Positions 1-64,000 of a stretch of 64,000 nucleotides of DNA are shown piece after piece. The stretch's first letter is position 1, and each line of letters starts with the position of its first letter. Source of the stretch: Candidatus Aenigmarchaeota archaeon LH_S7. GTDB taxonomy: Archaea; Aenigmatarchaeota; Aenigmatarchaeia; QMZS01. The notes beneath the pieces were generated by a model that made no database searches, had not been told where the DNA came from, and saw nothing but the letters and a program-made list of their open reading frames with translations. The DNA lies in contig JAGXOL010000003.1 in assembly GCA_023659895.1 (NCBI GenBank), positions 1,549 to 65,548 of the forward strand. The letters run 5' to 3'. The translations under genes and the position numbers were made by a program.

Positions 1-2
1 CT

Positions 3-3000
3 AATGAATTAGGAACTTATAATATAACAAAAATTTATCTGAATGATACCTCTGGAAATTTGAAAGAAATTGATTTAACAGATTTCTTTGAAATTATTGA
101 ATTAAACCTGAGTTCTTCACTCTCTAATCAATCAATAGAAATAAATAAAACACAAATTTTCTCCGCAAATATATCAGGAAATGCTTCCTCAATTTCTAAA
201 GTGGAAGCAAAAATTTCAAAACCAGATAATTCAACTGAAACTATAGACTTTAATTTTGAAAATAAAACCAATAATATTTATTTTTATACTAAAAATTACC
301 AAAATATAGACTTATCCGGAAATTATTCTGTAAATACAACAGTAATATTAAGCTCAAAAATCAATAAAACAGAGCAGGCGAACTTTAATGTATCTTATGG
401 AAACATTTTAATAAAAGCTGAAAACAGAACTCTTGTAAAGAATACCACTTACGATCTCCCAATATTTATTGTTCCTAACAAGGGTGATTTATTAAATATA
501 TCTGTAAACATATCCATAGAAAATGAAACCATTATAAACTCAACAAATAAAACAAATGATATAGGGGATATTTTATGGAAAGACAATTATCAGGGTAAGG
601 GAGTATTTTTCCCAATTAATTCAACAGCGAATGGAACTACAACGATAAATATAACAGCTTATTCTCCAAATCTGAATGAAAGCAAAAGTATAAATATTAC
701 AGTAATTCGGAAGGACGATACCCCTCCAGAAATAAACAAATTTAACTATTATAATCTTACAAACTTAAATGAAATAAACAAATTTTTAATAAATACCACA
801 GAAAATGAAACAGCAATAAAAAATGTTTCTGTTGAAGTAACATGGCCAAGTAATATTACCAAGAATATCTCTGCAAATTTGAATCCCAACAATTTGTATG
901 AACTAAATTTTAATGGAACAAATGAAAATGGAACTTACGAATTTAAAATTTATTCTTGTAATCTTGCAGATAACTGTGTGGATACAATAGCAGAAGAATT
1001 TAATGTAACAAATGAATATAAAACAGTTATACTTACCTACAATCCTTACAACAAAGGAGATAAAATAAATTTCAATGTATCTGTAAAAGATGTTAGAAAT
1101 TTACCTGTAGAAGGATTTAATCTAACTTTAGTACTTAACAAGGCTGGTGATGATGTTACCCTAGTTAACAATACTATTACAAACTTTGGAAGTTACCGGA
1201 TAGAACCAGAAGATGAGCCTGGAGCTGTCAAAGAAAAGGCTGATTCTACGAATTATACAATTTATGTAAATGTAACGAAAAACCGAAATAGTGGAGAATA
1301 TAATGAGAATTTTGTTGTCTCTGAAGAAATTCCTACAGAAATTATTTACCCGGAAACAGGGTACTATCCTCCAAATACAGGAGTAGATATGAATGTCTCT
1401 GTGGTAGATATGCACAGTGAAGTTGTAGAGGGTGCTGCTGTTACTGCTTATTGTCCAAAGTGCACTAAAGATTATGCAAGATTAACTTTTGATCCAGAAA
1501 CAGGACGTTATAAAGGCAGTTCTATATTTACAGCTCCAGATGAAGACTTTGAAATTTTTATTTATTCAAGTTCTTATTTTGGTGGAAACCTTGGTTATAC
1601 TGGAAGAATGTTTACAACAACTAAAACTACTACAGAACCTTCTGAAGGAGATGGAGGTGGAGGTGGAGGAGGTGTTCCAGGAATAACTAATTGCACCTGT
1701 AAAGAGTGGAAAGATAAAGGCTGTGGTTTATCTAACTGCTCCGCAACAGAGATGTATCAAACAAGAGTATGTAATCCTTCAGGTTGTTTAGCAGAAAAAC
1801 AATGTGTTTATAATCCTATTTGCAAACCAGAAAAAGATTTTAGAATTTCAATTGATCAAGAAATACTAGAAATTGAACAAGGAGAAACAAAAAAATCTTC
1901 CATAAAACTTGAGAATACTGGAGAAAAACTTTTAAAGTTAGGTATTTCTCTAGAGAAAGAATGCTGTGATTTAAATTATACAGAAAGATTAGAACTTAGG
2001 AAAAAAGAAATAAAAACAATGCCGATTTTAATTCATACAAAACTTTCTCAAAAGGTGGGGGATTATTTAGTAAAGTTTAAAGTAAAAAGTGAGGATATAG
2101 AAAAAGAAGAAAATTTGAAAGTAGTGGTTAAAGAAAATCCACTCATTTCTTACTTAAATTCAGTTAAAAAGAAGTTGCCTGAATTAAAAGATGAAGTTAG
2201 TGGATATAGAGAAGCAGGGGTTGATGTTACTGATTTAGAAAGAAGAACACAAGAGATAGAAACTCTTATTAAAGAATCAAATTTGAGTATAAAAACAGAC
2301 AATCTAGATAATTTAGAAAAACAAGTTGATGAAATTAAAACAAAAACTGATTATATAGATAGCAAACTAATAACTTTAAAAATAAGAAAGTTCCTACTTG
2401 AAAACAAATGGAATTTGGTTTTAGCAGCGATTATTATCTTAATATCTTCCTACTTAATAACCCAAGTTACCTACCCATATTTTAGACTCAGTAGGGAAAT
2501 AAAAAATTTAAAAGAGAAAGAGCAGGAAATTACAAACTCCAGAAAAGAAACAGAGAAAAAATATTTTTTAAGGAAGATTGATGAAAAAACATTTAGAGAT
2601 ATCATGGTTAAGACTCAGCAAAAGATTTACGAACTAAGAGGTAAGCTAAAAAGAAAAAAGAAAGCTAAAGCGAATTTCTTAAAAGAAAAATTGCTTCCAA
2701 CTGCCTTATTAAAGTGGGTTATATCTTTGCCAGTTTCTTTTTTTAGATATTCGAAAGGTTTGGTAACAAAATTAAAACATAAATTTGGAAAAATAAAACT
2801 AAAAAATAAAGTTAGAGATATAAAAAGGAAAAAACTTAAAATAAAACAAATTATAAGTGATCCTAAATTTTTTAATAGAGAAGTAACACTCAAGGGTGAA
2901 GTTTCATTTATTCAGAAGACCTCTGAAGGAGACTTTATTTACAAAATAAGAGATGAAACCGGAGATATTTATATTTTCAGTAATAAGAAACTTAAGGAGG

Positions 3001-3071
3001 GTGAAAATGTGATAACAGGAGTTTTACATAAATCTATGATTGGACAAAGGTATATAGAAATTAAAGTTTAG
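3..3071 (+). CDS. Large secreted/surface protein, 5'-truncated by the window edge. It has a sequon-rich ectodomain, poly-Gly linker, Cys-rich module, TM helix and Lys-rich coiled-coil tail.
   Basis: The 60..3071 frame stays open back to nt 3 (NELGTYNITKIYLNDTSGN precedes the listed TTG), so the gene starts upstream. Other features are dozens of N-x-S/T sequons, GDGGGGGGGVPG, CTCKEWKDKGCGLSNC..CNPSGC..CVYNPIC and the hydrophobic WNLVLAAIIILISSYLI. No family recognised. Confidence 0.6.
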   Translation, partial: NELGTYNITKIYLNDTSGNLKEIDLTDFFEIIELNLSSSLSNQSIEINKTQIFSANISGNASSISKVEAKISKPDNSTETIDFNFENKTNNIYFYTKNYQNIDLSGNYSVNTTVILSSKINKTEQANFNVSYGNILIKAENRTLVKNTTYDLPIFIVPNKGDLLNISVNISIENETIINSTNKTNDIGDILWKDNYQGKGVFFPINSTANGTTTINITAYSPNLNESKSINITVIRKDDTPPEINKFNYYNLTNLNEINKFLINTTENETAIKNVSVEVTWPSNITKNISANLNPNNLYELNFNGTNENGTYEFKIYSCNLADNCVDTIAEEFNVTNEYKTVILTYNPYNKGDKINFNVSVKDVRNLPVEGFNLTLVLNKAGDDVTLVNNTITNFGSYRIEPEDEPGAVKEKADSTNYTIYVNVTKNRNSGEYNENFVVSEEIPTEIIYPETGYYPPNTGVDMNVSVVDMHSEVVEGAAVTAYCPKCTKDYARLTFDPETGRYKGSSIFTAPDEDFEIFIYSSSYFGGNLGYTGRMFTTTKTTTEPSEGDGGGGGGGVPGITNCTCKEWKDKGCGLSNCSATEMYQTRVCNPSGCLAEKQCVYNPICKPEKDFRISIDQEILEIEQGETKKSSIKLENTGEKLLKLGISLEKECCDLNYTERLELRKKEIKTMPILIHTKLSQKVGDYLVKFKVKSEDIEKEENLKVVVKENPLISYLNSVKKKLPELKDEVSGYREAGVDVTDLERRTQEIETLIKESNLSIKTDNLDNLEKQVDEIKTKTDYIDSKLITLKIRKFLLENKWNLVLAAIIILISSYLITQVTYPYFRLSREIKNLKEKEQEITNSRKETEKKYFLRKIDEKTFRDIMVKTQQKIYELRGKLKRKKKAKANFLKEKLLPTALLKWVISLPVSFFRYSKGLVTKLKHKFGKIKLKNKVRDIKRKKLKIKQIISDPKFFNREVTLKGEVSFIQKTSEGDFIYKIRDETGDIYIFSNKKLKEGENVITGVLHKSMIGQRYIEIKV

Positions 3072-3199
3072 TCTACTATTTACATAACTTCTTCTTCATC
3101 TACCCTTTTGTAGCTATGCAATTCTTCTGGTTTGAGCCATAATTTAATTTTTTAGACTATTCTATCCACTAGTGTTTTTTAGAGAGTTAATTAAAAAGT

Positions 3200-4018
3200 T
3201 TAGACTAATTTCTTGAAAACTTTTGCAACCTTTTTATGGAGATTGTACCCCAAGATATTATTTATTCTAGGTAAATCGCAACAATAATTAAATTCATTGA
3301 ATAAATATTCTCCATTTTTATAGAAAAAGTCAAAAGCGCCTATATTCAAATTTATCTCCTTTGCCACTATATTTGAGTATTTTTTTAATTTGGAGTCCAT
3401 ATTGAACTTAAAAACATTTTCGTAGATAGAAGTCTTCCAATTGGTTTTAGTTGAAGACAAAGCAAACAAAGGTTTTTTGTTTAAAATAAAAACCCTAACT
3501 AGCTTATCAAAATTTATATAGTCTTCAATTAAGAAAGGATATGTTTTGTATGATTTTTCAAGTCTCTTCTTATATAAACTTAACAATTTCGGAGAAGTTT
3601 TTCTTATCTTTTCAACATAATAACCTGCTCTCCCAAGAATAGGTTTATAAATTTTGTTTTTATTTAATAAATTTCTCAATTTTGATTTAGGTAATAAAAG
3701 TTCAGATTCTAACATAGGAACTTTATCTTTAAGTAATTCGTAACAGAGTAACTTATTTTGAAAAGTTAGAACATTATCTGGTGTATCCACAAACCTGCTA
3801 CCTCTTATTTCAAAAATCTTAGAGATATAATAACTAAGCAACCCACAATTCTCATAAGGCATCATCCTTGAATAAACTAAATCATATTTTTTTGGGTTAA
3901 AGTCTTTATTCTTGGATACATCTATAACTTCAACATTGATATCTATTTTATTGAGTTCTTTTATTAACTTAGGTTCAAAGTTAGAACTTAAAGTCTCTGT
4001 TATTAACAAAACATTCAT
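3200..4018 (-). CDS. ATP-grasp fold ligase-like protein (RimK-type)
   Basis: 272 aa. The motif order resembles ATP-grasp enzymes: KPILGRAGYYVEKI, FLIEDYINFDKLVRVFILN, NWKTSIYEN, GAFDFFYKNGEYLFNEFN. Recognised from memory only. Confidence 0.5.
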   Translation of the reverse strand: MNVLLITETLSSNFEPKLIKELNKIDINVEVIDVSKNKDFNPKKYDLVYSRMMPYENCGLLSYYISKIFEIRGSRFVDTPDNVLTFQNKLLCYELLKDKVPMLESELLLPKSKLRNLLNKNKIYKPILGRAGYYVEKIRKTSPKLLSLYKKRLEKSYKTYPFLIEDYINFDKLVRVFILNKKPLFALSSTKTNWKTSIYENVFKFNMDSKLKKYSNIVAKEINLNIGAFDFFYKNGEYLFNEFNYCCDLPRINNILGYNLHKKVAKVFKKLV

Positions 4019-4041
4019 AAAAATAAAAATAGAAAAAAATA

Positions 4042-4602
4042 TTATTCTCCTGCTTGCTTCTGTTTTTCGGTTTTATTTTCTTCGGATGTACCTCCTCCGC
4101 CTGTAGCTGTCACAAACCAAACCAATACACCTATTATAATCAATATTATTGCCAATGCTAACAAATCCGTTCCAAATGTCATGAAAGTGAATGTAGGCCA
4201 TGAATAACCACTAATAATCGCTCCTGCTATCAAGATTATTGCTGCAACGACAGATAATTTTGCCCAACTAAACTCACCTTTTCCCTTTAATAAGTCAGGA
4301 TTTATTATTGTGAACAGCATTACTATTCCTATGATTACTGAAGCAAACATTACTATTGTTCCGCTTACTGATGCTAGGAAAGCACCAAATGCTGGTCCAA
4401 AAGATACTACTATTAAGAATCCTGCTACAATTCCTATAATCCCTGATACTCCTCTTGCTACTGGCTTATCAGCACCCCCAAAAATTTCACTTTTGATTAG
4501 CAAACCATAGAATATTGCGAAGCTGAAAATCCATGGGAATACTGTATTGAAAAGCATGGAGCATATGTTTGGATCCGTTATTATATTTCCACAAGTTACC
4601 AT
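4042..4602 (-). CDS. Polytopic membrane protein, unknown function
   Basis: 186 aa with about 5 hydrophobic helices and the tail GGGGTSEENKTEKQKQAGE. No family recognised. Confidence 0.5.
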   Translation of the reverse strand: MVTCGNIITDPNICSMLFNTVFPWIFSFAIFYGLLIKSEIFGGADKPVARGVSGIIGIVAGFLIVVSFGPAFGAFLASVSGTIVMFASVIIGIVMLFTIINPDLLKGKGEFSWAKLSVVAAIILIAGAIISGYSWPTFTFMTFGTDLLALAIILIIIGVLVWFVTATGGGGTSEENKTEKQKQAGE

Positions 4603-4659
4603 AAAATAATTTATTTAAATATATAAAAACTTACTTAATAATTTTAATAGGTTTAGATT

Positions 4660-6102
4660 ATGAAGGAAAAATTGAAGAAAATCTCAGATGTAGAATATTT
4701 AATTCCTAAGAGCTCCAGAGAAAAGATGAGAGTTAATGCTAAATTAATTTCCACAGATAAAATTCTGGAAGCTGCTGAGGATGAAGCAATCAAGCAATTG
4801 ACGAATGTGGCATGCTTACCAGGGGTTGTGGAGCCTGTCTACGGCATGCCTGATATTCACTGGGGTTATGGGCTTCCTATGGGGGCTGTAGGAGCTTTTG
4901 ATTCAGAAGAAGGTGTAATCTCAAGTGGTTGTACAGGTTTTGATATTAACTGCGGAATTAGGATGATTAAGACAAATTTGAGTTATGAGGAAGTAAAGCC
5001 AAAATTGAAAGAATTAATAGATGTTTTGTTTAAGCAGGTTCCTTCTGGTGTTGGAGCCAAAGGAAAATTGAAATTGGACAAGGATGAATTGGATGAAGTT
5101 TTAGTCAAGGGAGCAAAATGGGCTGAGGAGAATAATTACGCAACAAAAAAGGACTTGGAAAACATGGAAGAGAATGGGTGCATGGAAGGAGCAGATATAA
5201 ACAAGATTTCAGATACAGCTAAAAAAAGGGGGAGGCCACAATTAGGAACTCTAGGTGCAGGCAATCACTTTCTTGAAGTCCAGAAAGCAGATAATATTTT
5301 TGATGAGAAAACTGGAAAAGCTTTTGGTGTTGATGAGAAAGGTAATGTGATTATAATGTTGCATTGTGGTTCTCGTGGTCTAGGTCACCAGGTTGCATCT
5401 GATTACTTGCAGATTCATAGAAATGCTGTTAAGAAGCACAATATTTGGCTTCCTGATAATCAACTAGTTTGCGCACCTGCAAATTCCCAAGAAGGACAAG
5501 ATTATTATTCAGCTATGAAAGGTGCAGTTAATTATGCTTTTACAAACAGAACAGTGATGACCAGCTGGGTTAGAGAAGGTTTTGAGAAAGTTTTTGGAAG
5601 AAAGTGGGAAGACATGGGAATGGATTTGATTTATGATGTTTGTCACAATATTTGTAAGTTGGAGGAGCATGAAGTTGGAGGAGAAAAGAGAAATTTGTAT
5701 GTGCACAGGAAAGGTGCAACAAGGAGTTTGCCTTCTGGGCATTATCTACTACCTGATTCTTACAAAAATGTTGGACAGCCTGTTTTGATTGCTGGTTCAA
5801 TGGGAACAGCAAGTTATATATTGGTTGGTGGAGAGAAAGCAAAAGGTACTTTCTACTCAAGTGCTCACGGTGCTGGAAGAGTGATGTCAAGGAAGAAAGC
5901 AATAAGAGATTTCAGGGGGAATACAATTAGAGAAGATTTAGCTAAAAGAGGAATTATTGCAAAGTCCACAAGCCCAAAAGTTCTGGCTGAGGAAAGCCCT
6001 GATGCTTATAAGGACATTGATGAGGTTGCAAAAGCTGCAGATATTTCAGGTATATCAAAGAAAGTTGTGAGAGTTGTTCCAATAGGGGTTGTCAAGGGTT
6101 AA
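4660..6102 (+). CDS. rtcB: RNA 3'-phosphate/tRNA-splicing ligase RtcB
   Basis: 480 aa with diagnostic RtcB blocks PDIHWGYGLPMGAV, GFDINCG, GAGNHFLEVQ, HCGSRGLGHQVA, SSAHGAGR. Confidence 0.95.
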   Translation: MKEKLKKISDVEYLIPKSSREKMRVNAKLISTDKILEAAEDEAIKQLTNVACLPGVVEPVYGMPDIHWGYGLPMGAVGAFDSEEGVISSGCTGFDINCGIRMIKTNLSYEEVKPKLKELIDVLFKQVPSGVGAKGKLKLDKDELDEVLVKGAKWAEENNYATKKDLENMEENGCMEGADINKISDTAKKRGRPQLGTLGAGNHFLEVQKADNIFDEKTGKAFGVDEKGNVIIMLHCGSRGLGHQVASDYLQIHRNAVKKHNIWLPDNQLVCAPANSQEGQDYYSAMKGAVNYAFTNRTVMTSWVREGFEKVFGRKWEDMGMDLIYDVCHNICKLEEHEVGGEKRNLYVHRKGATRSLPSGHYLLPDSYKNVGQPVLIAGSMGTASYILVGGEKAKGTFYSSAHGAGRVMSRKKAIRDFRGNTIREDLAKRGIIAKSTSPKVLAEESPDAYKDIDEVAKAADISGISKKVVRVVPIGVVKG

Positions 6103-6125
6103 ATCAAAACCTATATTTTTAACAA

Positions 6126-6821
6126 TTATTTCTTCTTCCTCTTGCCTGTTCTCTTAGGTGCTATGCTGCCAACTTTTCTTCCAGGTGAGGCATGTCTTGA
6201 GGTTGAGGTTGATTGACCAGGTTTTGTCTTTCCACCATATGGATGATCCACAGGGTTCATCTTGCTACCAGAAGTTTTAGGGAATAAACCCCCTCTTGAT
6301 TTTATTCTTCTCCATTTTATTCCAGCTTTCAAAAATGGTTTTGAGACTCTTCCATAACCAGCAGGTTTGCCAACTATTGCCCTGCAATTATTTTTTAATT
6401 TCTTAATTTTTTTGGAAGGTAATTGAATATATGTATTTTCTTTCTCATGGGATTTGACTATAGCAAAAGTCCCTGAGGATTTGCAGTATTTACCACCATC
6501 TTTGTACTTTGATTCCATGAAATAAACAGAGGAGCCTTCAGGGATTTTACCTAAAGGAATTATATTGCCTAAAGCAGGTTTTGCTTCTGGGGAGATTTCC
6601 AATTCCTGTGAAGTTGTAAGGCCAACAGGAGCCACAACATATTCAGTTGAGTTATCCTCAAACTGGATTTTTGCTATAGGGGTATCTCTACCAGAAACAT
6701 GCTTAATATCAATAACCTTAGCTTTTCCTTCTTTTTTGGGTAGTTTTATCTCTTCCCTTTTTTTAGATCTGTAGGGAAAGGTTCCTTTACCTCTTCTCTG
6801 CGAAATAATTCTTTTTCCCAT
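6126..6821 (-). CDS. rpl2: Ribosomal protein uL2
   Basis: 231 aa. Motifs are GRDTPIAKIQFEDN, MNPVDHPYGGKTKPGQSTSTSR and a basic C-terminus. The gene stands alone, with no L23/S19 neighbours. Confidence 0.9.
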   Translation of the reverse strand: MGKRIISQRRGKGTFPYRSKKREEIKLPKKEGKAKVIDIKHVSGRDTPIAKIQFEDNSTEYVVAPVGLTTSQELEISPEAKPALGNIIPLGKIPEGSSVYFMESKYKDGGKYCKSSGTFAIVKSHEKENTYIQLPSKKIKKLKNNCRAIVGKPAGYGRVSKPFLKAGIKWRRIKSRGGLFPKTSGSKMNPVDHPYGGKTKPGQSTSTSRHASPGRKVGSIAPKRTGKRKKK

Positions 6822-6991
6822 AAACCTTTTATTGGCTAAATAATTTAAAAAGGTTTAATCCAAAAAAATGAAATTGGATAACAAAGGGTCTTAGCCCTGT
6901 AAAGAAATTTATATATATAAAAGAGTTATAATTATAAGACTCTATAAATTCCTGTTGGTTTGTCTGGTTTTTGTAGGATTGTTTAGTTAGT

Positions 6992-7105
6992 ATGGGCTGG
7001 AAGGTTTTGTTGGTTGTTGGGATTTTGGTTTTGATTTTAGTGTTTTCTGGAGGTTCTGTTCCTAGTGGAGGTTCTGTTCCTAGTAGTCCACCTGGATTGC
7101 CTTGA
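6992..7105 (+). CDS. Possible 37-aa small membrane peptide (MGWKVLLVVGILVLILVFSGGSVPSGGSVPSSPPGLP)
   Basis: Hand-translated ATG..TGA ORF below the track cutoff. It has one hydrophobic helix and contains a perfect 2 x 18 bp tandem repeat (7049-7066, 7067-7084). There is no other support. Confidence 0.2.
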   Translation: MGWKVLLVVGILVLILVFSGGSVPSGGSVPSSPPGLP

Positions 7106-7131
7106 TCTTTTAAGATACTATTAATTATATT

Positions 7132-7584
7132 TTAAGGGCAATCTGTTCCCTCATACCAATCGCAGTCTGTTGGGTCATCCTCTCTACAACAACAAACATG
7201 GTTTGGCATTGGTATGCCTTCACAAGAAGTTGGATCGGAGGCTTCTTCCAAGTTTACTTCTGCAGAAAGTCCACTACAATAAGCTTTTGCAGTAATCGCA
7301 CCATCAAATTTTTCTTCAAGTCCAGGATAATTAGTACTATCAAAATGATCATAATCATAACTGTATCTCCGCCAGTCCAAACATTCCTTCTGTAAATTTG
7401 CTTCAGAAGTTAATCCTTCTGCAGCAGGATTAAAAATTCCTGTAAAAAACAAAACTATAACTGCAAGTACCAGAACAGAGATAACAATTATAATAATTGT
7501 TTGAATAGATAGAGACACTCCTTTTAGTTTTATGATATTATTTAATTTCTTTAAGTTTACCAAACATTTTCTTATAAACTTCAA
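7132..7584 (-). CDS. Type IV pilin-like secreted protein with a Cys-containing C-terminal domain
   Basis: N-terminal KLKG|VSLSIQTIIIIVISVLVLAVIVLFF fits an archaeal class III signal peptide. The C-terminal block ECLDWRRYSYDYDHFDSTNYPGLEEKFDGAITAKAYC is paralogous to the 10204-10488 product. The listed start overlaps the 7538-7846 gene, so the true start is uncertain. Confidence 0.5.
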   Translation of the reverse strand: MKFIRKCLVNLKKLNNIIKLKGVSLSIQTIIIIVISVLVLAVIVLFFTGIFNPAAEGLTSEANLQKECLDWRRYSYDYDHFDSTNYPGLEEKFDGAITAKAYCSGLSAEVNLEEASDPTSCEGIPMPNHVCCCREDDPTDCDWYEGTDCP

Positions 7585-7846
7585 ATTTTTTTAAAGTTAG
7601 CAAATGCAATTCAAATTCGTAAGGTAATTTTAGTTCTTTCCTTATCTCTGCGATTATTTTGGCTCTTCTCAAACCTTTTTCTGGAATAGAGGACGAGCAA
7701 ATTAAAATATCTATATCACTGCAGGCACTGTACTTTTTTTTAATTACACTACCAAATCCATAGACATGAGTATCACCTAAAATTTTTGTACTTAGTTCTT
7801 TTATTTCTTTTGCATAAGTCTCCCAATTTTTAAAAACTTCATTCAT
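7538..7846 (-). CDS. Minimal nucleotidyltransferase (MNT-type, antitoxin-like)
   Basis: 102 aa with the GFGSVIKKKYSACSDIDILI signature (GS-x9-11-DxD). It overlaps the upstream HEPN gene by 4 bp. Confidence 0.75.
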   Translation of the reverse strand: MNEVFKNWETYAKEIKELSTKILGDTHVYGFGSVIKKKYSACSDIDILICSSSIPEKGLRRAKIIAEIRKELKLPYEFELHLLTLKKFEVYKKMFGKLKEIK

Positions 7847-8217
7847 CCTACTAACTGTATAATTTTCTGGACTACTTCTACAAGTTTTTTTATCTCCGCT
7901 ATTTCAAACTCTCTGGCAAAATACCTTGATGTTATATATGCATCTTCCAATAATGCTAATCCTAAACTTTCGTCCTCCAATAATTTTTTTGCTCTTTCAT
8001 CCAATTCTGCTACCTGTGATAATAGAATCCTCAAAGAATGTGTTTTTGGATAATATCCTTTTTTCTCTAACAAAAAAGATTTTAAAAAAAGTTGTGCCGC
8101 CTGTTCCAAATTAAAAGCTGCTAAATCAAAAATTTTTTTATTTGCTAAACTTTCAGCATTTTCAAAAAAATTTCTCGCTTTCTTCTTTAACAAGTTTGTT
8201 TCTTCTTTTGAACCCAT
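7843..8217 (-). CDS. HEPN domain protein (partner of the MNT)
   Basis: 124 aa, all-helical, with KTHSLRILL and EDAYITSRYFAREF resembling the PF05168-type HEPN signature. It is translationally coupled to the MNT gene. Confidence 0.7.
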   Translation of the reverse strand: MGSKEETNLLKKKARNFFENAESLANKKIFDLAAFNLEQAAQLFLKSFLLEKKGYYPKTHSLRILLSQVAELDERAKKLLEDESLGLALLEDAYITSRYFAREFEIAEIKKLVEVVQKIIQLVG

Positions 8218-8245
8218 AACTAAATATTTAAATACTACTTAATAA

Positions 8246-8569
8246 ATGAAAGGAATCAATTTGCCTGTAAATTCTGTGATTATAATTACTCTTGCAATAC
8301 TGGTTCTTGTTTTTTTAGGGTACATGTTCATCACAGGAACAAATCCTCTTCCCCAAACTGTAAAGCCAGAAAATGCTTTTAACATAGGATGTAAGAAATA
8401 TTTTGAAACCGAAAATTCTCCAGAAAATATTCCGGTCGGAGATATAAATAATGATGGAAACCAGGATAATTTACTTACCGCCTGCAGATTATATTACTCA
8501 AATGAAAGTATGGAAGCAGAGGGATGTGAGCAAAGGTGTAGGGATAGATTTCCCTATGTTAGTAGATGA
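8246..8569 (+). CDS. Type IV pilin-like secreted protein
   Basis: MKG|INLPVNSVIIITLAILVLVFLGYMF fits a class III signal peptide. The mature part contains Cys residues and the gene lies immediately upstream of the pilus ATPase. Confidence 0.5.
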   Translation: MKGINLPVNSVIIITLAILVLVFLGYMFITGTNPLPQTVKPENAFNIGCKKYFETENSPENIPVGDINNDGNQDNLLTACRLYYSNESMEAEGCEQRCRDRFPYVSR

Positions 8570-8713
8570 AACTCCCAACCGAGGTAGAGCCTTGGAGTAT
8601 CAAAAAAATAATTATTCTAACTGTTATGAAATTCCTATTAATCCACTCAAACAAACTGGAATACAAAATTGTTAAAAATTTAAATTAGATTTTTGTATTA
8701 ATTTTAAAGATAT

Positions 8714-10207
8714 ATGATTATGTTCAAAATTGAGGAAGCTACTCAAAAGATTAAAAGGTGTAAGGATTTAAAGAAATTGGATACCTCTTATTACTTGTTA
8801 AAACCTCACGCAAAAGTTCATTTATATTATGATAAAAAATCAAAAGAACTTGTTTATGAATTGAAAGAGCCTCAAACTAATAAAAAGGATGATGAAATAT
8901 CTGAACAACTTTATGATGATCTTCTGCAATTAATAGATTTGTCCCCCAAAGAAATTGAAAGCAGGGACAATTTGATTGATTTTTTGGAGAAAAAAATTAA
9001 ATATCTTATAAAGGAGCACGATTTTAAAGTTGGGGAAAAGAGATTCAAGAAAATAATGTATTATATTTATAGGGATTTTGTTGGTCTTGACAAGATAGAA
9101 CCTTTGATGCATGATGATTATATTGAAGATATTAACTGCAACGGAACAAACATTAACATTTACATAAAGCACAGGTTGTTTGGGAGTATGAGAACTAATA
9201 TAAAATATGAAGATACTACAAATCTGAAAAATTTTGTTATAAAATTAGCTCAAAGATGTAACAAATACATTACTTACACAAATCCTTTTCTGGAAGGTAG
9301 TTTAGAGGATGGTTCAAGGGTTCAGGGAACAATCTCAAAGGAACTCTCACCAAGAGGTCCTAATTTTTCAATAAGAAAATTCAGGAAAATTCCTTTCTCT
9401 CCAACAGAACTCATTTCTTTGAATTCAATTTCTTCAGAAGGTTTAGCTTATTTATGGTATTTAATAGAGAATCAGGCAAGTATATTGGTAATAGGTGGTG
9501 CAGGAGCTGGGAAGACTACTTTCATAAATACTTTATCAACCTTCATACCTCCTAAAGCAAAAATTGTTTCTATTGAAGACACAAGAGAGGTTAAACTGTT
9601 CCATGAGAATTGGATTTCCACTGTTTCAAGGGAATCTGTTGGGGGTCTAAAAATTGGGGAAGTTGACTTGTACAAATTACTCAGAGAGAGTTTTCGTGAA
9701 AATCCTGATTATGTAATAGTTGGTGAAGTCCGTGGTAAGGAAACTTATGTAATGTTCCAAGGAATTGCTTCTGGACATCCTACTTTATCCACTTTCCACT
9801 CTGAAGATCTTGAATCAGTTATCTCACGTTTGAAAACACCTCCAATTAATCTACCCAGTTCCCTAATTGAACTAATAGATTGTGTGGTTATCTTAACAAA
9901 AATTGAGAAAGGTAATAAAGTAACAAGAAGGGTCCTAAATGTTGAAGAATTGTTAAGTATTAACCCAAGAACTGGGAATATGGACACTACTAAAACACTT
10001 GCTTGGGACAGTAGTGGTAAGAAATTTAATTACAGTAAAGATAGCAGATTCTTGGATAAGTTGTCTTTGAGCCAGGATATATCTAAAGAAAAAATAAATA
10101 AGGAGATAAATAAGAGGAAAAAATTCTTGGACAATTTAGTAAAGAAGAAGGTCTTTGATATAGAGGATGTACAGAAAGAAATAGAAAAATACTATTCTAA
10201 ATTATGA
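8714..10207 (+). CDS. Type IV pilus/archaellum-type secretion ATPase (PilB/FlaI/VirB11 superfamily)
   Basis: 497 aa. Walker A is VIGGAGAGKTTFINTL, Walker B/Asp box is ENPDYVIVGEVRGKE, and the His box is GHPTLSTFHS. Confidence 0.85.
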   Translation: MIMFKIEEATQKIKRCKDLKKLDTSYYLLKPHAKVHLYYDKKSKELVYELKEPQTNKKDDEISEQLYDDLLQLIDLSPKEIESRDNLIDFLEKKIKYLIKEHDFKVGEKRFKKIMYYIYRDFVGLDKIEPLMHDDYIEDINCNGTNINIYIKHRLFGSMRTNIKYEDTTNLKNFVIKLAQRCNKYITYTNPFLEGSLEDGSRVQGTISKELSPRGPNFSIRKFRKIPFSPTELISLNSISSEGLAYLWYLIENQASILVIGGAGAGKTTFINTLSTFIPPKAKIVSIEDTREVKLFHENWISTVSRESVGGLKIGEVDLYKLLRESFRENPDYVIVGEVRGKETYVMFQGIASGHPTLSTFHSEDLESVISRLKTPPINLPSSLIELIDCVVILTKIEKGNKVTRRVLNVEELLSINPRTGNMDTTKTLAWDSSGKKFNYSKDSRFLDKLSLSQDISKEKINKEINKRKKFLDNLVKKKVFDIEDVQKEIEKYYSKL

Positions 10208-10488
10208 TAAACAAACATAAAGGTATGGAATTACCTTTTTCAAAAATAGTTGTGCTTATTCTTGCTGTTTTAGCAGTTTTGTTCATGCTGGGAGCAGTTT
10301 TCAATGTATGGGGAAATTTGGAACCAAGTATAAGTGACCAGCAACTTTATGGAGAATGTGCAAACTGGGCCTCTGAAGAAGAACCTTATAATAAGGAAAG
10401 TTTTAATGATGGGGACTATCCTGCTTTAGATAAAACTTATGATGGTAATTATGTAGATGCTAAAACTTTTTGCAAGCAAGAAACATGA
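10204..10488 (+). CDS. Type IV pilin-like secreted protein
   Basis: HKG|MELPFSKIVVLILAVLAVLFMLGAVF fits a class III signal peptide. ECANWASEEEPYNKESFNDGDYPALDKTYDGNYVDAKTFC is paralogous to the 7132-7584 product. The gene overlaps the ATPase stop (ATGA). Confidence 0.5.
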   Translation: MINKHKGMELPFSKIVVLILAVLAVLFMLGAVFNVWGNLEPSISDQQLYGECANWASEEEPYNKESFNDGDYPALDKTYDGNYVDAKTFCKQET

Positions 10489-11618
10489 GAGTAGATTGTA
10501 TTAGTTTGAGGAGGATATTCAATTCAAGGGGGGAAGAAACAACAGAGGCAATAATATTTTCAGGAGATAAGATTGGTATTGGTAGTTCCCCAAGTGGAGC
10601 TAGTGTGGGATCTAAGGAAGCTAAGTTGGTTGATTTAAATGAAGGTATGAAGAATTTTGAAGGGATTAAGAACAAATTTTGTGGAGATTTCTCGCAGGAA
10701 AGTTTTGATGAATTGTTAGAAAAAAACTTGGATAAGCTGGGAGGAAATATAACTACTGCTTTGTCTTTTGCTTATTTTAATTTGGATAAGGAAAGCTTGG
10801 TTTATAAAACTGAAGGAGAGATGCCTTATCCTTTGGGAAATGCTGTTGGTGGAGGAGTTCATTCAGGAAAAATGGAAATACAGGAAATCTTAGTTTTGCC
10901 TGTTAACGCTAAGAATGTTTATGAGGCAATCAAAACAAATTTTGAGATCTGGAAGGAAATAAAAGAAAAATACAAAGATAAATTCTTTGGAGTAAATGAT
11001 GAAGGAGCTTTAGTCATGGATTTTGGGAATGAGGAAGCATTAAAAATTGTTTCAGAGATTGCTGGTAAATACAAAGCGAGGATTGGTATTGATTTAGCTG
11101 CCAGTGAGTTGTTTAAGGATGGAGCTTACTGTTATGGTGAGAAAAAACTGAGTAAAGAAGATCAGTTTGAATTAGTTTCTAAATGGATAGAAGATTATGA
11201 TTTGTATTACATTGAAGATCCTTTTGAAGAGAATGACAATGAAAACTTCAAGAAATTGAGAGAAAAATTTGGTGATAAATGTTTGATTGTGGGGGATGAC
11301 CTTTTTGCAACTCATAAGGAAAACTTAGATAATGAAATCGCAAATTCTGTGATTGTAAAACCTAATCAAATTGGCACTATTAGTGGAGCTATCAAATGTA
11401 TTGAAAAAACTAAGAAACTAGGAATGGTTCCAGTTTTATCTCATCGATCTGGAGAGACTTGTGACACAACAATTGCTTTCTTATCCTTGCTGACTCCAAT
11501 CGCGAAGTTTGGGATTTCTCAGATTCGAGTTGCTAAGTTGAATGAATTGATAAGGATTTGGGAACTTTTAGAGATATGCAACAAGGACAAGGAGCCAAGG
11601 ATGGCTAAATTAAAGTAA
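10485..11618 (+). CDS. eno: Enolase (short, divergent)
   Basis: IFNSRGEETTEAIIF..SPSGASVGSKEA, VKPNQIGTISGAI and SHRSGETCDTTIAFLSL match enolase blocks. It is about 377 aa from the ATG at 10485, and the track start at 10470 is the alternative. Confidence 0.8.
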   Translation: MRVDCISLRRIFNSRGEETTEAIIFSGDKIGIGSSPSGASVGSKEAKLVDLNEGMKNFEGIKNKFCGDFSQESFDELLEKNLDKLGGNITTALSFAYFNLDKESLVYKTEGEMPYPLGNAVGGGVHSGKMEIQEILVLPVNAKNVYEAIKTNFEIWKEIKEKYKDKFFGVNDEGALVMDFGNEEALKIVSEIAGKYKARIGIDLAASELFKDGAYCYGEKKLSKEDQFELVSKWIEDYDLYYIEDPFEENDNENFKKLREKFGDKCLIVGDDLFATHKENLDNEIANSVIVKPNQIGTISGAIKCIEKTKKLGMVPVLSHRSGETCDTTIAFLSLLTPIAKFGISQIRVAKLNELIRIWELLEICNKDKEPRMAKLK

Positions 11619-11635
11619 ATTTTAGCACTTAAGTT

Positions 11636-12103
11636 ATGAGACTCAAATTATTCAAGAACAAGGAGCAGAGAAAGAAGTTCTTGATGAGCATTTTCGTGTT
11701 AATGATGTTTGGAAGTGTTTTCGCTTTCCTATTTGGTTATCCTTTCATGTCAGCAATGAATAATCCAGAAGAAACAGTTACTGAGCAGGACATGCTAAAA
11801 AAGTTTTCAAATCAAGGTATCTTTGAAGGAGAATTAAGTACCCGCGAGAAGAATTTTTTAATTCAAAAAGGTATCACTATAGGTACTTATTATTACACAG
11901 GTTCCTCAGATTCCTTTGAGCTGGAACAACTTGTTCAAAGATTAGGGAGACAATTAGTAATAGAAAAAGTTAAGGGGAACGAGACAAAGATTGAGTTTAT
12001 TAGTAACAGGGATTCTGTTATGGTTAAAAATATGAGTGATGAAAATGTTTTAAACGCTTTGTGTGAGGTTCTGTATCAGCCTCCTCCTGAGTGTGCTCCT
12101 TAA
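11636..12103 (+). CDS. Membrane-anchored hypothetical protein
   Basis: 155 aa with one N-terminal hydrophobic helix (FLMSIFVLMMFGSVFAFLFGY). No family recognised. Confidence 0.4.
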   Translation: MRLKLFKNKEQRKKFLMSIFVLMMFGSVFAFLFGYPFMSAMNNPEETVTEQDMLKKFSNQGIFEGELSTREKNFLIQKGITIGTYYYTGSSDSFELEQLVQRLGRQLVIEKVKGNETKIEFISNRDSVMVKNMSDENVLNALCEVLYQPPPECAP

Positions 12104-12128
12104 TTATTTATTATTTAAAGATTCTATT

Positions 12129-12329
12129 ATGGAAGATCCTCAGGTTTATATATTTATAGTAATAGGAGCTTTCTGTCTATTGATTGCAAGTTTGTTTGCT
12201 GGTAATGCTGAAAGCAATGTTCTTGGGGCAACAGAATTCTCCTTTAGCATAACCTTATTCATTTCATTTGTGCTAATAATCATAGGTGGAGTATTCTGGG
12301 TTTCTGCTGCAAAGATTTTGAACAAATAA
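12129..12329 (+). CDS. Small two-helix membrane protein
   Basis: The ATG at 12129 (MEDPQVYIFIVIGAF..) is more plausible than the track start at 12063, which overlaps the previous gene. Confidence 0.35.
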   Translation: MEDPQVYIFIVIGAFCLLIASLFAGNAESNVLGATEFSFSITLFISFVLIIIGGVFWVSAAKILNK

Positions 12330-12330
12330 T

Positions 12331-13290
12331 TTATTTTTCTATTCTAACACCCTCAGCATTAGGGCTTACATTTATAACCGCACCTAGTTGATTGATTGCT
12401 TTTTCCACACCTTTTCTTTTTTCCTCTGGTACCAAAGCTATCATGCAGTCTCCTCCACCAGCTCCTGAAAGTTTTGCTCCGTAAGCACCTGATTTTTTCG
12501 CTTTCTGGATCAAACTCTCAAGTTCCAAGGAGCTCACACCAAATGAGTTTAATAAACCATGATTAAAATTCATTAATTCTCCTAAGACTTCCAAATTACT
12601 GGTTTCAAAATGTTCTCTGCTTTGAGAAACAATTTTATCACTTATATCAAATTTAGCATCAATCAATTCCTTGTACTTTTCCCTTTTCTTTGCGAGACCT
12701 TTTACTAAAGTTGGTGTGTCTCCTTTAACCCCTGTGTAACCAACAACTAAAGGAAGCTTTTTGAGATTCATTTGCTTGATTTTCTTTCCACCTCCAACAA
12801 AATAAATTGTGCCTCCATAAATTGCAGCTGCAACATCAAAACCGCTTCCCACACTTTGTATGTCCAAGACTGTTTTGTAAGACAAGTCAAAAACTTCATT
12901 TTTACTCATCTCAACATTGAACAATTCTGAAAGACCTTTTATTGTGGAAACAGTCACAGCTGAAGAGCTTCCAAAACCGAACTTGCTTGAGAACTTGCTT
13001 TTTGTCTCAATATCTAATCCAGATCTTACATTGTATTTTTTGAAGAAGTTTTTAATTGCTGTTAAAACAAACTTGACTTCTTTTGGATTCTCCTTGTCTA
13101 ATTCTTCTGTGGAAGTTATATAAGTTCCAATTTTCATTTGCGGAGCATTAATTATAATTTTATTGTCTGTTCTTCTTTCCATGTTTACAGACATTCTGTG
13201 GTTTACAGCAGTAACGATACAAGGTCTTCCATAAACTACTGCATGGTCTCCAAAAAGCATTAGCTTTCCAGGTGCAGATATCCTCACCAT
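12331..13290 (-). CDS. mvk: Mevalonate kinase (GHMP family)
   Basis: 319 aa with APGKLMLFGDHAVVYG, GFGSSSAVTV and KLSGAGGGDC GHMP motifs. Confidence 0.85.
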   Translation of the reverse strand: MVRISAPGKLMLFGDHAVVYGRPCIVTAVNHRMSVNMERRTDNKIIINAPQMKIGTYITSTEELDKENPKEVKFVLTAIKNFFKKYNVRSGLDIETKSKFSSKFGFGSSSAVTVSTIKGLSELFNVEMSKNEVFDLSYKTVLDIQSVGSGFDVAAAIYGGTIYFVGGGKKIKQMNLKKLPLVVGYTGVKGDTPTLVKGLAKKREKYKELIDAKFDISDKIVSQSREHFETSNLEVLGELMNFNHGLLNSFGVSSLELESLIQKAKKSGAYGAKLSGAGGGDCMIALVPEEKRKGVEKAINQLGAVINVSPNAEGVRIEK

Positions 13291-13381
13291 AGTAGTTAAT
13301 CTAATATTATTTAAACTTAAAGTTTCAGTATATTCGCGGATTGTCGAGGATAAATTTAAAATAGGTTATTATACAATAGTT

Positions 13382-13867
13382 ATGAAACATGTAGTTGGTG
13401 TGAAATACAAATCAAGGGAAAATGGGATCTTTGTGTCTGAAAGGAGAGGTATTGAGAAGGAATATGCAGAGAAGAATGGGATCCCTCACGAGACTGTCTT
13501 AAACATTGTATTGAATGAAGAAGGTAAGATTTTAAGGATAATGCGTTCTTCAAGTAATTCAACTTACCCAGATTATAATTCTGTTCCTGCGGGACATGTG
13601 GATTGTGATGAAGATAAGTATGAGAAATTTAAAACGCTAATACCTGAATCATCTGATGAAGCAGCTTTGAGAGAGCTTGAAGAGGAGACTGGTTTTAAGC
13701 CAATTTCTTATAAGAGATTTAATGACAAAGTTGTTGATGGAAAGCATTTGGGTTATGTTTATGTTATGTGTGTTAAAGGAGATAAAGCTACATTCAATTA
13801 TGAGATAGACCCTAAAAATTCTGGATTTGAAACTCCTGAAAGGTATATTGAAAAAGTTGAAGAATGA
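13382..13867 (+). CDS. Nudix-family hydrolase with an interrupted Nudix box
   Basis: GHVDCDE (G-x5-E) is followed by a 19-residue spacer instead of 7, then RELEEETGF (REUxEExGU). NSVPAGHV loosely resembles the NSxCGHP region of type-1 IPP isomerase. The gene lies between two GHMP kinase genes. Confidence 0.65.
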   Translation: MKHVVGVKYKSRENGIFVSERRGIEKEYAEKNGIPHETVLNIVLNEEGKILRIMRSSSNSTYPDYNSVPAGHVDCDEDKYEKFKTLIPESSDEAALRELEEETGFKPISYKRFNDKVVDGKHLGYVYVMCVKGDKATFNYEIDPKNSGFETPERYIEKVEE

Positions 13868-13953
13868 AAATTTTACCCCATCTTCCAAAAAACTTTTTGA
13901 GGATTTTCTTGAAGAATATTCAACAACTGAAAAAACAAAAGATCTCTACGATT

Positions 13954-14967
13954 CTATGATCCAATCTTAGTTCCACCCACACCTAACTCTGTTTTATAAA
14001 CCTTGTAACCTTTTTCTTCGTAGATTTTCTTTAGATTATCAATTTGATCTTCTTTTAGCAAAACTATACAACAGCCCCCTCCCCATCCTCCAGTTGGTTT
14101 CGCGTACGAGTTATTTTTTATTGCGGTTTCAACAATGTCATCTAGTTTTTTTGTGGAAATTTTAAGTTTCTTTAACTCTCGATAGAAATTAACCATTGCC
14201 TTCCCTAATGAATTATAATCATGTGATCTAATTGCCTTTAAACTTTCTTGTGAAATTTGTTCAAGATCTTCTAAAATAGGCTCAACGAAAGAAGGATTTT
14301 CTTGTTTTTGTTTCTTCGCATATTCTACCATTTCTCCTGTTTTTGCGGGTTCACCACTTTCAACAATTAACAAAGGAGCTTTGAATTCTGTTTCTAAGGG
14401 TGTTATTCCTTCACTTTTCCTGTAAGTTATCCATCTTCCATTAGCAATTGTGTATGCATCAATTCCTGAGGGGGTTCCGTGAACTACTTTGTCCCCCTCG
14501 TTCGCGAAAAAACCTATCTCTTTTTTTGACAATTCTAAATCCAAAAATGTTGAAACCCCTTTTGCGATAGCATTGAAAACTGAAGAACTTGAACCAAGGT
14601 TTTTTGGGACTTTAGAATCAATCTCCACTCTTAGACCTTTAAAATCATATAATTCCATTATTTTTCCTACAGTCACGAAACTAGGTAACAAGCCACTTCC
14701 TTTGAAAAGTTTTTTCACCTTATCAATTTTTCCTTCTTCTTGAAAATTCGTGATTTTTTCAACAGTGTTAAAAATCTCATATTTACTCATTTCTTTCTCA
14801 ATTGAATAATTTCTTGAGATTATCTTTATTGAATTTCTTTTGTTAGGAAAAACTTTAACTGAAGTGTATTTTCCTATTGCGGTGGCTATCCCTAACTTAT
14901 CATAAACAACGGAGTGTTCCCCTAAAAGAATTATCTTTCCTGGGGCTTTTGAAATTATAGGACCCAT
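13954..14967 (-). CDS. Second GHMP kinase (mevalonate kinase paralog; candidate phosphomevalonate or other mevalonate-derivative kinase)
   Basis: 337 aa with APGKIILLGEHSVVYD, NLGSSSSVFNA and PTGGWGGGCCIVL. Substrate cannot be assigned from sequence alone. Confidence 0.75.
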   Translation of the reverse strand: MGPIISKAPGKIILLGEHSVVYDKLGIATAIGKYTSVKVFPNKRNSIKIISRNYSIEKEMSKYEIFNTVEKITNFQEEGKIDKVKKLFKGSGLLPSFVTVGKIMELYDFKGLRVEIDSKVPKNLGSSSSVFNAIAKGVSTFLDLELSKKEIGFFANEGDKVVHGTPSGIDAYTIANGRWITYRKSEGITPLETEFKAPLLIVESGEPAKTGEMVEYAKKQKQENPSFVEPILEDLEQISQESLKAIRSHDYNSLGKAMVNFYRELKKLKISTKKLDDIVETAIKNNSYAKPTGGWGGGCCIVLLKEDQIDNLKKIYEEKGYKVYKTELGVGGTKIGS

Positions 14968-15194
14968 TATATTAATAATACATTTTTTTTCTCTGTTTCT
15001 CTGAAAGACTTTGCAGAGCTGTATTTTTCTTGAAAGTACTGAGTTATTTCAGGTACGATTAAGGTTCTATACTCCTTGCTATTATTAATTTCATATGAAT
15101 CCATCAATTCTTCTTCTTTTTGCTCCCATTCATCTATAGGTACATTTATTATCTCTTCTGGGTCATCATCATTTATCTGTACATAAGCTGACAT
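14967..15194 (-). CDS. Small acidic hypothetical protein
   Basis: 75 aa, and its stop overlaps the start of the GHMP gene. No family recognised. Confidence 0.35.
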   Translation of the reverse strand: MSAYVQINDDDPEEIINVPIDEWEQKEEELMDSYEINNSKEYRTLIVPEITQYFQEKYSSAKSFRETEKKNVLLI

Positions 15195-15210
15195 TAAAAT
15201 AAAGATAACA

Positions 15211-16165
15211 TTACTTTAAATGTTGGCTTAATTCAAGTATATCTTTAAAAATGTAATCTGGGCCTAATGATTCTAAATGATGCTTTAATCCCATTCCTGA
15301 AAGAACTGCTATTGAATAAACTTGTGCATCTTTTGCAGCTAAGATATCAGTTGTTGAATCTCCAATATAAGCAACTTCTTTATTAGAATAACCCAAACTT
15401 TTATAAATTTTGGTGATTCCTTCTCCAGAAGGTTTTTTAGCTTCTTTATGAATAGTTTTGTATATTCTAATTGATAATTACTCATCTTTTAATTGTTTTC
15501 TTAAATTATTTAGGGTTGTTGGAATGGTTTCTTTCTTTTTGTATTGTTTTAACCCTTCCTCCAAATTTTTCCTAAAATCTTCATCAGATAACATTTCTAA
15601 AGTATCTATAAAATCATCTAATTCTTCTCTGACTCTTAGAAGATGAAAAACAGATTCTTCAATTATTCTTGACTCTGCAAAAATTTTTGGGTTTATTCCT
15701 TTTAATTCTCTGTGAAGAGACTTTTTTATTTGTTTCTCCATAATTTACTTTATTTTTATATATTAAAAACTAAAAAAAATTAGTATTGGATATAGTTATC
15801 TTCGGTTTTCTTGACCTCTTTTAGCTTTTTATTTGCCATAAATATATTTAAATACTTATTTCTTCCTTTTCTTTTAAAATCTCTTTCAAGTTTTCGTTTT
15901 GATTATTGATTGCAATCATTACTTTTATTAGGTTTTTTGATAAATTGTATTTACCTATCCCTCTCAGATTCCAAAGTTCCTTAGAATCGTAATTAAACTC
16001 TAAATCAGCTGCATTAAAACCTCTCTTAAGTCCTTCATACATTGCTAAACTTGAATCTCTGAATACTCCTCCTAAGTCAAAAACCAAAAGTCTTACTGTA
16101 CTTTGTAAAGACACAGGTAACACTTTCATAGAGGTATTAAGATAAAAAACTTTAACTAGTCTCAA
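15211..16165 (-). pseudogene. Disrupted HAD-superfamily phosphatase: separate N- and C-terminal fragments with the middle replaced
   Basis: The N fragment (15848-16165) carries a degenerate motif I, LLVFDLGGVF (DxG instead of DxD), plus cap helices. The C fragment frame is open from 15477 and reads KKPSGEGITKIY..VAYIGDSTTDILAAKDA (motifs III and IV). Motif II is missing. The fragments are in different frames and are separated by 370 bp. Confidence 0.6.
15478..15741 (-). CDS. 87-aa helical protein inserted within the HAD remnant (antitoxin-like C-terminus?)
   Basis: Its stop codon (15478-15480) is in frame with, and directly abuts, the HAD C-terminal fragment. DDFIDTLEMLSDEDFRKNLEEGLKQYKK resembles C-termini of small archaeal antitoxin-like proteins, which is a weak recollection. 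Confidence 0.35.
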   Translation of the reverse strand: MEKQIKKSLHRELKGINPKIFAESRIIEESVFHLLRVREELDDFIDTLEMLSDEDFRKNLEEGLKQYKKKETIPTTLNNLRKQLKDE

Positions 16166-16292
16166 CTGAATTCACCTATCTACTCTCAAACCCAAAAATT
16201 AAAAAAATCAAGGCTGAAACAAAAGCAAAAACATCACTGCCAAGGCAATACTTTTTAATCTTATAATAATACTAAGTAATTATATATAAAGA

Positions 16293-16540
16293 CTTTATAA
16301 AAGTTTTGCACTTTTAATATAAACCTTCCATAGCGGTTTTAACCACTTCCCTAATATCCCAATTTTCTCATACAATTCAATACTCCACTCAACAAACTTT
16401 CCAACAATTCTTCCTTTTACTGCTCTGACAAAGTGATTAAAACAAGGTTTGTTAAAGAGAGTTCTGAATTTTGACAAAGAAGGAATTATTGATATATTTG
16501 CTAAATATCCTTAAAAACTAAAAAGTGCAAAACTTATATA
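16293..16540. mobile_element. MITE-like non-autonomous element, intact copy (about 248 bp, about 20 bp imperfect terminal inverted repeats)
   Basis: The left end TATAAAAGTTTTGCACTTTT and right end AAAAGTGCAAAACTTATATA are reverse complements. The whole element recurs, split in two, at 29321-29438 and 30634-30775. Confidence 0.65.
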
Positions 16541-16550
16541 ATATAATTAG

Positions 16551-17672
<1,122 letters not shown>

Positions 17673-17687
17673 TCACTTAGATAAAAA

Positions 17688-17831
17688 TTAATTGTATTTC
17701 TTGAACCCTAGCTTCCTTGCAACAGCTCTGAAGCAGTGCCTGCAATAATTGATTTTGAACATAGTTATTACTCCACCATATCTTCCACACCTTCTACATC
17801 GAGCAGGAGATTTTTTCTTTTTCTCAGCCAT
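17688..17831 (-). CDS. rps14: Ribosomal protein uS14 (zinc-ribbon type), 47 aa, missing from the ORF track
   Basis: Hand translation gives [47 protein letters not shown], with CxxC..CxxC and a C-terminal GFxKY as in uS14/S29e. Confidence 0.8.
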
Positions 17832-17858
17832 AACTTACTAAAAAAATTAATAAATCCT

Positions 17859-18479
17859 TTATTGATATCCATGATTGTCTTCAGGAAGAACTTCAAAACC
17901 AGAGCCCATGAATAATTTTCTCATAAAATCTTTACAAGTGTTTATTGTTTCAGTAAAATACTCAAATGGACTTTCACTTTCATTAAGAAAGTGGGAATAA
18001 TTTTTTTCTGGTAAGAAACCTTCTATCCTGAAAATTTCAGGATTTGCAGTAGGATATATGTACCATTCAATATAAAACCTTTTTATATCAGGTAAATCCC
18101 CCAATATTCTTTCAAGGAATTCCTTATTTGAATTATAACCTCCATTAAGTAAAGCTATAGGATAAAATTTAATTCCACTCCAATCCAAATGAAAATATTC
18201 CCTTAAATTTTTTTCTTTCCCTTCACAAGGTTGACTAGAACTTCCTCTGCCTTCAAAAGGATCTTTTTCAAGACCAAATACATATTTTTGAGTATTTATG
18301 ATAATTTCTTTTTCTTGTTTATAACTCAATTCTAAATTTTCTTTTATTAATTTAGGATCCTTTTTCACGTAAATACCTCCTATATTAGTTACAGGCTCTT
18401 CTTCTGGGTCCGCTTTCTTTAAATAAAAATTTCTATTTAAGTTTGATTCAGGATATATAAAATCAGTTTTTGAATTCAT
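17859..18479 (-). CDS. Hypothetical protein
   Basis: 206 aa ORF upstream of uS14 on the same strand. No family recognised. Confidence 0.45.
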   Translation of the reverse strand: MNSKTDFIYPESNLNRNFYLKKADPEEEPVTNIGGIYVKKDPKLIKENLELSYKQEKEIIINTQKYVFGLEKDPFEGRGSSSQPCEGKEKNLREYFHLDWSGIKFYPIALLNGGYNSNKEFLERILGDLPDIKRFYIEWYIYPTANPEIFRIEGFLPEKNYSHFLNESESPFEYFTETINTCKDFMRKLFMGSGFEVLPEDNHGYQ

Positions 18480-18521
18480 AACTAATAGATAATCATTAAT
18501 AAATATTAAAACATTTTAATT

Positions 18522-18830
18522 ATGAAAATCCTTCTTTTTGTTTCTTCAAATTGTCCGCACTGTCCGAATGCGGAGAAAGTTGCTAAAAAGGTTGCTTATG
18601 AATACCATAAAAAAGGACTAAGCTTCAAAAAAGTGAGAATGAAGACCTCTGAGGGAAAAGAACTTGGAGCTAAGTATAACATAATGGCAAATCCAACAAC
18701 ATTATTTCTTGATGAGGATGATAATGAAATTCAGAGAATCACTGGAACTCCGGACGAGGATTCTTTCAGAAAAAAGATTGAAAAAAATTTTGAGCCAAAA
18801 AAGTCCTTATTCAAAAGATTATTTAGTTAG
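18522..18830 (+). CDS. Thioredoxin/glutaredoxin-fold protein
   Basis: 102 aa with an N-terminal beta-strand then SSNCPHCPNAEKV (CxxC active site). Confidence 0.65.
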   Translation: MKILLFVSSNCPHCPNAEKVAKKVAYEYHKKGLSFKKVRMKTSEGKELGAKYNIMANPTTLFLDEDDNEIQRITGTPDEDSFRKKIEKNFEPKKSLFKRLFS

Positions 18831-18842
18831 ACTTTTGAGTGT

Positions 18843-19604
18843 TTAAAAATGATCCTCAAAAACTTGTTTTTGAACCTGATAGAATACTCCAATCGGAATT
18901 TTTCCATTAAAACCATTAACTTTCTCCATTGCCTTTTCCAAATTGTCCAGGTCTTTTTCTTTCATCTCGCTAACCTTTTTATTTAGCTCCTGGTATGTAT
19001 TGTGAAAAGTCACGCAAGGTTGCATTACTTCTACCAGAGAAAATCCTTTGTGTTTAACAGCTCTTTTAATTAATTCTTTTAGATGATTTGCTTTCCCTGA
19101 ATAACCTCGTGCAACAAAACTTGCCCCGCTAGCAAGCATGATTTTTAATGGATTTATTGGCTCTTCAACACTTCCTCTAGGGGAAGACTTTCCTTTGAAT
19201 CCCTTTTCAGAGGTGGGTGTAAATTGTCCTGTGGTCAAAGCAAAAACCTCATTGTCATGAATTATCATTGTTATATCAGTGTTTCTTTTCGCGCTGTGTA
19301 TTAAATGTGCTATCCCTTCTGCATAGGAATCTCCATCCCCAGAAAAACCAATAACTTTCAAATCAGGATTTGCAAGCTTCATTCCAGTTAGAGGTGGTGG
19401 TACCCTGCCGTGTAAAGAATAATAACTGTTTACATTAATATAATCTATAATTTTTGCGTGACAACCTATCCCTGCTGCTAAAACAAAATTCTCCTTCTTG
19501 ATTCCTTCTTTGTCCATCTCTGTTATTGCCTGTTTCACAGCATTCATTATCCCAAAGTTTCCGCAACCTGGACACCAAGTTATCTTCGCGTTCGTATCTA
19601 ACAT
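18843..19604 (-). CDS. 2-oxoacid:ferredoxin oxidoreductase, beta (TPP-binding) subunit
   Basis: 253 aa with WCPGCGNFGI and the GFSGDGDSYAEGIAHLIHSAKRN TPP motif. It abuts the alpha subunit gene. Confidence 0.85.
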   Translation of the reverse strand: MLDTNAKITWCPGCGNFGIMNAVKQAITEMDKEGIKKENFVLAAGIGCHAKIIDYINVNSYYSLHGRVPPPLTGMKLANPDLKVIGFSGDGDSYAEGIAHLIHSAKRNTDITMIIHDNEVFALTTGQFTPTSEKGFKGKSSPRGSVEEPINPLKIMLASGASFVARGYSGKANHLKELIKRAVKHKGFSLVEVMQPCVTFHNTYQELNKKVSEMKEKDLDNLEKAMEKVNGFNGKIPIGVFYQVQKQVFEDHF

Positions 19605-19605
19605 T

Positions 19606-21273
19606 TTATTTCACCTCTTTTTTCAGCTGGGAATTTAACTCAGAAGGCTCAAATTCCCTACCATCATATCTTAATATTTTTTTATCTACTTTAATTCCAG
19701 TCTTTCCTGCAATTAGTTCACATAACTGACCAGTAACATTTCCCTCAACTCCAATAATCTTTTTCGCTTTTTTTAGTTGAGCCATAACTTTCTTTTTTGG
19801 AAAAGGTTCTAGGTAAATAATTTGAACAACCTTCACATTATTTAGACCTTTCACAGCTTCTAAAACACTACCTATTGAAGAACCCCAAGTAACAATCACA
19901 TTTTCTCCCTTACCATAAACCTTAATTGTTTCTAATCCATCAACCTCTTTTTCAATATGTTTCACTTTGGAGAATCTTTTATCCTGCATCTTTTTTATAT
20001 TTTCCGCATCCTCTATAGCAATTCCAAATTCATCATGCTCATAGCTTATACTTTTCACTACAACATTTTTTGTTCCAGGGAAAGCCAAAGGTGAAATCCC
20101 ATCCTTACTAATTTTATACCTTTTGTAATCCTTTCCTTTAAACATCTTTTCCTTTCCCTTTTTGACTTTTTTGTAATCAACAACAACATTCATCCAATTC
20201 TCACTCAAATTCTTATCAGCCATTAAGATTGCAGGGACTTGATATTTCCAAACCAAATTCAATAGTTCACCTGACTTGTAAAAAGCTTGGTCTGGAGTAC
20301 CTGGAGCAACCACTATTCTTGGGAATTCTCCATGACCTGCATTCAACAAAAAGTTCATGTCTGCCTGACACGTATAAGTTGGAACACCTGAACTAGGTCC
20401 TGCTCTCTGGCTTTCCACCACAACAATTGGATTTTCACTCATCCCAGCAAGACTAAAACCTTCTTGCATCAAAGCGAATCCACCACCAGAAGTTCCCACC
20501 ATTGTTCTTTTCCCTGCATATGCACTACCAAGTCCCATGTTAATCACGGAAATTTCATTTTCTGGTTGAACAACTTTTAGTCCATAGTCAGGAGCTTTCT
20601 TAGCTAAATAATGTAATATTGAAGAAGAAGGAGTCATAGGATAAGCAATATAAACTTCCATACCTACCTTAACTGCGCCTTCAGCAATTTCTTCATTACC
20701 TGTGGTTAGCTTTTTTGCTTTCCCTTTCTTTTTCAACTTTAAGAGTGGTTTGTAATTTTCTTTCGTATAATTATAAGCTAGTTTAGCAATCTTAACATTT
20801 GGCTCAGCTTTGTTCTTAAAAATAAGTTTGAAAACATGAGATAACTTATCAAAATCCAAGCCTAGCAAGTAACATAAAGCTCCAGCAAAAGAAGAATTTC
20901 TCATCCTTTTAGGAACATCAGCTTTTTTCATGAATTCTTCTGCAGGAATTCCAATTGAATTCTTATCCTCTATTTGAAAGACAGAGGAATCAAAAATTAT
21001 GTAATGCTCTTTCTTCAAGTCTTTTTTGTGTTTTTCCACAGTGTTTTTGTCCAGAGCAATTAAGATATCTGTTTCCTTGTAAGCTGCGTAAACTTTTTCT
21101 TCTGAAAAAGTAACCCTGTTAAAATTGTGTCCCCCACTTATTAGTGAGGGATAATCATCAAGAATAACAACATTATAACCAAGTTCATTAAGAAGCTCAC
21201 CTACAACCTTTCCAGAAGCTTTCACACCTTGGCCAGCTTTACCACCTAAAGTAATCGTATGAATCGAAGCCAT
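19606..21273 (-). CDS. 2-oxoacid:ferredoxin oxidoreductase, fused gamma-alpha subunit
   Basis: 555 aa. The N-terminal GGKAGQGVKASGKVVGELL is gamma-domain-like, followed by the alpha domain (YPMTPSSSILHYLA, GTSGGGFALMQEG). Confidence 0.85.
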   Translation of the reverse strand: MASIHTITLGGKAGQGVKASGKVVGELLNELGYNVVILDDYPSLISGGHNFNRVTFSEEKVYAAYKETDILIALDKNTVEKHKKDLKKEHYIIFDSSVFQIEDKNSIGIPAEEFMKKADVPKRMRNSSFAGALCYLLGLDFDKLSHVFKLIFKNKAEPNVKIAKLAYNYTKENYKPLLKLKKKGKAKKLTTGNEEIAEGAVKVGMEVYIAYPMTPSSSILHYLAKKAPDYGLKVVQPENEISVINMGLGSAYAGKRTMVGTSGGGFALMQEGFSLAGMSENPIVVVESQRAGPSSGVPTYTCQADMNFLLNAGHGEFPRIVVAPGTPDQAFYKSGELLNLVWKYQVPAILMADKNLSENWMNVVVDYKKVKKGKEKMFKGKDYKRYKISKDGISPLAFPGTKNVVVKSISYEHDEFGIAIEDAENIKKMQDKRFSKVKHIEKEVDGLETIKVYGKGENVIVTWGSSIGSVLEAVKGLNNVKVVQIIYLEPFPKKKVMAQLKKAKKIIGVEGNVTGQLCELIAGKTGIKVDKKILRYDGREFEPSELNSQLKKEVK

Positions 21274-21369
21274 AAACTATTATAACAGAAATATAAATAA
21301 TTTTTAGATTTATTCCACAATTGTATAAGGTTCTTACTATTATATTTATATTTTAAGGCAAATCTAATT

Positions 21370-21732
21370 ATGATTGATGATTCCATAACTAATCCTAAAT
21401 CTTACTCGGAGAATATGAATCTCCGAAATATACTTGTTGAAGGTCCAGAAGAAGTTGATCTTGATGAGGAAGAAAGAGAGGAGAGAGAAGGATGGACTTG
21501 CTTTAAGGAATATCAATATAAAGTAATAAAAGAAGATTTCCATCCATATCTTTTAAAGATTTTGTGCAACTATGGACCTCTTGGTGGTTCGGCTGTGAAT
21601 GATCCTTCAAATGGAGATATGTGGATTAAAGAAGGGAGCAATTATCCTGTTGGAAAGAACATGGAAGAATTAAAAATAGAAGACTTGTTCCGCCTCAGAA
21701 ATGTAGGGGATACAGAAATGTACCAAAAGTAA
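21370..21732 (+). CDS. Hypothetical acidic protein
   Basis: 120 aa ORF. No family recognised. Confidence 0.4.
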   Translation: MIDDSITNPKSYSENMNLRNILVEGPEEVDLDEEEREEREGWTCFKEYQYKVIKEDFHPYLLKILCNYGPLGGSAVNDPSNGDMWIKEGSNYPVGKNMEELKIEDLFRLRNVGDTEMYQK

Positions 21733-21894
21733 GGACCCTGATATATCAGGTACTCAAAGGATTTAATAATCTCAGCTAATCAAACATCTGAAAGCAAATT
21801 CAAAAGTTAGAAGAAATCTCGGTCTAAAAGGAGTTCCAGACAGATCAAGTATTAGTAGGTGGAAAGAAAGATACTCATATCTGCTGACTTTTTA
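21732..21894 (+). pseudogene. Possible remnant of a transposase N-terminus (DUF772/IS5-like HTH), frameshifted and truncated
   Basis: Two adjacent frames read RTLIYQVLKGFNNLS* and QLIKHLKANSKVRRNLGLKGVPDRSSISRWKERYSYLLTF*. The GL.GVPD.S.ISRW segment resembles InsH-type N-termini. This is a weak call from memory. Confidence 0.3.
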
Positions 21895-21977
21895 GTGGAG
21901 CAAGAGAGAAAATCTCATATATTTGAATACCTAAGAAATTATAGACTTATAAACTATAAATATATTTAAAGATAATT

Positions 21978-23639
21978 ATGACAGAAAACAAAAGACTAAT
22001 TTATAGGATTATAAAACCTTTATACACTTTAAAAACATTAACTATTATGTTATCTAAATCAAACAAAAGATTAATTTTTGGAATTTTATTTACTATAACA
22101 CTCTGTTTAGGTTACTTAACTGTTGCAAGTTATATGACAAGTCCAGAAGGATTAAATTATCCAAATCCAGGGCACTACCCTGGGCAAATAGGTCCAGGGA
22201 CTTTTAATGCTTCTGGTTACTCAAATCCAAACTGGACTTTCCCAGGGGATTTGAATGTCACAGGAAGTTGTGTTGGTTGTGGTGGAGATGGTGGCAGAGT
22301 GGCTTTATTTAAAGATAATGATGGAGATGGAGTTATTGGTTTTAAATTAACTCAAACTACTGGAGGAGTAGAAGTAGTTTCAATAGAGGATTGTAATGAT
22401 GGTAACAGCAATATTGTTGCTGCTCCTGATGGTACTTGTGATGGAGATGAAGATACTTTTGTAGATTTAGATGCGGGAGGAAATGATTGTGATGACAACG
22501 ATACTACAGTAGGAGCAGCTCTTACTTGCTACTGTGATTTAGATACAGATGGATATTTTTCCTTAGTTTCTACTTCAGTTTGTCAATCTTCTTGTTCTGC
22601 TGCTGGTTGTTCAGTGTCTTCAGGGAATGATTGCAATGATACTGATTCAAATATTATTTCTGCTACTGATGGCACATGCGACGGTGACGGAGATAATTTT
22701 ATAGATGTTACTGCGGGTGGTGCCGATTGCGATGACGAAGATAGCAGTGTTGGGCCTACCCTCACTTGTTATTGTGATTCAGATTCCGATACTTATTATT
22801 CTATAGAAGCTAGCTCTACATGTGCTACCAGTTGTGCTGCCTCTGACTGTCAAACTTCTTCCGGAAACGATTGTGATGACACTACCTCCAATATTACTTT
22901 AGCTTCCGATGGCACCTGTGATGGAGATGATGACGGATTTATAGATTACACTGCTTATGTTGAGCCTTCTGGAGATTGGACAGGATGGGATTTAGATGAT
23001 AATAACTCTGACTCTTCGGCAGGAGATTCTGGAACTATATTATATGTAACCTTAGAGAGGCATCGAGGGTGTTTCTGTCCTCATAATTGTCTTGTGAGTT
23101 GTAATACTAGAGGAGCAATGAATTCTTTTTGTGAAAATTCTAAACCCTCCAAACTTCAATGTAATAATATTCATGCCTTTATTAATCATCATGATTCTGA
23201 CATTATTGATATGCCCACTAATTTTGGATATGTTGATACTCGGCCTATATATTGGTACTATGGTACAGATCTGAAAAAAATGGCTAATGATTGGAGCGAT
23301 ATGTGTAATGGAAGTATTGAAGAATCTGCCCCAAGTAAAATAGAAGGTGAGTATCTTCCCCATCATGTTTGGACAGGTGATACCGGATATTGCGAAGCTG
23401 CTGGTACTGGGTATGAGCAAATTGCTCACAATGTTTGCTATTGGTGGGATGCTGGTACTCCTGAAAAAGAGGGAATAACAGGGTGGACTAGAGGAGGAAC
23501 TTTAGGAAGATATTGGTTACACACACCAGCATCAACAAATAAGGAACACCTATCCTGTTATCGCGATCTTGAGGAATGTCCTCCTGGTAGTGGGGAACCT
23601 TGTCCTTTACCTGGTCTATATTGTGCTTGTAATCCATAA
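21978..23639 (+). CDS. Secreted Asp/Cys-rich repeat protein (about 2.5 copies of an ~88-aa unit, MopE-like 'DCDD' metal-binding motif) with a Cys-rich C-terminal domain
   Basis: A TM/signal helix (LIFGILFTITLCLGYLTVASY) is present. The repeated unit is GNDC.D..SNI...DGTCDGD.D.F.D..AGG.DCDD.D..VG..LTCYCD.D.D.Y.S......C..SC.A..C..SS. The likely start is the internal Met at about 22047. Confidence 0.6.
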   Translation: MTENKRLIYRIIKPLYTLKTLTIMLSKSNKRLIFGILFTITLCLGYLTVASYMTSPEGLNYPNPGHYPGQIGPGTFNASGYSNPNWTFPGDLNVTGSCVGCGGDGGRVALFKDNDGDGVIGFKLTQTTGGVEVVSIEDCNDGNSNIVAAPDGTCDGDEDTFVDLDAGGNDCDDNDTTVGAALTCYCDLDTDGYFSLVSTSVCQSSCSAAGCSVSSGNDCNDTDSNIISATDGTCDGDGDNFIDVTAGGADCDDEDSSVGPTLTCYCDSDSDTYYSIEASSTCATSCAASDCQTSSGNDCDDTTSNITLASDGTCDGDDDGFIDYTAYVEPSGDWTGWDLDDNNSDSSAGDSGTILYVTLERHRGCFCPHNCLVSCNTRGAMNSFCENSKPSKLQCNNIHAFINHHDSDIIDMPTNFGYVDTRPIYWYYGTDLKKMANDWSDMCNGSIEESAPSKIEGEYLPHHVWTGDTGYCEAAGTGYEQIAHNVCYWWDAGTPEKEGITGWTRGGTLGRYWLHTPASTNKEHLSCYRDLEECPPGSGEPCPLPGLYCACNP

Positions 23640-24073
23640 TAGTAGAGATTATTTATCTTAATGACATTGGAAAACAAAAAGCTGATATCCTTAAATTTAA
23701 TGTGTTGAAATTTGTCCTTGAATTTCTAACGAAGTAAAATAATAATCAGTATGAATAAAAAAATTTAAACCTAATTTTAACAGCAGTAATTTTGATTTTG
23801 GGAGTAATATTAATTCTAAGTGGAGTCTATTTTTATTATTAGACTGAAGTAGGATCTTCAGAAGAATCTGCTGGAGGAAGATAAGCTTGTATTTACAGCA
23901 ATTGTTCATAGAAAAGAAGATATGTATGTTGCTGAATGTCTAGAAGGGGATTGTTAGTCGGTATAGAATCTAAAATAATAAGGTGGAAAGGTCTTTTTAG
24001 TGAAGTAATGAAAGAAAATTAAAGGATTTCCGAGAGCTAAATCCCTCATTATTTAATTTCGCACATATTTATT

Positions 24074-24335
24074 ATGGAAGTTGTGAAGGAAGCTGAAAAT
24101 AAATTCCTAAACAGGAAGGAGCTGGTTTTGAAGTTCCCTCACAAAGATGCTCCAACTCCCTCAAAAGAAGAAAGTGATTGAGAAGTATAAGGTAGAGGAA
24201 GGTAATGTGGATATAAGATATATTGCTTCACAAAAGAATATGAATCACTCTTTAGCTAAAGTATTTCTAAAGGAAATAAAAAAGGAAAAAAAGCAATCCG
24301 GAAAGAAGCAGTCTAAAAACGTTAAAAAATCTTAG
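24074..24335 (+). CDS. rps24e: Ribosomal protein eS24 interrupted by a +1 frameshift at about 24173
   Basis: The frame from the ATG at 24074 reads MEVVKEAENKFLNRKELVLKFPHKDAPTPSKEE, then SD*. Skipping A24173 continues as VIEKYKVEEGNVDIRYIASQKNMNHSLAKVFL.. (the track ORF 24147-24335). The joined sequence fits the eS24 pattern (EN.LL.RKE...H...TPS..EV). Confidence 0.6.
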
Positions 24336-25715
24336 TTTTTCTTTGTGGAGATCAACTTCAAGATTGTGAGTGAATAAAGGAGTCCAAATAAATGCTATTA
24401 CAAAGAAAATCACTGCAAGCCTTAACTCAAAGTACAAGCTCCAGAAACCTGTTAATAATAGAAGAGAAATAAGAATTGTTCTTAGTATTGGTACAACTGA
24501 AAATTTTTCATTATCATAGAAAAATATTCTTCTAAGGTTTTGAAGTTTTTCTCCACTTTCTTCATCTGTTTCTTCCTCTTTAGGTTCTTCTTCAAAATCT
24601 TCCTCAGGCTCCTCATCCACCACTTCCATTTCTTCCTCCACTTTTTTTCCAGATTTCTTTTTACTTCCTTCCCCTTTTTTCTTACCTGTTTCTTCTAGTT
24701 CCCTTTCATCAATTGGAATAATCTTTATCCTATCTGCTCTTTCAGTTCTGGAGAACTTGATATAACCTAGTCCTGGCTCAGTTAGGTTCTTAATTTTTCT
24801 AGGCTCTAGATTAAACTGTTTTGAGACGAACTTTGCATCCTTGTCAAGATTACACTGAAAACTTAATAAAACACCTGTGTTCGCGAGAACAGTTTCATTA
24901 AAATCACTTGGACGCTGGGAAGCAAGAATAACACCAATGCCATATTTCCTTGATTCCCGTAATAACTTGTCTAAAGGGGAATTCTCATACATCAATCTAT
25001 GAGCCTCGTCAATTATTGTGTACATTCTTATTTTCTTATTTCTTTCCAAAGAATAAATGTAATAGGATAATTTCTTTAGGAAAAATTCCGCGATAGTAGA
25101 TTTTACTTTTTCTGTGGGAAAGTCTTTCAACTCAACCACTGTAGTATCTTTAAACATATCTTTGTATTCAATGTTAGTTCCACCTGAGAATATATCAATG
25201 TCAAACAAGGCTTCTATCCTGCTTGTAAGGGAATTGATAACTGATTTATTTGAGGAATCTTCTTGCCTGTAAATGTTTTTCTCAACATCTTGGAAGGTAG
25301 GGAATTCCTTGTACCTTGCTTTCTTTTTCAAATCAATTCCATATTCCTGATAGCTTTGCCTGATTGCCTGCCTCAAAATTGATTCCTGTATTTCCCCAAG
25401 CTTAAAAATTTTCTTTATGATATCAGCAACTTCATAAATAATGTTTTCTGGCTTTTGATTCTCGTTGAATTCTAGAGGATTAATTGTTTTTTTCCTCAAG
25501 TCAAGAACATTTGTTGCAATATCAGAATATTCATTGTGGAAATCTATAATGAGGGAAGGAACCTTTTTTTGATTAAATTCACCTACAACAGATTTCAAAG
25601 TTTCAGTTTTTCCACTACCAGAAGTTCCCAATACAATCAAATGAGGATTTTTCTCAGCTTCTATGTCCCAATGAATGGGCTTGTCAATAACATTTTTTCC
25701 TAATAAAACTTTCAT
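24267..25715 (-). CDS. HerA/FtsK-superfamily (DUF87-like) ATPase with an acidic linker and a C-terminal three-helix membrane anchor
   Basis: Walker A is VLGTSGSGKTETL, Walker B is RMYTIIDEAHRL and the arginine-finger region is ILASQRPSDF. This is followed by the EEEMEVVDEEPEEDFEEEPKEEETDEESGE linker and hydrophobic helices (ILISLLLLTGFWSLYF, AVIFFVIAFIWTPLF, LLLSGLLFFLFYFL). Confidence 0.7.
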   Translation of the reverse strand: MKVLLGKNVIDKPIHWDIEAEKNPHLIVLGTSGSGKTETLKSVVGEFNQKKVPSLIIDFHNEYSDIATNVLDLRKKTINPLEFNENQKPENIIYEVADIIKKIFKLGEIQESILRQAIRQSYQEYGIDLKKKARYKEFPTFQDVEKNIYRQEDSSNKSVINSLTSRIEALFDIDIFSGGTNIEYKDMFKDTTVVELKDFPTEKVKSTIAEFFLKKLSYYIYSLERNKKIRMYTIIDEAHRLMYENSPLDKLLRESRKYGIGVILASQRPSDFNETVLANTGVLLSFQCNLDKDAKFVSKQFNLEPRKIKNLTEPGLGYIKFSRTERADRIKIIPIDERELEETGKKKGEGSKKKSGKKVEEEMEVVDEEPEEDFEEEPKEEETDEESGEKLQNLRRIFFYDNEKFSVVPILRTILISLLLLTGFWSLYFELRLAVIFFVIAFIWTPLFTHNLEVDLHKEKLRFFNVFRLLLSGLLFFLFYFL

Positions 25716-25738
25716 AATGTTTATTATAATAAAGAATT

Positions 25739-26290
25739 ATGAATAAGGAAGAAGCTCTTGAACTTGTCAGGGAAAAAATAAGTGATGAGAAAATACAGAA
25801 CCATTGTTTAGCAGTTGGTGCAATAATGAAGAAATTAGCTGAGAAGTTAGGAGAGGACAAGGAAAAATGGAAAATTATTGGATTGCTTCATGATTTGGAT
25901 TATGACCAAACCGCAGAAACCCCAGAAAAACACACTTTAGTTACGGAGGAAATTTTGAAAGGGAAGGTTGATTCTGATATCATAAGAATTATAAAGTCCC
26001 ATAACTATCAAAACCTAGGACTAACTCCGGAAAAGAAGGAGGAATATGCAGTAATCGCTTCTGATGCTTTGTCAGGATTAATTGTGACTACAACTCTTGT
26101 AATTCCATCAAAGAAACTGGAAGATTTGAAAGTTAAAAGCGTTAAGAAGAAATTCAAGCAAAATGATTTTGCAAAGAATGTAAGCCGCGAAGATATCATG
26201 TTCTGCGAGAAACTTGGACTAGATTTGAGCGATTTTATAGAGATTGGAATTGAAGGAATGAAAGAAATTTCTGATGAATTGGGTCTTTAA
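25739..26290 (+). CDS. HD-domain phosphohydrolase
   Basis: 183 aa with NHCLAVGAIM..IIGLLHDLDY (H..HD metal site). It is divergently transcribed from the HerA-like gene. Confidence 0.7.
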   Translation: MNKEEALELVREKISDEKIQNHCLAVGAIMKKLAEKLGEDKEKWKIIGLLHDLDYDQTAETPEKHTLVTEEILKGKVDSDIIRIIKSHNYQNLGLTPEKKEEYAVIASDALSGLIVTTTLVIPSKKLEDLKVKSVKKKFKQNDFAKNVSREDIMFCEKLGLDLSDFIEIGIEGMKEISDELGL

Positions 26291-26307
26291 AAAAATATAA
26301 AAATAAA

Positions 26308-27615
26308 TTATTTCACACTCAAAGAATTGGAAAAAACAAGCTTTGATATACTCTCTCTTTTATACTTAATCCTTGCAAGTGGGAATGAATATTTTCCACT
26401 CACACCAATTCTTGGAGTAACTTTGTAAGTGAACACACGAGTTTCCTTTGGTTCAATTCTTGAGATTTCCCAAACCAATTTTCTATCCTGTTTGTCTTTA
26501 ACAATTTTCTTTGGTTTGATTACTGAGAATTCCTTTTTCAAGTCAAAGATTGGTGGAACAAACTCCTCTAAGGTAATATCTGTTATCTCATGATTGGTTT
26601 TGTTTAAAACTTCCAAACAGATTTTTATCTCATGCCTTTCTTTAATTTCTTTAACCTTTGTTATAGCAGTTTTATTCAATTTCAAATCTTTTTTTGTCAC
26701 CCAATACAACATGAAACCAAGGAAACCTATTGCTATCAGAAGAACTGCTATGATTGAATAATTGTGGGAGTAAGTAATTGTATATGTTTGTTTAGGTCCT
26801 ATCTCAAATTCCCAAACATATTTATACCTTTCTCCCATATCAATCTTCTTGTCATAACCTGAAGCAGAGAAGAAAGGATCTTGTGATTTATCTACATAAA
26901 GAGTATATTGTTTTTCCTCAGAGATATCCCCTTCATTGTAATAATTTATCCTTTTTCCATAAGTTATAAAATAATCCCATTTCTTTTCCTCCTTAATTAT
27001 TTTTGAAGTTTTTTGATAGCTCTTTTCCTCACTAAATACAACTTCATGATCCTTAAACAATTTAAGTTCCATTTTGTAATTTCCAAGTCCTAAATCCAAA
27101 GTTTCTTCAAGCTTATTATCTGAAGGAGAAATTCTTTTATTGAATTTTTGAACCATTTTACCATCTTTGTAAATTTCCAATACCATGTCATAATAATTCC
27201 ATACCTCAAAATTCACTTTCAAGTCCCTCTCATTAAATGAGAACTCTTGTAGTTCAACCTCCTTTTGTTTTTCCAAAACCCTCACATCTAAATTTTTTGT
27301 GATTCTGTCTTTATTGGATTCCGCAACTAAAGTAACATCATAGGTTTTTGCTTCCACTTGTTTACCAGGGAAAATTATAACTTTAATGTATTTTTGTTCA
27401 TAAGGTTGCAAGAGAATTTGAGAGTAATAGAAAATTATGGAGTGGAGACCATCTGTTGAATAAATAGTGTAGTACAGACTTTGATTGTTGTTGTTTTCTA
27501 TTTGGAAATAGACTTCCTTTGAAGAACCCTTTTCAATCTCTATAGGATCCGCGAGAGAAATAGAAGAGATTAAGCAAAATGTGAGGAGAAAAACTATAAT
27601 AATCTCTTTTCCCAT
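26308..27615 (-). CDS. Secreted, membrane-anchored protein of unknown function
   Basis: The start was moved to the internal ATG at 27615 (MGKEIIIVFLLTFCLISSISLADP, signal-peptide-like). A TM helix IIAVLLIAIGFLGFMLYWV is followed by a beta-rich C-terminal domain. Confidence 0.5.
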   Translation of the reverse strand: MGKEIIIVFLLTFCLISSISLADPIEIEKGSSKEVYFQIENNNNQSLYYTIYSTDGLHSIIFYYSQILLQPYEQKYIKVIIFPGKQVEAKTYDVTLVAESNKDRITKNLDVRVLEKQKEVELQEFSFNERDLKVNFEVWNYYDMVLEIYKDGKMVQKFNKRISPSDNKLEETLDLGLGNYKMELKLFKDHEVVFSEEKSYQKTSKIIKEEKKWDYFITYGKRINYYNEGDISEEKQYTLYVDKSQDPFFSASGYDKKIDMGERYKYVWEFEIGPKQTYTITYSHNYSIIAVLLIAIGFLGFMLYWVTKKDLKLNKTAITKVKEIKERHEIKICLEVLNKTNHEITDITLEEFVPPIFDLKKEFSVIKPKKIVKDKQDRKLVWEISRIEPKETRVFTYKVTPRIGVSGKYSFPLARIKYKRESISKLVFSNSLSVK

Positions 27616-27663
27616 AAATAATGTAGATATTATATATATTATTTTAATACTTAAATAAATTTT

Positions 27664-27671
27664 TTTAAATA
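27664..27671 (+). promoter_or_regulatory. Candidate TATA box for the 16S transcript
   Basis: TTTAAATA lies about 65 nt upstream of the 16S processing stem. Many similar AT-rich words occur nearby, so support is weak. Confidence 0.25.
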
Positions 27672-27735
27672 TGATTATATTATAATCTAGGATTTTCGAG
27701 CCTTTTGGCAATGAAGTAGTCTAATGAAATAGGCT

Positions 27736-27747
27736 ACAGGATAGGAG
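27736..27747 (+). promoter_or_regulatory. 5' half of the 16S processing stem
   Basis: ACAGGATAGGAG is the exact reverse complement of CTCCTATCCTGT at 29274-29285, and the pair brackets the 16S gene. Confidence 0.6.
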
Positions 27748-27775
27748 GAGCATAACAAGGAGCATACCCCGCAAA

Positions 27776-29233
<1,458 letters not shown>

Positions 29234-29273
29234 AAAAAATTAAAAAGAGGTTTTATCCAAAAAATTGCTTAAG

Positions 29274-29285
29274 CTCCTATCCTGT
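29274..29285 (+). promoter_or_regulatory. 3' half of the 16S processing stem
   Basis: Reverse complement of 27736-27747. Confidence 0.6.
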
Positions 29286-29426
29286 GCGCCAAAATAATTT
29301 AGAAAATTGCTATAAAATACCTTTATAAAAGTTTTACACTTTTAGTATAAACCTTCCATAGCGGTTTTAACCACTTTTCTAGTACTCCCAATCTTTTCAT
29401 ACAATTCAATACTCCACTCAACAAAC

Positions 29427-29438
29427 TTTCCAACAATT
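29427..29438. repeat. Left copy of the 12 bp direct duplication TTTCCAACAATT flanking the nested insertion
   Basis: This 12-mer is present once in the intact element (16399-16410) and twice here (29427-29438 and 30634-30645), at the exact homology breakpoints. Confidence 0.75.
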
Positions 29439-30633
29439 TGAATTTAAATTTCAGTGGACACTGCTCAAAACAGGAGAGCCTTGAATGTGAGTAAATTATA
29501 ATTAATACTAAAAATTTCTATTGGAGAACGAAGTGTAATTGATATTGCCATGATTGTTAGTACTTCCTTCATTTTTAACCTCCTAACTTAATCCTATCCT
29601 TATTATAGAGACCATGGTTCTCAATTCTGATATTACATGTTACTTTATCCCCTCGCCACTCCTCTTTAAATTTTCCAATATAATATTCCTTAGGTTTAAG
29701 AGTAATATCCGTGTTAGCATAACTCAAGTAAACCGTTCCATCTGGTTCTATATTTGTAATTTTCATAAGAAATGGAAGATTTCGTGCATTTGGTAAGGTG
29801 TATATTGGAATTAAGCCCCCTCCACCGCCGCCACCTGGTTCTCCGAGTTCTATTATATTAAGGATTACCATTGATAATTCATTGTTTATTTCAAAATTAC
29901 AGGTTTCACATTCTAAAATTCCGGAATCGTTGTCGAAATGAAGTAGGGGCGGGAAATCTATCATTAATCGACTCCCTGAAATTTCTTGATGGAGACTGAG
30001 AAGGATATAGTCGTCTTGAGGTATTGATCTAGGAAAAACTGCATTTGTGCCATCCCATTCTACAACAACATTAACTTTATCTATATCCTGAATCTCCTCC
30101 AACATCTCACTTCCTGCCTTCATCCCCCACTCATCGCTTCCTTCCACCAACAATATCGCTTTCTCCTCATTCCAGGGATTACTCAAAATCTCCAAAATTC
30201 CTTTATTCTCTCCTGGATATTCCTCAGTTACCCTTGTCGCATCTGTCATATTATATACCTCCTCCAATATCACATTCGATTTTGACGTGCCAACTACAAT
30301 TAAATTATAAGAAGATTTAAAACTTTCAATTTTTTCCGATGATATAACTTCTGGCTTATTACCTATCAGATTTTCCAAATTAGTTGCTATCTCTTCTGCA
30401 CTCTCTTTCTCTATTTGAGAGGCGTTTTCACCAATTACGATTACCGTATTTTCCTTAAAAATCTCAGGAAAATCAGATAGCTTCAGCTCTTCTGCTGGTT
30501 GCGTTGGAGCTTGATGTTCTAAAAGAAAGTAACCAGCGATAATGCAAACCACAATTACTATTCCCAGTATTAAGATTTTCTTCTTCATAATTTATTACCT
30601 CCTCTTTAATTTAAAGTTTTTCGGCCTTTTTAA
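29439..30633. mobile_element. 1195 bp insertion carrying one antisense gene. No transposase and no obvious terminal inverted repeats.
   Basis: It is defined by loss and regain of homology to the intact MITE copy, and is flanked by the 12 bp duplication. Its gene has a strong SD, unlike neighbouring genes. Confidence 0.55.
29575..30588 (-). CDS. Membrane-anchored/secreted protein of unknown function encoded inside the rRNA spacer
   Basis: 337 aa. It has an N-terminal signal/anchor (KKKILILGIVIVVCIIAGYFLL), an internal EPGGGGGGGLIP linker and a CETC pair. AGAGGAGGT lies 8 nt upstream of the ATG (30597-30605). Confidence 0.6.
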   Translation of the reverse strand: MKKKILILGIVIVVCIIAGYFLLEHQAPTQPAEELKLSDFPEIFKENTVIVIGENASQIEKESAEEIATNLENLIGNKPEVISSEKIESFKSSYNLIVVGTSKSNVILEEVYNMTDATRVTEEYPGENKGILEILSNPWNEEKAILLVEGSDEWGMKAGSEMLEEIQDIDKVNVVVEWDGTNAVFPRSIPQDDYILLSLHQEISGSRLMIDFPPLLHFDNDSGILECETCNFEINNELSMVILNIIELGEPGGGGGGGLIPIYTLPNARNLPFLMKITNIEPDGTVYLSYANTDITLKPKEYYIGKFKEEWRGDKVTCNIRIENHGLYNKDRIKLGG

Positions 30634-30645
30634 TTTCCAACAATT
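30634..30645. repeat. Right copy of the 12 bp direct duplication TTTCCAACAATT
   Basis: See 29427-29438. Confidence 0.75.
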
Positions 30646-30777
30646 CTTCCTTTTACTGCTCTGATAAAATGATTAAAACAGGGTTTGTTAAAGAGAGTTT
30701 TGAATTTTGACAAAGAATGAATTATTGATATATTTGCTAAATATCCTTAAAAACTAAAAAGTGCAAAAGTTATAACC

Positions 30778-30785
30778 TTTATATA
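30778..30785 (+). promoter_or_regulatory. Candidate TATA box for an independent 23S transcript
   Basis: TTTATATA (archaeal TTTAWATA-like) ends about 25 nt upstream of the first base of the 23S processing stem (30810). It lies directly after the right end of the mobile element. Confidence 0.4.
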
Positions 30786-30809
30786 AATTTTTTTAAATGA
30801 GATATAGTT

Positions 30810-30893
30810 ATAGATAAAGGGGGTTCCTATTTCCTAAGGAATATGAATCTGTGGAGAGTGTTTATTGCTCAATGAAAGAGTAGGTGTAAGGAA
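30810..30893 (+). promoter_or_regulatory. 5' half of the 84 nt 23S processing stem
   Basis: ATAGATAAAGGGGGTTCCTATTTCCTAAGGAATATGAAT..GGTGTAAGGAA is the near-perfect reverse complement of 33846-33929, with two mismatches seen. Confidence 0.8.
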
Positions 30894-31359
30894 TAGAAAC
30901 ATCTATTTGCTGTTAAGCTATCTAGTGGATGGCTCGGCTTGATATCTGATGAAGGACGTGGCAAGCTGCGATAAGCCCTGGCGAGGTGCATGCTGCCTAA
31001 GAACCAGGGATTTCTTAATTGTTCCTTTTTAGGAACAGGAACGCGGAGAATTGAAACATCTTAGTACCCGCAGGAAAAGAAACCAATTGGAATTCCCTTA
31101 TTAGGGGCGACCGAAAAGGGATGAGAGCAAACCGAACACTTCCTCGTAAGAGAAAGTGAATGTGGTTTTAGGGTGTTCATACTTCCTTTAGAAATTGATT
31201 GAAATTCTCTGGAAAGAGATACCAAAGAGGGTGATAGTCCCGTAAATTGATTTTGAGAGGGAGATTTGAATTGACCCAGAGTATTATCGGTTAGGTTTCC
31301 GGTGAGAACTTGGGAGTCATTAACTTCTAACTCTAAATATAATTCAAGACCGATAGCGA

Positions 31360-31392
<33 letters not shown>

Positions 31393-31961
31393 GTAAAAGG
31401 GAGTAAAAAGAACTTAAAACTAGGTAGTATAGTATCCGTTTCGAATAACGGGGTAAGGAGTATAGGTCTAGGGCTAGACTAATCTTTTGAAGAGAGAAGT
31501 CGTAGCGAAAGCGAGTGCGAAAGTGCGTTAGTCATAGGCCTATTACCCGAAGCCGGACGATCTATTCTCGGACAGGGTGAAGTGTCTCGAAAGAGACATG
31601 GAGGCCCGCACCGTTGCTAGCGTGCTTTCTGCTCGGATGATCTGGGAATAGGGGTGAAAAGCCAATCGAGTTCGGTAATAGCTGGTTCCCTCCAAAATGA
31701 GCCGTAGCTCAGCTTGCCTTTTATAGGTTTATGTGTAAAGTTACTGATTGGGTAGTAGGGGATGAAAGTCTTCGCTACTCAGTCAAACTCTAAAGCGTAA
31801 ACCATTACTGAGGTAGAGTGGGGTTTGCCGGGGAAAGCTCGGTGACCAAAAGGGGAACAACCCTAACCAGCATTAAGGTCCTTAAATAGTGGCTAAGTAC
31901 ACTGAAGGTGTTCTTTCTCTAAAACAATAGGGAAGTAGGCTTAGAAGCAGCCATCCTTTAA

Positions 31962-32003
31962 CCCTTTCCGCTTCGCGCAAAGCGTTAACGGAAAAGGAAA
32001 GAG
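31962..32003 (+). other. 42 nt GC-containing hairpin insertion in 23S, between the conserved GCAGCCATCCTTTAA and AGAAAGCGTAATAGCTCAC
   Basis: The two flanking blocks are contiguous in E. coli and typical archaeal 23S. The insert is self-complementary (CCTTTCC..GCTT CGCGCA AAGC..GGAAAAGG). Confidence 0.6.
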
Positions 32004-33343
32004 AGAAAGCGTAATAGCTCACCTACCTAGAGGAAGTGCGCCGAAGATGGACGGGGTTAAGTCACTTACCGATATGTTGGTTGCCTTTTGGCAATGTAGG
32101 AGGGTGTCTTGGCAGGGCAGAAGTTTCTCTTTAAGGAGAAGTGGACCTGTTAAGAATGAGAATCTTACTGATAGTAACAGCAAAGTGGTGTGAGAATCAC
32201 CATCGCTAGAAGTGGGCAAGGGTTCCCTACCAATTACGATGAGGTAGGGATTAGTCCGTTCCCTAAGAGGATCCCTAACAGAAGTTTTCAAAGGGAAACA
32301 GGTTAACATTCCTGTACCACTAAGTTCTAATCTAACTGGTTAGTTCGGGATAACTTAACGCAAGCTAAGCATTGAAGTCCTTGGAGTCTCGTAATGAGGA
32401 GAAGAGGATGAAGGTGTGTGGCCTTCCTAGAGAAGGTTTAGGTGACTCCTGGATACATTGTAAGCCAGTTAGTAATATTGTTTAGTGACGGTACCCAGAA
32501 CTGACAAGCTATTTCGCACTATGAAGTAAATTAATGCAAAATGCTCAGGAAACAGGTGCCCACGTTGAGTAGGCGAAGGTGTGATAGGATAATCCTGTCT
32601 AGGGAATTCGGCAAATTAGTGGTGTATCTTTGGTAGGAACCATGCCTGTTCTCCTTCGGGAAGGACAGGTCGCAGTTACAAGGAGGGCCCGACTGTTTAA
32701 TTAAAACTTAGCTGACTGCTAGTCCGTAAGGATGTGTATAGTCGGTGAAGCCTGCCCAGTGCGGGTGTGTTAAACCCTTTTTCAAGAGGGTCAAGCCCCC
32801 GTAAACGGCGGCGGTAACCCTGACCGTCTTAAGGTAGCGTAATCCCTTGCCGATTAAACGTCGGCCTGCATGAAGGTCCAACGAGGCCCTCACTGTCCCA
32901 GACAGGAACCTAGTGAACTTTCCTTCTGGTGAAGAGGCCAGAGACTTCCAGTGGGAAGAATAGTCCCTGTGGAGCTTTACTGCAGCCTGCTGTTGTGGTA
33001 ATTTTTGGGGTGTAAAGAGTAGGTAGGAGCTTCGGCGAAAGTGTGACACTACCCTCCCTAAAAATTACTGCTTACTTTTTCGGAAGGACAGCAGTTGGTA
33101 GGCAGTTTGGGTGGGGCGCCACACCCCTAATAAGGTATCAGGGGTGCCCAAAGGTTAGCTCACCGGGGTCAGAAATCCCGGGAAGAGTGTAAACGCAAAA
33201 GCTAGCCTGATTGGATTCCTCCAAGTGCAGAATCCAAGTGCGAAAGCGTGGGTTAACGAAACGCGACCTCGCTTTAATGGCGGCTCGTAACTACAGAAAA
33301 GCTACCCCAGGGGTAATGGAGCTGTGGCCCCCGAGAGTACATA

Positions 33344-33432
33344 GAAGCCTTTTAAAAAAAAAGGCTTCAGCCAAAAAATTAAATCGCCTTCTTTTAAAGG
33401 CTTTTATAATTAATTGTTTTGGTGAGTGCAAA
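33344..33432 (+). other. AT-rich 89 nt insertion in 23S domain V at the helix 89 apical loop (about E. coli 2478/2479); intron or expansion segment
   Basis: CCCCCGAGAGTACATA and TCGACGGGG are contiguous in other 23S sequences. The insert begins with the hairpin GAAGCC-TTTTAAAAAAAAA-GGCTTC and is far more AT-rich than the surrounding rRNA. Confidence 0.65.
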
Positions 33433-33845
33433 TCGACGGGGTGAGTTGCTACTTCGTTGTTGGCTTGCCTCCTCCTGGGTGTGCAGAAGCACCCAAGGGT
33501 ACAGGGGTTTACTGTTTAAAGAGGCACGTTAGCTGAGTTAAGAACGGCGTGAGCCAGTTCGGTCTATATCTGCTGGAAGTGTTCTAGTCTGACAGGAAGA
33601 GAGCTTCAGTACGAAAGGAACAAGTTCTCGTGGCCACTGGTGTACCGGTCGTGATTGCGCTGCCGGGAAGCTAAGCCATCGCGGATAAGAGCTGAAGGCA
33701 TCTAAGCTCGAAGCCGCTCTGAAAAAGAGACTAATTCAGGTGCGGATAGAAGATCCGCTTGATAGAAGAGTGGTGTACGTACCAAGCTTCGGCGAGGTAC
33801 TCAGCCTGCTCTTACTAATTCCTAGACAGCAAATAGATTCTAAAT

Positions 33846-33929
33846 TTCCTTACACCTACTCTTTCATTGAGCAATAAACACCCTCCACAAATTCATATTC
33901 CTTAGGAAATAGGAACCCCCTTTATCTAT
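33846..33929 (+). promoter_or_regulatory. 3' half of the 23S processing stem
   Basis: Reverse complement of 30810-30893. Confidence 0.8.
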
Positions 33930-33943
33930 CTCTAAATAATTTT

Positions 33944-35017
33944 ATGAAGAAAACTGGAATTGCTGACTTGAGATTGTGTACTGGTCCAGTACCACACTAC
34001 AGAGAAATGGTTGAGATTGGGAAACCTTTAATTGAGACTTTAATTAATGAGTTTGGGACCAGAGAAACTGTGGAAAGATTTTCTAATCCTTCCTGGTATC
34101 AGTGCCTTGCCTGCTGCTTAGGATTTGAGTACCAATTCTCAGGGATGACAACTGTTGTATTGAAAGCTCTTAAGGATTCAATTGAAAACCAAAATTTGGG
34201 AATTGAAATCGCTGGAGGGAAAGGAAAGCTAAGTATAGGAGCACCAAAGGAATTAGAGAAATATGGTGAATCATTCAATCTTCCTGAGAAAAATCTGCAG
34301 GGAATGGTAAGCAACACAAAACTTTCCGCGAAGGTTGACAACACAGCAATTCAAGACTCTTATTCCTTGTATTTTCACACCGTCATCCTTGATGAGATAG
34401 GAAACTTCTCAGTGATTAATCAAGGAATGAACACAGGCTCGCAACTTGTGAGAAGATACCACTGGAGCAATCCTTCTGAATTAGATGATTCAAACATAGC
34501 TGGAAAAAAGGAAAATATGGTTTTGGATCTTACGAAAAGAAACTTGGAGGAAACAAGAAGAATGATTTTTGACTTGGCTAAAGAGAGCAACAAGACTGTA
34601 AATACTTATTTGAGATTGAACAAGGGAAGCTTCCAAACCAATTTACTTAATTTCGGGCAGAGAAACATAATTGAGTTACCTTATCATTTGAGATTTCCTA
34701 AGAAACTGAATGAGAAAGCTCTAGAGACAGCAAAGAATGCGAACAATTTCAAAGAATTTCTCTGCTCAAAAGGTGTTGGACCTTCTACAATACGAGGACT
34801 CGCTTTCATTGCAAACTTGGTTTACGGCTCAGAGATATCCTGGAGAGACCCTGTGAAGTTCTGCTATGCATATGGAACAAAAGCTGGAAAACCCTGGTAC
34901 GTTGAGAAAAGAGCAATGAGAAAAAGCGCTGAAATTATGAAAAACGCGGTAGAAAACGCAAAAATGGGGGACAAGAAGAGGAGAAGAGTGTTAAAGAGAT
35001 TATCAAGGTTTGTTTAA
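33944..35017 (+). CDS. Conserved archaeal protein, DUF763-like
   Basis: 357 aa. The N-terminal ADLRLCTGPVPHYREMV..FSNPSWYQCLACCLGFEYQFSGMTTVVLKALKDS resembles the DUF763 signature as remembered. Confidence 0.5.
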   Translation: MKKTGIADLRLCTGPVPHYREMVEIGKPLIETLINEFGTRETVERFSNPSWYQCLACCLGFEYQFSGMTTVVLKALKDSIENQNLGIEIAGGKGKLSIGAPKELEKYGESFNLPEKNLQGMVSNTKLSAKVDNTAIQDSYSLYFHTVILDEIGNFSVINQGMNTGSQLVRRYHWSNPSELDDSNIAGKKENMVLDLTKRNLEETRRMIFDLAKESNKTVNTYLRLNKGSFQTNLLNFGQRNIIELPYHLRFPKKLNEKALETAKNANNFKEFLCSKGVGPSTIRGLAFIANLVYGSEISWRDPVKFCYAYGTKAGKPWYVEKRAMRKSAEIMKNAVENAKMGDKKRRRVLKRLSRFV

Positions 35018-35074
35018 TTTAGTGAGTAAGATGATAGAAGAAGATGTGAGAAACAAAGCAAATAAAACAAGTAA

Positions 35075-35395
35075 TTAACCTAACTCCCGCAGAATATCTT
35101 TGTCTGACTCAAGCACAGGAATTTTTTCTTCCTTTAACTGTCTTACAAGAATCTTGTCAAAAGTCGTGACCTTCAAATTTCTTTTCTTAGCTGCTTCTAT
35201 TAATGAATCATCAGCTTTTTCTTTTTCAGTCTCAATCACCTTAAGCTTTTCAATCAGCGAAAGAAGAACTTTGTCTTTCTTTGCAAGTTCCTTGGCTTCC
35301 TCTATGCAGGGCTTTGTAGTTGCAATCTCTCCAACCCTGAAAAACAATTTTAATTTCTTGTATTCCAAAATCACATTCGTGTCAACCAGAATCAT
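35075..35395 (-). CDS. PIN-domain ribonuclease (small)
   Basis: 106 aa starting MILVDTNVILEY (PIN Asp), with later acidic residues (IEEAKE, TTFDKIL). It overlaps the RNase Z stop by 4 bp. Confidence 0.6.
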   Translation of the reverse strand: MILVDTNVILEYKKLKLFFRVGEIATTKPCIEEAKELAKKDKVLLSLIEKLKVIETEKEKADDSLIEAAKKRNLKVTTFDKILVRQLKEEKIPVLESDKDILRELG

Positions 35396-36270
35396 ACTTT
35401 CACTCTTTTCAAGTCCTTGGCAAGCACAACATTCTTGTAATCTTTAATCTTTTTCTCCAGCTCTTTCTGACTCGTGTACTTCCTGCTGATATGAGTCAAG
35501 TAAACTTTCTTCGCAAATTTTCTCAAGTTTAAAACATCCTCCAAAGTTGAGTGGTACTTGTCTTTTAAATCATCCCTGCTGAAGTATGTGCATTCATGTA
35601 TTAACACACTGTCTTTAGCAAATTTTTCCATTTTCTTCAGGTATTGGGTGTCCCCTGAATAAACCACCTTCTTTCCTGGGACTGTGTAGGAAACATCCCT
35701 TAAATTTATTGTTTTTCCATCTTTTTTGATTTTTCCCTTGTCTTTTATTTCGCGGCAATCCTTCCAGTTCAATTTTAGTTTCTTGATTTTCTTCTTATCT
35801 AATTTTAATTTTTCCCTTTCCTGAAAACGATAAGCAAAATTTTCCGTGGTGTGTTTCCCTTTCATTGCCTCCACTGAAAATTCATCCCCATCAAATACTG
35901 TTCCCTCTAAACAATCAACAAACTTTGTTTTGAAAGGTAGATGGAAGAACTTCAAGAGTTCAGGACCGATTTTCTTAGCTTTTGGTGCAACTATGGTTAT
36001 TTCTTTCTTGCGGCCCTCAAAAGCCATTGAAGTTAATAAACCAAAAAGGCCAATCCAGTGGTCAGCATGCCAATGAGATATAAAAATGTAATCAATTGAC
36101 ATGAAATTTATCCTAGCTTTTTGTAGTTGAGTTTGTGTTCCTTCTCCACAATCAAAAAGTATTGAGTAATCATTCCTTGAGTGGTATCTTAAATGTACAG
36201 CAGGATGTCTCCTTTTTATTGTTGGGATTGTTGTCCCTGTACCCAGGAAAGTGATTTCAACAGATCTCAT
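35392..36270 (-). CDS. rnz: Ribonuclease Z (tRNA 3' endonuclease, metallo-beta-lactamase fold)
   Basis: 292 aa with ITFLGTGTTIPT, the ISHWHADHWIG (HxHxDH) motif and a C-terminal LTHISRKY. Confidence 0.85.
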   Translation of the reverse strand: MRSVEITFLGTGTTIPTIKRRHPAVHLRYHSRNDYSILFDCGEGTQTQLQKARINFMSIDYIFISHWHADHWIGLFGLLTSMAFEGRKKEITIVAPKAKKIGPELLKFFHLPFKTKFVDCLEGTVFDGDEFSVEAMKGKHTTENFAYRFQEREKLKLDKKKIKKLKLNWKDCREIKDKGKIKKDGKTINLRDVSYTVPGKKVVYSGDTQYLKKMEKFAKDSVLIHECTYFSRDDLKDKYHSTLEDVLNLRKFAKKVYLTHISRKYTSQKELEKKIKDYKNVVLAKDLKRVKV

Positions 36271-36321
36271 AACTATTTTATCCCTAATTTAACTAATTCA
36301 TATATTGATAAATAATTGGTT

Positions 36322-37437
36322 ATGGAAAAATGGATACTAGTGCATTATGACGAGATTGCTCTCAAGGGAAAAAACAGATCTTTCTTTGAGAAAAAGTTAG
36401 CTTCAAATCTGAAAAAACTGCTCGGAGGAAAATTGCTAAAGGCCTATGGAAGGATATTGATAAAAACAGATTTAAAGGATAGAGAAATCAAGAAAAGATT
36501 GAGATTGCAGCCAGGGGTAGCAAATTTCTCTTTTTGTTACAAAGTACCTAACAAAATTGAAGAAATAAAAGAAACTGCCTTGGAACTCGCAAAAGAATCA
36601 AAAAGAAAAACCTTCAGAATTGATGCAAGGAAATCTGTTAAGTTCAAGAAAAGTAGCAGGGAAATAAATGAGATTGTGGGAGAAGAGGTTAGAACAAAAA
36701 CCAAGAAAAAGGTCAATTTGAACAAGCCAGGAATCACAATTTACATAGAACTCACTGAGAAAGGAACCTTCATTTACAAAGACAAGTTTAAAGGGGTTGG
36801 TGGACTCCCAATTGATTCTTCCGGAAAATTAATTTCTTTGATTTCAGGAGGAATAGATAGCCCTGTTGCATCCTACCTTGCAATGAAAAGGGGTTGCGAT
36901 GTTGTTTTGATTCATTTCTACAATGAAACCTTGTCAGAGCTGGATAAGATTAATGAATTGTTGGAAAAATTGAGGGGAATCAACCCAAAGATAAAACTTT
37001 ATATGATTCCATTTACGGAAATCCAGAGGAAAATCATTGCAAAAGTGAATTCGAAATACAGAATGATTATTTATCGCAGATTAATGAATCAAATTGCTGA
37101 GAAAATCGCTGAAAAAGATAATGTTAAGGGAATTGTTACAGGAGACTCTCTTGGACAAGTTGCTTCCCAAACCATAGATAACATGAGAGCAATAGATGAA
37201 TCAGTGAAAATACCTATCTTAAGACCTTTACTCACTTACAATAAAAATGATATAATAAAGCTGGCCCAAAAAATTGGAACTTATGAAATTTCAATTAAAC
37301 CTTACCAGGACTGCTGTTCTTTCATGGTAGCCCAACACCCGGAAACAAAAGCTAAAATAGATGTGATAAAAGAAGCTGAAAAGGGATTGAACAAGAAGAA
37401 ATTAATTGAAAAAGCCTTGGATAATTTAAATCTCTAA
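36322..37437 (+). CDS. thiI: tRNA 4-thiouridine synthase ThiI (THUMP + PP-loop)
   Basis: ILVHYDEIALKGKNRSFFE is at the N-terminus and the PP-loop is LISGGIDSPVASYLAMKRG. The ATG at 36322 is preferred over the TTG at 36316. Confidence 0.85.
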   Translation: MEKWILVHYDEIALKGKNRSFFEKKLASNLKKLLGGKLLKAYGRILIKTDLKDREIKKRLRLQPGVANFSFCYKVPNKIEEIKETALELAKESKRKTFRIDARKSVKFKKSSREINEIVGEEVRTKTKKKVNLNKPGITIYIELTEKGTFIYKDKFKGVGGLPIDSSGKLISLISGGIDSPVASYLAMKRGCDVVLIHFYNETLSELDKINELLEKLRGINPKIKLYMIPFTEIQRKIIAKVNSKYRMIIYRRLMNQIAEKIAEKDNVKGIVTGDSLGQVASQTIDNMRAIDESVKIPILRPLLTYNKNDIIKLAQKIGTYEISIKPYQDCCSFMVAQHPETKAKIDVIKEAEKGLNKKKLIEKALDNLNL

Positions 37438-37641
37438 ATTTTCTCTCATACTTCTTCTAGATAAAATTATATTTGAGAAGTAATCTTCTATGGTTGATTT
37501 AGAAGAAAAACCTCTGTTTAATAACTCAAATCATTTTTTGAAACAGATCAAAATAAATTTTTTGTATTTCTTGTAAATCTTTCAAAGGATCCTCCTAATC
37601 AAAAAATCCATTTCAGGGTCTATTATATTCTCATACTGATT

Positions 37642-38754
37642 TCATACTTGTCTCTCAATCAAGTAATTAACAAATTCTTTTAATAATTCTTTTGAACCAT
37701 TCTCCATTAGAAGAGGTTCTGCTTCTTTCCATGATGCTTCAACTATCTCTCTTGCTTTCTTCCTTGCGTAATCCAATGAACCATACTTTTCTAAAATCTT
37801 GATTGCCTCAACAATTTCTTTTTCATTATTTTCCTCCTTATCCAGAATCTCAGCTAGTCTTTCTTTGTCTTTCTCATTAGCTTTTTGGGAAGTATAAATC
37901 ACCATCAATGTTCTCTTACCTTCTTTAATATCATTGCCAAAAGATTTCCCAAAATTATTTCTAGCTTCATCCTTTAAGTCAATATCTAAAATATCATCTT
38001 GAATCTGGAATGCCACACCTAAAGCTTCAGCTATCTTACCAACCTTACTTATTGTTTCATTATTAGCACTTGCGCAAATCGCAGCAATCTTCGCGCTCAT
38101 TCTTGCAAGGCATCCTGTTTTGTAAGCGCACATCTGCAAATATTCACTTTCATCAATCTCCTTTGCCTTACCTTTGTGCCAATAAATGTCTGTTCCTTGC
38201 CCCAAACTCAAATTAACCATTTCTTGAACATAAATGTCATAAATTTTGTTTATTTGTTTCTCAGAAAGTTTATCCCTGTTTTTCTGAATAGCTAGTAAAG
38301 GAAAGAAATAAATAAAATTACCTGCGTTAATTGCAACATCCTCCCCAAACAGTTTATGCAAAGTTGGCTTCCCTCTTCTCAATTCTCCTTCATCTTCAAT
38401 GTCATCAACCATTATTGTTCCATTATGAACAAGCTCAGGGATTATTAACAAATCCTTAGGGAATTTTTCTTTCTTACCTCCTAAAGCTTCATAAATCAAC
38501 AAAAACAGAACAGGTCTCCATCTCTTACCCCCTCTGTCAAGAAAATCCCAGATAGGGTTAATTAATGTATTTTGAGTACTTTCCAAACTGTATCTATATC
38601 TTGGCTTCCCAAAAATAAACTCCATCCATTCCTCGCTAACTTTCCTTGGTAAATATGTTTCAATTAAATAATTTATTTCATGTTTCTTACTTTCAAGGAA
38701 TTCAATAATCTTGCCCTCTTTTATTTTAATAGGAGTTTGATTGTTATTCTTCAT
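37642..38754 (-). CDS. idsA: Polyprenyl (geranylgeranyl) diphosphate synthase
   Basis: 370 aa. The first Asp-rich motif is MVDDIEDEGELRRGKPT and the second is FQIQDDILD. Confidence 0.8.
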   Translation of the reverse strand: MKNNNQTPIKIKEGKIIEFLESKKHEINYLIETYLPRKVSEEWMEFIFGKPRYRYSLESTQNTLINPIWDFLDRGGKRWRPVLFLLIYEALGGKKEKFPKDLLIIPELVHNGTIMVDDIEDEGELRRGKPTLHKLFGEDVAINAGNFIYFFPLLAIQKNRDKLSEKQINKIYDIYVQEMVNLSLGQGTDIYWHKGKAKEIDESEYLQMCAYKTGCLARMSAKIAAICASANNETISKVGKIAEALGVAFQIQDDILDIDLKDEARNNFGKSFGNDIKEGKRTLMVIYTSQKANEKDKERLAEILDKEENNEKEIVEAIKILEKYGSLDYARKKAREIVEASWKEAEPLLMENGSKELLKEFVNYLIERQV

Positions 38755-38780
38755 GTTATTAATAATAAAAAACTTATAAA

Positions 38781-40073
38781 TTAATCTATTTTTTGTCTCG
38801 TTGATTGTCTAATCACCTTTACAGCCTCTTTTAATGTCATCAATTTTTCCTCCTTTCTGTTCATGTTCTTCAATTTCACTTTTTTATCTTTAATTTCATC
38901 TCCTCCAATGATTATACAGAAAGGAATCTGGTTTTTGTTTGCGAATTCCAAATTTTTGCTTACACCTTTTCCCATCAAGTTGAAATCCACATTCAATTCT
39001 TTTCTTAGCTCTTTCAAGACAGGTAGGTAATCTTTTTCCTTGAGTCCAACAGAAATTAAGTAGATTTGTACATTGGATTTCTTTTTAGGCTTCATGATGG
39101 AAACAATTGCATCCACACCAAAACTTCCTCCAACGGAAGGTAGTTCCCTGTCAAGCAAGTTTTTGAATAAATTATCATATCTACCTCCTGCTCCTAAGGA
39201 AGAAGTTGTTTCTTTTTTCTTTGAGAAGACTTCATAAATTGTACCAGTGTAATAGTTGAGCCCTCTGGCTAGTGAAGGACTTATCTTAACTGTTTTTAAT
39301 TTATAATTTTCAATCAAACCTAAAAGTTCTTCCATTTCCTCTAAACCTTCCTTACCATTTTTTGTCTCAAGTTTATTTTTCAAATTTTCAAGAATTTCTT
39401 TGTTCTTGCCTTTAATATTCAATATCTGGAACAATTTTTTGATTTGCTCTTCTTTCAGACCTTTTTCCTTGAGTTCTTTTTTAATTCCTTTTTCACTAAT
39501 CTTTTCCAATTTGTCTATTGTCAAAATAACTGAATTTTGGTTCTTTTTTATCCCAGCATATTCTAACATACCTACAAGAATCTTCCTGTTATTAATGAAT
39601 ATCTCAGTATCTAAACCAAGTTTCTTAAAAACCTCTTCATAGATTGCTAAGATTTCCAAGTCAGCTAATTTTGATTCTGCTCCAATCACATCAAAATCTG
39701 CTTGAGTGAACTCTCTTAACCTGGATTTTTTCAAAGGGCCATCCCTAAAGATTTTTCCAATCTCATATTTTTTGAAAGGAAGTTTCAAGTTTTGGTTTTC
39801 TGAAAGAAAAGGTGCTAAGGTAACAGTTAGTTCATATCTCAATCCCAAATCCCTTTTACCCCTGTCCTTTAATCTATAACATTCATCTAGAATTTCCTCT
39901 CCACAAATGTATTTAGAAGCTAATAACTTGTAAAGTTGTAAAACAGGGGTTTCTATTGGGTTAAAACCGTATTTCTGAAGCACTTCTTTTATGGTTTCCA
40001 GAATTTTCTCTTTTAAGATTTGCTCCTTTGTACTATAATATTTAGTCCCTTTCAGAGTTTCCACAGTTCTCAT
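38781..40073 (-). CDS. hisS: Histidyl-tRNA synthetase
   Basis: 430 aa. Motif 2 is FRDGPLKKSRLREFTQADFDVIG, the HisA-like block is RGLNYYTGTIYEV, and motif 3 is GAGGRYDNL. Confidence 0.9.
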   Translation of the reverse strand: MRTVETLKGTKYYSTKEQILKEKILETIKEVLQKYGFNPIETPVLQLYKLLASKYICGEEILDECYRLKDRGKRDLGLRYELTVTLAPFLSENQNLKLPFKKYEIGKIFRDGPLKKSRLREFTQADFDVIGAESKLADLEILAIYEEVFKKLGLDTEIFINNRKILVGMLEYAGIKKNQNSVILTIDKLEKISEKGIKKELKEKGLKEEQIKKLFQILNIKGKNKEILENLKNKLETKNGKEGLEEMEELLGLIENYKLKTVKISPSLARGLNYYTGTIYEVFSKKKETTSSLGAGGRYDNLFKNLLDRELPSVGGSFGVDAIVSIMKPKKKSNVQIYLISVGLKEKDYLPVLKELRKELNVDFNLMGKGVSKNLEFANKNQIPFCIIIGGDEIKDKKVKLKNMNRKEEKLMTLKEAVKVIRQSTRQKID

Positions 40074-40443
40074 AATAAAAGTTGTTTTTCTAAAAGGTCT
40101 TGAAAATCATCAAAAGAATATCAGCTTAGCTATAATCATAGGATAAGTTTCCATAATATTTGTTTTCTTAATTGGTTTATTATCTTTTTCTTTCAAGATT
40201 CCATTCAAGCTTTTTATTTCACCCTTATCCACCATTGAATTTAGATAGTAATTAGCAATGTTCTCCTAATAATCAGAAACAACCACCTTTGGTTTTAATG
40301 TCTCCCTTTTTTCAGAAAGCATAGTTTTCCAATAAGTGACTCAGGGCATATGTTTTTGAGTGAACTAAACCACCTTTGATATTCTTCATTTAGACCACCA
40401 CAATTTCATAATCTCAAAAAGTGTTTAAATCAAAACCAGAAAA

Positions 40444-41619
40444 CTAAAACCACATACCTGCTTGGAAATCCCACTTGTATCTCTGTTCATCATCCTGTTT
40501 CTTGTCAGATAAAATAATTCTCTCCATCTTGTCCAAGAGAATTTGCATTACATCCAAGGCATTGAATCCTTCATAATTAGCATTGTAAGTTTTCCCTGGA
40601 GATATAACTCTCATCCTTATCAAGAATCTTATATTATCCCCTTCAGGATTTCCAATTGTCTTAAAGTGAATTATGATACGCCCTTTTCCTAGAACCTTTT
40701 CCAGTTTTTCCGCAAATCTCCTGACAAATTTATTTATTCTGCCTATTTCAAAATCATCAATCTTTTCAAAATCTCCTGCATATTGCAATCTAAAACCCTC
40801 TTCAGTTTTTCTATGAAATTCAACATAAGTTTCAAGTAAATCCTTTTTTGTAACAATTCCATGGATTTTCTCGTTGTCATCCAGGATTAAGACACCTGAA
40901 ATATCATGCTTTTTCATTAACTCAATTGCTCTCCTTGTCTTTGCTTGGACTTTTACTGAGATTATTGGATAGCTCATCAGTTCTTTTACAGGGATTGAAG
41001 TTGAATCTATTTTTTCACCTGCTCTTTCCCCTCTCTGCGATCTGTTTTTAGGAATCAAGAACTTAGTGACAATGTCATGCATCGCAATCATACCAGCTGG
41101 TTTTTCATTTTTGACCATTGTGGCTCTTGAGATGTTATTTTCCCTGAAAATTGCGAGGGCTTTTCCCACACTATCATCTTCATTTAGGTTCACAAGGTCA
41201 GTTGTTGCAAATTCAATCACATTCAAATTACCATATTCTTCCTCAACAACTTTTGTTAAGAGATCAATGTCTTTGACAACTCCAACAACATTTTCTTTTT
41301 TCTCATCAAAAACAGGCAATACTTGTAAGGAATTCTCCACCATCATTTTAGCAACTTCATTTAAAGGCATTCCATAAGGAATTTTTGGAGCATTTTTTAC
41401 CAAAGTCTTAATTTTTGCTTGTGTTGGATCCATCATGCTCCTGTAAATCCATCTTTCAGAGACAACCCCTTGGTAATTTTTATTCTTATCCACAACTATT
41501 ATTAGCTCTGGCTTCTCCTGGTTGAACACACCAATAGCTTCTGACAAGGTATTTTCTTTATCTAATATTGTAAACTTCTCAGTAGTAATTTCTCCAACCT
41601 CCCCGATTTTTGCGCTCAT
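40444..41619 (-). CDS. CBS-domain protein (two CBS pairs plus a C-terminal domain)
   Basis: 391 aa with repeated CBS-like segments (..LPVFDEKKENVVGVVKDIDL.., ..GVLILDDNEKIHGIVTKKDL..). Confidence 0.7.
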   Translation of the reverse strand: MSAKIGEVGEITTEKFTILDKENTLSEAIGVFNQEKPELIIVVDKNKNYQGVVSERWIYRSMMDPTQAKIKTLVKNAPKIPYGMPLNEVAKMMVENSLQVLPVFDEKKENVVGVVKDIDLLTKVVEEEYGNLNVIEFATTDLVNLNEDDSVGKALAIFRENNISRATMVKNEKPAGMIAMHDIVTKFLIPKNRSQRGERAGEKIDSTSIPVKELMSYPIISVKVQAKTRRAIELMKKHDISGVLILDDNEKIHGIVTKKDLLETYVEFHRKTEEGFRLQYAGDFEKIDDFEIGRINKFVRRFAEKLEKVLGKGRIIIHFKTIGNPEGDNIRFLIRMRVISPGKTYNANYEGFNALDVMQILLDKMERIILSDKKQDDEQRYKWDFQAGMWF

Positions 41620-41648
41620 AAACCTTTATAAATAGAAAATTAATTATT

Positions 41649-41825
41649 ATGGGAGACAGTTTAGTTGTACAATCAAAAGTTAGAGAAGCAGTAAAAGCTG
41701 CAGGAGCAAATATGTCAGGAGATTTCGCAGATGGACTATCTAGCAAAGTTCAAGATATGGTAGCTCAGGCTGTAAATAGAGCAAAGGCAAACGGAAGAAA
41801 GACAGTAAGAAACTACGACTTATAA
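41649..41825 (+). CDS. 58-aa histone-fold-like DUF1931 protein, missing from the ORF track
   Basis: Hand translation gives MGDSLVVQSKVREAVKAAGANMSGDFADGLSSKVQDMVAQAVNRAKANGRKTVRNYDL. This matches the remembered DUF1931 pattern (..VV.SKV.E....G.N.SGDF.D.L...V......A..RAKANGRKTV...DL). Confidence 0.5.
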   Translation: MGDSLVVQSKVREAVKAAGANMSGDFADGLSSKVQDMVAQAVNRAKANGRKTVRNYDL

Positions 41826-41917
41826 TTTCTTTTTTTCCTTTTTTAACTCTTTTTATTTAATAGTTAAACTTTAATCAAAAATAATATTTTATGCGGGGGT
41901 AGCCAAGTCTGGTCAAA

Positions 41918-41936
41918 AGAAAGGATTCCAGAAAAA
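41918..41936 (+). other. Candidate D-loop intron (~19 nt; boundaries ambiguous within A-runs)
   Basis: 32 nt lie between the D-stem halves GCC and GGC, versus about 13 expected. UCUGG (41908-12) is complementary to CCAGA (41928-32). Confidence 0.45.
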
Positions 41937-41951
41937 GGCGCGAGACTCAAG

Positions 41952-42035
41952 GGAACTTTTAAAAAAAGTTCCATCAAAAAAAGAAGGGAACCTTTTAGAA
42001 ACAAAGCAAGATAACTACGAAAATATTGGTGGGAA
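41952..42035 (+). other. Canonical-position (37/38) tRNA intron, 84 nt
   Basis: It follows CUCAAG. UGGG just before the 3' junction can pair with loop CUCA (a 4 bp central helix) next to an AAA bulge, which is BHB-like. Confidence 0.7.
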
Positions 42036-42068
42036 ATCTCGTCCCTCAGTGGGTTCGGCGGTTCAAAT

Positions 42069-42283
42069 GGAACTTTTAGAAAAAGTTCCATCAAAACAAG
42101 CTTTTAAAAAAAGCTTGAGCAAAAAATGGAACTTTTAAAAAAAGTTCCATCAAAAAAAGAAGGGAACTTTTAGAAACCTCGAAAAACTTTGTTTTCGGAC
42201 CCCATAAACCCAAGGTTTATGAGGAAGGTTTTATCCAAAAAAGAAAAAAAGGTCTTCACCCCAAAGAAAAACGATACGGAAAT
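42069..42283 (+). other. T-loop/T-stem intron, ~215 nt (junction can slide up to 4 nt because AAAT occurs at both boundaries)
   Basis: GGCGGTTCAAAT is separated from its partner CCGCC plus the 3' acceptor CCCCCGCA by 215 nt. It starts with the same hairpin as the 37/38 intron. Confidence 0.6.
42097..42198 (+). repeat. Copy 1 of a ~102 bp hairpin-rich module (inside the T-arm intron)
   Basis: CAAGCTTTTAAAAAAAGCTTGAGCAAAAAATGGAACTTTTAAAAAAAGTTCCATCAAAAAAAGAAGGGAACTTTTAGAAACCTCGAAAAACTTTGTTTTCGG. It is more than 90% identical to 42297-42398, exactly 200 bp downstream. Confidence 0.85.
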
Positions 42284-42296
42284 CCGCCCCCCCGCA

Positions 42297-42398
42297 CAAG
42301 CTTTTAAAAAAAGCTTGAGCAAAAAAGGAATTTTTAGAAAAAGTTCCATCAAAAAAAGAAGAGAACTTTTAGAAACCTCGAAAAACTTTGTTTTTCGT
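42297..42398 (+). repeat. Copy 2 of the ~102 bp hairpin-rich module (starts at the first base after the tRNA discriminator)
   Basis: See 42097-42198. It contains the palindromes AAGCTTTTAAAAAAAGCTT, GGAATTTTTAGAAAAAGTTCC and CGAAAAACTTTGTTTTTCG. Confidence 0.85.
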
Positions 42399-42425
42399 GC
42401 CCTTATAAATATTGATTGATATGTT

Positions 42426-42764
42426 ATGGCAAAAAAGAAGGAGAACATGGTAGACAGTCTTTCAAAATTTGTCTCATTCGTAGCTTTGGTATTAGCAGCA
42501 GGAGTATTACTTTTAATAGGTTATTCATTGTACATAACCACCAATGGTTCTTCTACTCCAACACAGGATTTTTGTGGCTGGTCAACTAATGGAGAATGTG
42601 TTTATGATTCAGATTGTATTGCAGGAGGATGCTCTATCCAGCTATGTCAATCAAAAGATGAAGCTCCAGCAGTTACAACTTGTGAATGGAGAGACTGCTA
42701 TGATGCAAGCAAATATGGATTAACCTGCGGATGTGTAGATGGCAAGTGCCAGTGGTCAAAATAA
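42426..42764 (+). CDS. Small secreted eight-Cys protein
   Basis: 112 aa with an N-terminal anchor FVSFVALVLAAGVLLLIGY, then C-x5-C-x5-C-x3-C-x4-C...C-x4-C..C-x-C-x4-C spacing. Confidence 0.55.
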   Translation: MAKKKENMVDSLSKFVSFVALVLAAGVLLLIGYSLYITTNGSSTPTQDFCGWSTNGECVYDSDCIAGGCSIQLCQSKDEAPAVTTCEWRDCYDASKYGLTCGCVDGKCQWSK

Positions 42765-42793
42765 AGAAAGTTATTAAACAAACTAATATATTT

Positions 42794-43594
42794 ATGTCAA
42801 GCTCCAAAAAAACGAATAGATATTTGATTTTTACTGATTTGGATGGCACTTTACTTAACAGAAACTACTCTTCCCAGGGTGCTTTATCTGTCTTAAAAAA
42901 ATTGAAAAAGAAAAAAATCCCTGTAGTTTTCTGCACAGCTAAAACCAAATCTGAGCAGGAACTAATCAGGAAAGAACTTGGAATAAATGACCCTTTCATT
43001 GTTGAGAATGGCTCCGCAATTTACATCCCTAAAAATTATTTTGGAGAAAGAAAAGGGAAGCTGAAAGGAAAATATGAAATAATTGTTTTGGGTGTTGAAT
43101 CCAAAAAGATAAAGGATGAAATAGACAAGTTAAAGAAGAAATACAAAATAAAAAGTTACCACAATATGAGTGCTAAGGAAGTTTCAAAAAAAACTGGTTT
43201 AACACTTGAAGCTGCGAAAAAAGCAAAGAGAAGAGAATTTGGAGAAACAATAATTGAGTCAGACAAAGCTGCCTTGAGGGAACTGAAAAAGAAATTTAAT
43301 GTTGTGATTGGAGGTCGTTTCATGCAGGTTTTTGGTGAAGGTACTGACAAGGGAAAGTCAGTAAAAATTTTGTCCAATTTATATAGAGAATCTAGTGATA
43401 TAATTACTATGGGGATTGGGAACTCTTTTAATGATAAACCTATGTTAAAAGCTGTTGACAAGGCAGCAATAGTTAGAAACCCTGATGGAAATTATACTAA
43501 TCTTGGTTTGAAGAATATATACAAGGCAAAAGGAATAGGTCCAAGAGGATGGAAGGAAGTTGTTGAGAAATTTGTGTTAAATAGAAAACCATGA
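42794..43594 (+). CDS. HAD-IIB phosphatase, mannosyl-3-phosphoglycerate phosphatase (MpgP/YedP) family
   Basis: YLIFTDLDGTLLN, IPVVFCTAKTKSEQELIRKELGINDPFIVENGSAIYIP and GNSFNDKPML match the MPGP-family pattern. The start was set at the ATG at 42794. Confidence 0.8.
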   Translation: MSSSKKTNRYLIFTDLDGTLLNRNYSSQGALSVLKKLKKKKIPVVFCTAKTKSEQELIRKELGINDPFIVENGSAIYIPKNYFGERKGKLKGKYEIIVLGVESKKIKDEIDKLKKKYKIKSYHNMSAKEVSKKTGLTLEAAKKAKRREFGETIIESDKAALRELKKKFNVVIGGRFMQVFGEGTDKGKSVKILSNLYRESSDIITMGIGNSFNDKPMLKAVDKAAIVRNPDGNYTNLGLKNIYKAKGIGPRGWKEVVEKFVLNRKP

Positions 43595-46182
43595 AAAAAA
43601 CTAAAAAAAAGAAGTTTGGAAAAACAAATAAGGAAAAAGAAAGAATTTACTTAGCACCTCACAGCCATTATGATGCAATCTGGGTTTTTACTAAAGAGGA
43701 TTATTTCCACATTAACATTGATTTAATCCTGAAGAAAGCTGTGAATTTACTTGAGAAACAAAAGGATTACCGTTTTTTGATAGAACAGACTTATTTGTTA
43801 AGTGTTGTTGAAAGGAGGTATCCTGAATTATTCAAGAAAATCAAGGAAAATGTTAGGGAGGGAAAAATAGAGATTTCAGGTGGGGAATATTTGATGGCTG
43901 ATACTATGCTACCACAAGGAGAAACATTAATAAGAGAAATCATGTTTGGAAAGAAATTTGTAAAAGATACGTTTGGGGTTGATGTCCCTGTAATGTGGCA
44001 GGCAGACAGTTTCGGTTTGAATGCGCAATTACCACAAATTTACAGGAAAACTGGTTACAAATATCTTGCCTTTAGGAGGGGTTGTCCTTCTAATAAACCC
44101 TCTGAATTTTTTTGGGAAGGGTTGGATGGAACAAAAATTCTTAGTCATTGGATGCCTTTAGGGTATAGGGCAGGTTTAAACCTAAAGAAATTAGATCAAA
44201 ACTACAAAAAACTGAGAAAACTTGCCGCAACTAGCAATATTTTTATGCCTTCTGGTAGCGGGGTGACAATGCCACAGGAAGATACAACCAAAGTGGTGAG
44301 AGATTGGAACAAGAATCATAATGAAAAAATGAAAGTTTCCACACCATTGGATTTTTTCAAGAAGTTAGAGAAGGGTACTAAGAATTTAGTTACTAAAAAA
44401 GGTGAGATGTATTCTGGGAAGTATTCTGAGGTCTTCCCTGATAGTTCTTCAAGCAGGATTTGGATTAAGAAAACTTTGAGAGAATATGAAAATAAATTGT
44501 TGAGTTTTGAGAAGTTCTCTACAATAAACTTCCTAGTGGATAGTTATTATCCTGAGGAATTAAGGGATTGCTGGAGAAAAGTTTTATTTCTTGCATTCCA
44601 TGATGTAGTTCCTGGAACAGCTATTGACACTGGTTATGAGGAAGTTAGACAACACATAGGGTTCTTGGATAATCAATTAAAACTTCTCATACCTCACATA
44701 CTTAGATCCATTGCAGAGAATGATTCAAATAATGAGGAAGAAGGTAATATTATTGTTTTCAACCCTCTTTCCTGGGAGGTTTCCAATTGGGTAGAGGTTG
44801 ATTTGAGTTTTGATAAAGGAGAAATTAAGAATATTGAAGGTCTGAAATCTGGTGAGGAGGAACTGGATGTGGAACTAATGAACTTTTCAAGATATGAAGA
44901 TGAATCAATAAGAACCGCGAGAATAGGTTTTGTACCAAATGTGCCTGCTGTAGGTTACAAAGTTTACAAGATATTGCAGAGAAAACCCAAAACTAAAGAG
45001 AAAACTCTGAAAATAAAAGGTAACAAGATTGAAAATCCTTTTTTTAAAGTTGGGTTTTCCCCTAGTGATGGACTCATAAATGTTTGGAAAGACAAGGACT
45101 TTATTTGTAAAGGTAACGAATTAGTTTTGGAGGAGGAAAAAGGAGACTTGTATTATCATAAAAACGAGCTTGATAAACCTCTAAAAACAGAAGGGGGAGA
45201 AGGTGTGAAATATGGTTTTTTCAAAATCAGGGATTTTTGGATTGACAAGTCAGACTTGAGAAGAGTCATAAACATAAAAACCGATTACTATTCTTTAAGA
45301 TGGCCTTACCGTTTGTTAGACAAGATGGAACCTATTCTTTGGAAACACAATTTCATAAGTTTTGACAAGAAAATCATAGTTTACAGGGATTTGCCAAGAA
45401 TAGACTTCATAACTACTGTGAGAAATCAGCACCCTAGAATCAGATTAAGAACCAGATTTAACACATGCCTCAAGAATTCAAATTACACTTGCGAAACACA
45501 ATTTGGAAGCGTGGAAAGAAAAACAGATGAATTCTATTTGAAACCAAAAAACTGGGTGGAAAAGCCAAATGGAATCTATCCTTCTTTGAGATGGATAGAT
45601 TATAGTGATAAGAAAGGTGGAATAACTCTTCTTAATGATGGAATACCTGAGAATGAAGTCAGGGATGGGAATGTTTACCTTACTTTGCTAAGGTCTGTTT
45701 CAATGCTTTCTTCTGATGGTAGTTGTGGTCCTGCTGTTCCTGTTTTAGATGCAAGAGAATTAAAAAATTTTGAATTCAGATATTCTTTGTATCCTCATGA
45801 AGGTGATTGGAAAAAAGCTAAATCTTACCAGCAAGGACATGAATTTAATAGAAATTTGATTGCCTTACAAACTACTAAAAAGAATAAATTTAAGAGAGAA
45901 AGATCTTTCTTCAAAATAGAACCAAACAATGTAATTCTAACTTCAGTAAAAAAAGCAAACAACACTAAAAAAGGGAAGGAGATTATTTTAAGATTCTATG
46001 AAGCTTCGGGTAAAAAAACAAAAACTTCTATAAGTTTGTTCAAGAAACCTAAAAACATGGAGGTTGTCAATTTGCTTGAAGAGAAGGACAGGGAGTTTGA
46101 TAAAAAATTGAAAGTGAAAGACAAAACTATTTATTTGGATCTAAAACCTTTTGAGATAGTTACCCTTAAAATTAAATTATGA
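43591..46182 (+). CDS. Glycoside hydrolase family 38 alpha-mannosidase-like enzyme
   Basis: 863 aa. The N-terminal YLAPHSHYDAIWVF (GH38 HSHxDxxW), GGEYLMADTMLPQGETLIRE, WQADSFG and AFHDVVPGTAIDT blocks are present. Confidence 0.85.
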   Translation: MKKTKKKKFGKTNKEKERIYLAPHSHYDAIWVFTKEDYFHINIDLILKKAVNLLEKQKDYRFLIEQTYLLSVVERRYPELFKKIKENVREGKIEISGGEYLMADTMLPQGETLIREIMFGKKFVKDTFGVDVPVMWQADSFGLNAQLPQIYRKTGYKYLAFRRGCPSNKPSEFFWEGLDGTKILSHWMPLGYRAGLNLKKLDQNYKKLRKLAATSNIFMPSGSGVTMPQEDTTKVVRDWNKNHNEKMKVSTPLDFFKKLEKGTKNLVTKKGEMYSGKYSEVFPDSSSSRIWIKKTLREYENKLLSFEKFSTINFLVDSYYPEELRDCWRKVLFLAFHDVVPGTAIDTGYEEVRQHIGFLDNQLKLLIPHILRSIAENDSNNEEEGNIIVFNPLSWEVSNWVEVDLSFDKGEIKNIEGLKSGEEELDVELMNFSRYEDESIRTARIGFVPNVPAVGYKVYKILQRKPKTKEKTLKIKGNKIENPFFKVGFSPSDGLINVWKDKDFICKGNELVLEEEKGDLYYHKNELDKPLKTEGGEGVKYGFFKIRDFWIDKSDLRRVINIKTDYYSLRWPYRLLDKMEPILWKHNFISFDKKIIVYRDLPRIDFITTVRNQHPRIRLRTRFNTCLKNSNYTCETQFGSVERKTDEFYLKPKNWVEKPNGIYPSLRWIDYSDKKGGITLLNDGIPENEVRDGNVYLTLLRSVSMLSSDGSCGPAVPVLDARELKNFEFRYSLYPHEGDWKKAKSYQQGHEFNRNLIALQTTKKNKFKRERSFFKIEPNNVILTSVKKANNTKKGKEIILRFYEASGKKTKTSISLFKKPKNMEVVNLLEEKDREFDKKLKVKDKTIYLDLKPFEIVTLKIKL

Positions 46183-46511
46183 AAAGGCCTTGGGGAGAGT
46201 TTGATAACTTGGAAGAAAGCAAGAATTACAAAGTGAAAAAACTGGTTGTTTGGCCAGGAAAAAGATTGAGCTTGCAAAGACACAAACACAGGAGCGAACA
46301 TTGGATCGTGGTTAAAGGAAAAGCTAAGGTGACTTTGGATGAGGAGGTATTTACTCTTGAGAAAGGGAAATATATTTCTATAGAAGTTGGAAAAAAGCAT
46401 AGACTGGAAAATCCTGAAAAAGAGGTTTTGGAGGTGATTGAGGTTCAGGTAGGGGATTATTGTGGGGAGGATGACATTGAGAGGTTCTCAGATGATTATG
46501 GGAGAGACTAG
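46179..46511 (+). CDS. Cupin-type mannose-6-phosphate isomerase domain protein (type II PMI C-terminal domain)
   Basis: RPWGEF..YKVKKLVVWPGKRLSLQRHKHRSEHWIVVKGKAKV..HRLENP..IEVQVGDYCGEDDIERFSDDYGR. It overlaps the GH38 stop (ATGA). Confidence 0.8.
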   Translation: MKRPWGEFDNLEESKNYKVKKLVVWPGKRLSLQRHKHRSEHWIVVKGKAKVTLDEEVFTLEKGKYISIEVGKKHRLENPEKEVLEVIEVQVGDYCGEDDIERFSDDYGRD

Positions 46512-46551
46512 TGAAGAGTTATTTATTTTTTAATAAAAAATTCTTTTATTT

Positions 46552-47076
46552 ATGAAGCTAGAACTAGATATTATCCCTTTGGGAGAGAATAATAGGGATG
46601 TTATGGATGCCCTTAAGAGAGATCTCAAAGAGAAGAACTTTATTGTTAGGATTTTTGGAAGAATGAACATACCCAAGACATCTTTAAATTTCTATAGAAA
46701 GCAGTATGATGCTGATGTAATAGTTGATACATTGAGAAAAATGAGAGGAAATGTAATAGGTCTCACAAATGTGGATTTGTATGCCAAATCTTTAAATTTT
46801 GTTTTTTCTATTGCTGAATATGATGGTCCTTCCGTGGTTTCCACTTATAGAATGAACCCTACTTTTTACCAGGAAAAGCCTAATTTTGATGTGATGGTTC
46901 AAAGATTAGTGAAAGAAATCCTTTATTGCGTGGGAAGGATGCAAGGTCTGAATGAATGTCCTCATCCAAAATGCTTGATGCACAGATCTCGCTCTGCAGG
47001 TGATTTGGACTTCAAGAATGGAAACTTTTGCAAGGAATGTGAGATAAATAATACTCTTAAAGGAATTAATTTGTAA
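46552..47076 (+). CDS. Archaemetzincin-like protein with a degenerate HExxH site
   Basis: The overall pattern (RKQYDAD, GLTNVDLY..NFVFSIA, VVSTYRM, C-terminal C-x4-C...C-x2-C) fits archaemetzincin as remembered. However, the expected HExxHxxGxxHC reads KEILYCVGRMQG. Confidence 0.55.
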   Translation: MKLELDIIPLGENNRDVMDALKRDLKEKNFIVRIFGRMNIPKTSLNFYRKQYDADVIVDTLRKMRGNVIGLTNVDLYAKSLNFVFSIAEYDGPSVVSTYRMNPTFYQEKPNFDVMVQRLVKEILYCVGRMQGLNECPHPKCLMHRSRSAGDLDFKNGNFCKECEINNTLKGINL

Positions 47077-47085
47077 TATTTTATT

Positions 47086-47757
47086 ATGTGCGCAAAGAAA
47101 AAAGAAGCAGAGGTTGAAGAATCAAAGGAAACCACCAAAAAACAAAAAAAAGCAGAGAATGAAAAAGCTGTAAAAACTAAAAAAACAGAAGGAGAAGGGA
47201 AGAAAAAGGAAAAGAGAAAAACTTACAAAGGTGATGTGCAGGAAAACAAGGTGATTGTTTGGGGTATAGAGGATGCGAACGAGATTTATGATTTGGGTTG
47301 CTTCGGAAAAATCAAGGATGATGATAGGAATGAATTATCCTTAGAAGAAGCTATGTTATTGGTTAATAGAAACAGGTTAAATGTTAGAAAGAATGGAAGA
47401 AAAATAAGCAAGAAAAAGTTCTATGAATATGCTTGCTCAATGGATGATGAATTCCCTTGGAAATATCGTGTTTATGAGGATTTAAGAAATAGAGGTCTTC
47501 TTGCAAAGACAGGCTTTAAATTTGGTACTCACTTCAGAGTTTATGGTCGCGGAGTTAGATTAACCAAAGGACATAAAAATAGAAAAGAGCACACAAAATG
47601 GATTGTCCATGCAGTTCCTGAAACTTTCACTTGTTCATTACCTGAATTAGCTAGGGCAGTAAGGTTGGCCCACAACATCAGGGCAAAAATGCTTTGGGCT
47701 GTGGTTGACAAGGAAGGGGATGTGACTTATTATGAGATTGTTAGAAAAACACCTTGA
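47086..47757 (+). CDS. endA: tRNA-splicing endonuclease EndA with a Lys-rich N-terminal extension
   Basis: The C-terminal catalytic domain is YEDLRNRGLLAKTGFKFGTHFRVYGRG..HTKWIVHAV..AVRLAHNIRAKMLWAVVD (Tyr/His/Lys triad context). The first ~45 aa are KKKEAEVEESKETTKKQKKAENEKAVKTKKTEGEGKKKEKRK. Confidence 0.85.
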   Translation: MCAKKKEAEVEESKETTKKQKKAENEKAVKTKKTEGEGKKKEKRKTYKGDVQENKVIVWGIEDANEIYDLGCFGKIKDDDRNELSLEEAMLLVNRNRLNVRKNGRKISKKKFYEYACSMDDEFPWKYRVYEDLRNRGLLAKTGFKFGTHFRVYGRGVRLTKGHKNRKEHTKWIVHAVPETFTCSLPELARAVRLAHNIRAKMLWAVVDKEGDVTYYEIVRKTP

Positions 47758-47759
47758 TT

Positions 47760-48281
47760 ATGGACTTTTTTGATGTTTTGAAGGAACGGACTTCAATCAG
47801 AAATTTCAAGTCAGCAGAGTTGAAGAAAGATGATTTAAACAAGATTCTCATGGCTGCGAATTCAGCACCTTCTGCAGGTAATTTGCAATCCTATGAGATT
47901 GTTTTGATTAAGGACAAGGAAAAAAGAGATAAATTAAAAGATGCTTGCTTCCAACAACATTTTGTTTCACAGACTCCAGTGGTTTTAGTTTTTTGCGCGA
48001 ACAAGGAAAAAGCTTCTGTGAGATATGGGGAAAGAGGGGAAAAACTTTATTCAGTTCAGGATGCAACTATTGCTTGTTCTTATGCTCAACTAGCTGCAGC
48101 AGCTCTTGGTCTGGGTTCTTGTTGGGTAGGAGCCTTTGATGAAAATGAAGTAAAAAATATAATTGAAGCCCCAGATTATATAAAACCTGTAGCAATTTTA
48201 CCTATTGGTTATGCAAATGAAGAAACTCACCAAACTCCTAGAAGAAAGTTGGATGACCGGGTGAAGGAAGATGGTTTTTAA
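47760..48281 (+). CDS. Nitroreductase-family flavoprotein
   Basis: RTSIRNF, SAPSAGNLQ and SCWVGAF blocks are present. The ATG at 47760 is preferred over the TTG at 47754. Confidence 0.75.
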   Translation: MDFFDVLKERTSIRNFKSAELKKDDLNKILMAANSAPSAGNLQSYEIVLIKDKEKRDKLKDACFQQHFVSQTPVVLVFCANKEKASVRYGERGEKLYSVQDATIACSYAQLAAAALGLGSCWVGAFDENEVKNIIEAPDYIKPVAILPIGYANEETHQTPRRKLDDRVKEDGF

Positions 48282-48302
48282 TTATATAAACAAAATATAT
48301 TT

Positions 48303-48660
48303 ATGATAACTCCTAAAGAGAAAAAGAATACTTAAATATGCAAAAAAATATAGAGTTTCCTCCGCATTTTTATTTGGCTCTTCTCTAGAAAAAATAAATA
48401 CAATGACATAGATATTGGTATAAAAGGAATTAAACCAAAACTGTTTTTTAAAAAATTTATGATTAGTTTGTCTGAGAAAATTGAAGCAGAAAAGGATAAT
48501 ATAGAAAAAACTTTAAAGAATTTGGAAAAAGCAAGAGATAGAAAAGAAAAGTCTGTGATTGAACTATCTGCAGTTGCTGCATTTTACATAATATTTATAA
48601 TGGAATTGAGAATATTTTGAAAGAAGAAAATATAAAAATCTACCTGTCAAATATACTCCT
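48303..48660 (+). pseudogene. Decayed MNT/HEPN (MntA/HepT-like) toxin-antitoxin pair
   Basis: Across shifted frames the MNT part reads ILKYAKKYRVSSAFLFGSSLEK..NDIDIGIKGIKPKLFFKKF. The HEPN-like start follows as MISLSEKIEAEKDNIEKTLKNLEKA..ELSAVAAF / HNIYNGIENILKEENIKI. There are at least 3 frame disruptions and the remnant is truncated by the next gene. Confidence 0.45.
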
Positions 48661-48661
48661 T

Positions 48662-49348
48662 CTAACTCTCTTCTTTTTTCTCTCCGGCTTCACTGAAATA
48701 TTTTTCCCAAAGTTTTCCCTCTTCTTCTTTCAATTTCTCCAAATTTTCTAGACTTTCTACTTCTTCCCAGGCTTCCTTTGCCCTCTCATAACTTTCTGGA
48801 CCAGCAATTCTACCTCTTTCGGAGTTTATTGCAGCTTCTACCCTTTTATATAATTTATCTATATCTCCTATTCTTATATTCATTTCTCTATTAAGAAGAT
48901 TCAAACCAATATACTTTCTTCTATTTAAAAGGCTCTCAATAACACCCTTCTTTATTATTACTTCTGGTAGTCCTTCTATCACCCTTTCAGCAGAATAATA
49001 TGCTTTTGGGTCATCCTTTAATTTCTTAGTAATAAGTTCACGGTCTTCCTTCGGAAGTTTTTCTACATCTTCAGTTATTTCATTTCCTGCACTTCTAATT
49101 TTATACCTTGTATCTCCACATATATCTATATATACTTTTCCTGTTGTCTTTGCCATATCGTAGCAAGCATTCTGGAATCGTTCAATTTTTAAATATACCT
49201 GCTCTCCTTCTTCTGACAATTCTGGACTTACTCTTTCTTCTGACAACTCTGGGTTTATTGATCCCTTAGAAGATCCCATTATGCCATCATACACCTCCTC
49301 TCTCTTATCTCCTATCATATATTTATTTATATTTAAACAATTAAACAA
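48662..49348 (-). CDS. Hypothetical protein with a duplicated PELSEE segment
   Basis: 228 aa, largely helical and acidic. No family recognised, and the start is uncertain. Confidence 0.45.
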   Translation of the reverse strand: MFNCLNINKYMIGDKREEVYDGIMGSSKGSINPELSEERVSPELSEEGEQVYLKIERFQNACYDMAKTTGKVYIDICGDTRYKIRSAGNEITEDVEKLPKEDRELITKKLKDDPKAYYSAERVIEGLPEVIIKKGVIESLLNRRKYIGLNLLNREMNIRIGDIDKLYKRVEAAINSERGRIAGPESYERAKEAWEEVESLENLEKLKEEEGKLWEKYFSEAGEKKEES

Positions 49349-49382
49349 AAATTATTCTTGATAATTTTATTTTAAGTAATTT

Positions 49383-50147
49383 ATGGTTTCAGGATTAGTA
49401 GTTCTTGACAAACCTTCTGGATTAACCTCTTTTGATTGTGTGGAAAGAATACAGAAAATATTTGGAATTAGGAAAGTTGGTCATACAGGAACTTTAGACC
49501 CAAAAGTAACAGGAGTTTTATTGCTTTTGGTGGGGGAATCAAGAAAATTGGCACCTTTTTTTGAGAACATGGACAAGACTTATGTTGGAGTGATGCATTT
49601 ACATGATGAAATTGATGAAGATAGATTATCTGAAATCCTGGAAAGATTCAGAGGGGAAATCAAGCAGTTACCACCTAAAAGGTCAAGGGTTGCCCGGGTG
49701 GAAAGAAAAAGAAAAATTCACAAATTAGAGATTAAGAAAATCGAGAGAAAAGATATAAGTTTGGAAATAGAATGTGAGCACGGCACTTACATAAGAAAAT
49801 TATTCCATGATATTGGGGAAGAATTAGGTGTTGGAGCACATATGAAACATTTGAGGAGAACTGCGGTGGACAATTTTTCTGAGAAAGAAGCAATCACATT
49901 TGAAAAACTAGAAAAAAACAAGGAAAAATATCTAATTAGCAATGAAAAAATTATATCAAAACTAAAGACAAAGAAGATTGTACTTGATGAGGAAGAAGAT
50001 AAAAAAGTGAGGAATGGGGTTCCCTTAAAAAAAGATAAAAAATTAAAATCAGGAGAAATGATTGCGATTTTTGTTGGTTCGAAATTAAGAGCAATTGGAA
50101 TTGTAGATAAACAAAAAATTAAGATTAATAGGGTTTTACTGGATTAA
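49383..50147 (+). CDS. truB: tRNA/rRNA pseudouridine synthase, TruB/Cbf5 family
   Basis: GLVVLDKPSGLTSFD and KVGHTGTLDPKVTGVLLLLVGE (catalytic Asp motif), plus a C-terminal PUA-like segment. Confidence 0.85.
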   Translation: MVSGLVVLDKPSGLTSFDCVERIQKIFGIRKVGHTGTLDPKVTGVLLLLVGESRKLAPFFENMDKTYVGVMHLHDEIDEDRLSEILERFRGEIKQLPPKRSRVARVERKRKIHKLEIKKIERKDISLEIECEHGTYIRKLFHDIGEELGVGAHMKHLRRTAVDNFSEKEAITFEKLEKNKEKYLISNEKIISKLKTKKIVLDEEEDKKVRNGVPLKKDKKLKSGEMIAIFVGSKLRAIGIVDKQKIKINRVLLD

Positions 50148-50336
50148 ATTGATTAATATTTAATAAATTATGGGAATAGGTGAAATTAATATCTACAATA
50201 CTGAAGAATATTTGAAACAATCTATCCAGGAACTCTCTGAAGTCCAAGAAAAATTTGTACAATATCTTAGTCTTGTTGACTTAAAAATAGAATCTTCTGC
50301 GGACTCAGGGTTTTAAAATAAGTTAAAAATAAAAAA

Positions 50337-51413
50337 TTATTTAAACTTGTTCTTAAGTTTCTTCATTACTCCAGGCAAAGATGTGTATTCCATTTCCTCA
50401 TCAGGTAATCTGTGTGGTTGGAAAGGTCCATGTCTCCTTACATAGTTTGCTACATCATTTGCTTGCTCCCTTGCCTTGTCAAATCCTGGATCTGCAAAGA
50501 TATCTTCTGCTGCTGTGATTTTTGAGTTAGCTACCTGCAAACCTAGGCAAGTAACCCTTGGAGGTCCATCGAATCTTGTGCATCTCGCATCTTTCAAACC
50601 AACTGGCATTAATGGTCCATTATGAGACCCTCGCATCCATCCTGCAACCAAGAAAGGAAATGAGAATGGTTCAAGAACTTCACCAACTGCAGGAAATCCT
50701 GACTGGGCTCTTACTACAGCTACAGGATCATCTTTACCAACATATTTACCTGCCATTTGTGAAAGTTTTTGAGTTGAGGTTACTGCAGCTATTTCTTTTT
50801 TCTTGCTGTAAACTGATTTAATTACATAAGCATTTGGTGAACCAACTAAAGCAAGCAAGTCGTACATTTCCTCTGGTGTGCTTATTTTTACTGTTTTACC
50901 TTTCTTTGTATCCAAAACCTCAAACACAAATCCATCATGCATCTTTGGGTCAATTACCAATCCAGCAGTGTTGAAAGGGTCAGCAAAAATCTTGTAAATA
51001 GGAAAGTTCCATGCCCCAGCTTCTGTCTTATCAGCCATGAAAACTAGAACAGGATCACTCTTTCTTTCCTCAAATTCCATCTCAGCTGTTCCAGGGCCCA
51101 TTCCTTTCACATTTCCAGAGAAGGTGTTTTTCAAAATATCTTGACCAGCCCCATAATATTTTTCCTTTTTAGCAATCTTTGTGCATTTCATGAAAACATC
51201 CCAAGATAATTTATGAATTTGCTTGTTGTCCACTCCTTTGCAGTGAGTCATTATTAGTTGCAAGTCATCTCCGCAATGTGTAACATAGTAATCCTTAAGA
51301 ACTTTTGATTTCTTCAAGGTCTTTTTTGCCTCATCTATTAATTTTTGATTACATGTTGAATGACCTGGTGCTCCACCTACATCCGCTTTTATTACAGAAA
51401 TTGTCGTCTTCAT
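50337..51413 (-). CDS. fbp: Fructose-1,6-bisphosphate aldolase/phosphatase (class V FBPase)
   Basis: 358 aa with the N-terminal MKTTISVIKADVGGAPGHS, MRGSHNGPLMPV and FDGPPRV blocks. Confidence 0.9.
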   Translation of the reverse strand: MKTTISVIKADVGGAPGHSTCNQKLIDEAKKTLKKSKVLKDYYVTHCGDDLQLIMTHCKGVDNKQIHKLSWDVFMKCTKIAKKEKYYGAGQDILKNTFSGNVKGMGPGTAEMEFEERKSDPVLVFMADKTEAGAWNFPIYKIFADPFNTAGLVIDPKMHDGFVFEVLDTKKGKTVKISTPEEMYDLLALVGSPNAYVIKSVYSKKKEIAAVTSTQKLSQMAGKYVGKDDPVAVVRAQSGFPAVGEVLEPFSFPFLVAGWMRGSHNGPLMPVGLKDARCTRFDGPPRVTCLGLQVANSKITAAEDIFADPGFDKAREQANDVANYVRRHGPFQPHRLPDEEMEYTSLPGVMKKLKNKFK

Positions 51414-51442
51414 AATATTACTTTCTTATATAATTAAAGATT

Positions 51443-51676
51443 ATGAAAGATTTGTTCTTTATTGGAGTTATTTTGTTGATAGCTGGGATAATTTTAATAA
51501 CTTTGTCAGCAGTTTCAGGCTCTGAAGGTAAAACTAAATTTGCTTTCTTTGGATTTATTGGACCTATTCCTTTCGGGTTTGGAAATTCTGAAAACCTAAT
51601 GAAAATCGCTATAGTTGCTTCTATAATAGGAATAATTATTTTTCTTCTTTTTCTTAAGTATGTAGAGATAATATGA
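51443..51676 (+). CDS. Small membrane protein, DUF131-like
   Basis: 77 aa with two helices flanking FFGFIGPIPFGFGNS. It overlaps the Mre11 start (ATGA). The antisense 51418-51696 ORF is considered a shadow. Confidence 0.5.
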   Translation: MKDLFFIGVILLIAGIILITLSAVSGSEGKTKFAFFGFIGPIPFGFGNSENLMKIAIVASIIGIIIFLLFLKYVEII

Positions 51677-52788
51677 TAATAACTGCAGACTTCCATTTAG
51701 GATATGGTTATAACACAAAAAGAGAGAAAGATTGCTATTCTATTTTGGATGAGATTTTACAGGAAGAAGAAAATCTGATTCTTTTTGCAGGGGATATGTT
51801 TGATTCTAGAATACCAAGATTGGAAATTCTTTCAGAGGCAATGGGTTTTCTCACGAAACTTAAGGACAAAGAAAGCAATGTTAAATTGATAGAATGTGAT
51901 AAAAAGGTTAATAGGAGGACCTTGCAGGGAATTCCTTTTATCTCAATTTATGGTAATCACGAGAGAAGACCTAACCTGATAAATCCAATTCAGACCTTGG
52001 AGAGAGCTGGTTTGTTGATAAATCTGCACTGCGAGAAAATTGTTCTTGAGGTTGATGGAAAGAAAATTGCGGTTCACGGAATGAGCCATGTTCCTGATAA
52101 ATATTCAAAGGATGTGTTAAAAGAATGGAACCCTAAACCTGTAGAAGGAGCAACAAACATTTTATTGATGCACCAGAACATTGATCCTTTCATTTATTCC
52201 CCATTTGAAGATGTTAATTTGAAAGTTTCTGACTTGCCAGTTGGTTTTGACTACATTGTTAATGGTCACATTCACTGGAAAAATGAGGTTGATTTGGATA
52301 GTGGGAAATTGTTAATTCCTGGAAGCACAATTCCCACTCAATTAAACAAGAAAGAATCTCAAGTGAGGAAGGGTTATTTTTTGTTGAATGAGAAATTAAA
52401 ATTCAAGGAGATAAAACAAAGAAGTTTTTATTACAAGACTTTGGAAAGTAAGGAAGAACTTGAGAAATTCTTGGAAAGCGTTGAGAAAGAGGAGATTAAG
52501 CCAATTATTAAAATAAAAATAAAGAACACCTCTACTATTGATTTAAACATAATTGAGAAGAAATTTAAAGATCGTGGAATCTTGATTTTCCAGAGAGAAG
52601 TTGAGAAAAAGTTTGAGAAGCAGAAAAGTGAAATTTTGAACAAGCAGTTATCAGCGGAGGAATACGGTCAGAAATTATTAAGGGATAAGATGAAACTGGA
52701 GAATTTGGATGATTTGACTAATTCCATTCTGGAAGATGACTTTTCTGGAATAGAGAAAATCCTTAGAGAAAACTTTGAAAAGAAATAA
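51673..52788 (+). CDS. mre11: Mre11-type DNA repair phosphoesterase
   Basis: Calcineurin-like motifs appear in order: ADFHLG, AGDMFD, GNHE, LMHQN, GHIH. No Rad50 gene is adjacent. Confidence 0.8.
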   Translation: MIITADFHLGYGYNTKREKDCYSILDEILQEEENLILFAGDMFDSRIPRLEILSEAMGFLTKLKDKESNVKLIECDKKVNRRTLQGIPFISIYGNHERRPNLINPIQTLERAGLLINLHCEKIVLEVDGKKIAVHGMSHVPDKYSKDVLKEWNPKPVEGATNILLMHQNIDPFIYSPFEDVNLKVSDLPVGFDYIVNGHIHWKNEVDLDSGKLLIPGSTIPTQLNKKESQVRKGYFLLNEKLKFKEIKQRSFYYKTLESKEELEKFLESVEKEEIKPIIKIKIKNTSTIDLNIIEKKFKDRGILIFQREVEKKFEKQKSEILNKQLSAEEYGQKLLRDKMKLENLDDLTNSILEDDFSGIEKILRENFEKK

Positions 52789-52807
52789 ATATCTGTAGTT
52801 ATTAATT

Positions 52808-53161
52808 ATGGTATATAAATCCATATCTCCACTAATCTATAACAATCGTTATGCTACTAGAATAGGTCGTCTCTCAGATGAAATGAACTTAGGAATGGAT
52901 GCTTTCAGTAATGCTTATGTTGGAGCAGGCCTTAATAATAACTTTTTTATTAATTCAGGAATAAAACCTTACCAAAATTGTTACATCTCTCCTTTAAAAA
53001 ATATTGGAAAAAAATACTATGTCAAATTAATACCTGTTACTCCTAATTTTAAGGAATCATGGGATTTCTGTGAAAATGAATATATAATTCTACCAACAGA
53101 ATTTGAATATGAAAATTATTTCAAAGAAGGAGAAATAGCTATAATAAATAATTTTATTTAA
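52808..53161 (+). CDS. Hypothetical protein
   Basis: 117 aa ORF. No family recognised. Confidence 0.4.
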   Translation: MVYKSISPLIYNNRYATRIGRLSDEMNLGMDAFSNAYVGAGLNNNFFINSGIKPYQNCYISPLKNIGKKYYVKLIPVTPNFKESWDFCENEYIILPTEFEYENYFKEGEIAIINNFI

Positions 53162-53489
53162 ATATAATCTTTTCTCCTGAAGATTCTATCATGCACAAGC
53201 CAGAACAATTACCTTGGGTTGTTGTATTTAGAGAGCAAGAGTGAGGAGAGCCTGCAATAATTCTTAAAGGACTTGTTTCTATTCTGTAATCTCCCAATTC
53301 TATTTCTGCTTCCAATCTTTCACCTTCTATTTTTTTCAAGAAATTACAGAGTTTATCTGCTTGAACTTCTTGTAACTCAGCTTTTTTTTCAGAGATAAAA
53401 TCATTTGAGAAAGTATAGAGAGAGAAGAAAATCATCACTCCTGCAGCGAACAATAATACATAAACCACTGTTGGATGCACACCCTTCAT
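53154..53489 (-). CDS. Pilin-like/class III signal peptide protein
   Basis: MKG|VHPTVVYVLLFAAGVMIFFSLYTF at the N-terminus, with four Cys in the mature part. Confidence 0.4.
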   Translation of the reverse strand: MKGVHPTVVYVLLFAAGVMIFFSLYTFSNDFISEKKAELQEVQADKLCNFLKKIEGERLEAEIELGDYRIETSPLRIIAGSPHSCSLNTTTQGNCSGLCMIESSGEKIIFK

Positions 53490-53511
53490 ATATAAAATTT
53501 ATTCTAAAATT

Positions 53512-53895
53512 ATGAAAGCAGTTATTTCAAAAGGAGGAAAAAGCTTCCAGAAGGAAATAGATGAGAACCTAGTATATGGAAAGAAAATTGGAGACAAAAT
53601 AGAGGGTTCTATCCTAGGAATGGACAAGTTTGAACTCCAAATTACTGGAGGTAGTGATAAGGAAGGATTCCCTATGAAAAAGGGTGTTGAGGGCTCTTTA
53701 AGGAAAAGATTGCTTCTCAGTAGTGGAGTAGGATACAAACCAAAGAGAAAAGGAGTGAAGAGGAGAAAGAGTGTTAGAGGTCAAAGTGTTTCAGAGGAGA
53801 TAGCTCAGCTAAATTTGAAAGTTTTGAAAGAAGGAAACAAGAAATTTGAGCAGTTATTAAAAAAGGATTCTACTGAAGAAACTGCAGTTAAATAA
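53512..53895 (+). CDS. rps6e: Ribosomal protein eS6
   Basis: ELQITGGSDKEGFPMKKGV..RKRLLLS.GVGYKPKRKGVKRRKSVRG matches eS6. Confidence 0.9.
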   Translation: MKAVISKGGKSFQKEIDENLVYGKKIGDKIEGSILGMDKFELQITGGSDKEGFPMKKGVEGSLRKRLLLSSGVGYKPKRKGVKRRKSVRGQSVSEEIAQLNLKVLKEGNKKFEQLLKKDSTEETAVK

Positions 53896-54109
53896 AATAA
53901 TTTTAATCTATTATAACTATTATGGTGGACATCAAATCAAAAATAAGTTTGGTTTTAGTATCGTTATATGACATTCCACCCACCTCAGAAAATTTTATAA
54001 ATTTCAATACCAACCATATTTATGATGAAAGAAAGGTTCAAAGCAATTCCCACCTCGCATTTGATTTTGATTAAAGTTGGTATATATAAAAGAAAAAATA
54101 TAACTTTTT

Positions 54110-55066
54110 CTACCACCACTTCACACTTTCCTTAAATTTAGTTAGTTTTTCATCTTTTTCTGGCTTCCTAAACACAAATAAATGTTCATGTGCTAATAAC
54201 AAGAAATTATATTTTATAGACATATTTTTCCATAATGGCGCCGTTTTTGTATTATGTTGTGCTTTAATGATATTTTCTTTTAATATAAAACCAACATCTA
54301 AAAAGGACTGCATTATTCTAAAAGAAATTGGAATTTCATGTTTATGTCTTCTTGTGTCACCCATCAAAATTGCACAAAATTTTCCCGGTTTTAAAATCCT
54401 ATAAAACTCCTGTGCTACATTTTTCATTTCTTCGCAAAATTCGTTTACAGAACGAACTTTTGACAAATCTCTGTTTTCTTTGTGATTGGAATTTTTTGTA
54501 TAAGAAATAATATTTGCATAAGGTGGGTGTGTTGCAATCAAATCTATAGATTCATTCTTAATTAAGTTGAGATTTCTTGCATCACCCAAGTAAGTTTCCT
54601 GTTTTGAAATTGATTTTTCATTAAGAGAACTAAAATTTAATCTATCTCTTGTTAAAATTAATGCCTCTTTATTTATATCTATTCCAATACCCTTCCTTCC
54701 AGTTAATTCACATTCTATTAAAGTTGTTCCAGAACCAACAAAAGCATCTAAAATAGTATCGCCTTCTTTTGAATATCTTAAAATTAAATTTCTTGCTATT
54801 TGCGGGGCCCAGTTCCCTCTATATTTGGTGTTTAAATAATGAGTTGCCCATTTTCCTCTATTTGGAAAACTCCATATAGTTTTAGTTTCTAATTCAAAAT
54901 TCTCTGGTTGTAATACTTTAATCCGATTGTGATTTCCTATCTCCAATTCTGTGTCTTCAATTATGATTTTTTTATATTTAGAAACAAATATTTTATAATC
55001 TTTATCTGTTACTTCTTTCATTTTAATATAATTTTTTTCTTTCATTTGTTCACCTTTCTTCTTCAT
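54110..55066 (-). CDS. SAM-dependent DNA methyltransferase (N6-adenine or N4-cytosine type)
   Basis: Motif I is ILDAFVGSGTTLIE and motif IV is DLIATHPPYANI. It is preceded by an RHH gene and a candidate endonuclease on the same strand. Confidence 0.8.
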   Translation of the reverse strand: MKKKGEQMKEKNYIKMKEVTDKDYKIFVSKYKKIIIEDTELEIGNHNRIKVLQPENFELETKTIWSFPNRGKWATHYLNTKYRGNWAPQIARNLILRYSKEGDTILDAFVGSGTTLIECELTGRKGIGIDINKEALILTRDRLNFSSLNEKSISKQETYLGDARNLNLIKNESIDLIATHPPYANIISYTKNSNHKENRDLSKVRSVNEFCEEMKNVAQEFYRILKPGKFCAILMGDTRRHKHEIPISFRIMQSFLDVGFILKENIIKAQHNTKTAPLWKNMSIKYNFLLLAHEHLFVFRKPEKDEKLTKFKESVKWW

Positions 55067-55196
55067 TATTATTTATCCATTCTCTCATTAAAGTATTTAC
55101 CTTTGTTGAAACTTTTAGGTCTTTTTTCTCACACAATTTTTTAAACCCTTCAAACACTTCTTCATCAACTGTTACTGTAATAGGTATTTTACCCAT
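55050..55196 (-). CDS. 48-aa ribbon-helix-helix (CopG/MetJ-like) protein, candidate R-M controller, missing from the ORF track
   Basis: Hand translation gives MGKIPITVTVDEEVFEGFKKLCEKKDLKVSTKVNTLMREWINNNEEER, a beta-strand followed by two helices. It overlaps the MTase start by 17 nt. Confidence 0.6.
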   Translation of the reverse strand: MGKIPITVTVDEEVFEGFKKLCEKKDLKVSTKVNTLMREWINNNEEER

Positions 55197-55238
55197 TATA
55201 AATATTTATATTTATTTATTAATATAAATAATAAGTTC

Positions 55239-56072
55239 TTATTTTAAATTGCTCTTTAGATACCAAAGAGGTGCTAGATTTTCAACATATTTCTTATCTT
55301 TTTTGTTTTCTAATTTAACATATTTTGCTAATGGAGGCTGTCCTTTACAAACACTCATACACAAATTATCTATTTCTTTAGGATTATCTATAAATTCTCT
55401 AACCCAACCCTGAAAAAATAGTGTTGGTGGCTCAAATTTACTTTCTTTGTGGTAAACATATTCTTGCTCTATAATAAATAATTGAGCTAAAATACCTATA
55501 ATTGTAAGAGGGTTTAAAGAGTTTCCAAAACCTTCTTTTTTAATAGAATCTATTTCTTTAGAGGAAAGCAAATTTGAAAAATGTTCATATTGCTCTTTCT
55601 CAAGTTCTCCAAGTTCTTTTTCTGGATCTTTGCCATAGAAAATATTATCAAAAGCCAATAACAATTTTTCTTTTAGCTCTGGACGACTTCTTACTCTTAG
55701 ATTCAAGTCTATCATAACTCTTAAATGATTAGGTCTAAATTCTCGATTTCCTTCTTTAAGTCCTATCTGAAAATTCTTTTTAACATCATAATCCTTAAAT
55801 CTTGCAGAAAGTTTAGAGGGGCGGAATAATTGGACTTCTGTATTATCTTTTTTATATATTGTTATCTTAGTATCAAAAGGCAATTCTTTTACTGTGTTGA
55901 GCATTTTTGATTTGTCCATAAAATAAGTTAAATAATGATAAATATTTATGAAATAAGCAAATAATTCAAGATGTCCTAAATATAATTCTAAAGAGTTCAT
56001 AACAATGCCAAACCAATAGGATATTTTGAGATTTATTAATGCAGAGTTTAAAATAATAAAGTCAGAATTCAT
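55239..56072 (-). CDS. Candidate restriction endonuclease partner of the MTase
   Basis: The call rests on position only, since no clear PD-(D/E)xK could be assigned (IIEQEYVYHKE is a weak candidate). The likely true start is the internal Met at 55919 (MDKSKMLNTV..). Confidence 0.35.
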   Translation of the reverse strand: MNSDFIILNSALINLKISYWFGIVMNSLELYLGHLELFAYFINIYHYLTYFMDKSKMLNTVKELPFDTKITIYKKDNTEVQLFRPSKLSARFKDYDVKKNFQIGLKEGNREFRPNHLRVMIDLNLRVRSRPELKEKLLLAFDNIFYGKDPEKELGELEKEQYEHFSNLLSSKEIDSIKKEGFGNSLNPLTIIGILAQLFIIEQEYVYHKESKFEPPTLFFQGWVREFIDNPKEIDNLCMSVCKGQPPLAKYVKLENKKDKKYVENLAPLWYLKSNLK

Positions 56073-56270
56073 AGAAGAAGAATATAAAATTTTCTGTCGC
56101 GAATGTAGTATATAGATTAATGAAAAAATTCCATTAAAAAATAAAAAAATTAAAGCAAAATAATTTCGATTCTATAATTTCTCCATTACCTCCAAAAATT
56201 CTTTATCTCTTTTCAATATGAATTTAATATCTTTTTATTGCTTCACTCTTTTTTAATTAATTTTATATTT

Positions 56271-56483
56271 ATGAAAATCATAGAAGACACAATTCTGGCA
56301 GATATTTTAAAAGTAAAAGGTGCAGAAGAGATTTTAACAAACTTTAATGTTCCTTGTTTGGATTGCCCTTTTGCAAAATTTGAGATTGAAAATTTGAAAA
56401 TTGGGGAGGTCTGCGAAAAATACGGAATTAATACAAACAAATTGCTCGAGGAACTAAATAAGAATATAAAGGTTAAAAACTGA
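56271..56483 (+). CDS. DUF1858-like small redox-disulfide domain protein
   Basis: MKIIEDTILADILKVKGAEEILTNFNVPCLDCPFAKFEIENLKIGEVCEKYGIN. The start was set at the ATG at 56271. Confidence 0.5.
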   Translation: MKIIEDTILADILKVKGAEEILTNFNVPCLDCPFAKFEIENLKIGEVCEKYGINTNKLLEELNKNIKVKN

Positions 56484-56671
56484 AAAATTTTAATTTTCTA
56501 GAGATTATATGAGACACTATGAAGATGATGAGAAAATTGAGTTGCATAAACTAGAAAAATATTGGATGAGGGAGAGAGCTTAGAAGATTATAATGAAAAA
56601 AAGAATTACACAAGATATGCGATGAATTAATTAAAAATTTTGAATGAAAAATACTAAAATATTATTAAAGT

Positions 56672-57577
56672 TTATTTCTTTGCTTTCAAATACTTGAAAA
56701 CAGAGAAGGAAGCGATTGCACCTTCAGCGCAGGCAGTTACGATTTGCCTGAAACCTGCAGACCCTGTTGTTATATCACCTGCAGAAAAAACTCCCTCAAC
56801 ATTAGTTTCCATCTTTTCATTAACTTTGATGAAATTCTTTTCCAGTTCAACCCCTAATTTTTGCGCAATGCTCGAAGATGGAACATAACCTATTTCTACA
56901 AACAAACCATCTAATTCCATTTCCTCTTCTTTTCCATCTTTCTCCAAAACAACTTCTTGCAGCAGATTTTCTCCCTCAGCTTTCTTTACTACTGCATTAC
57001 ATATTATTTCCACATTCTTGTTTTTCAGTTTGTCCAAAAGAACTTCCTCACACCTTGGCTTTTCTCTCCTGTAAATGATGTAAACTCTTTTTGCGTGTTC
57101 CGCGAGTTCCAAAGCACTCATTGCAGCGGAATTGCTACCTCCTACAACAGCCACGGTCTTGTTCTTGAAGAAAGGTGCATCACAAATAGCACAATAAGAA
57201 ATTCCTTTTCCTATGAAATTATCCTCATTCTCAATTTTTAACTTCTCTTTTTTTGTTCCTAAAGCAAAAATCAATGTTTTCCCTTCATAAGTGTTATCTC
57301 TTGTGGAAATCTTGAACTTCCTATCTTTTTTTTCAGCTTTGATCACTTCCTTTTTCTTTATTTCTGCTCCAAAATCTTTCGCTTGCTTCTCAAATTTTTG
57401 AACTAGCTCAGGTCCAGAAATAGATTCATGACCAGGATAATTTTCAACATTGGTTGCATAACTTAGTACTCCAATGTCCCTAGCCAAGACCAAAGTACTT
57501 AGCTTGTTTCTCGCGGAGTATGTAGCTGCTGAGTATCCAGCAGGACCACCTCCAACAATAATCACATCATAGACCAT
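56672..57577 (-). CDS. trxB: Thioredoxin reductase
   Basis: DVIIVGGGPAGYSAA (FAD), the redox CAICDA motif, VVGGSNSAAMSALEL (NAD(P)H) and GVFSAGD. Confidence 0.9.
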   Translation of the reverse strand: MVYDVIIVGGGPAGYSAATYSARNKLSTLVLARDIGVLSYATNVENYPGHESISGPELVQKFEKQAKDFGAEIKKKEVIKAEKKDRKFKISTRDNTYEGKTLIFALGTKKEKLKIENEDNFIGKGISYCAICDAPFFKNKTVAVVGGSNSAAMSALELAEHAKRVYIIYRREKPRCEEVLLDKLKNKNVEIICNAVVKKAEGENLLQEVVLEKDGKEEEMELDGLFVEIGYVPSSSIAQKLGVELEKNFIKVNEKMETNVEGVFSAGDITTGSAGFRQIVTACAEGAIASFSVFKYLKAKK

Positions 57578-57604
57578 AAATTTGAATTAATTATTAAATA
57601 AATC

Positions 57605-57799
57605 TTAAACCTTGAACCTCGCAATTTCCTTAATCAAGTCTTTGTGAGTCAAGAACAATGTTCTGCAGCAATATCTTTCCAAACCCAAATCATCTAAAAC
57701 TTTCTTAGGTTCTTCCCCTTTCTCAACTCTCTTTTTGTAATCTTCCCACAAATGACCAACTACCTGGCCGCATCCAAAGCATCTCACAGGGATTATCAT
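57605..57799 (-). CDS. rpoN: DNA-directed RNA polymerase subunit N (Rpo10)
   Basis: [30 protein letters not shown] is the RpoN zinc-bundle signature. Confidence 0.9.
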
Positions 57800-58000
57800 T
57801 ATTATAATTACTTAAAATATTTAAATTACTTTCCTTTTTCTTGATCTCTCCAGAATTCTCTAATACAAGTCCAAAATAAATTCGTTATGCTCCATGGAAC
57901 TTCTCTTAGTTATCAGAGCGATAGACATTTCTTTCAACTAATTTGAACTTCTCTATTTCCTGCAAAAAAGAAATTATCTTTTCTAATCTATATCCAATTT

Positions 58001-58363
58001 TTATTCAACAAGAACTCCATTTAGAACTCCGTCTTGTCCAGGTCTGGAAGTCACTTTTACCTTACCTTTCTCAGTTTTCAAGATAACTCCTTTAGTTATT
58101 GTTTTTTTCCTGTTAAACTTAAAATTCGCTTTGTTCTCAACAACATCCTGTATTTCTAGTTTTTTTCCTCCAACATTCACGTATTGGGTGTTAAACAATT
58201 TACTCTTTAATTTACCACCTTTTGTCCTAATCTCACTCATTTTTTGCTCTCCTAATTTTATAGGAACAAGATAACCACCTCTCTGATATTTTTTCTTCTT
58301 TTTGTTGGATTTCAATCTTCGACCTGTCTTTTTCCTTCTGGATTTCAAATGCCAAAAAACCAT
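58001..58363 (-). CDS. rps8e: Ribosomal protein eS8
   Basis: SRRKKTGRR..KKKKKYQRGG..RTKGGKLK..ITKGVILKTEKGKVKVTSRPGQDGVLNGVL. Confidence 0.9.
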   Translation of the reverse strand: MVFWHLKSRRKKTGRRLKSNKKKKKYQRGGYLVPIKLGEQKMSEIRTKGGKLKSKLFNTQYVNVGGKKLEIQDVVENKANFKFNRKKTITKGVILKTEKGKVKVTSRPGQDGVLNGVLVE

Positions 58364-58416
58364 AATTTAGTAAAAAATTAATATTTAAATTCCTATTAAT
58401 TAAATTTTATTATTTT

Positions 58417-59808
58417 ATGCCTGAAAATAAAAATTTATTTGAAAAAGTAGTGAATCTGTGCAAGAGAAGAGGGTTTGTGTTTCCTTCATCTGAAATTTAT
58501 GGTGGATTTGCTGGTTTCTATGATTATGGTCCTATTGGTGTGGAAGTTATAAATAATATTAAAAAGGAATGGTGGAGAGCTATAGTGCAAGAAAATCTGG
58601 ATGTTGTAGGTATTGAGGGTTCTGTAATTACCCATCCAAAAGTGTGGGAAGCTTCAGGGCACACATCTGAGTTTACTGATTATTTAGTTGAATGCAAGAA
58701 GTGTAATGAATCTTTTAGAGCAGATCACTTGATAGAGGACAAATTGAAAAAGAAAGTAGAAGGATTTAAGAAAAAAAAGCTTGAAAAACTTATAAAGGAA
58801 AACAAAATTAAGTGTCCTAAGTGTAAAGGTGAACTTGGTGAAGTAAAGGAATTCAATTTAATGTTCTCAACTCAGATAGGGTCTAGTAGTCAGGAAAAAT
58901 CTTATTTGAGACCTGAAACAGCACAGCTAATTTACTTGAACTTCAAGAATGTTTTGGACACTAGCAGGCAAAAGATTCCTTTTGGTATTGCTCAGATTGG
59001 AAAAGCTTTCAGAAACGAGATTTCTCCCAGGGATTTTTTGTTCAGAACAAGAGAATTTGGGCAGATGGAAATGCAGTTCTTTGTTAGAAAGGAAGATGCT
59101 ACCAAATATTTCAAGAAATGGCAGAAAGCGAGAATGGATTGGTATTTGAATTTGGGGATAAAGAAGGAAAACATCCGTTTCAGAGAACACGACAAGAAAG
59201 AGCTAGCACATTACGCAAAAAAAGCTATGGATGTTGAATATAAATTTGATTTTGGTTGGAAAGAAATTGAGGGAATCCATAACCGTGGTGATTATGATTT
59301 ATCCCAACACGAGAAGTTTTCAAAGAAGAATCTGAAATATTTTGATGAGGAAAACAAGGAAAAATTCTTGCCTTGGGTAATTGAAACTTCTGCTGGTCTT
59401 GATAGGAACTTTATGGCTTTATTGATGGATGCTTACAAGGAAGAGAAAATTAAAGGGGAGAAAAGAGTGGTTTTGAAATTACACCCAAGAATAGCTGCTT
59501 ACAAAGTTGCTGTATTCCCTTTGGTTGGTAAAGATAATCTTCCTGAAAAAGCAAAAGAGGTTCATGCACTTGTTAAAGACTCATTCCATTGCTTCTATGA
59601 TGAGAAAGGTTCTATAGGAAGAAGATATAGAAGAATGGATGAGATTGGAACACCTTTCTGCGTGACTATAGACCATCAAACTTTGGAAGATGATACTGTG
59701 ACAATCAGGGATAGGGATTCAACAAGACAGGTAAGAGTTAAAATTAACAAATTGTTGGAAACTTTGAGGAAACTAATCAGTTTTGAGATTGATTTTAAGG
59801 AATTATAA
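58417..59808 (+). CDS. glyS: Glycyl-tRNA synthetase (archaeal/eukaryotic alpha2 type)
   Basis: RRGFVFPSSEIYGGFAGFYDYGPIG, LRPETAQ, FRNEISPR and ETSAGLDR blocks. Confidence 0.9.
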   Translation: MPENKNLFEKVVNLCKRRGFVFPSSEIYGGFAGFYDYGPIGVEVINNIKKEWWRAIVQENLDVVGIEGSVITHPKVWEASGHTSEFTDYLVECKKCNESFRADHLIEDKLKKKVEGFKKKKLEKLIKENKIKCPKCKGELGEVKEFNLMFSTQIGSSSQEKSYLRPETAQLIYLNFKNVLDTSRQKIPFGIAQIGKAFRNEISPRDFLFRTREFGQMEMQFFVRKEDATKYFKKWQKARMDWYLNLGIKKENIRFREHDKKELAHYAKKAMDVEYKFDFGWKEIEGIHNRGDYDLSQHEKFSKKNLKYFDEENKEKFLPWVIETSAGLDRNFMALLMDAYKEEKIKGEKRVVLKLHPRIAAYKVAVFPLVGKDNLPEKAKEVHALVKDSFHCFYDEKGSIGRRYRRMDEIGTPFCVTIDHQTLEDDTVTIRDRDSTRQVRVKINKLLETLRKLISFEIDFKEL

Positions 59809-59876
59809 CTTGTCAAACTTAGGTCAAAAGATCTTTTTTCAAAGAAACATTCTTTTTCCAATTCTCAATTTTCATT

Positions 59877-60335
59877 TTAAGGGTCTCTAACTTTTCCCAG
59901 GAAAGAATAAAAATCTTTATCAACCCCTGGATTAAAGTTTTCTCCAAATTCCTTATAATCCTTATCAATTAGTGCTCTGCCTAATTCCTTTTCAAGTTCA
60001 TATTTAGAGGTACATTCTTTTATAAGCTCTTTGTCAAAAACCTTTTTTGAGCATTCTTTATCTCTTGAAATAAACCCCTCTAAATCTTTTTCTGCAATAA
60101 AAGGATATACTCTGTTTTTTATTTTTTCTATTATTTGGCTTCCAGTTGAGTTATTGGAATCTATAAAGACAAAGATTTTATCAAAATTAAAATGTTTGCT
60201 CCCCACTAATCTCGGAATTTTTGTATTGTTTCCTGCTATCTTTATTTCGATCTTGATTGAAAATTTTTTGAAAAGATTTTCAAAAAATATTTTGTCATGT
60301 TTCCCTTCAACTACTACTATTTTTTTCATCTTCAA
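59877..60335 (-). CDS. Small Toprim-like protein (split-OLD / AriB / RloB-like partner of the upstream ATPase)
   Basis: 152 aa. KKIVVVEGKHDKIFFENL is a Toprim-type E-G-x-x-D start and KIFVFIDSNNS is a possible second acidic motif. It overlaps the ATPase gene by 29 nt. Confidence 0.5.
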   Translation of the reverse strand: MKMKKIVVVEGKHDKIFFENLFKKFSIKIEIKIAGNNTKIPRLVGSKHFNFDKIFVFIDSNNSTGSQIIEKIKNRVYPFIAEKDLEGFISRDKECSKKVFDKELIKECTSKYELEKELGRALIDKDYKEFGENFNPGVDKDFYSFLGKVRDP

Positions 60336-61401
60336 ATTCTTCTGTTAGCCAATAATCGCCAAGTCCTACTTCTAAGTTAATTAATTTCTTTTTTAATTCT
60401 TTGATTTTTGTTATCTTTGAGGAAAAGGTTTTTCCTTCTTTTTTTTCAATAACAAATATACTTGCGTCTTTAAGTTTCAAAAAATTTAAAAGAACTGGAG
60501 AATGAGTTACTGTAATTACCTGACTTTCAGAAATTTTAAATAAATCAACAATAACTTCTAAAGCATGGGAATAAGTAAAATTCTCTGGTTCTTCATAAAT
60601 CAAAACCTTTGGTTTTTTATTATCAATAACTGAAGTAAGCAAGGCTAAAGTTTTTAAAAAACCATCAGATAGAACAAAAGAATAATATCTTTTCCCGTTT
60701 TTTGATAGAAATCCTATAAGTTTGCCCTGAGGTGTAATTTCTATACCAATTTGCTCAAAATCATCAAATTCTTTTGCCATTTTTTCTATATTAAAATATA
60801 AGTTATCTCTTTCATTCCGCAATCTATGTAAGATCCAAAAAACATTTGTACCTTCTTTATCTATAATATCTATTTTTGGTTTTTGCTGTTCTTTCTTCAT
60901 TAGTTCTGGCCTAAAATCATAAATTACCCAATTTGATAAATAGTCCTTAACTTCTTTTAACCAATCAGATTCAATTAGATAGAAATTACCTCTAAAAAAT
61001 ATTGAATCGTGAGAACTATGAAGTCTCATATTACTTGGTGTGGTTATTTTATCATATTCTCTAATTATCTCTTTTCCTCCTTTCCTAACAACTTCTTTTG
61101 CAACACGAGCATATTCTTTTTCACCTTTTATCTCAACTTTATACTCAAAATTTTTGTTTTCAATGCTTATTTTTATATTTCTCCAAGTTTCTTTATTAAA
61201 TACTAAGTCAGAATAACCACCGGCATAATTCCTTACAAGATTATCTATCTCAAACTCTAGTATCTCTGATAAAAATGAAATTGCTTGTAAAATGTTACTC
61301 TTCCCGGAGCTATTTGGCCCTATTAACACGTTAAACTTATCTAATTCTAATTCAATCTTCTCCAAACTTTTAAAGTTCTCTATAATAAGTTTCTTTATCA
61401 T
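60307..61401 (-). CDS. ABC/SMC-type (AAA_15/AAA_21-like) ATPase of OLD/PARIS/AbiL-type defence modules
   Basis: IENFKSLEKIELELDKFNVLIGPNSSGKSNILQAI (Walker A), LSDGFLKTLAL (signature-like), VLIYEEPENF (Walker B) and VTHSP (H-loop). Confidence 0.75.
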   Translation of the reverse strand: MIKKLIIENFKSLEKIELELDKFNVLIGPNSSGKSNILQAISFLSEILEFEIDNLVRNYAGGYSDLVFNKETWRNIKISIENKNFEYKVEIKGEKEYARVAKEVVRKGGKEIIREYDKITTPSNMRLHSSHDSIFFRGNFYLIESDWLKEVKDYLSNWVIYDFRPELMKKEQQKPKIDIIDKEGTNVFWILHRLRNERDNLYFNIEKMAKEFDDFEQIGIEITPQGKLIGFLSKNGKRYYSFVLSDGFLKTLALLTSVIDNKKPKVLIYEEPENFTYSHALEVIVDLFKISESQVITVTHSPVLLNFLKLKDASIFVIEKKEGKTFSSKITKIKELKKKLINLEVGLGDYWLTEEFEDEKNSSS

Positions 61402-61511
61402 TATTGTACTTCATTTTTAATTATTAATTACTTTTTCTTAACTTTGCTACACTATTATAATTTATTTTAATCCAAAAGAACAAATAATAATTAAAAAATA
61501 TTAAAACCACT

Positions 61512-63152
61512 TTACATCCTTTCAGGAACCTCAATACCCAACAAGTTCAAACAATTTTCAAGAATCTCTCTTGTTTTCTTTACCAAATCCAATCTAAATC
61601 TTTCTTTCTCGCTTCCAATAACCTTGCAATTCTCATAAAACTTTGAAAATTCTGTGGAGAGTTCATAAGCGTAATTGCAGAGCAAATTTGGTTTTAACTG
61701 AGTTCCAGTTTTCTCAACAACCACAGGAAACTCCAAGAACTTTCTCAGCAAATTTCTTTCATGTTCATTAACTTCCTTAATTCCTTTTTTCTTGCTTTTT
61801 TCAGCTTTTTCCAGAATTGAATTGCAACGAACAGCCATGTACTGAAGGTAAGGACCTGTATTCCCTTCAAAGGAGATAGCTTTTGCAGGATCAAAATCTA
61901 TAGCTTTATTACGGTCAACCTTCAAAATTTCATATTTCAAAGCACTAACACCAATCTTTCTTGCAATTCTTTTAGTTTTTCTTTCACTCAAATCCGAACT
62001 CCTTTTTTTCACTTCTTTTTTTGCTTTTTCAGTTAATTCATCAACCAAATCATCAAGCAAAACATATTTACCTGCTCTAGAACTCATTTTCTTACCCTCA
62101 AAAGTTATAACATTGTAGCCCATGTGAACACAATTTGAAGCCCACTTATAACCAAGTAATTCTAGAATCTTGAACAATTGTTTGAAATAAGTATCTTGCT
62201 CTGAACTAACTGTCCAAATAGATTTTGATAAACCATATTTTTTGAATTTGTGAACAGTTAGAGCAAAGTCAGCAGTCAAATACAATCCTGTACCATCCTT
62301 TTTCAATACCACTATATTTGGTAAATTCTCTTTTTCTAAGTTAGCAATTATTGCACCTTCTTCCTCAAACCCAATTCCTTTGTTTAACAATTTCTTAGCA
62401 ATTTCCTTTCCTTTTTCCCTGAAATCACTTTCAAAAAAATCCACATCAAAGTAGATTCCCAATTTTTTGTATGTCTCGTTAAAACCTTTTTTAGAATAGT
62501 TTATCAACTTCTTCCAAAGAGCCTTCTTCTCCTCTTTCATTTCCAAGTTGTAAAGTATCTCTTGAGTCTCTTTGTTTATTTCTTCCTTTTCCTTCTCTCT
62601 GTGTAATTTAGCATAAATATAGGCTAATTCGTGATCCACTTTTTCTTTCTTTTTCACACCATACTTTTCAAGCGCGAGCATACCTTTAGCTACTTGCTTT
62701 CCCAAATCGTTATAGTAATTAGTTCTTATAGTTTTGTATCCTAAAGAACTTAATATTTCAGAAATAGAATCACCTAAAAAAGTTGTCCTTGCATTACCTA
62801 AATGCATTGCTTTGCAGGGATTGGGATGAGAGAATTCAACCATTATTTTTCCCTTATTAACTTTCTTTATCCTTTCCTTGAGGATATCATCCAAAATCTG
62901 CTCGTAATACAAATAGAAATTCAAATAACCTTTAACCGCCTCCACCTTTTTAAATCCTTTAGGTAATTTAATCTTCTTTTGAACTTCTTCAGCCAATCTC
63001 ATTGGATTTTTCTTTCTCTTCTTTGCTTCTACAAAACAAATATTTGAGGAAATATCACCCTGCTCACTTGGAAATTGAAAGTTCTCCTCTTTTATTTCTG
63101 GAAATTCTTTTTTCAATTCTTTCATTAATTTCTGAATAAGTGTTTGTAGCAT
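61512..63152 (-). CDS. argS: Arginyl-tRNA synthetase
   Basis: SHPNPCKAMHLGNARTTFLGDSI (HIGH-type), KMSSRAGK (KMSK-type) and a C-terminal DALR-like anticodon-binding region. Confidence 0.9.
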   Translation of the reverse strand: MLQTLIQKLMKELKKEFPEIKEENFQFPSEQGDISSNICFVEAKKRKKNPMRLAEEVQKKIKLPKGFKKVEAVKGYLNFYLYYEQILDDILKERIKKVNKGKIMVEFSHPNPCKAMHLGNARTTFLGDSISEILSSLGYKTIRTNYYNDLGKQVAKGMLALEKYGVKKKEKVDHELAYIYAKLHREKEKEEINKETQEILYNLEMKEEKKALWKKLINYSKKGFNETYKKLGIYFDVDFFESDFREKGKEIAKKLLNKGIGFEEEGAIIANLEKENLPNIVVLKKDGTGLYLTADFALTVHKFKKYGLSKSIWTVSSEQDTYFKQLFKILELLGYKWASNCVHMGYNVITFEGKKMSSRAGKYVLLDDLVDELTEKAKKEVKKRSSDLSERKTKRIARKIGVSALKYEILKVDRNKAIDFDPAKAISFEGNTGPYLQYMAVRCNSILEKAEKSKKKGIKEVNEHERNLLRKFLEFPVVVEKTGTQLKPNLLCNYAYELSTEFSKFYENCKVIGSEKERFRLDLVKKTREILENCLNLLGIEVPERM

Positions 63153-63172
63153 AATATTCTATAACATAATTT

Positions 63173-63418
63173 ATGGATAAAGAATTATTCTCAAATATTT
63201 TTTGGATTATAATTCTAATTGTTTTTGGGTTTTGTTTAGCTATCTTGTCTCGTATTTGGTTTGGAAGTTCTGATTTTCTATCAAAATTATTAGATTACTT
63301 CACTATGTTTACAGATATTTTTAGTGAAATTATTTTTAATCCTATAGGTATAATTTTTATAATTATGATAGTAATAATTATTTTGTTTTTGTTAAGTCTC
63401 AGAAATTTTTTGAAATAG
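63173..63418 (+). CDS. Small membrane protein
   Basis: 81 aa with two hydrophobic helices. No family recognised. Confidence 0.4.
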   Translation: MDKELFSNIFWIIILIVFGFCLAILSRIWFGSSDFLSKLLDYFTMFTDIFSEIIFNPIGIIFIIMIVIIILFLLSLRNFLK

Positions 63419-63496
63419 TAGTTATGTGTCAACATTTTTTATAAAAGTAAAAAATTGATTGGTAGATCAGTAGCAAAACTTTCTTTAAATTTCTCC

Positions 63497-63865
63497 TTAT
63501 TCTTTACTAATACTCAATTTAACTTTTCCATCATCATCAATTATTGAGTTCAATTTTATCTCATCAAACTTCCTCACCGTTAATACCACACTATTGCTGA
63601 CAAAATCCCTTATTTTTTCAGTTTCTTTAGAACAACCATAGAGGTCAAGGTGTGGTTTATCTTTCAATTTTGAGACAACCCCTCTTAATATGAATTCCAT
63701 TGGGTCAGAAATCTCTTTCTTTTCTCTTACCACTTTTAATCTACCAAAGCCTTCAACAATCCCTGAATCCACTTCATAAGGTTCCAAAGTGTTTAACAAG
63801 CTATCCATGTTTTCTCCTTCTCCTAGTTTCAAGAATATAATATTACCTTCTCTTGCAGATATCAT
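63497..63865 (-). CDS. PPC (DUF296) domain protein
   Basis: IIFLKLGEGENMDSLLNTLEPYEVDSGIVEGFGRLKVV resembles the DUF296/PPC pattern. Confidence 0.6.
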   Translation of the reverse strand: MISAREGNIIFLKLGEGENMDSLLNTLEPYEVDSGIVEGFGRLKVVREKKEISDPMEFILRGVVSKLKDKPHLDLYGCSKETEKIRDFVSNSVVLTVRKFDEIKLNSIIDDDGKVKLSISKE

Positions 63866-63920
63866 AATTAATACTAAGATTTCTTATAAAGATAAAAAAT
63901 TAATAAAAACAAATTTTAGG

Positions 63921-64000
63921 TCACAAATCCTCTTCGTCAAATTCCTCCTCTTCGTCATCAGGTTCATCAGGCTCCTCAGATTCTTCACTTTCATCAGGTT
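63921..64000 (-). CDS. 3' end of a gene with a highly acidic C-terminal tail (partial, continues beyond the window)
   Basis: The minus-strand frame reads ..PDESEESEEPDEPDDEEEEFDEEDL* with the stop at 63921-63923. The gene's identity is unknown. Confidence 0.3.
   Translation of the reverse strand, partial: PDESEESEEPDEPDDEEEEFDEEDL

Follow-up and report, generated by a model that had tools for sequence, protein, structure and literature searches.

An apparent copy of a native surface-protein locus nested in an IS701-type MITE within the 16S-23S rRNA spacer of an Aenigmarchaeota archaeon

Introduction

How does a protein-coding gene come to lie, in antisense orientation, between the 16S and 23S rRNA genes of an archaeon, and what does this imply for the linkage of the two rRNA genes? 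The question is raised by a 64,000-nt stretch of the genome of Candidatus Aenigmarchaeota archaeon LH_S7 (contig JAGXOL010000003.1; hereafter “the window”, i.e., the whole stretch of DNA analyzed), in which the rRNA spacer contains a MITE split by a gene-bearing insert. A sequence-only reading of this locus, made before any database search, had interpreted the arrangement as the classic target-site duplication (TSD) of a mobile insert and had proposed a foreign origin for the gene. Here, we examine the spacer, the MITE, and the insert in turn, and weigh the routes by which this nested structure may have formed.

An enlarged rRNA spacer without tRNA genes

Both rRNA genes are encoded on the same strand, and a promoter-like stretch precedes the 23S gene:

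27776-29235, plus strand: 16S rRNA gene (archaeal SSU; Rfam RF01959, 1390 bits)
29236-30900, plus strand: 16S-23S spacer, 1665 nt, no tRNA
30770-30812, plus strand: promoter-like stretch, 74% identical to the 16S upstream region 27642-27684 (repeat search)
30802-30913, plus strand: 5′ strand of the 23S processing stem, pairing with 33826-33937 (112 nt, 90% complementary, -167 kcal/mol)
30901-33838, plus strand: 23S rRNA gene (Rfam RF02540, 2190 bits)

As previously read from the sequence, the spacer is devoid of tRNA genes, and searches with ARAGORN and Rfam identified none in the whole 64-kb window. No 5S rRNA gene was found near the 16S/23S pair. About 211 nt of spacer remain once the composite element described below is subtracted, mobile and captured DNA having inflated the spacer ~8-fold. 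The 16S and 23S genes each have their own flanking processing stem, which had been taken as a sign of uncoupling; separate 16S and 23S stems are, however, the usual arrangement in archaea. The TATA-like TTTATATA noted in the same reading is present at 30778-30785, just beyond the right end of the element and inside the promoter-like stretch, and T5-T7 tracts occur within the insert. These tracts and the second promoter-like element argue for an at least partly independent transcription of the two rRNA genes: transcription of the 23S gene from its own promoter-like element is plausible, and we infer that read-through from 16S to 23S would be reduced, with 23S relying on that element.

A split MITE with IS701-family ends

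The spacer contains the two halves of a MITE for which the window also holds an intact copy:

16293-16540, plus strand: intact MITE copy, 248 bp, with a single 12-mer at 16398-16409
29324-29438, plus strand: left half of the spacer MITE; its TIR begins TATAAAAGTTTTACAC, and it ends with the left 12-mer (29427-29438)
30634-30774, plus strand: right half of the spacer MITE, starting with the right 12-mer (30634-30645) and ending with the right TIR
29319-29323 and 30775-30779, no strand: candidate 5-bp target duplication ACCTT (repeat search; tentative)

In blastn comparisons, 29321-29438 matched 16293-16409 at 93% identity and a full-length insertion sequence (IS) at locus L005 at 91%, while 30634-30774 matched 16398-16538 at 96%. 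These two spacer matches to the intact copy overlap by precisely the 12-mer TTTCCAACAATT, found at 16398, 29427, and 30634, and the insert between its two spacer copies spans 29439-30633 (1195 bp). Since the repeat coincides exactly with the two points at which the MITE homology breaks, it is not a chance occurrence. The earlier description of a TIR-bounded element split by a nested 1195-bp insert with a 12-bp direct repeat was thus upheld by blastn and alignments.

The parent of the MITE can be recognized from the L005 element (6690-7910), which is bounded by perfect 20-bp TIRs (TATAAAAGTTTTGCACTTTT), to which the MITE ends align. Its 385-aa ORF matches the IS701 family transposase model NF033540 of NCBIfam (163.7 bits, E=7e-48, against a cutoff of 150 bits) as well as Pfam DDE_5 and DDE_Tnp_1. 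Full-length copies of this IS occur in two sister MAGs (JAGXOI, JAGXQL) and in run SRR14170876, and none lies inside the 64-kb window. MITE copies were found at window positions 16293 and 29324 and at two further loci (L004 and L006, in LH_S4); their flanks differ, and they have one deletion junction in common, the internal deletion junction of the 16.3 kb copy being also present by alignment in the spacer right half. On the minus strand, the 16293 copy retains a ~70-codon frame that fuses N- and C-terminal transposase remnants, and the spacer left half retains a C-terminal remnant (..RIVGKFVEWSIELYEK..). By these alignments, the MITE derives from an IS701-family insertion sequence by internal deletion, which refines the element’s initial description: the label “MITE” holds in that it is short, non-coding, non-autonomous, and TIR-bounded, and a specific parent can now be given. 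Its IS ends, internal deletion, presence at several loci, and subfamilies with shared deletions are marks of mobilization in trans. A 21-mer from the MITE had 0 matches in JGI metagenomes.

No clear TSD could be read at the other five of six IS/MITE copies checked, ACCTT flanking the spacer copy only, and three IS/MITE insertion sites look palindromic. None of the resident IS701-type copies checked is flanked by a 12-bp direct repeat. All three full-length IS copies contain the 12-mer once, uninterrupted within the transposase ORF (..GRIVGKF..), and the site is likewise uninterrupted in three other MITE copies, so that an ancestral uninterrupted state of the MITE is supported by these sequences. 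Two more exact 12-mers occur on the minus strand of the window, at 36956 and 59750. We considered and rejected these as recombinase sites, as both correspond to xLLEx codons within genes, and 12-mers with one mismatch showed little excess over shuffled sequences after removal of the MITE copies.

The insert matches a native Aenigmarchaeota locus

Three features, all on the strand opposite to the rRNA genes, make up the insert; S denotes the surface-protein gene, D the native nuclease gene, and D′ its remnant:

29439-29499, minus strand: D′, what remains of codons 1-21 of a PD-(D/E)XK nuclease gene (tblastn with D residues 1-26, and alignments)
29575-30588, minus strand: S gene, encoding a 337-aa signal-anchored surface protein; intact ORF
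30589-30633, minus strand: upstream region brought along with the S gene (alignments)

In the sister MAGs L023 (GCA_023658875.1) and L026 (GCA_023658915.1), intact S and D genes follow one another in this order. Positions 905-2062 of L023 correspond to window 30598-29436 at 91.4% identity and positions 4-1043 of L026 to window 30475-29436 at 94.6%, and both homologies end at the same base within the left 12-mer (AAT, 29436-29438). In native terms, the insert begins ~45 nt ahead of the S gene and breaks off at codon 21 of D, whose start ATG is mutated to ATA in D′. Native D belongs to Pfam PF12705 (E=1.5e-35), and D homologues are annotated in many Aenigmarchaeota. These alignments point to a native Aenigmarchaeota S-D locus as the source, of which the insert holds a truncated copy. 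A small ORF past the S stop codon was rejected as the stub of a VWA-type downstream gene (as in L002/L003), of which only an SD-ATG-AAG-GAA stretch aligns; the actual stub is that of the nuclease gene, farther on. The donor locus was not found in the window strain, so that the S-D stretch may have been either copied or moved, and transferred either within the genome or between strains.

Several lines of evidence bear on whether the insert is a mobile unit. Searches for TIRs returned no convincing pair, the best being a non-terminal 16-nt, 81% AT-rich match, and no transposase or recombinase is encoded, the sole ORF being that of the S-layer-like surface protein; on these points the initial description (no transposase, no TIRs, an antisense 337-aa signal-anchored ORF) proved accurate. 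No second copy of the 1195-bp insert exists in the window, one of its ends falls within a native gene and the other within a native upstream region, and related loci (L023, L026, L002, L003, L008) either run past these ends or differ beyond them. Among the hallmarks of transposable elements, the insert displays one: the flanking 12-bp direct repeat of its target.

The proposed foreign origin was rejected, given that the insert is most closely related to native loci from within the lineage itself, that the GC content (35.3%) is close to the background (32.6%), and that the Shine-Dalgarno (SD) motif on which it was based lies in a 17-nt indel of a native-like upstream region. With no TIRs, no second copy in the window, and an unremarkable GC content, the insert resembles neither a mobile unit nor foreign DNA; it is an ordinary genome scar in an unusual place and not a new mobile element.

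The spacer S gene appears functional

The S protein, encoded by the sole long ORF of the insert, comprises an N-terminal hydrophobic helix, an N-terminal alpha/beta domain resembling an S-layer cell-anchoring domain, and a C-terminal beta-sandwich. The best PDB match to its AF2 model (pLDDT 88.7) was 9fsa, the cell-wall anchoring domain of the Methanococcus voltae S-layer protein (TMt 0.73). Against Pfam PF05124 (S_layer_C), a domain carried by many S protein homologues, it scored 16.9 bits, below the cutoff of 23.9. The pN/pS ratios of the ORF lie in the range 0.2-0.4 (0.27-0.39 for the spacer copy compared with the other copies), against 0.27 between the two native copies, and S copies differ in length solely by an in-frame 6-bp indel. 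With an intact ORF and the same constraint as native copies, the S gene looks functional from its sequence. A protein scan of metagenomes for S returned distant relatives of the N-terminal domain only, none of them adjoining rRNA genes.

Upstream of S, the distal 16 nt (30618-30633) are native-like, with 13/16 positions identical, and the 17-nt indel carries a TATA-like TTTAAATT together with the SD (30597-30605). The latter, ACCTCCTCT at 30597-30605, contains the SD AGAGGAGGT located 8 nt from the ATG, as described previously. Because the 16S 3′ end reads GGATCACCTCA, the anti-SD is just CCUC/ACCUC. The rarity of SDs elsewhere was also confirmed: ~3/57 ORF starts in the window have an SD of ≥6 nt, and most have a TATA-like box at ~-25/-30, as in leaderless genes. 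Expression of the antisense S gene may be inferred from its own TATA-like box and SD. An assignment of the 35 nt upstream of the gene to DNA of a third origin was dropped, a three-way alignment resolving them into diverged native upstream sequence plus the 17-nt indel.

Microhomology at both ends of the insert

At the left junction, the microhomology is AAT; at the right junction, the 12-mer and the native upstream sequence form an imperfect 8/12 match. For the 12-mer plus the next 16 nt, 21/28 positions match the native upstream sequence, which 0/20,000 resamples reach, and the same comparison without the 12-mer still gives 13/16 (P about 0.001), the right-hand microhomology being judged in each case from alleles that differ from the actual donor allele. 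Microhomology at both junctions makes an illegitimate insertion a better fit than transposition. We consider it probable that two nested events took place, i.e., a MITE inserted into the spacer, and a native S-D stretch subsequently inserted into the MITE by illegitimate microhomology-mediated recombination.

In the proposed sequence of events, the 248-bp MITE, dependent on a transposase supplied in trans, would have entered a ~211-nt tRNA-less spacer 5 bp upstream of the TATA box preceding 23S. Later, 1.2 kb of the lineage’s own chromosome would have been copied into it: a DNA end produced by a break or fork stall within the MITE may have primed synthesis at a native site resembling the 12-mer (native CTTTGTTTGATA against MITE AATTGTTGGAAA), synthesis then proceeding through S into D until the strand re-annealed to the MITE via AAT, 12 nt behind where it had left. 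A return point 12 nt behind the departure point would leave the 12-mer on both sides of the insert. A Campbell-type single crossover of a circularized fragment at the 12-mer could yield the same product, and the enzymatic route suggested here is drawn from the anatomy of the junctions.

The classic TSD assumed initially has to be weighed against this scheme. A 12-nt staggered enzymatic cut in the MITE, joining of a linear or excised S-bearing fragment, and fill-in would produce the repeat as well, without the fragment having to be a defined element; the cut might be the work of a nuclease, of an enzyme resembling casposases or integrases, or of a transposase belonging to a different IS family with long TSDs. 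The repeat is exact over 12 bp at both insert edges, such a precise duplication being an outcome of staggered cuts too, and the site belongs to a stretch derived from an IS, in a lineage that has active IS copies. Against this stand an insert without TIRs, transposase, or second copy, one end of which falls inside a truncated neighboring gene, the microhomology with the target at both ends that cut-and-fill does not predict, and the flanks of resident IS701-type elements, where the only repeat seen is the 5-bp ACCTT of the spacer copy and none is 12 bp long. A true TSD thus appears unlikely to us. It is scarcely credible that the long form came first, with an element originally carrying S and 248-bp copies arising by deletion between 12-mers. 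Short-repeat deletions are common, and by our own estimate a 12-bp repeat has a chance of ~0.2 in a 1.4 kb AT-rich element; yet the 12-mer region is continuous coding sequence in the three full-length IS copies, the transposase-deleting junction of the short copies is also found in the spacer copy, and the insert derives from a native S-D locus, copied in truncated form. The continuous transposase ORF across the 12-mer effectively refutes the short MITE as a deletion derivative of the long form, and the 16.3 kb copy, for which this origin had been raised as a possibility alongside an ancestral spacer ORF, is no exception, the 12-mer being intact in three full-length IS.

The right junction differs between assemblies

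The left junction is shared with two other assemblies, L001 (from a strain 98% identical) and the Logan contig L007. The right junction (insert, 12-mer, and MITE right half) is seen in the window only and is absent from both, so the caution previously voiced about a chimeric assembly was justified. One additional feature is involved:

36955-36967, minus strand: inverted 13-mer GAATTGTTGGAAA in a ThiI-like gene, the alternative partner of the insert’s right end in Logan

L007, from run SRR14170872 of the same strain, is 100% identical to the window over 1238 bp, and then continues from the shared 13-mer into window 36954-36938, inverted and 6.3 kb away. The exact 12-mer at 36956 is thereby part of the Logan junction. 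In L001, native upstream sequence takes the place of the right junction and is followed by an inverted piece of a DUF763 gene.

Given these differences, the contiguity of the window might be partly an assembly or library artefact, or represent one of several co-existing arrangements, the left junction being real in either case. The partner of the insert’s right end would then vary, e.g., through an inverted 23S segment that unlinks 16S and 23S, and the apparent TSD insertion would merge different molecules. Consistent with this, Logan contigs L007 and L009 (both SRR14170872) show 100% identity with the window; in the de Bruijn graph, node 36938-36967 has a branch leading to the insert’s right end, L007 passes through the expected branch point of a window-type junction, and in L001, too, the S upstream region is followed by a downstream gene in inverted orientation. 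However, assemblers with k≥21 would not be misled by so short a repeat as a 12/13-mer, so that reads must support the window junction. This junction also abuts a multi-copy repeat, and graph cleaning in Logan could have pruned the corresponding branch. Inverted joins with 10-13 nt of microhomology within 4-6 kb fit amplification chimeras, and the 5′ part of L001 could be a second, native S copy collapsed during assembly. Overall, we judge that a window contiguity of this mixed nature has a low probability.

A bolder interpretation is that the three right-end partners are real alternative states of the chromosome, the lineage being caught in the act of unlinking 16S and 23S through short-homology inversions of a 23S segment, seeded by the IS-derived element and the captured DNA. 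We regard this as improbable; if true, it would offer a mechanistic snapshot of 16S/23S unlinking, and each flip would, as a side reading, place the surface-protein gene behind a different promoter.

Discussion

Two nested events, the second a microhomology-mediated insertion, remain our preferred reading of this spacer, which illustrates that what resembles a mobile element with a TSD may turn out to be a host locus copied through microhomology and lodged in an IS relic. It also provides an example of a protein gene antisense within an rRNA spacer, and documents an IS701-type IS/MITE family in Aenigmarchaeota. Its wider relevance would be to the loss of rRNA operon linkage in DPANN archaea, through the enlarged spacer, the 23S promoter-like element, and hints of 23S-segment inversions; current understanding is unchanged unless reads or RNA data confirm rearrangements.

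Among known systems, IS701-family elements and their MITEs are the closest counterpart of the outer element: the MITE has the ends of a 1.2 kb IS with a DDE transposase, and its copies lie at several loci in at least two genomes, with subfamilies sharing secondary deletions. It differs in that a consistent target duplication is not readable here and in that the host is a DPANN archaeon, a group for which a non-exhaustive literature search returned no IS701-type family. The inner event resembles microhomology-mediated templated insertions, which arise by template switching (MMBIR/FoSTeS-type) or alternative end joining: the insert copies another locus, has junctions of 3 nt and ~8/12 nt of homology, is flanked by a short target duplication, and has one end at an arbitrary position within a gene. 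These processes have been defined experimentally mostly in bacteria and eukaryotes, whereas here the event is read from the sequence of an archaeon.

The composite (29324-30774, 1451 bp), with IS-type TIRs at both ends, the S gene, and no transposase, has by its layout the architecture of a mobile insertion cassette (MIC), a class exemplified by the IS231-type MICs of Bacillus cereus and the qnrS2 cassette of Aeromonas (PMC5444012). Like MICs and passenger MITEs, it holds a passenger gene between IS-type inverted ends without a transposase, a cognate transposase existing in the Aenigmarchaeota lineage. In contrast to them, one composite copy is known, scans of genome contigs and metagenomes having found no further ones and no sign of its movement as a unit having been seen, and the passenger would have arrived by a nested microhomology-flanked insertion together with a stub of the neighboring gene.

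With respect to rRNA organization, the closest counterparts are the tRNA-less linked operons of the crenarchaeal/TACK type and the unlinked rRNA genes of DPANN and Thermoplasmatales: here, too, 16S and 23S occupy one strand without an intervening tRNA, each rRNA has its own processing stem, and no 5S is nearby. The locus departs from these in its ~8× spacer, which contains an antisense protein gene as well as a second promoter-like element. Both linked and unlinked organizations have been reported within the phylum (PMC8997704), and the features read from its sequence would place the spacer described here at an intermediate position between these two states.

A split element in the 16S-23S spacer

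At 33.7% GC the archaeal window is AT-rich, and Rfam places its rRNA genes as follows:

27776-29235, + strand, 16S rRNA
30901-33838, + strand, 23S rRNA

Neither Rfam nor ARAGORN detected a tRNA or 5S gene across the entire 64 kb, so that the 1665-nt spacer holds no tRNA, as the sequence-only reading had stated; once the composite is subtracted, about 211 nt remain, tRNA-less even then. When the spacer was compared with the window by blastn, 29321-29438 matched 16293-16409 (93%) and 30634-30774 matched 16398-16538 (96%). These two matches share exactly TTTCCAACAATT of the 248-bp element, which therefore flanks a 1195-bp insert (29439-30633) whose one long ORF encodes 337 aa on the minus strand (29575-30588). 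The reported split copy of the element at 16.3 kb, with a 12-mer at both insert edges, thus agrees with blastn, and the observation was right in each detail that could be checked. The spacer copy has the transposase-deleting junction of the MITE, hence the insert came after MITE formation. ACCTT stands on either side of the whole composite (29319-29323 and 30775-30779) and may be the target duplication of the MITE itself; no clear target duplication was found at the other IS/MITE copies examined.

The short element derives from an IS701 family transposon

A 22-mer from the element, searched against one genome per GTDB species, matched only Candidatus Aenigmarchaeota archaeon LH_S4. Two loci there (L004 and L006) hold short copies whose internal junction is identical to that of the window copies, while at a third (L005, 6690-7910) perfect 20-bp inverted ends bound an element of 1.2 kb, whose 385-aa ORF is assigned to the NCBIfam "IS701 family transposase" (163.7 bits vs a curated cutoff of 150) and also matches Pfam DDE_5 and DDE_Tnp_1. 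The short element is an in-frame fusion of the first ~30 and last ~45 codons of this transposase, which explains why its minus strand stays open over ~70 codons. It is an IS701-derived MITE, with all defining features bar a readable TSD. Further full-length IS copies, 98-99% identical, occur in another sister MAG and a sibling sequencing run. In three of three full-length copies the 12-mer is found once, as continuous coding sequence (..GRIVGKF..), so the uninterrupted site is ancestral. This upholds the proposed polarity of insertion rather than deletion, and excludes the 16.3 kb copy as a deletion derivative of a long form.

The LH_S4 short copies (L004 6570, L006 3219) have two secondary 5-bp deletions in common, one of which loses CAATT inside the 12-mer; these mark a MITE subfamily spread after the deletions, and thus the short form itself spread. 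At each of three IS/MITE copies (L004, L005 and a further locus, L024) the left flank is the reverse complement of the right one, e.g., AACTA...TAGTT and AAGAAT...ATTCTT, which suggests insertion into AT-rich palindromic targets. At the right end of the uninterrupted MITE (16521-16562), a TATA-like CTTATATAA precedes the ATG at 16560 by ~20-29 nt, and the MITE may supply or replace the promoter of that gene. In the 98% identical strain GCA_023659905.1 (L001), the left MITE terminus (reverse strand, about 1401-1420) reads ACCTCTTATATAAATTTTACAG; compared with window 29319-29340 and 30775-30791, it is closer to the 23S-promoter-side flank than to the TIR and looks like a conversion product of the opposite direct repeat.

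The insert copies a native locus in truncated form

The protein of the insert (gene S) has 190 relatives, and cluster look-up with genomic-context retrieval gave the key native loci. In two sister MAGs, GCA_023658875.1 (L023, with an S paralogue also present upstream) and GCA_023658915.1 (L026), S lies directly upstream of a 403-aa gene, D, encoding a PD-(D/E)XK nuclease (PF12705, E=1.5e-35) with homologues annotated in many Aenigmarchaeota. L023 905-2062 matches window 30598-29436 at 91.4%, and L026, whose sequence begins within S, matches 30475-29436 at 94.6% from its nt 4-1043. In both, homology ends at one common base, AAT within the left 12-mer; codons 1-21 of D make up the final 61 nt of the insert, the ATG being mutated to ATA in the window. 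A 35-aa SD-led small ORF (MKEVLTIMAISITL.., window 29502-29574) lies between S and D in the spacer copy and native loci alike, and is shorter in L023 (1923-1998).

On the right, a three-way alignment matched the 12-mer plus the next 16 nt to the native upstream at 21/28 positions, a score reached by 0 of 20,000 resampled 100-nt stretches; the 16 nt taken alone still agree at 13/16 positions (P about 0.001), and MITE AATTGTTGGAAA stands against native CTTTGTTTGATA at the corresponding position. The 35 nt that separate the right 12-mer from the 20 nt next to the ATG had at first seemed unrelated to the native upstream, a view that the alignment overturned. The insert has 35.3% GC vs 32.6% for the window minus its rRNA genes, has no second copy within the window and, as previously noted, shows no terminal inverted repeats at its ends; of the four properties expected of a transposable unit, it lacks three.

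The sequence comparisons thus identify the insert as a truncated copy of the lineage's native locus that shares short homology with its target at either junction. Native S-D origin, truncation and junction homologies rule out a discrete or foreign mobile element; the 12-bp repeat is present, and its interpretation as the target duplication of a mobile insert gives way to microhomology at both ends. We infer insertion by template switching or microhomology-primed repair, which would leave the features seen here: DNA templated on a different locus, one end falling arbitrarily inside a gene, microhomology at each join and a short target duplication. An equal product would result if a circularised fragment recombined at the 12-mer by a Campbell-type crossover. 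Capture of a fragment at a staggered enzymatic cut is a less likely route, and would not predict the microhomologies at the joins.

Insert junctions in other assemblies

Of the junctions proposed for checking, the left one (MITE left half, 12-mer, insert) recurs in L001 and in Logan contig L007 (SRR14170872), while the right one is reproduced in neither. L007 is 100% identical to window 29409-30646 and joins the insert's right end, via a 13-mer GAATTGTTGGAAA, to an inverted site within a ThiI-like gene; its nt 1-30 equal window 36938-36967. The adjoining contig L009 equals window 33846-36967 and terminates in the same 30-mer (L009 3093-3122), hence the k=31 graph node 36938-36967 branches, into the continuation of the ThiI-like gene or through the 13-mer into the inverted right end of the insert. 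In L001, spacer S is instead preceded by native-type upstream (75 nt; cf. L023 819-914). Within L001 1-140 this upstream is joined, at a 9/10 microhomology (ACGAnAAGAA), to window 34541-34487 in inverted orientation, a part of the DUF763 gene that follows 23S.

Either alternative join would amount to inversion of a segment with 23S. Alternatively, both may be amplification chimeras, for which inverted microhomology joins spanning a few kb are typical. For the Logan contig, the true right junction may have been pruned by graph cleaning, as it abuts a multi-copy repeat; the L001 contig may alternatively have walked through a two-copy repeat.

The surface-protein gene and its upstream region

Both the window and L001 have an intact S ORF, their sole length difference being an in-frame 6-bp indel. 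pN/pS is 0.27-0.39 between spacer S and other copies, and 0.27 between native copies; divergence from L023 is mosaic (68% identity over the first 150 nt, 96% over the last 470 nt). AlphaFold2 (pLDDT 88.7) predicts an alpha/beta domain and a beta-sandwich besides the signal-anchor helix; the best PDB match is the domain that anchors the Methanococcus voltae S-layer protein to the cell wall (9fsa, TMt 0.73), followed by BcsB and glucuronidase domains; Pfam S_layer_C is sub-cutoff here and carried by many homologues. The product is thus modeled as most likely a membrane-anchored surface protein. Its N-terminal ~130-residue domain is 55-73% identical in Methanophagales, Aerophobetes, WOR-3, Cloacimonas and others (P0015, P0019, P0034, P0050, P0058; loci L010-L022), while C-terminal parts differ; this unusually high conservation across domains suggests a frequently transferred module.

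SD sequences are indeed rare, at about 3 of 57 ORF starts. Most starts lack one and are preceded, at about -25/-30, by a TATA-like box as leaderless genes are, pointing to predominantly leaderless translation in the window. The 16S 3' end (29225-29235) is GGATCACCTCA, not ..CCTCC..; since the RNA ends ..CACCUCA, only GAGGU of the SD is able to pair. The SD of S had been taken as a sign of foreign origin. This does not hold: together with a TATA-like TTTAAATT, the SD occupies a 17-nt indel in an upstream region that is native-like elsewhere, and GGAGG occurs in relatives such as L003 too.

Transcription of the rRNA genes

The 16S flanks form a modest stem (z = -4.6), and 30802-30913 pairs with 33826-33937 in a 23S processing stem of 112 nt (90% complementary, -167 kcal/mol), which is unusually long and nearly perfect; the next gene (33944) begins 7 nt beyond it. 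Separate 16S and 23S stems had been read as a sign of uncoupling, on which they are uninformative because this is the usual archaeal arrangement. More relevant is the stretch just beyond the element (30770-30812, including TTTATATA), which shares 74% identity with 27642-27684 upstream of 16S, a 43-nt promoter-like stretch including AAATTTTTTTAAAT. The plus strand of the insert has several T5-T7 tracts. From sequence, independent transcription of 23S is plausible, and may be older than the insertions. Linked as well as unlinked rRNA organisations are reported in Aenigmarchaeota, and rRNA regions are difficult to assemble from metagenomes (PMC8997704).

Relation to known elements

The spacer composite comprises known kinds of element and insertion in an unusual location, and the structural question of the insert's right-end partner could raise its significance. 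By its architecture, the 1451-bp composite is a candidate member of the mobile insertion cassettes, of which one example is described in PMC5444012.

Follow-up and report, generated by a model that had tools for sequence, protein, structure and literature searches.

A probable mini-intron with a relaxed splicing motif in the helix 89 loop of the 23S rRNA gene of an Aenigmarchaeota-like archaeon

Is an AT-rich stretch of 89 nucleotides, lodged at the tip of helix 89 (H89) in an archaeal 23S rRNA gene, removed from the precursor or kept in the ribosome? The gene in question lies in the window (the whole stretch of 64,000 nucleotides analysed), downstream of an archaeal 16S rRNA gene (27776-29235, + strand), and is matched by the Rfam model LSU_rRNA_archaea over model positions 1-2987 with 2190 bits (see Table 1). 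In a local Infernal alignment to this model, 91 nt stand at the H89 apex against 2 nt in the model, between ...GAGAGUACA and UCGAC..., which is a net insertion of 89 nt in the terminal loop of the helix; a preliminary description of this DNA had claimed an 89-nt insertion at the same tip, and the alignment agrees with it, setting the additional bases in the loop and not in ordinary helix 89 positions. With the E. coli numbering anchored on rrlH of MG1655 (L001), GGGAUAACAGGC begins at 2445 and GAGUUCAUAUCGACGG corresponds to 2470-2485, exactly where it had been put approximately before; the insertion is therefore located between U2477 and A2478. The interval given previously, 33344-33432, and that used here, 33343-33431, differ by a one-A boundary ambiguity and are equivalent, since either removal spares one of two identical bases, A33343 or A33432, and so yields the same product. 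The AT-richness claimed for the insert is likewise found, its G+C content being 29%, compared to 47% for the remaining 23S and 34% for the window.

The insert is real and no assembly artefact, since a diverged homologue of 88 nt occupies the same site in an independent assembly (L002, ENA ERZ23491060), the 23S of which is 93% identical to that of the window; misassembly, which had been named as a possible refutation, is thereby countered. As to the host, the 23S is followed by a DUF763 gene (33944-35017), and the named homologues nearest to it come from Aenigmarchaeota MAGs. The comparison with related lineages, suggested in the preliminary description, could be extended to two more genes, both of them devoid of the H89 insert: L139, whose 23S is 85% identical to that of the window and is followed by the same DUF763 gene, reads GAGAGTACATATCGACGGGG, in full agreement with the sequence predicted for the ligated exons, and L090 is 84% identical in its 23S and 89.5% in its 16S. 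Identities between L139 and L090 reach 95.5%, while the cross pairs between these two and the insert-bearing pair stand at 84-87%. Among the matches listed from a metagenome scan with TACCCCNGGGGTAATRG, most were chance 17-mers; 10 of the approximately 120 stretches listed fit the H89-region pattern, and nine of these are real 23S genes, the remaining one (L102) being a spurious match. In six further, more distant DPANN-like 23S genes among the metagenome matches listed, H89 is uninterrupted, and the presence of the insert is hence sporadic, with the window and L002 on one side and L139, L090 and these six on the other. No usable 23S was found beside the DUF763 homologues P0012, P0011, P0013, P0004, P0006, P0007, P0009, P0010 and P0003, where synteny is lost or the contig ends.

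Table 1. Positions of the 23S rRNA gene, of the elements in and around its H89 insert, and of inserts at other 23S sites (window coordinates unless another gene is named; the numbers of insert sites are those of E. coli)
Feature	Position	Strand	Basis or remark
23S rRNA gene, host of the insert	30901..33838	+	Rfam RF02540
Predicted intron, 89 nt	33343..33431	+	Infernal alignment, BHB scan, G+C
Helix 89 5' strand (exon 1), outer helix h	33324..33336	+	Rfam consensus structure in alignment
GUAC, exon-1 strand of 4-bp central helix (E. coli 2472-2475)	33337..33340	+	BHB scan
AUA, predicted 5' splice-site triplet, cut U33342/A33343	33341..33343	+	Folds and BHB scan
Intron hairpin 1 (GAAGCCUUUU-AAAAA-AAAAGGCUUC)	33344..33368	+	MFE folds
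Intron hairpin 2, branched stem (GCCAAAA.../...UUUUGGU), inner hairpin 33386-33401	33370..33423	+	MFE folds
GUGC, intron strand of 4-bp central helix	33426..33429	+	BHB scan, pair probabilities
AAA, 3-nt bulge with predicted 3' splice site, cut A33431/A33432	33430..33432	+	Folds and BHB scan
Helix 89 3' strand (exon 2), outer helix h	33433..33441	+	Rfam consensus structure in alignment
784/785 insert (H35 loop), ~50 nt	L002 ~1100-1148; L139 ~1525-1576		Absent in window (31660/31661) and L090
1615/1616 insert, 46 nt, AT-rich	32506-32551		Relaxed HBh'-like motif; absent from L002, L139 and L090
1927/1928 insert, 49 nt	L090 only, after GACCGUCUUA	minus	Fully canonical hBHBh'

The insert segment folds better than its shuffles (z = -4.0), and the two hairpins named in the preliminary description both exist (GAAGCCUUUU/AAAAGGCUUC at 33344-68, and CCAAAA../..UUUUGG within 33370-33423), with a single base between them. 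A search of each strand, 5' to 3', for the succession of a helix, a 4-nt central helix, a 3-nt bulge cut after its second base and a helix left a single BHB-type arrangement that combines the native H89 stem, a 4/4 central helix, a 3-nt 3' bulge and standard cuts restoring the loop. In this arrangement the outer helix is the H89 stem itself, made of CCCC/GGGG, a tandem G-A, and then G33335-A33336 paired with U33433-C33434, these last pairs (7-38 and 8-37) being invariant in alignment A1; the central helix joins GUAC (33337-40) to GUGC (33426-29) with pair probabilities of 0.98-0.99, and the core is present in both the MFE and the centroid folds; the triplet AAA (33430-32) sits between GUGC and the native stem (UC/GA plus CCCC/GGGG). 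The resemblance of the insert boundaries, GAGAGTACATA and GTGAGTGCAAA, which had also been noticed, is genuine and corresponds to the two strands of this central helix, because GUAC is self-complementary and GUGC pairs with GUAC; a target-site duplication was considered as its source and ruled out, the similarity being that of a palindromic central helix.

Standard bulge cuts in this register would remove 33343-33431 and leave GAGAGUACAU|AUCGAC, that is, the consensus H89 loop; the resulting GAGAGUACAUAUCGAC is identical both to the Rfam consensus loop and to the intron-less L139. The predicted ligated junction reads GAGAGUACAU|AUCGACGGGGUGAG, in which GGGGUGAG are the exon-2 bases specific to the window allele, and the predicted circular intron junction reads ...GGUGAGUGCAA|AGAAGCCUUUU..., with CCCGAGAGTACATATCGACGGGGTGAGTTGC as the k-mer for a search of read sets. 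An hBH motif in the product-restoring register arises in 270 of 20,000 shuffled inserts (1.35%). Other splice registers, which a second loop-like copy (GUGAGUGCAAA) would allow, were rejected, their BHB candidates having 3/4 helices and non-native outer pairs.

The 5' half is different. The triplet AUA (33341-43) does not form a closed 3-nt bulge, being placed in a three-way junction with the two intron hairpins; hairpin 2 provides an inner helix, yet hairpin 1 parts it from the 5' site, and no pairing is found between the bases after AUA and those before GUGC (Y = 0), as a strict hBHBh' motif would have it. To our knowledge, no tested substrate has this exact geometry, in which a 25-nt hairpin stands at the 5' site and 2-3 nt (GA/UGA, preceding GUGC) stand opposite. 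The motif, as modelled, is thus a relaxed one (hBH or bulge-helix-loop-like, in the terminology of PMC5829648) and not a strict hBHBh', the element being filed in this way because the intervening hairpin 1 places its 5' site in a three-way junction. The proposal that a BHB fold might be found at the junctions therefore holds for the outer helix, the 4/4 central helix and the AAA bulge, but not for the non-canonical 5' half. What is expected of a BHB-type intron in the broad sense is nevertheless present, namely product-restoring removal, a central helix of 4 bp and at least one flanked 3-nt bulge, in which the cut after A33431, the second bulge base, gives the correct exon 2.

The comparison of the insert with that of L002 reveals a markedly uneven divergence. 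Of the 91 aligned columns, 24 differ, and none of these lies beyond column 69, while the flanking rRNA differs by 4%; the rate of change in the interior of the insert is about six times that of the rRNA on either side, and its G+C content is genome-like. Identity is complete over the final 22 nt, a segment covering GUGC together with the 3' strand of hairpin 2, whereas the 5' strand and the interior of this hairpin are variable; hairpin 1 is kept with altered bases (AACCUUUU/AAAAGGUU), so that both intron hairpins persist. The central helix has the same sequence in the window and in L002 and shows no covariation between them.

Counterparts at the same site were found outside this clade. A genome scan covering one genome per species (185,579 species), in which any insertion of 40-100 nt between GGGRUAAYRG and YYUCGWUGU was accepted, yielded eight loci, seven of which are real, all in Asgard-affiliated MAGs and at the identical loop position (L011-L017: Helarchaeota, Heimdallarchaeota and Hodarchaeota MAGs, together with one labelled only "uncultured archaeon"); the eighth, L010, at the start of a contig of a Chloroflexi MAG (16-172), is a tandem duplication of a 23S segment, and hence an assembly artefact and not an insertion. 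For L013 the position was confirmed with Infernal, which aligns 71 nt to the same 2 nt of the model as in the window. In five of the seven (L011-L015) the motif in the same register is a fully canonical hBHBh', with outer GA/UC, central GCUC/GAGU, an inner helix of 4-10 bp, and the bulges ACA and A[ACU]A, of 3 nt each; L017 has the same core, with an inner helix adjoining the bulge of just 1 bp in register and a longer, shifted one in the MFE fold, and L016 (Hodarchaeota) failed the 4/4 scan, 3/4 pairs being recognisable by eye.

The window insert shares with these Asgard inserts the insertion point, the outer helix GA/UC, the use of the same four loop positions in the central helix, the places of the 3-nt bulges (AUA occupying the position of the Asgard ACA) and the type of ligated product, which in the Asgard genes is GAGAGCUCAC|AUCGAC. 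It differs from them in its body, to which the Asgard intron bodies show no similarity, in their lengths of 46-96 nt, and in the proper inner helix that most of them possess beside the 5' bulge; moreover, the exon loop is GCUC in the Asgard genes and GUAC in the window, with a matching change at the intron 3' end (GAGU versus GUGC). Over a core alignment of eight sequences, 92% of the cells pair, against 68.5% in shuffles, none of the 500 reaching the observed value, and 35-48% in slid registers; the central helix is paired in 97% of the cells, with changes on both sides, its covariation being visible solely against the Asgard introns. The latter may have originated independently of the window insert.

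The preliminary description had left open whether the insert is an intron or an expansion segment. The intron is favoured because of the observed combination of a BHB-like core in the loop-restoring register, an intron-less allele, an all-or-none presence and canonical introns at the same Asgard site, and the expansion segment is now a minority reading; the 89 nt thus probably represent a mini-intron, spliced by the archaeal endonuclease, with a relaxed 5' half and located in the H89 loop. In the proposed pathway, the helix-89 stem would remain paired in the pre-rRNA as the outer helix, and the loop bases GUAC would form the 4-bp central helix with GUGC near the intron 3' end; the AAA bulge would expose the 3' splice site, while the 5' site (AU|A) would lie directly 3' of the central helix, at the three-way junction with the two hairpins. 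The tRNA-splicing endonuclease EndA would then cut after U33342 and after A33431, the ligase RtcB would join the exons to GAGAGUACAU-AUCGAC and probably circularise the intron, and the freed loop bases could adopt the normal H89 tip beside the peptidyl-transferase and factor-binding centres. The rRNA would have to refold after ligation, because the central helix makes temporary use of bases from the exon loop. Both the cleavage and ligation steps and the identity of the enzymes responsible, EndA and RtcB, are what we infer from sequence.

Indirect signs of such a machinery are present at the ends of the same gene, where the 23S is flanked by a long stem with a textbook BHB (UAGA 30894-97 and UCUA 33839-42; motif 30894-30900 and 33839-33845, bulges AAC and AAU, cuts after 30899 and 33844). 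Since this processing stem is canonical, EndA/RtcB-type processing is to be expected in this organism, and the stem predicts a circular pre-23S, or possibly a circular mature 23S, closed at the mature ends or in their immediate vicinity. Pfam recognised neither EndA nor RtcB among the 10 ORFs around the rRNA genes. Relaxed motifs (hBH, HBh' and bulge-helix-loop, BHL) of tRNA introns require, and are known to be cleaved by, broad-specificity EndAs, of the (alpha-beta)2 and epsilon2 types, and the EndAs of DPANN archaea have an additional loop, L3, whose presence goes together with disrupted tRNA genes (PMC5829648).

A different fate of the insert has to be weighed, namely that it is never cut out and that the mature 23S carries it as a branch of two hairpins at the end of H89; the 89 nt would then perhaps be what is left of a degenerate intron. 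In the established structure of the ribosome the H89 loop is a conserved element of the core, situated between uL16, the factor-binding site and the peptidyl-transferase centre, and a retained insert would contradict the rule by which expansions are excluded from the core in the surroundings of the latter centre. Known expansion segments avoid such core sites, although large archaeal rRNA insertions at unexpected places do exist, such as that of the Halococcus 5S (cited in PMC7594248). The non-canonical 5' half of the BHB and the conservation of both hairpins in L002, with changed bases, would suit a retained segment; its presence, on the other hand, is all-or-none (0 or 88-89 nt among relatives, at a conserved apex, where an expansion segment would be expected at a variable surface site and with gradual sizes), its boundaries exactly regenerate the ancestral loop, its interior has the rapid evolution and the genome-like G+C described above, and the central helix and the 3' bulge have both kept precisely the register that splicing would require. 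Retention is, on balance, unlikely; when its variant, in which the insert is excised without ligation and the 23S is left nicked or permuted at H89, is counted along with it, the two together still make a rather doubtful reading.

This variant, which taken by itself appears very improbable, would split the 23S into two fragments that the pairing of the H89 stem keeps attached to each other; were the 23S to be closed into a circle at its terminal BHB beforehand, a linear but circularly permuted 23S ending at H89 would result. The products of EndA are normally ligated by RtcB, and the H89 stem keeps the exon ends adjacent; we know of no nick at this functional site, the H89 loop, in any organism, and the Asgard counterparts are canonical BHB introns. 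Precedents for the variant come from archaea with circular or permuted 23S, the ends of which, as in the window, carry a canonical BHB (PMC7758197, PMC12918454), from bacterial IVSs at helix tips that are cut out and not ligated (PMC11270868, introduction), and, by analogy, from the excision of H98 in Pyrococcus, which however uses a different mechanism with no BHB (PMC7758197). An origin as a self-splicing (group I or group II) intron, as a repeated mobile element, or as an assembly artefact or pseudogene is hardly tenable. Self-splicing introns of both groups have a ribozyme core and are typically at least 200 nt long, compared to the 89 nt of this element. Group I introns do occur in the LSU genes of DPANN archaea, the nearby site 2500 included (PMC6125680), but the sole Rfam family found within 33150-33650 at E <= 0.001 is the LSU rRNA. 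A repeated mobile element was rejected, no second copy of the insert being found elsewhere in the window or among some 140 further loci; the diverged homologue of L002 speaks against an artefact, and the full length of the rRNA, together with unusual bases common to its relatives, against a pseudogene.

If spliced, as we consider probable, the insert belongs to a class with known representatives; archaeal BHB introns of rRNA genes were reportedly described by Kjems and Garrett in 1991. They occur in the 23S and 16S genes of Crenarchaeota (Desulfurococcus, Staphylothermus, Pyrobaculum, Aeropyrum, Thermoproteales), and ORF-less mini-introns are found among them (PMC4496867; PMC6125680). As in these, the window has a short ORF-less insert at a conserved, functionally important rRNA site, the removal of which restores the sequence; exon loop bases and intron form a 4-bp helix between the splice sites, with refolding needed afterwards, and the occurrence is sporadic among close relatives. 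Differences lie in the host, which is a DPANN (Aenigmarchaeota-like) archaeon, and in the 5' half, which is a three-way junction and not a 3-nt bulge with an inner helix; moreover, the H89 loop (2477/2478) was not found among the reported rRNA intron sites (1915-1951, 2449-2604 and others). With the non-canonical tRNA introns of relaxed BHB (PMC5829648) the insert has in common one intact bulge, the central helix and one flanking helix, as well as the placement of the other site within a loop or junction; those introns, however, are defined in pre-tRNAs, while here the transcript is a pre-23S and the "loop" contains a 25-nt hairpin. Bacterial 23S IVSs and rRNA expansion segments resemble it as AT-rich stem-loops that replace the tip of a conserved helix, but the former consist of one long stem, cut by RNase III, at the sites H25/H45, and the latter are surface features of the ribosome whose size changes gradually; a BHB in the loop-restoring register, where the window insert has its BHB-like core, is absent from both. 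A bacterial-type IVS was also rejected on the fold, since the insert ends, AGAAGCC (5') and GAGUGCAA (3'), do not pair and two separate hairpins are formed instead.

The insert probably belongs with the archaeal rRNA introns of BHB type, taken in the relaxed sense, and its site is, provisionally, an unreported one. The searchable literature, whose coverage does not extend to older subscription papers, contains no description of an intron at H89/2477, nor of BHB rRNA introns in the 23S of Aenigmarchaeota or Asgard archaea; no H89 intron is described in the paper of Penev et al., in its preprint or in its supplements. Were the assignment correct, the H89 loop (2477/2478) would be an rRNA intron site apparently not described before, used in the distant DPANN and Asgard lineages, and at least the Aenigmarchaeota-like clade would possess several sporadic 23S mini-introns, with consequences for the design of primers and probes, for the annotation of rRNA genes and for the rRNA-based phylogeny of these uncultured lineages, where introns left in the sequence would otherwise be misread as "expansion segments"; the three-way-junction motif would also offer a natural substrate for exploring the limits of BHB recognition by the DPANN endonuclease.

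In the alignment of the four related genes (window, L002, L139 and L090), three further all-or-none inserts are seen at conserved 23S sites. That at 784/785 has in L139 a central helix of 3/4 pairs and an inner helix of 8 bp, and a BHB-type cut reproduces the intron-less allele; its distribution conflicts with the relatedness of the 23S genes, so that at least two gain or loss events have to be assumed, and on sequence comparison this is the behaviour of an intron and not of an expansion segment. The insert at 1615/1616 of the window is probably a second mini-intron, as suggested by its motif (ACUG/CAGG with 3/4 pairs, the triplets ACA and AAA, inner AGC/GCU) and by its predicted product AACUGAC|ACAGGUG, which has the length and architecture of the intron-less alleles (AACCAACACAGGUG) and of E. 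coli AACCGACACAGGUG. The insert at 1927/1928 shows outer ACC/GGU, central GUCU/GGGC, the bulges UAG and AGA and inner AGAG/CUCU, and once it is removed the site reads exactly as in the window, L002 and L139.

Some other properties of the rRNA region may be recorded. The 16S-23S spacer (29236-30900) is 1.67 kb long, compared to about 120-160 nt in L139 and L090, and contains on the opposite strand an ORF of 337 aa (29575-30588) with no Pfam match. No tRNA gene was detected in the 64 kb with ARAGORN, and neither tRNA nor 5S with Rfam at the gathering threshold, although disrupted or intron-rich tRNA genes may escape such detection. Near-universal bases of the PTC region (33310-33321, 33451-33462, 33530-33555) are altered with respect to E. 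coli and to the Rfam archaeal consensus: A2448G, C2452U, A2453G, C2499U, A2503U, C2507U, G2582A, U2586A and A2600C. For the changes at 2582, 2586 and 2600 the comparison covers L002; the other six, which flank H89, are common to L002, L139 and L090, and occur in part in other DPANN-like 23S genes (L027, L076, L085, L119, L127 and L135). Because they are shared among relatives, these changes are lineage traits and not signs of pseudogene decay.

Follow-up and report, generated by a model that had tools for sequence, protein, structure and literature searches.

Between positions 41893 and 42296 of the window (the whole 64,000-nt stretch of DNA analysed) lie four pieces of a tRNA-Leu(CAA) separated by three intervening sequences, which raises the question of whether they form a working gene with three introns or the remains of a disrupted one. 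When the pieces are joined, ARAGORN calls an 86-nt tRNA-Leu(CAA) of class II, with all 7 bp of the acceptor stem paired, a long variable arm and A73, in agreement with the cloverleaf put forward in a preliminary description of this DNA. The spliced product is 64% GC, compared with 33.7% for the window, and the CCA of the mature 3' end is not encoded. When the 404-nt precursor is folded without constraints to its minimum free energy (MFE), all the tRNA stems (acceptor, D, anticodon, variable and T) appear, and none of 100 shuffled sequences is as stable (z = -5.68). The earlier view that chance is unlikely to produce such an arrangement is borne out by this fold and by the recurrence of the arrangement in six further distinct orthologs. 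The locus is very probably a functional three-intron tRNA-Leu(CAA) gene, probably single-copy, of an Aenigmarchaeota (DPANN) archaeon. The kind of gene is already known, namely the archaeal EndA-dependent, bulge-helix-bulge (BHB) intron-containing tRNA gene of the multiple-intron class.

Standard searches pass over the gene. ARAGORN calls no tRNA on the unspliced window, either without or with its intron option (≤400 nt). The intron model of this program covers anticodon-loop introns only. Rfam, run on the whole window at the gathering threshold and at E≤1, returns two rRNAs and no tRNA match. A scan for T-arms and GC islands found no second tRNA-like sequence in the window, so the sole such sequence is indeed the one first described. 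Self-splicing group I or II introns were rejected, as no non-rRNA Rfam family is found at E≤1 window-wide and the introns measure 19-215 nt. C/D-box sRNAs within the introns (RUGAUGA/CUGA) were dropped after inspection by eye gave no convincing box pair.

The gene and its parts lie on the plus strand. A 19-nt 5' flank (41874-41892, ATCAAAAATAATATTTTAT) abuts the tRNA and is presumed from its sequence to be the promoter or leader region; the identical 19 nt precede the ortholog L123. Exon 1 (41893-41914, 22 nt) contains the 5' strands of the acceptor stem and D-stem and the D-loop to C20a, and is identical or near-identical in the six further orthologs. Exon 2 (41934-41951) runs from the end of the D-loop through the 3' strand of the D-stem and the 5' strand of the anticodon stem to G37, and includes the CAA anticodon. 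Exon 3 (42036-42067) begins with A38 and contains the 3' strand of the anticodon stem, the variable arm, the 5' strand of the T-stem and the T-loop to A59, while exon 4 (42283-42296) holds U60, the 3' strands of the T-stem and acceptor stem and the discriminator A73.

Intron 1 (41915-41933, 19 nt) lies in the D-loop at about 20a/20b, with the motif CTGG[TC/A]...CCAG[AA/A], where the slash marks the splice site. One of four possible registers gives a central helix of 4/4 bp (shuffled-intron P = 0.028), and this register and helix are also found in the orthologs L147 and L155; the flanking helices are very short, at 1 and 2 bp. Intron 2 (41952-42035, 84 nt) is at the canonical 37/38 position, with the motif CTCA[AG/G]...TGGG[AA/A]. 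Its outer helix has 6 bp (the anticodon stem plus one) and its central helix 4/4 bp (P = 0.009), confirming the CUCA/UGGG pairing beside an AA/A bulge that had been noticed at this junction. Intron 3 (42068-42282, 215 nt) has the motif TTCA[AA/T]...CGGA[AA/T] and was correctly assigned to the T-arm, but it lies inside the T-loop at 59/60 rather than at the border of T-loop and T-stem. The 5-bp T-stem is its outer helix. The central helix has 3/4 bp and by itself a shuffled-intron P of 0.31, and the MFE fold, in which the intron forms separate hairpins, favours an adjacent register with a 2-nt bulge. The register given here is common to five other orthologs, whose introns at this site measure 15-119 nt.

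The splice sites are ambiguous by 3-4 nt at two junctions because of A-rich repeats there, and the mature product is the same whichever register is chosen. The first proposal had the product right, and its limits of 41918-41936 and 42069-42283 were refined to 41915-41933 (D-loop) and 42068-42282 (59/60) by choosing registers with 3-nt bulges and a 4-bp helix. Every intron has a single register in which 3-nt bulges flank a central helix of 3-4 bp, and the orthologs have that register in common. Across the introns of the window and the orthologs the 3' bulge is AA/N in 10 of 12, the 59/60 introns share the consensus 3' splice site G-R-R-[AA/U], and five of the eight introns tested have shuffled-intron P values of 0.009-0.045. 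The BHB reading holds in that the register is conserved, but the motifs in the window are of the relaxed form and not the strict one, as one flanking helix is weak or has a local hairpin in its place.

The six further orthologs occupy the identical syntenic position, beside genes for a 58-aa protein and a CBS-domain protein, and make seven genes in all. Every one of them splices to an 86-nt tRNA-Leu(CAA), and five different intron complements occur among them. The 59/60 intron is the most conserved of the three, being near-universal at 15-215 nt (115 nt in L123 and 119 nt in L155, the latter with internal repeats). The D-loop intron is patchy, and the 37/38 intron is present only in the window and its closest relative, L123, as a 69-nt ortholog of the window intron. 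Among the seven, only the window has all three together. Comparison of the sequences shows the introns of this gene to be evolutionarily labile DNA that is gained, lost and rebuilt quickly, and the seven genes at one syntenic site can serve as a natural time series for changes in introns.

The exons form a cloverleaf that is kept by compensatory change. In the six distinct spliced sequences all 138 of 138 stem cells are paired, with double changes in 10 of the 23 pairs and no one-sided or broken pair. None of 500 shuffled controls matches this, and slid alignments reach at most 54% paired. Covarying pairs bridge every interruption: 10:25 lies across intron 1, anticodon-stem pairs across intron 2 and T-stem pairs across intron 3, and acceptor pair 3:70 encloses all three introns, which shows that selection acts on the exons as a single RNA. 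This bears directly on whether the gene might be dead, disrupted by small repeated (MITE-like) hairpin insertions and out of use, as the repeated palindromic modules within its intervening sequences and the silence of the standard tRNA finders could suggest. The exons are intact, however, the stem substitutions are compensatory across every intron, and the interruption sites and BHB registers are kept even though the neighbouring CBS proteins of the genomes share only 52-75% identity. Outside this locus the modules are missing from the window and from about 139 kb of related DNA, unlike a dispersed MITE. With no unpaired or one-sided change in 138 cells and with the registers conserved, the pseudogene was rejected, and a dead gene is hardly credible. 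The covariation across every intron and the conserved registers instead back the functional gene with three BHB-type introns that was first proposed.

The CBS relatives L149-L152 have lost the synteny and are uninformative, a CBS-anchored scan of metagenome contigs gave relatives at ≤31% identity only, and an exact look-up of the 58-aa neighbour protein gave no match. A pattern for exon 1 with two degenerate positions, run across genome contigs, matched at least 120 archaeal tRNA-Leu loci, with no close relatives among the matches listed. The same listed matches show the D-loop interrupted after GGTCAAA in several phyla, and they include the tRNA-Leu(TAA) gene L059 that is compared below.

The two long introns contain palindromic hairpin modules, which have a 5-7-bp stem of variable sequence and a conserved TTT(T)AAAAAAA core; the stems covary and the core is kept. 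Module A and its tail (GGAACTTTTAAAAAAAGTTCC ATCAAAAAAAGAAGGGAACCTTTTAGAAAC, 41952-42002) open intron 2. This module is identical at 50/50 positions, with one gap, to 42128-42177 in intron 3, and at 47/50 positions to 42327-42376 in the 3' flank. A related hairpin, A' (ATGGAACTTTTAGAAAAAGTTCCAT, 42067-42091), begins at the first nucleotides of intron 3, and in four long introns from three genomes the modules sit at intron nucleotide 1-2. Intron 3 also contains a 112-nt block (42097-42208) composed of hairpin B, hairpin A and a tail, which is a paralog of the 3' flank of the gene. In the flank (42297-42409) hairpin B adjoins A73 and is followed by hairpin A'' and by a tail containing T5 runs; the flank extends to the TATA-like TTATAAA of the next gene downstream. 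The two copies are identical at 105 of 111 positions (95%; alignment score 177, with shuffled sequences reaching at most 33), and it is because of this duplicate of the gene's own flank that intron 3 reaches 215 nt. Introns 2 and 3 have exchanged the 50-nt hairpin module, and after the window and L123 diverged, modules moved among these two introns and the 3' flank. Selection against read-through as the reason for T4 in the intron copies and T5 in the flank was rejected as weak, the D-loop intron of L147 having T6.

The repeats raise the matter of whether the length of intron 3 is correct, since this region of the window comes from a short-read metagenome-assembled genome (MAG). The gene could be real and 42097-42208 a misthreaded strain variant of the 3' flank, leaving a true intron of about 100 nt. 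The 95% identity of the 112-nt block to the flank and the exact repeats of 40-50 nt in the region would fit such an artefact, as would the Logan assembly of the same DNA run (SRR14170872), in which the only contig matched by a look-up of the downstream Cys-rich protein stops at window position 42368, inside the repeat. The junctions of the block (ATCAAAA/CAAGC and ...CATAAAC/CCAAGG) are nevertheless unique, and their presence in de Bruijn output would imply reads across them. The block and flank copies also differ by 6 mismatches and 3 gap columns, and independent 59/60 introns reach the lengths of 115 and 119 nt noted above in L123 and in L155 with its internal repeats. An assembly artefact is therefore unlikely, and the full 215 nt is the preferred length.

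An AT-rich palindrome resembling an archaeal TATA element opens each long intron, and split tRNAs are known in DPANN (PMC4390854, PMC5829648), so internal promoters with the TTTTAAAAAAA cores as TATA boxes might also give each piece its own transcript, the pieces then being joined in trans as in Nanoarchaeum and Caldivirga. Such a locally split gene is very improbable. All four exons follow one another 5' to 3' within a span of 404 nt, a colinear arrangement that also led to the rejection of a split or permuted tRNA gene in general. Introns down to 15-33 nt at the same sites in the orthologs leave no room for promoters, exons pair with introns in cis when the precursor takes its MFE fold, and there is no Nanoarchaeum-type pair of GC-rich complementary leaders.

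It is conceivable, though rather doubtful, that the palindromic modules are the active unit of a small propagating element specific to tRNA introns in Aenigmarchaeota. In that case the hairpin cassette would supply the inner helix beside the 5' splice-site bulge, and a cassette landing beside a sequence able to form a 4-bp central helix would give a spliceable BHB intron. If this were true, the cassette would be the long-sought DNA-level vehicle for gain and growth of non-canonical introns. The placement of the modules at the very start of four long introns, their covarying stems and constant core, their movement between introns and flank and their absence from the rest of the 139 kb are all compatible with this reading. 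Module A found no match in viral contigs, and neither module A nor module B occurs in any of the other loci retrieved.

The enzymes for processing such a precursor, RtcB, EndA and RNase Z, are all encoded in the window, as had been pointed out. The RtcB RNA ligase (4660-6102, plus strand) matches PF01139 over its full length (E = 2.4e-169). RNase Z (35392-36270, minus strand), with a metallo-beta-lactamase fold, matches TIGR02651 over its full length with E = 3.6e-75 and a score of 252.8 bits, under the curated cut-off of 292.95. EndA, the tRNA-intron lyase (47086-47757, plus strand; PF01974, PF02778), is a single alpha-type unit of 223 aa and scores 88.4 bits against TIGR00324 (cut-off 59.6). 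An insertion in EndA, RLTKGHKNRK, adjoins the catalytic His; it has 6 residues more than M. jannaschii 1a79 and aligns without gaps to the loop PKKGKRSER of N. equitans 3iey. The insertion is positively charged, and the window enzyme shares an insertion at this place with ARMAN-2 EndA and with the alpha subunit of N. equitans; strict alpha4 and alpha'2 enzymes lack it. The loop next to the catalytic His in EndA of the Nanoarchaeum/ARMAN-2 type has been described (PMC3488258), and both the name "L3" and an association with increased tRNA gene disruption in DPANN have been given to it (PMC5829648); a contribution of such a loop to specificity has not been demonstrated for the ARMAN-2 enzyme (PMC3488258). 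Judging from the substrates encoded by the seven orthologs, the window EndA may have a broad specificity and cut relaxed motifs at non-canonical sites.

A processing pathway can be proposed from the sequence and from established knowledge of such pathways. Transcription would give a single precursor of about 400-500 nt, in which EndA would cut the 3-nt bulges of the three relaxed BHB motifs in the D-loop (about 20a/20b), at 37/38 and at 59/60, and RtcB would ligate the four exons. RNase P would trim the 5' end of the precursor and RNase Z would remove a 3' trailer of about 100 nt. CCA would then be added to the spliced tRNA, a step that is needed because the gene encodes none.

Gaps in the tRNA sets of DPANN and Asgard genomes suggest that disrupted genes have gone undetected there (Kaneta et al., PMC5829648), and Cren-, Eury- and Thaumarchaeota supplied the training data for the BHB models of tRNAscan-SE 2.0 (PMC8450103). 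The window locus and its six orthologs offer, for DPANN, a curated case for training that covers three intron positions, and also a set of relaxed motifs predicted to be natural substrates of an alpha-type EndA with a Nanoarchaeum-type loop. The interest of the gene beyond its known kind lies in the turnover of its introns and the growth of one of them by duplication. The copy of the 3' flank in an intron is direct sequence evidence for enlargement and exchange of introns at the DNA level, and this growth bears on the open question of the origin of non-canonical tRNA introns (PMC4090602, PMC4390854).

The closest known counterparts in number of introns are the three-intron tRNA genes of Thermoproteales, such as Pyrobaculum calidifontis tRNA-Glu(UUC) and P. 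islandicum tRNA-Pro(UGG), three being the documented maximum (PMC4390854, PMC8450103). The multiple-intron tRNAs of that order are alike in their removal of introns by EndA followed by ligation of the halves. The window differs in its host, an AT-rich Aenigmarchaeota archaeon by the names of its EndA homologs and not a member of Thermoproteales, and in its EndA, which is of alpha type with a Nanoarchaeum-type loop and not the crenarchaeal CSL/L1 loop. Its introns are also far more A-rich, and one consists of 215 nt of duplicated hairpin modules.

The site in the T-loop has its counterpart in ARMAN-2 (Ca. Micrarchaeum), where pre-tRNA-Cys(GCA) has a 13-nt intron at 59/60 and tRNA-Pro(GGG) has two T-loop introns, and where the relaxed motif of the 59/60 intron is cut in vitro by a DPANN EndA (PMC3239211). 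Both systems have a DPANN host, the 59/60 site, a relaxed (hBH/BHL-like) motif and the T-stem as outer helix. The ARMAN-2 enzyme is a three-unit epsilon2 type with specificity through the ASL/L2 loop, whereas the window EndA is a single alpha unit. The 215-nt intron of the window is unusually long relative to the 13 nt of ARMAN-2 and the 15-119 nt of the orthologs.

A third comparison is with tRNA-Leu(TAA) of an AT-rich uncultured archaeal MAG (L059, ERP108616_co1_335), which has three BHB introns of 26, 17 and 47 nt. Its exon 1 is identical to that of the window gene, and its D-loop intron forms a GGTC/GATC helix as in the ortholog L146. It is a different isoacceptor, however, with introns in the D-loop, the anticodon stem and at 37/38 and none in the T-loop, and its three motifs are strong and strict and lack hairpin modules. 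A eukaryotic tRNA gene also has one intron per arm in three arms of a single gene, but with a different endonuclease complex and an independent origin.

Transposition of introns between tRNA genes has been reported in Thermoproteales (Fujishima et al. 2010, as cited in PMC4090602 and PMC4033280). As outlined in those citing papers, it resembles the window in that similar intron sequences at different positions imply movement or copying at the DNA level. The copies in the window differ in lying within one gene (introns 2 and 3) and in its own 3' flank, and for this reason they point to local duplication or gene conversion over genome-wide transposition.

The tRNA-Leu(CAA) gene lies at 41893-42296 (+) in four exons. 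The preliminary description had placed four tRNA pieces here, and they are present in the sequence as described. Joined (41893-41917, 41937-41951, 42036-42068 and 42284-42296), they give 86 nt with a GC content of 64%, against 33.7% for the window, and ARAGORN folds this product as the canonical class II tRNA-Leu(CAA) that had been proposed, with a 7-bp acceptor stem, a class II variable arm, T-loop TTCAAAT and discriminator A73. CCA is not encoded at the 3' end. ARAGORN calls no tRNA on the unspliced window, also with introns of up to 400 nt permitted, and Rfam, even at E<=1, finds archaeal SSU (27776-29235) and LSU (30901-33838) rRNAs only, and no tRNA. A T-arm and GC-island scan of the window gave no other tRNA-like sequence, in line with the earlier claim that this is the only one. 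The unconstrained fold of the 404-nt precursor (-118.6 kcal/mol, z = -5.68; 0/100 dinucleotide shuffles as good) recovers the acceptor, D, anticodon, variable and T stems, with the introns as separate hairpins. The 1.67-kb 16S-23S rRNA spacer contains a 337-aa ORF (29575-30588, minus strand) on the strand opposite to the rRNA genes, with no Pfam or NCBIfam match; no tRNA-Ala was detected in this spacer by ARAGORN or by the T-arm and GC-island scan.

For each intron, all splice-site pairs yielding the identical mature tRNA were scored under a model with a 4-bp central helix 5' of each 3-nt bulge and a cut after bulge nucleotide 2, a geometry set by the canonical 37/38 intron. Exactly one register stands out per intron (bulges bracketed, cut at the slash). 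Intron 1 (41915-41933) reads CTGG[TC/A]...CCAG[AA/A], with a 4/4 central helix and flanking helices of 1 and 2 bp. Intron 2 (41952-42035) reads CTCA[AG/G]...TGGG[AA/A], and its 6-bp outer helix and 4/4 central helix substantiate the bulge-helix-bulge (BHB)-like motif noted earlier at 37/38. Intron 3 (42068-42282) reads TTCA[AA/T]...CGGA[AA/T], where the 5-bp T-stem is the outer helix and the central helix is 3/4. The best registers therefore place the introns at ~20a/20b, 37/38 and 59/60. On its intron side, the 5' bulge is flanked by a local hairpin starting at intron nucleotide 1-2 instead of a pairing with the intron 3' end, and the predicted splice motifs are relaxed BHBs. Shuffled introns give an equally good central helix with P of 0.028 (intron 1), 0.009 (intron 2) and 0.31 (intron 3), and such values are non-independent across orthologous introns.

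A CBS-domain gene lies ~270 nt upstream of the tRNA and the EndA gene is 5 kb away, and contigs of relatives were retrieved through these two proteins. Six further distinct orthologs were found, all flanked on one side by the same 58-aa gene and on the other, where the contig extends so far, by the same Cys-rich gene, and every one splices to an 86-nt tRNA-Leu(CAA). The window introns measure 19 (D-loop), 84 (37/38) and 215 nt (59/60). Locus L123 has introns of 69 nt at 37/38 and 115 nt at 59/60; L147 (= L148) and L155 have D-loop introns of 31 and 27 nt and 59/60 introns of 54 and 119 nt; L153 (= L154) and L156 have a 59/60 intron only, of 15 and 23 nt; and L146 has a D-loop intron only, of 33 nt. 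The best registers agree across orthologs, except that the L146 D-loop register is 2 nt further downstream (GGTC[AA/A]...GATC[CT/A], inner helix 6 bp). At 59/60, the intron nucleotides opposite T54, T55 and C56 (A/G, A/G and G) are paired in 6/6 genes and that opposite A57 in 2/6, and the 3' bulge is AA/T in five genes and AT/T in one.

Across six distinct spliced sequences, all 138 of 138 stem cells are standard pairs. Both sides have changed in 10/23 stem pairs, and there are no one-sided or disruptive changes. None of 500 shuffles reaches any of five covariation measures, and sliding the 3' partners by 1-3 columns lowers pairing to 35-54%; the same test was also run on four sequences. Covariation spans intron 1 (G10:C25 to C10:G25), intron 2 (three anticodon-stem pairs), intron 3 (two T-stem pairs) and all three introns together (acceptor pair 3:70). 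A pseudogene cannot yield such an all-compensated pattern and was rejected; judged by this comparison, the gene is functional.

Palindromes with the pattern stem-TTTTA(A/G)AAAAA-stem are present in the window introns. Module A (stem GGAAC) occurs at 41952, 42069, 42128 and 42327, and module B (stem CAAGC) at 42097 and, directly after A73, at 42297; neither has a further copy elsewhere in the window. In this repeat-rich region, taken from a short-read MAG, the intron 3 block 42097-42208 matches the 3' flank 42297-42409 at 105/111 positions. Since the similarity extends to a TATA-like TTATAAA before the downstream gene, this suggests that the flank was copied into intron 3. Minus this 112-nt block, intron 3 would measure ~100 nt, comparable to its counterparts in L123 (115 nt) and L155 (119 nt). 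Over its first 51 nt, intron 2 is identical to 42128-42177 at 50/50 aligned positions. L123 intron 2 opens with a module-B hairpin sharing 31/32 positions with the flank copy of the window, and as a whole matches window intron 2 at 45/54, so after the window and L123 diverged, module sequences moved, or were homogenised, among introns 2 and 3 and the flank. In ~139 kb of Aenigmarchaeota DNA, 7/7 stem-flanked copies of the core fall within this tRNA locus, all in sense orientation: six in the window and one, with a different stem (AAACCC/GGGTTT), at the start of the L155 59/60 intron. The remaining 18 core occurrences in the window lack a flanking stem. As a best guess, the module beside each 5' splice site would supply the relaxed motif with its inner helix, and the remaining copies would be duplication by-products.

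The 3'-flank copies have T5 runs at 42331-42335 and 42391-42395 (GGAATTTTTAG, TTTGTTTTTCG); at the corresponding sites of the intron copies (42132-42135 and 42191-42194) there is T4. The T5 runs might reflect trailer terminators that the intron avoids, a weak idea because the L147 D-loop intron has T6. For SRR14170872, the same run as that of this DNA, the Logan assembly (contig L001) stops at 42368, within a repeated module and 58 nt short of the downstream gene. This locus breaks up in short-read assemblies, a possible reason for the under-reporting of genes like this one.

A neighbour-joining tree of one protein, the adjacent CBS protein, is ((window, L123), (L146, (L155, (L153, (L147, L156))))), with 75% identity between window and L123 and 51-55% between the two clades. 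On this tree the 59/60 intron would most simply be ancestral and lost once, in L146. The 37/38 intron would need one event, whether a gain in the lineage of the window and L123 or a loss from the other clade, and the D-loop intron several gains or losses.

RtcB, EndA and RNase Z had been reported in this window, and profile matches locate all three. RtcB is at 4660-6102 (PF01139, E = 2.4e-169), and RNase Z at 35392-36270 on the minus strand (TIGR02651, E = 3.6e-75, full length, under the curated cut-off). EndA, the tRNA-intron lyase, is a single unit of 223 aa at 47086-47757 (PF02778 and PF01974; TIGR00324 above its cut-off). Its closest named homologs are all from Candidatus Aenigmarchaeota/Aenigmatarchaeota, and an identical protein is present in Logan run SRR14170872. 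A PLP enzyme of the SepSecS/SepCysS family is also encoded in this small DPANN genome (16560-17672, plus strand; PF05889, E = 2.8e-48).

EndA residues 1-45 (window 47086-47220) form an N-terminal extension of ~45 residues common only to the closest relatives. Query coverage is 100% for relatives P0002, P0003 and P0011, and 76-83% for most Aenigmarchaeota homologs, which have 177-200 aa. One close EndA relative (L124 1-9990, 87% identity) has bacterial-type genes ahead of its M54 peptidase-EndA pair, namely NAD-dependent DNA ligase, FtsW, 5'-3' exonuclease, pseudopilins and prepilin peptidase, together with 1.6 kb in which no genes were called; this contig may be chimeric, or the block may have been transferred.

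Among solved structures, the window EndA is nearest to the M. jannaschii alpha4 enzyme (1a79), relative to which it has a 6-residue insertion between the catalytic Tyr and the catalytic His. This stretch shows no gaps when aligned with the N. equitans alpha subunit (3iey) and with the ARMAN-2 enzyme (4fz2), and the loops read RLTKGHKNRK in the window and PKKGKRSER in N. equitans. It is exactly the loop described by Hirata et al. as the positively charged N. equitans residues 90-98 adjoining the catalytic His (PMC3488258), renamed L3 by Kaneta et al., who link it to increased disruption of tRNA genes in DPANN (PMC5829648).

In archaeal tRNA genes the intron number runs from one to three at most (PMC3239211, PMC8450103), and three-intron genes are known in Pyrobaculum (PMC4390854). 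A 59/60 intron of 13 nt with a relaxed motif is documented in ARMAN-2 tRNA-Cys and is cleaved in vitro by the ARMAN-2 enzyme (PMC3239211). In Thermoproteales, similar intron sequences at different positions were interpreted as intron transposition (PMC4090602, PMC4033280). In the literature searched, no description of tRNA introns in Aenigmarchaeota was found. Comparable genes are already present in public MAGs: L059, from the GTDB MAG 'uncultured archaeon ERP108616_co1_335' (31% GC), has a tRNA-Leu(TAA) at 2673-2848 (-), not called by ARAGORN. Its three introns, all strict BHBs with a 4-bp central helix, interrupt the D-loop (26 nt), the anticodon stem (17 nt) and position 37/38 (47 nt). Among the matches listed, tRNA-Leu genes are interrupted in the D-loop after GGTCAAA in Nitrososphaerales (L015, L051, L112), Methanocellales-like archaea (L025, L028, L041, L048, L084), Caldarchaeum and other Nitrososphaerota (L020, L026, L045, L073, L080, L083) and an Asgard MAG (L060). 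This position is suggested to be a recurrent insertion hot spot because tRNA-Leu genes of unrelated phyla are interrupted right there. Given the three-intron maximum, the known 59/60 site and the comparable MAG genes, the window gene therefore belongs to a kind already known and has as many introns as the known maximum; its T-loop intron is unusually long, with an origin legible from the sequence.

Follow-up and report, generated by a model that had tools for sequence, protein, structure and literature searches.

A tRNA-Leu(CAA) gene with three putative BHB introns and a recurrent hairpin module in a DPANN-type archaeon

The window, that is, the whole 64-kb stretch of DNA analysed (64,000 nt), contains a tRNA-Leu(CAA) gene whose exons are interrupted by inserts in the D loop, the anticodon loop and the T loop, together with an insert in the 23S rRNA gene and a gene for the tRNA splicing endonuclease EndA (Table 1). 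The host is a DPANN-type archaeon, probably of the Aenigmarchaeota, and is represented in DNA run SRR14170872. A single tRNA is detectable within the 64 kb. ARAGORN made no tRNA-Leu call on the unspliced window, either raw or with intron options, and the introns were therefore cut out by hand; the spliced 86-mer was then called as tRNA-Leu(caa), and only once all three inserts had been taken out. The acceptor stem is fully paired (7/7), as is the T stem (5/5), and the minimum free energy (MFE) fold of the 404-nt precursor retains the acceptor, D, anticodon and T stems plus every module hairpin. Both of the large introns that the original prediction had described are present, and to these has to be added a third and smallest, in the D loop. 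Open reading frames of 76-92 aa on both strands across the region are translations of the repeats that cut across the exons, and were rejected as genes.

Table 1. Coordinates of the features of the tRNA-Leu(CAA) locus, the 23S rRNA insert and EndA within the window.
Feature	Position	Strand	Remarks
23S rRNA insert	33343..33431	+	89 nt; probable BHB mini-intron
tRNA-Leu(CAA) gene	41893..42296	+	404 nt; four exons totalling 86 nt
tRNA-Leu(CAA) exons	41893-41914, 41934-41951, 42036-42067, 42283-42296	+	
D-loop intron	41915..41933	+	19 nt; without hairpin module; BHB register
Anticodon-loop intron	41952..42035	+	84 nt; canonical 37/38 site; first 51 nt (41952-42002) are a module A unit
T-loop intron	42068..42282	+	215 nt; 59/60 site; BHB register
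Module A, copy 1	41952..41979	+	GGAACTTTTAAAAAAAGTTCC followed by ATCAAAA; hairpin present in MFE fold
Module A, copy 2	42069..42096	+	GGAACTTTTAGAAAAAGTTCCATCAAAA; 28-mer identical in other archaea and bacteria
102-nt block, copy 1 (inside T intron)	42097..42198	+	module B, module A unit, hairpin C
102-nt block, copy 2 (3' trailer)	42297..42398	+	module B, module A unit, hairpin C'
Module B	42097-42124 and 42297-42324	+	CAAGC/GCTTG arms
Module A units in the blocks	42128-42177 and 42327-42376	+	the latter with a U.G wobble
Hairpin C (CGAAAAACTTTGTTTTCG) and C'	42180-42197 (C) and 42379-42397 (C'); CGAAAAACTTTGTTTTCG hairpin at 42178-42197 and 42377-42396	+	
EndA (tRNA splicing endonuclease)	47086..47757	+	223 aa; single alpha-type unit; ~5 kb downstream of tRNA-Leu

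In the BHB form, a 4-bp central helix lies between two 3-nt bulges on opposite strands, with a cut two bases into each. All three tRNA-Leu inserts fit this register. The D-loop intron has a central helix of CTGG/CCAG (4/4) with bulges TC|A and AA|A. For the anticodon intron CTCA (41946-41949) and TGGG (42030-42033) form the central helix, again 4/4; the anticodon stem serves as outer helix (5/5) and the long-range inner helix is poor. The best register for the T-loop intron, TTCA/CGGA, is a relaxed one (3/4) with the T stem as outer helix (5/5); the MFE fold favours a slightly different register with 2-nt bulges, and the splice point is ambiguous within AAAT. The 37/38 and 59/60 sites are structurally equivalent: in both, a 5-bp stem carries a loop of 7 nt, and the intron lies between the sixth and seventh of these. 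At both sites the 4-bp central helix, with a 3-nt bulge on either side, is made up of the first four loop bases and the bases at the end of the intron. At 215 nt, the T intron is presumably long for a tRNA intron. From sequence and geometry we infer the excision of the three inserts, the exact cut sites and the part played by the inner helix, h'.

The strings reported in the original prediction were all recovered at their positions, including the hairpin at 42128 and the degenerate copy at 42327. GGAACTTTTANAAAAAGTTCC occurs on the + strand at 41952, 42069 and 42128 without mismatches and at 42327 with one; these are the only four sites in the whole 64 kb at up to three mismatches, against an expectation of 0.05, and none of 100 shuffles reached this count. 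The sites belong to a unit, module A, that consists of a 21-nt hairpin and an A-rich tail (A[T/G]CAAAA); the predicted fold of GGAACTTTTAGAAAAAGTTCCATCAAAA (-9.4 kcal/mol; z = -3.9) is a stem of 9 bp capped by a triloop. AAGCTTTTAAAAAAAGCTTGAGCAAAA has exactly two sites, at 42098 and 42298, one in each of the 102-nt blocks. These blocks start exactly 200 nt apart, a distance equal to the block plus 85 nt plus the 3' exon, and the second opens directly after the discriminator base A42296. The expected identity of more than 90% was borne out at 97/103, the six differences including three substitutions and two one-base indels. It had also been proposed that the two large introns open alike, each with the hairpin at the 5' splice junction. 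They do open alike, but the stretch shared by the anticodon intron is longer than had been recognised, with 41952-42002 matching 42128-42177 at 50/51 and 42327-42376 at 47/51 positions; and the hairpin begins at base 1 of the anticodon intron but at base 2 of the T intron. An alternative placement of the T intron at 42069-42283, as first drawn, yields an identical spliced product.

The shared segments thus measure 50-102 nt, are 94-98% identical and reach past the hairpin itself, which supports the earlier preference for intron duplication or transposition over independent intron gain. Local duplication or gene conversion of segments of 50-102 nt is the probable source of the module copies within the tRNA-Leu locus. 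One such segment may have been copied out of the T intron into the start of the anticodon intron, or the other way round, and another now lies in the 3' trailer.

Several features of the hairpins point to the RNA level. The loop is A-rich on the sense strand in every copy. The arms vary and pairing is kept (GGAAC/GTTCC, CAAGC/GCTTG and GAAGCC/GGCTTC), and diverged copies pair through G.U, as in GGAAU/GUUCC of the trailer and in CAGG/CUUG and GGAAUC/GGUUCC of the tRNA-Leu orthologue in the relative L049. Since such G.U pairing is possible on the + strand only and the arms covary, this was counted as RNA-level selection.

Six introns, drawn from three organisms, open with a local hairpin that begins at base 1 or 2, immediately after the 3-nt bulge. 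In the window they are the two large tRNA-Leu introns and the 23S intron; L049 contributes its Leu anticodon and T introns, and L003 its tRNA-Ala intron. The hairpin is perfect in five of the six, and in these a contiguous long-range h' amounts to at most one pair; the anticodon intron of L049 has an imperfect hairpin and two long-range h' pairs. Module-free introns (the T and D introns of L054 and the D intron of L051) have 3-5 contiguous long-range h' pairs, a contrast drawn from a small sample of five to six introns against three. In terms of the strict hBHBh' form, h is 5/5 in the anticodon and T introns, a long-range h' is absent and the local hairpin abuts the 5' bulge. A perfect AU-rich hairpin in this position would replace the usual h', so that the alpha-type splicing endonuclease would meet a helix to either side of the 5' bulge. 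The part of strand B that separates h' from the central helix would be longer by two nucleotides in tRNA-Ala and by tens to over 100 nt in the present introns; owing to these extra bases the arrangement is not the canonical hBHBh' motif. The hairpin is most likely the intron-side helix of a relaxed BHB, and splicing geometry of this kind is the simpler account of why the module sits at the 5' splice junction.

In design the 23S rRNA insert matches the tRNA introns, with a hairpin at its head. The Rfam LSU alignment has 91 nt at this point against two in the model, and the insert has a central helix of GTAC/GTGC (4/4) with 3-nt bulges in a conserved hairpin loop. One base past the predicted cut lies the hairpin GAAGCC-TTTTAAAAAAAAA-GGCTTC (33344-33368), followed by AGCCAAAAAA; it emerged from a generic palindrome scan and has a folding energy of -13.4 kcal/mol. 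As in archaeal rRNA mini-introns of the BHB type, the central helix and bulges of this 89-nt putative intron are regular; unlike the usual members of that class, it is hairpin-first and lacks a homing-endonuclease ORF.

The EndA encoded in the window matches the Pfam families tRNA_int_endo_N (2e-15) and tRNA_int_endo (1e-25) and is 91% identical to the EndA of L049. Its best match among solved structures is 1A79 (1.5e-28), which we take to be the alpha4 enzyme of M. jannaschii. EndAs resembling the alpha4 type are classically strict in their choice of substrate, which tells against the relaxed form proposed here. Alpha4-type EndAs of DPANN archaea that carry an extra loop have been linked to increased tRNA gene disruption (PMC5829648).

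Orthologues of the tRNA-Leu gene were found at the same syntenic place in three relatives, L049, L051 and L054; synteny is lost in the more distant L052, L176 and L178. In L049, the closest relative (75% identity in a neighbouring protein), both large introns are present, their modules diverged, and a D-loop intron is absent. L054 has D and T introns of unrelated sequence, the latter at the same site as in the window, and L051 has a D intron only. The gene thus carries one, two, two or three introns across the four genomes, and the comparison indicates that tRNA-Leu introns are gained and lost. The trailer of L049 contains neither the 102-nt block nor the module, and since both introns are present there, the trailer copy is taken as the derived one; by comparison with the syntenic relatives it is specific to the window.

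The trailer copy also differs in its T-runs. A T5 at 42331..42335 (+) replaces a T4 of the intron copy and a second T5 lies at 42391-42395, so that two of the six differences of the trailer copy stretch T4 to T5. Inside the precursor, all eight T-runs of four or more are exactly T4, while A-runs reach 7; in the 23S insert the same holds for 4/4 runs, and T4 makes up 58% of such runs window-wide. The lack of T5 in the introns is not significant against shuffled intron composition (P = 0.90 for none), the pattern being informative solely in that every run stops at exactly four. Nor is the limit universal, with a T6 in the D intron of L054. The trailer copy would have no role in splicing and its T4-to-T5 changes would turn it into an oligo-T site at which the archaeal polymerase stops, the intronic copies holding every T-run at four. 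These T5 runs are separate from the module tail and suggest a signal of the archaeal type. An intrinsic terminator comprising a GC-rich hairpin and U-run was considered separately and rejected, the tail being A-rich on the sense strand (ATCAAAA) and the T-run of the opposite strand preceding the hairpin.

Taken together, these data favour, with a probability of roughly 60%, a DPANN tRNA-Leu(CAA) gene with three BHB introns in which the hairpin serves as h', the module has been amplified locally and the trailer copy acts as a stop signal. Duplication and transposition of introns in archaea are already known; what is new here is sharing within one gene, with a trailer and with a 23S insert. Local copying leaves one observation unaccounted for, namely the 28/28 identity of 42069-42096 to sequences of Micrarchaeota and bacteria, the orthologous intron of L049 having diverged. 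Since L049 carries only decayed modules, plain vertical inheritance does not explain the match to distant taxa.

Outside the genome of the window, the 28-mer is found mostly away from tRNAs. In two archaeal contigs of Micrarchaeota type, L003 and L030, it accounts for the whole tRNA-Ala(UGC) intron (30 nt), which is identical at 30/30 positions between the two, while the exons differ at 8/72 and the flanks are unrelated. UUUG in the anticodon loop of tRNA-Ala pairs with CAAA of the module tail, and the module alone would therefore complete the BHB. A bacterial 1.1-Mb contig with LigA and DnaN (Ga0153956_1000001) has at least six intergenic copies; it is intergenic in other contigs too, and in bacterial contigs the family lies 0-55 nt after stop codons and is co-oriented with them. 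Backgrounds of the exact 28-mer span GC 0.31-0.57. Its left edge is sharp, the flanks diverging immediately before GGAAC, and the bacterial copy in L035 has a flipped loop. GCATGC flanks the 28-mer on both sides in L024 and L035; the flanks are inverted repeats in L002 and L023, and nothing recurs elsewhere. It had been suggested that the repeat is a small hairpin element with tRNA junctions as its targets. As a general rule this is not supported: beyond the window genome most copies are not at tRNAs, and the junction position fits splicing geometry. The original prediction also held that an intron-specific interpretation would fall if the module were a generic repeat scattered without relation to tRNAs. 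Since most 28-mers outside the window genome are not at tRNAs, globally it is such a repeat; within the 64-kb window it is not, all copies lying in or next to BHB introns.

These occurrences lend some weight to a different explanation, which we regard as possible although somewhat unlikely, that the 28-nt module is a promiscuous palindromic mobile element of the REP, MITE or RPE-like kind moving between sites and genomes, also across domains. In archaea, insertions into RNA genes would survive only where the element can be removed along with its flanks as a BHB intron (37/38, 59/60 or an rRNA loop) or is harmless, as in the trailer, and the copies in the window would be insertions followed by local amplification. 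The exactness of the 28-mer across such different GC backgrounds, the identical tRNA-Ala introns between differing exons and unrelated flanks, the multiple copies in the bacterial contig, the sharp edge and the flipped loop are all in keeping with mobility, as is the presence of decayed versions only in the close relative L049; that the module can complete the BHB of tRNA-Ala by itself fits the survival filter. However, neither a transposase nor a target-site duplication nor an empty site came to light, and the flanks are inconsistent. An IS200/IS605 or PATE end was rejected, as a single weak TnpB-like ORF lies by one copy (E ~3e-4, below the cut-off) and the remaining neighbours are unrelated genes, other copies following apt, fpg, OmpA-family and kinase genes. 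The exact module was absent from 2.9 million viral contigs and the module from plasmid and phage collections, and the pattern occurred in 2/185,579 representative genomes, which leaves any vector invisible. Furthermore, the units repeated in the window are of 50-102 nt and include non-module sequence, as expected of local duplication and not of repeated insertion of a 28-mer, and no further copy lies elsewhere in the 64 kb.

Palindromic families of the REP/BIME and MITE type are normally species-specific. Those of Rickettsia, in the account of Ogata et al. 2000, reportedly insert into protein and RNA genes. The module resembles REP and MITE families in being a short perfect palindrome with sharp edges, in its multiple intergenic copies in one bacterial contig, often after genes, and in its occasional presence within open reading frames and RNA genes. 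It differs in that the 28-mer is identical across domains and in that neither a transposase nor terminal repeats nor a target duplication could be found alongside it. The many dispersed copies in one genome that mark such families were seen in another organism only, the bacterium represented by the 1.1-Mb contig, whereas in the window the copies are confined to one locus. A literature search for the module sequence itself found nothing.

A related proposal, which we consider doubtful, is that the 28-nt module is a self-contained, horizontally moving mini-element common to DPANN archaea and bacteria and resembled by possibly related AT-armed sequences of giant viruses. On landing in an RNA gene of an archaeon with a tolerant endonuclease, the module would supply the inner helix and create an instant intron; for loops that start with UUUG, it might also supply a strand of the central helix. 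If true, this would be the first identified physical vehicle for the gain of protein-spliced tRNA and rRNA introns, observed here in the course of amplification.

It is improbable that the modules are gene-end hairpins and the introns former trailers, each exon having once carried a 3' hairpin of its own in a split or tandem gene later rejoined in cis, or that a tandem duplication of the 3' part of the gene with its trailer produced the T intron. Wherever an exon runs into a large insert, and again at the true 3' end, a module does follow within 0-1 nt (41952, 42069 and 42297, with 33344 in the 23S gene), and the 200-nt spacing is the sum of block, 85 nt and 3' exon. Elsewhere the family is co-oriented at gene ends, in bacteria as described above and, for AT-armed relatives in many giant-virus MAG contigs, at -4 to +10 nt from stop codons. 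Among 60 loci of these relatives, 57 have no tRNA nearby; twice, one lies 17 nt after a viral tRNA-Gln. Mimivirus transcripts reportedly end according to a 'hairpin rule' (in the account of Byrne et al. 2009). The gene-end hairpins of Mimivirus are not known to share any sequence. The trailer copy of the window resembles these in its place at a gene 3' end; unlike them, the AT-armed relatives share a fixed core, AAC-TTTT-A[GA]A-AAAA-GTT, and a CAAAA tail, often in tandem arrays, their link to the archaeal module resting on a search pattern imposed beforehand. Against a gene-end origin of the introns, the second 200-nt unit ends with the block and has no second 85-nt segment or 3' exon, L049 has both introns and a trailer without the module, and no protein gene in the window is followed by a module. 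The position at intron starts is, moreover, covered by the h' account with no extra history.

That the hairpin array is a functional RNA, either a protein platform or a stable circular intron RNA, and is conserved as such, we judge very improbable. The hairpins form an array with A-rich linkers, the arms covary, and the tRNA-Ala intron is better conserved than its exons. Rfam, however, yielded no family at either gathering or E-value thresholds, whether for module, introns or trailer, nor any match to an omega-RNA family; no C or D boxes were seen by eye, and a C/D box RNA in the intron was rejected. The copies of the close relative are decayed, and the intergenic copies of bacteria would need another role. 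Other candidate identities were also discarded. A CRISPR repeat does not fit, as the tandem arrays (L041, L045 and viral) have identical linkers and the repeats in the window, at spacings of 28, 31 and 35 nt, are too tightly packed for spacers; of an integron attC, the AAC/GTT triplets alone fit. Adapter or vector sequence was rejected since the copies lie in the interior of long contigs, where their location makes biological sense (at exact intron positions, for example), and no plasmid or phage match was found.

An assembly duplication is unlikely, and a collapsed or expanded repeat as the source of the 200-nt periodicity is scarcely credible: short-read assemblies do break here, the Logan contig L001 starting at 42368 inside the longest exact repeat (32 nt), but the blocks differ at six positions, the exons are intact and in order, L001, from an independent run, matches from 42368 onward at 100% with the trailer variant joined to the downstream gene, and L049 has the same two intron sites.

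The favoured reading, of BHB introns with a local hairpin as h' and a locally amplified module, may be set against known systems. Archaeal BHB introns, which are cut by EndA, occupy the canonical 37/38 and other sites and are common in Thermoproteales and DPANN (PMC4033280, PMC4090602, PMC5829648). The present gene resembles multi-intron archaeal tRNA genes in its inserts in the D, anticodon and T loops, their 3-nt bulges and 4-bp helix, and the normal tRNA restored on their removal, as well as in the presence of an EndA gene and a host of DPANN type, a group reported to have heavily disrupted tRNA genes. It departs from the usual BHB introns in that h' would be a self-contained hairpin with a long insertion before the central helix, not an intron-closing helix. 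Transposed or duplicated tRNA introns of the Thermoproteales type were described in 2010 (Mol Biol Evol 27:2233, as related in PMC4033280). Similarly, related introns occur here at 37/38 and 59/60, and in tRNA species as different as Leu (here) and Ala (Micrarchaeota type); related sequence at different sites and in different tRNA species argues for copying, not independent gain. The present case differs in its DPANN lineage, in the sharing within one gene and with the 3' trailer and the 23S insert, and in that the shared unit is a defined 28-nt module also found outside introns and outside Archaea.

This locus and its three syntenic relatives form a series that bears on how archaeal tRNA genes acquire protein-spliced introns. 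If the hairpin does serve as inner helix, the definition of splicing-enzyme substrates would be widened; if the shared module reflects movement, intron gain would be tied to a concrete mobile sequence. Standard tRNA finders overlook the tRNA-Leu(CAA) gene altogether, and the tRNA sets of DPANN archaea are consequently under-called.

A tRNA-Leu(CAA) gene was recognised in the window by eye, interrupted in its D, anticodon and T loops. Neither ARAGORN nor Rfam called a tRNA in the unspliced 64 kb; once the three inserts are removed, ARAGORN identifies the 86-nt product as tRNA-Leu(caa). The window is archaeal, with a G+C content of approximately 33%, and one relative (54% identity in the neighbouring CBS-domain protein) is assigned by its source to Candidatus Aenigmarchaeota; the host is therefore of DPANN type, probably a member of the Aenigmarchaeota. 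The locus belongs to a known kind, the DPANN multi-intron tRNA genes with bulge-helix-bulge (BHB) introns. ARAGORN and Rfam detect no other tRNA in window positions 1-64000; the region is either tRNA-poor or hides more heavily disrupted tRNA genes.

For the BHB register, the four bases at -6 to -3 relative to the 5' cut were required to pair with their counterparts at -6 to -3 relative to the 3' cut, so that two bulges of 3 nt remain. Sites 37/38 and 59/60 are geometrically equal: both fall between bases 6 and 7 of a 7-nt loop closed by a 5-bp stem. The minimum free energy fold of the 404-nt precursor retained the acceptor, D, anticodon and T stems together with each module hairpin. The splicing endonuclease encoded 5 kb downstream of the tRNA is of the single-unit (alpha) type with a Lys-rich N-terminal extension, and shares 91% identity with its counterpart in L049, a syntenic relative.

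Features of the tRNA-Leu(CAA) locus, the rRNA genes and related loci; positions refer to the window unless another locus is named
Feature	Position	Strand	Description
tRNA-Leu(CAA)	41893-42296	+	features recognised by eye
Acceptor stem			GCGGGGG...CCCCCGC, 7/7 paired, discriminator A
Anticodon arm			CGAGA-CTCAAG...A-TCTCG
Variable arm			long
T arm			GGCGG-TTCAAAT-CCGCC
D-loop intron	41915-41933		central helix CTGG/CCAG, 4/4; outer helix weak, 1/5 pairs
Anticodon-loop intron	41952-42035		central helix CTCA/TGGG, 4/4; outer helix = anticodon stem
T-loop intron	42068-42282		best register (59/60), central helix TTCA/CGGA, 3/4; outer helix = T stem, 5/5
16S gene	27776-29235		
23S gene	30901-33838		
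23S insert, 89 nt	33343-33431		BHB central helix GTAC/GTGC, 4/4
Splicing endonuclease, 223 aa	47086-47757		both Pfam domains, best match 1A79
tRNA-Leu(CAA) locus, L049			CBS protein 75% identical; no D intron; anticodon intron 69 nt; T intron 115 nt at 59/60; no trailer module
tRNA-Leu(CAA) locus, L054/L055			CBS protein 55% identical; D intron present; no anticodon intron; T intron 54 nt, sequence unrelated; no module seen in trailer
tRNA-Leu(CAA) locus, L051			CBS protein 54% identical; D intron present; no anticodon or T intron; no module seen in trailer
tRNA-Ala(UGC), L003	4403-4504	-	
tRNA-Ala(UGC), L030	about 2410-2511	-	

All strings and coordinates quoted in the original prediction were correct. 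The 21-nt hairpin occurs, as described, in four copies on the + strand (41952, 42069, 42128 and 42327) and is absent elsewhere in the 64-kb window with up to 3 mismatches allowed, where 0.05 matches would be expected. The second palindrome has exactly two copies, as has the third hairpin, and the 102-nt blocks that contain them, one in the T-loop intron and one in the trailer directly after the discriminator base, start 200 nt apart and are identical at 97 of 103 positions. That the anticodon intron opens with sequence shared with the T-loop intron was also borne out, but its extent had been set too short: 41952-42002 matches 42128-42177 at 50 of 51 positions. The copied units in the window measure 50-102 nt at 94-98% identity and, since they include non-module sequence, probably spread here through duplication of whole segments or through gene conversion from one module to another.

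Window 42368-44516 is reproduced at 100% identity by an independent Logan contig from SRR14170872, which carries the trailer-specific variant. The contig begins within the longest exact repeat (32 nt), as expected of a k-mer assembler at a true repeat. T-runs of at least four in the precursor are all exactly T4 (8/8), with A-runs reaching 7, and the four such runs of the insert in the 23S gene also stop at T4; across the whole window, only 58% of T-runs this long have exactly that length. Of the six differences that set the trailer copy apart, two change T4 to T5 (42331 and 42391). The pattern is consistent with oligo-T stop signals being kept out of the transcript but occurring past the end of the gene, which is suggestive only, and a T6 in the D intron of L054 runs against a T4 ceiling.

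Scanned generically for palindromes centred on TTT...AAA, the window gave one further match, within the 23S gene, where the Rfam alignment places 91 nt in a conserved hairpin loop for which the model has 2. One base past the cut, this insert opens with the hairpin GAAGCC-TTTTAAAAAAAAA-GGCTTC followed by AGCCAAAAAA; in design, the hairpin matches the modules of the tRNA introns. The insert probably represents a mini-intron of the rRNA gene. A spacer of 1.67 kb (29236-30900) separates the 16S gene from the 23S gene; no tRNA is detectable in it, and its opposite strand carries an ORF of 337 aa (29575-30588). The two genes may therefore not belong to one simple operon.

Among ten introns tabulated, a local hairpin starts from base 1 or 2 in six: the anticodon, T and 23S introns of the window, the anticodon and T introns of L049, and the tRNA-Ala intron of L003, a Micrarchaeota MAG. 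The start is a perfect hairpin in five of these, in which contiguous long-range pairing for an inner helix (h') does not go past a single pair; the L049 anticodon intron combines an imperfect hairpin with two long-range h' pairs. Three module-free introns (L054 T and D, L051 D) form 3-5 contiguous long-range h' pairs. On the simplest reading, the hairpin serves as a putative h'. The arms vary among copies with pairing retained (GGAAC/GTTCC, CAAGC/GCTTG, GAAGCC/GGCTTC) and diverged copies pair through G.U, possible on the sense strand only; this points to selection on RNA, in a set that was partly picked for being palindromic and is illustrative, not a test. We favour this structural explanation combined with local duplication, at a probability of about 0.6.

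In three relatives the tRNA-Leu(CAA) gene sits, as in the window, between a 58-aa gene and a Cys-rich gene, and the spliced sequences of all four loci are called Leu(caa). In L049 the anticodon intron opens with a hairpin, CAGGC...CTTG, that closely resembles the CAAGC/GCTTG-armed palindrome of the window, and the T intron opens with GGAATC...GGTTCC-ATCCAAAAC. Intron presence differs among the four loci, and there has therefore been gain and loss at these three sites within the clade. Both large introns were already present before the window and L049 diverged, and the trailer copy is window-specific. In more distant relatives (L052 2107-2940, L176 1-471, L178 1029-1949) the CBS gene has lost its place beside tRNA-Leu and the 58-aa gene, and has instead a gene for a tyrosine integrase directly upstream or within approximately 2 kb upstream. 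This hints at a hotspot for integrating elements around tRNA-Leu.

Transposition of tRNA introns between positions has been described in Thermoproteales (PMC4033280), and the window resembles that case in having intron sequence common to different positions. What is new is the hairpin-first architecture, its occurrence in two tRNA introns, the trailer and the 23S insert of one genome, and the module's identity to sequences from bacteria and from a second archaeal phylum.

Representative genomes and metagenome contigs were scanned for exact matches to the 28-mer GGAACTTTTAGAAAAAGTTCCATCAAAA, the hairpin with its A-rich tail. In two archaeal contigs, L003 and L030, A + 28-mer + A is the whole canonical tRNA-Ala(UGC) intron, whose tail CAAA pairs with loop UUUG in BHB register. 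The two introns, from different organisms, are identical (30/30) despite unrelated flanks and differences at 8 of 72 exon positions; conservation is higher in the intron than in the tRNA itself. A bacterial 1.1-Mb contig, Ga0153956_1000001 (L015, L024, L035, L039, L047; NAD-dependent ligase LigA, DnaN, RHS), holds at least six copies of the AT-rich 28-mer against a G+C of approximately 0.55. Several of these extend to ...ATCAAAAGAACA and are flanked by GCATGC, and the L035 copy has an inverted loop. The 28-mer also occurs in L002, L014, L023 (twice), L045 and L046 (background G+C 0.31-0.57). These copies outside the window's genome are mostly intergenic and often lie 0-55 nt past a co-oriented stop codon. 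The exact module was absent from the viral contigs and the plasmid and phage collections searched, and had no Rfam family or match in the searchable literature. That the module is a mobile mini-element is the sole reading to address identity across domains, but it comes without mechanism, end definition or empty site, and we consider it unlikely; it is compatible with the structural and local-duplication reading.

A weak TnpB-like ORF precedes one module copy; the remaining neighbour genes are unrelated. This divergent ORF (L023 2799-4103, +) matches OrfB_IS605, Cas12f1-like TNB and IS607_TnpB weakly, all below cut-off, with the 28-mer at 3702, some 50 codons past the zinc-ribbon domain, and the second copy inverted at 5460, 1.7 kb downstream. 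The AT-rich contig L041 has two tandem 39-nt module units right after a stop codon (2465-2542) with AGGATAAAAT on either flank, and a cluster of intron-less tRNAs (Asn, Lys, Lys, Glu, Val) 250 nt downstream (2792-4020). In L045 (about 1-129, -) an overlapping module supplies the stop codon of fpg (MutM), and is followed by a 40-nt tandem repeat with the module 3' half that reaches the contig end.

A looser pattern with free arm ends matched more than 120 viral loci, many in giant-virus MAGs; these matches fit an imposed pattern and so are weaker evidence of kinship to the archaeal module. No tRNA lies near 57 of 60 viral loci, and in two cases a module-like copy lies 17 nt downstream of a viral tRNA-Gln. 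Tandem arrays have a period of 29-48 nt, the first copy typically falling between -4 and +10 nt relative to a stop codon. The unit nAAAC-TTTTA[GA]AAAAA-GTTTn + nnCAAAA is found in giant-virus and other IMG/VR contigs (L058, L061, L067, L083, L091, L093, L101, L109, L123, L124, L126, L134). The arrays usually begin a few bases from the stop, with the TAA itself often within an arm, and may represent a conserved gene-end signal.
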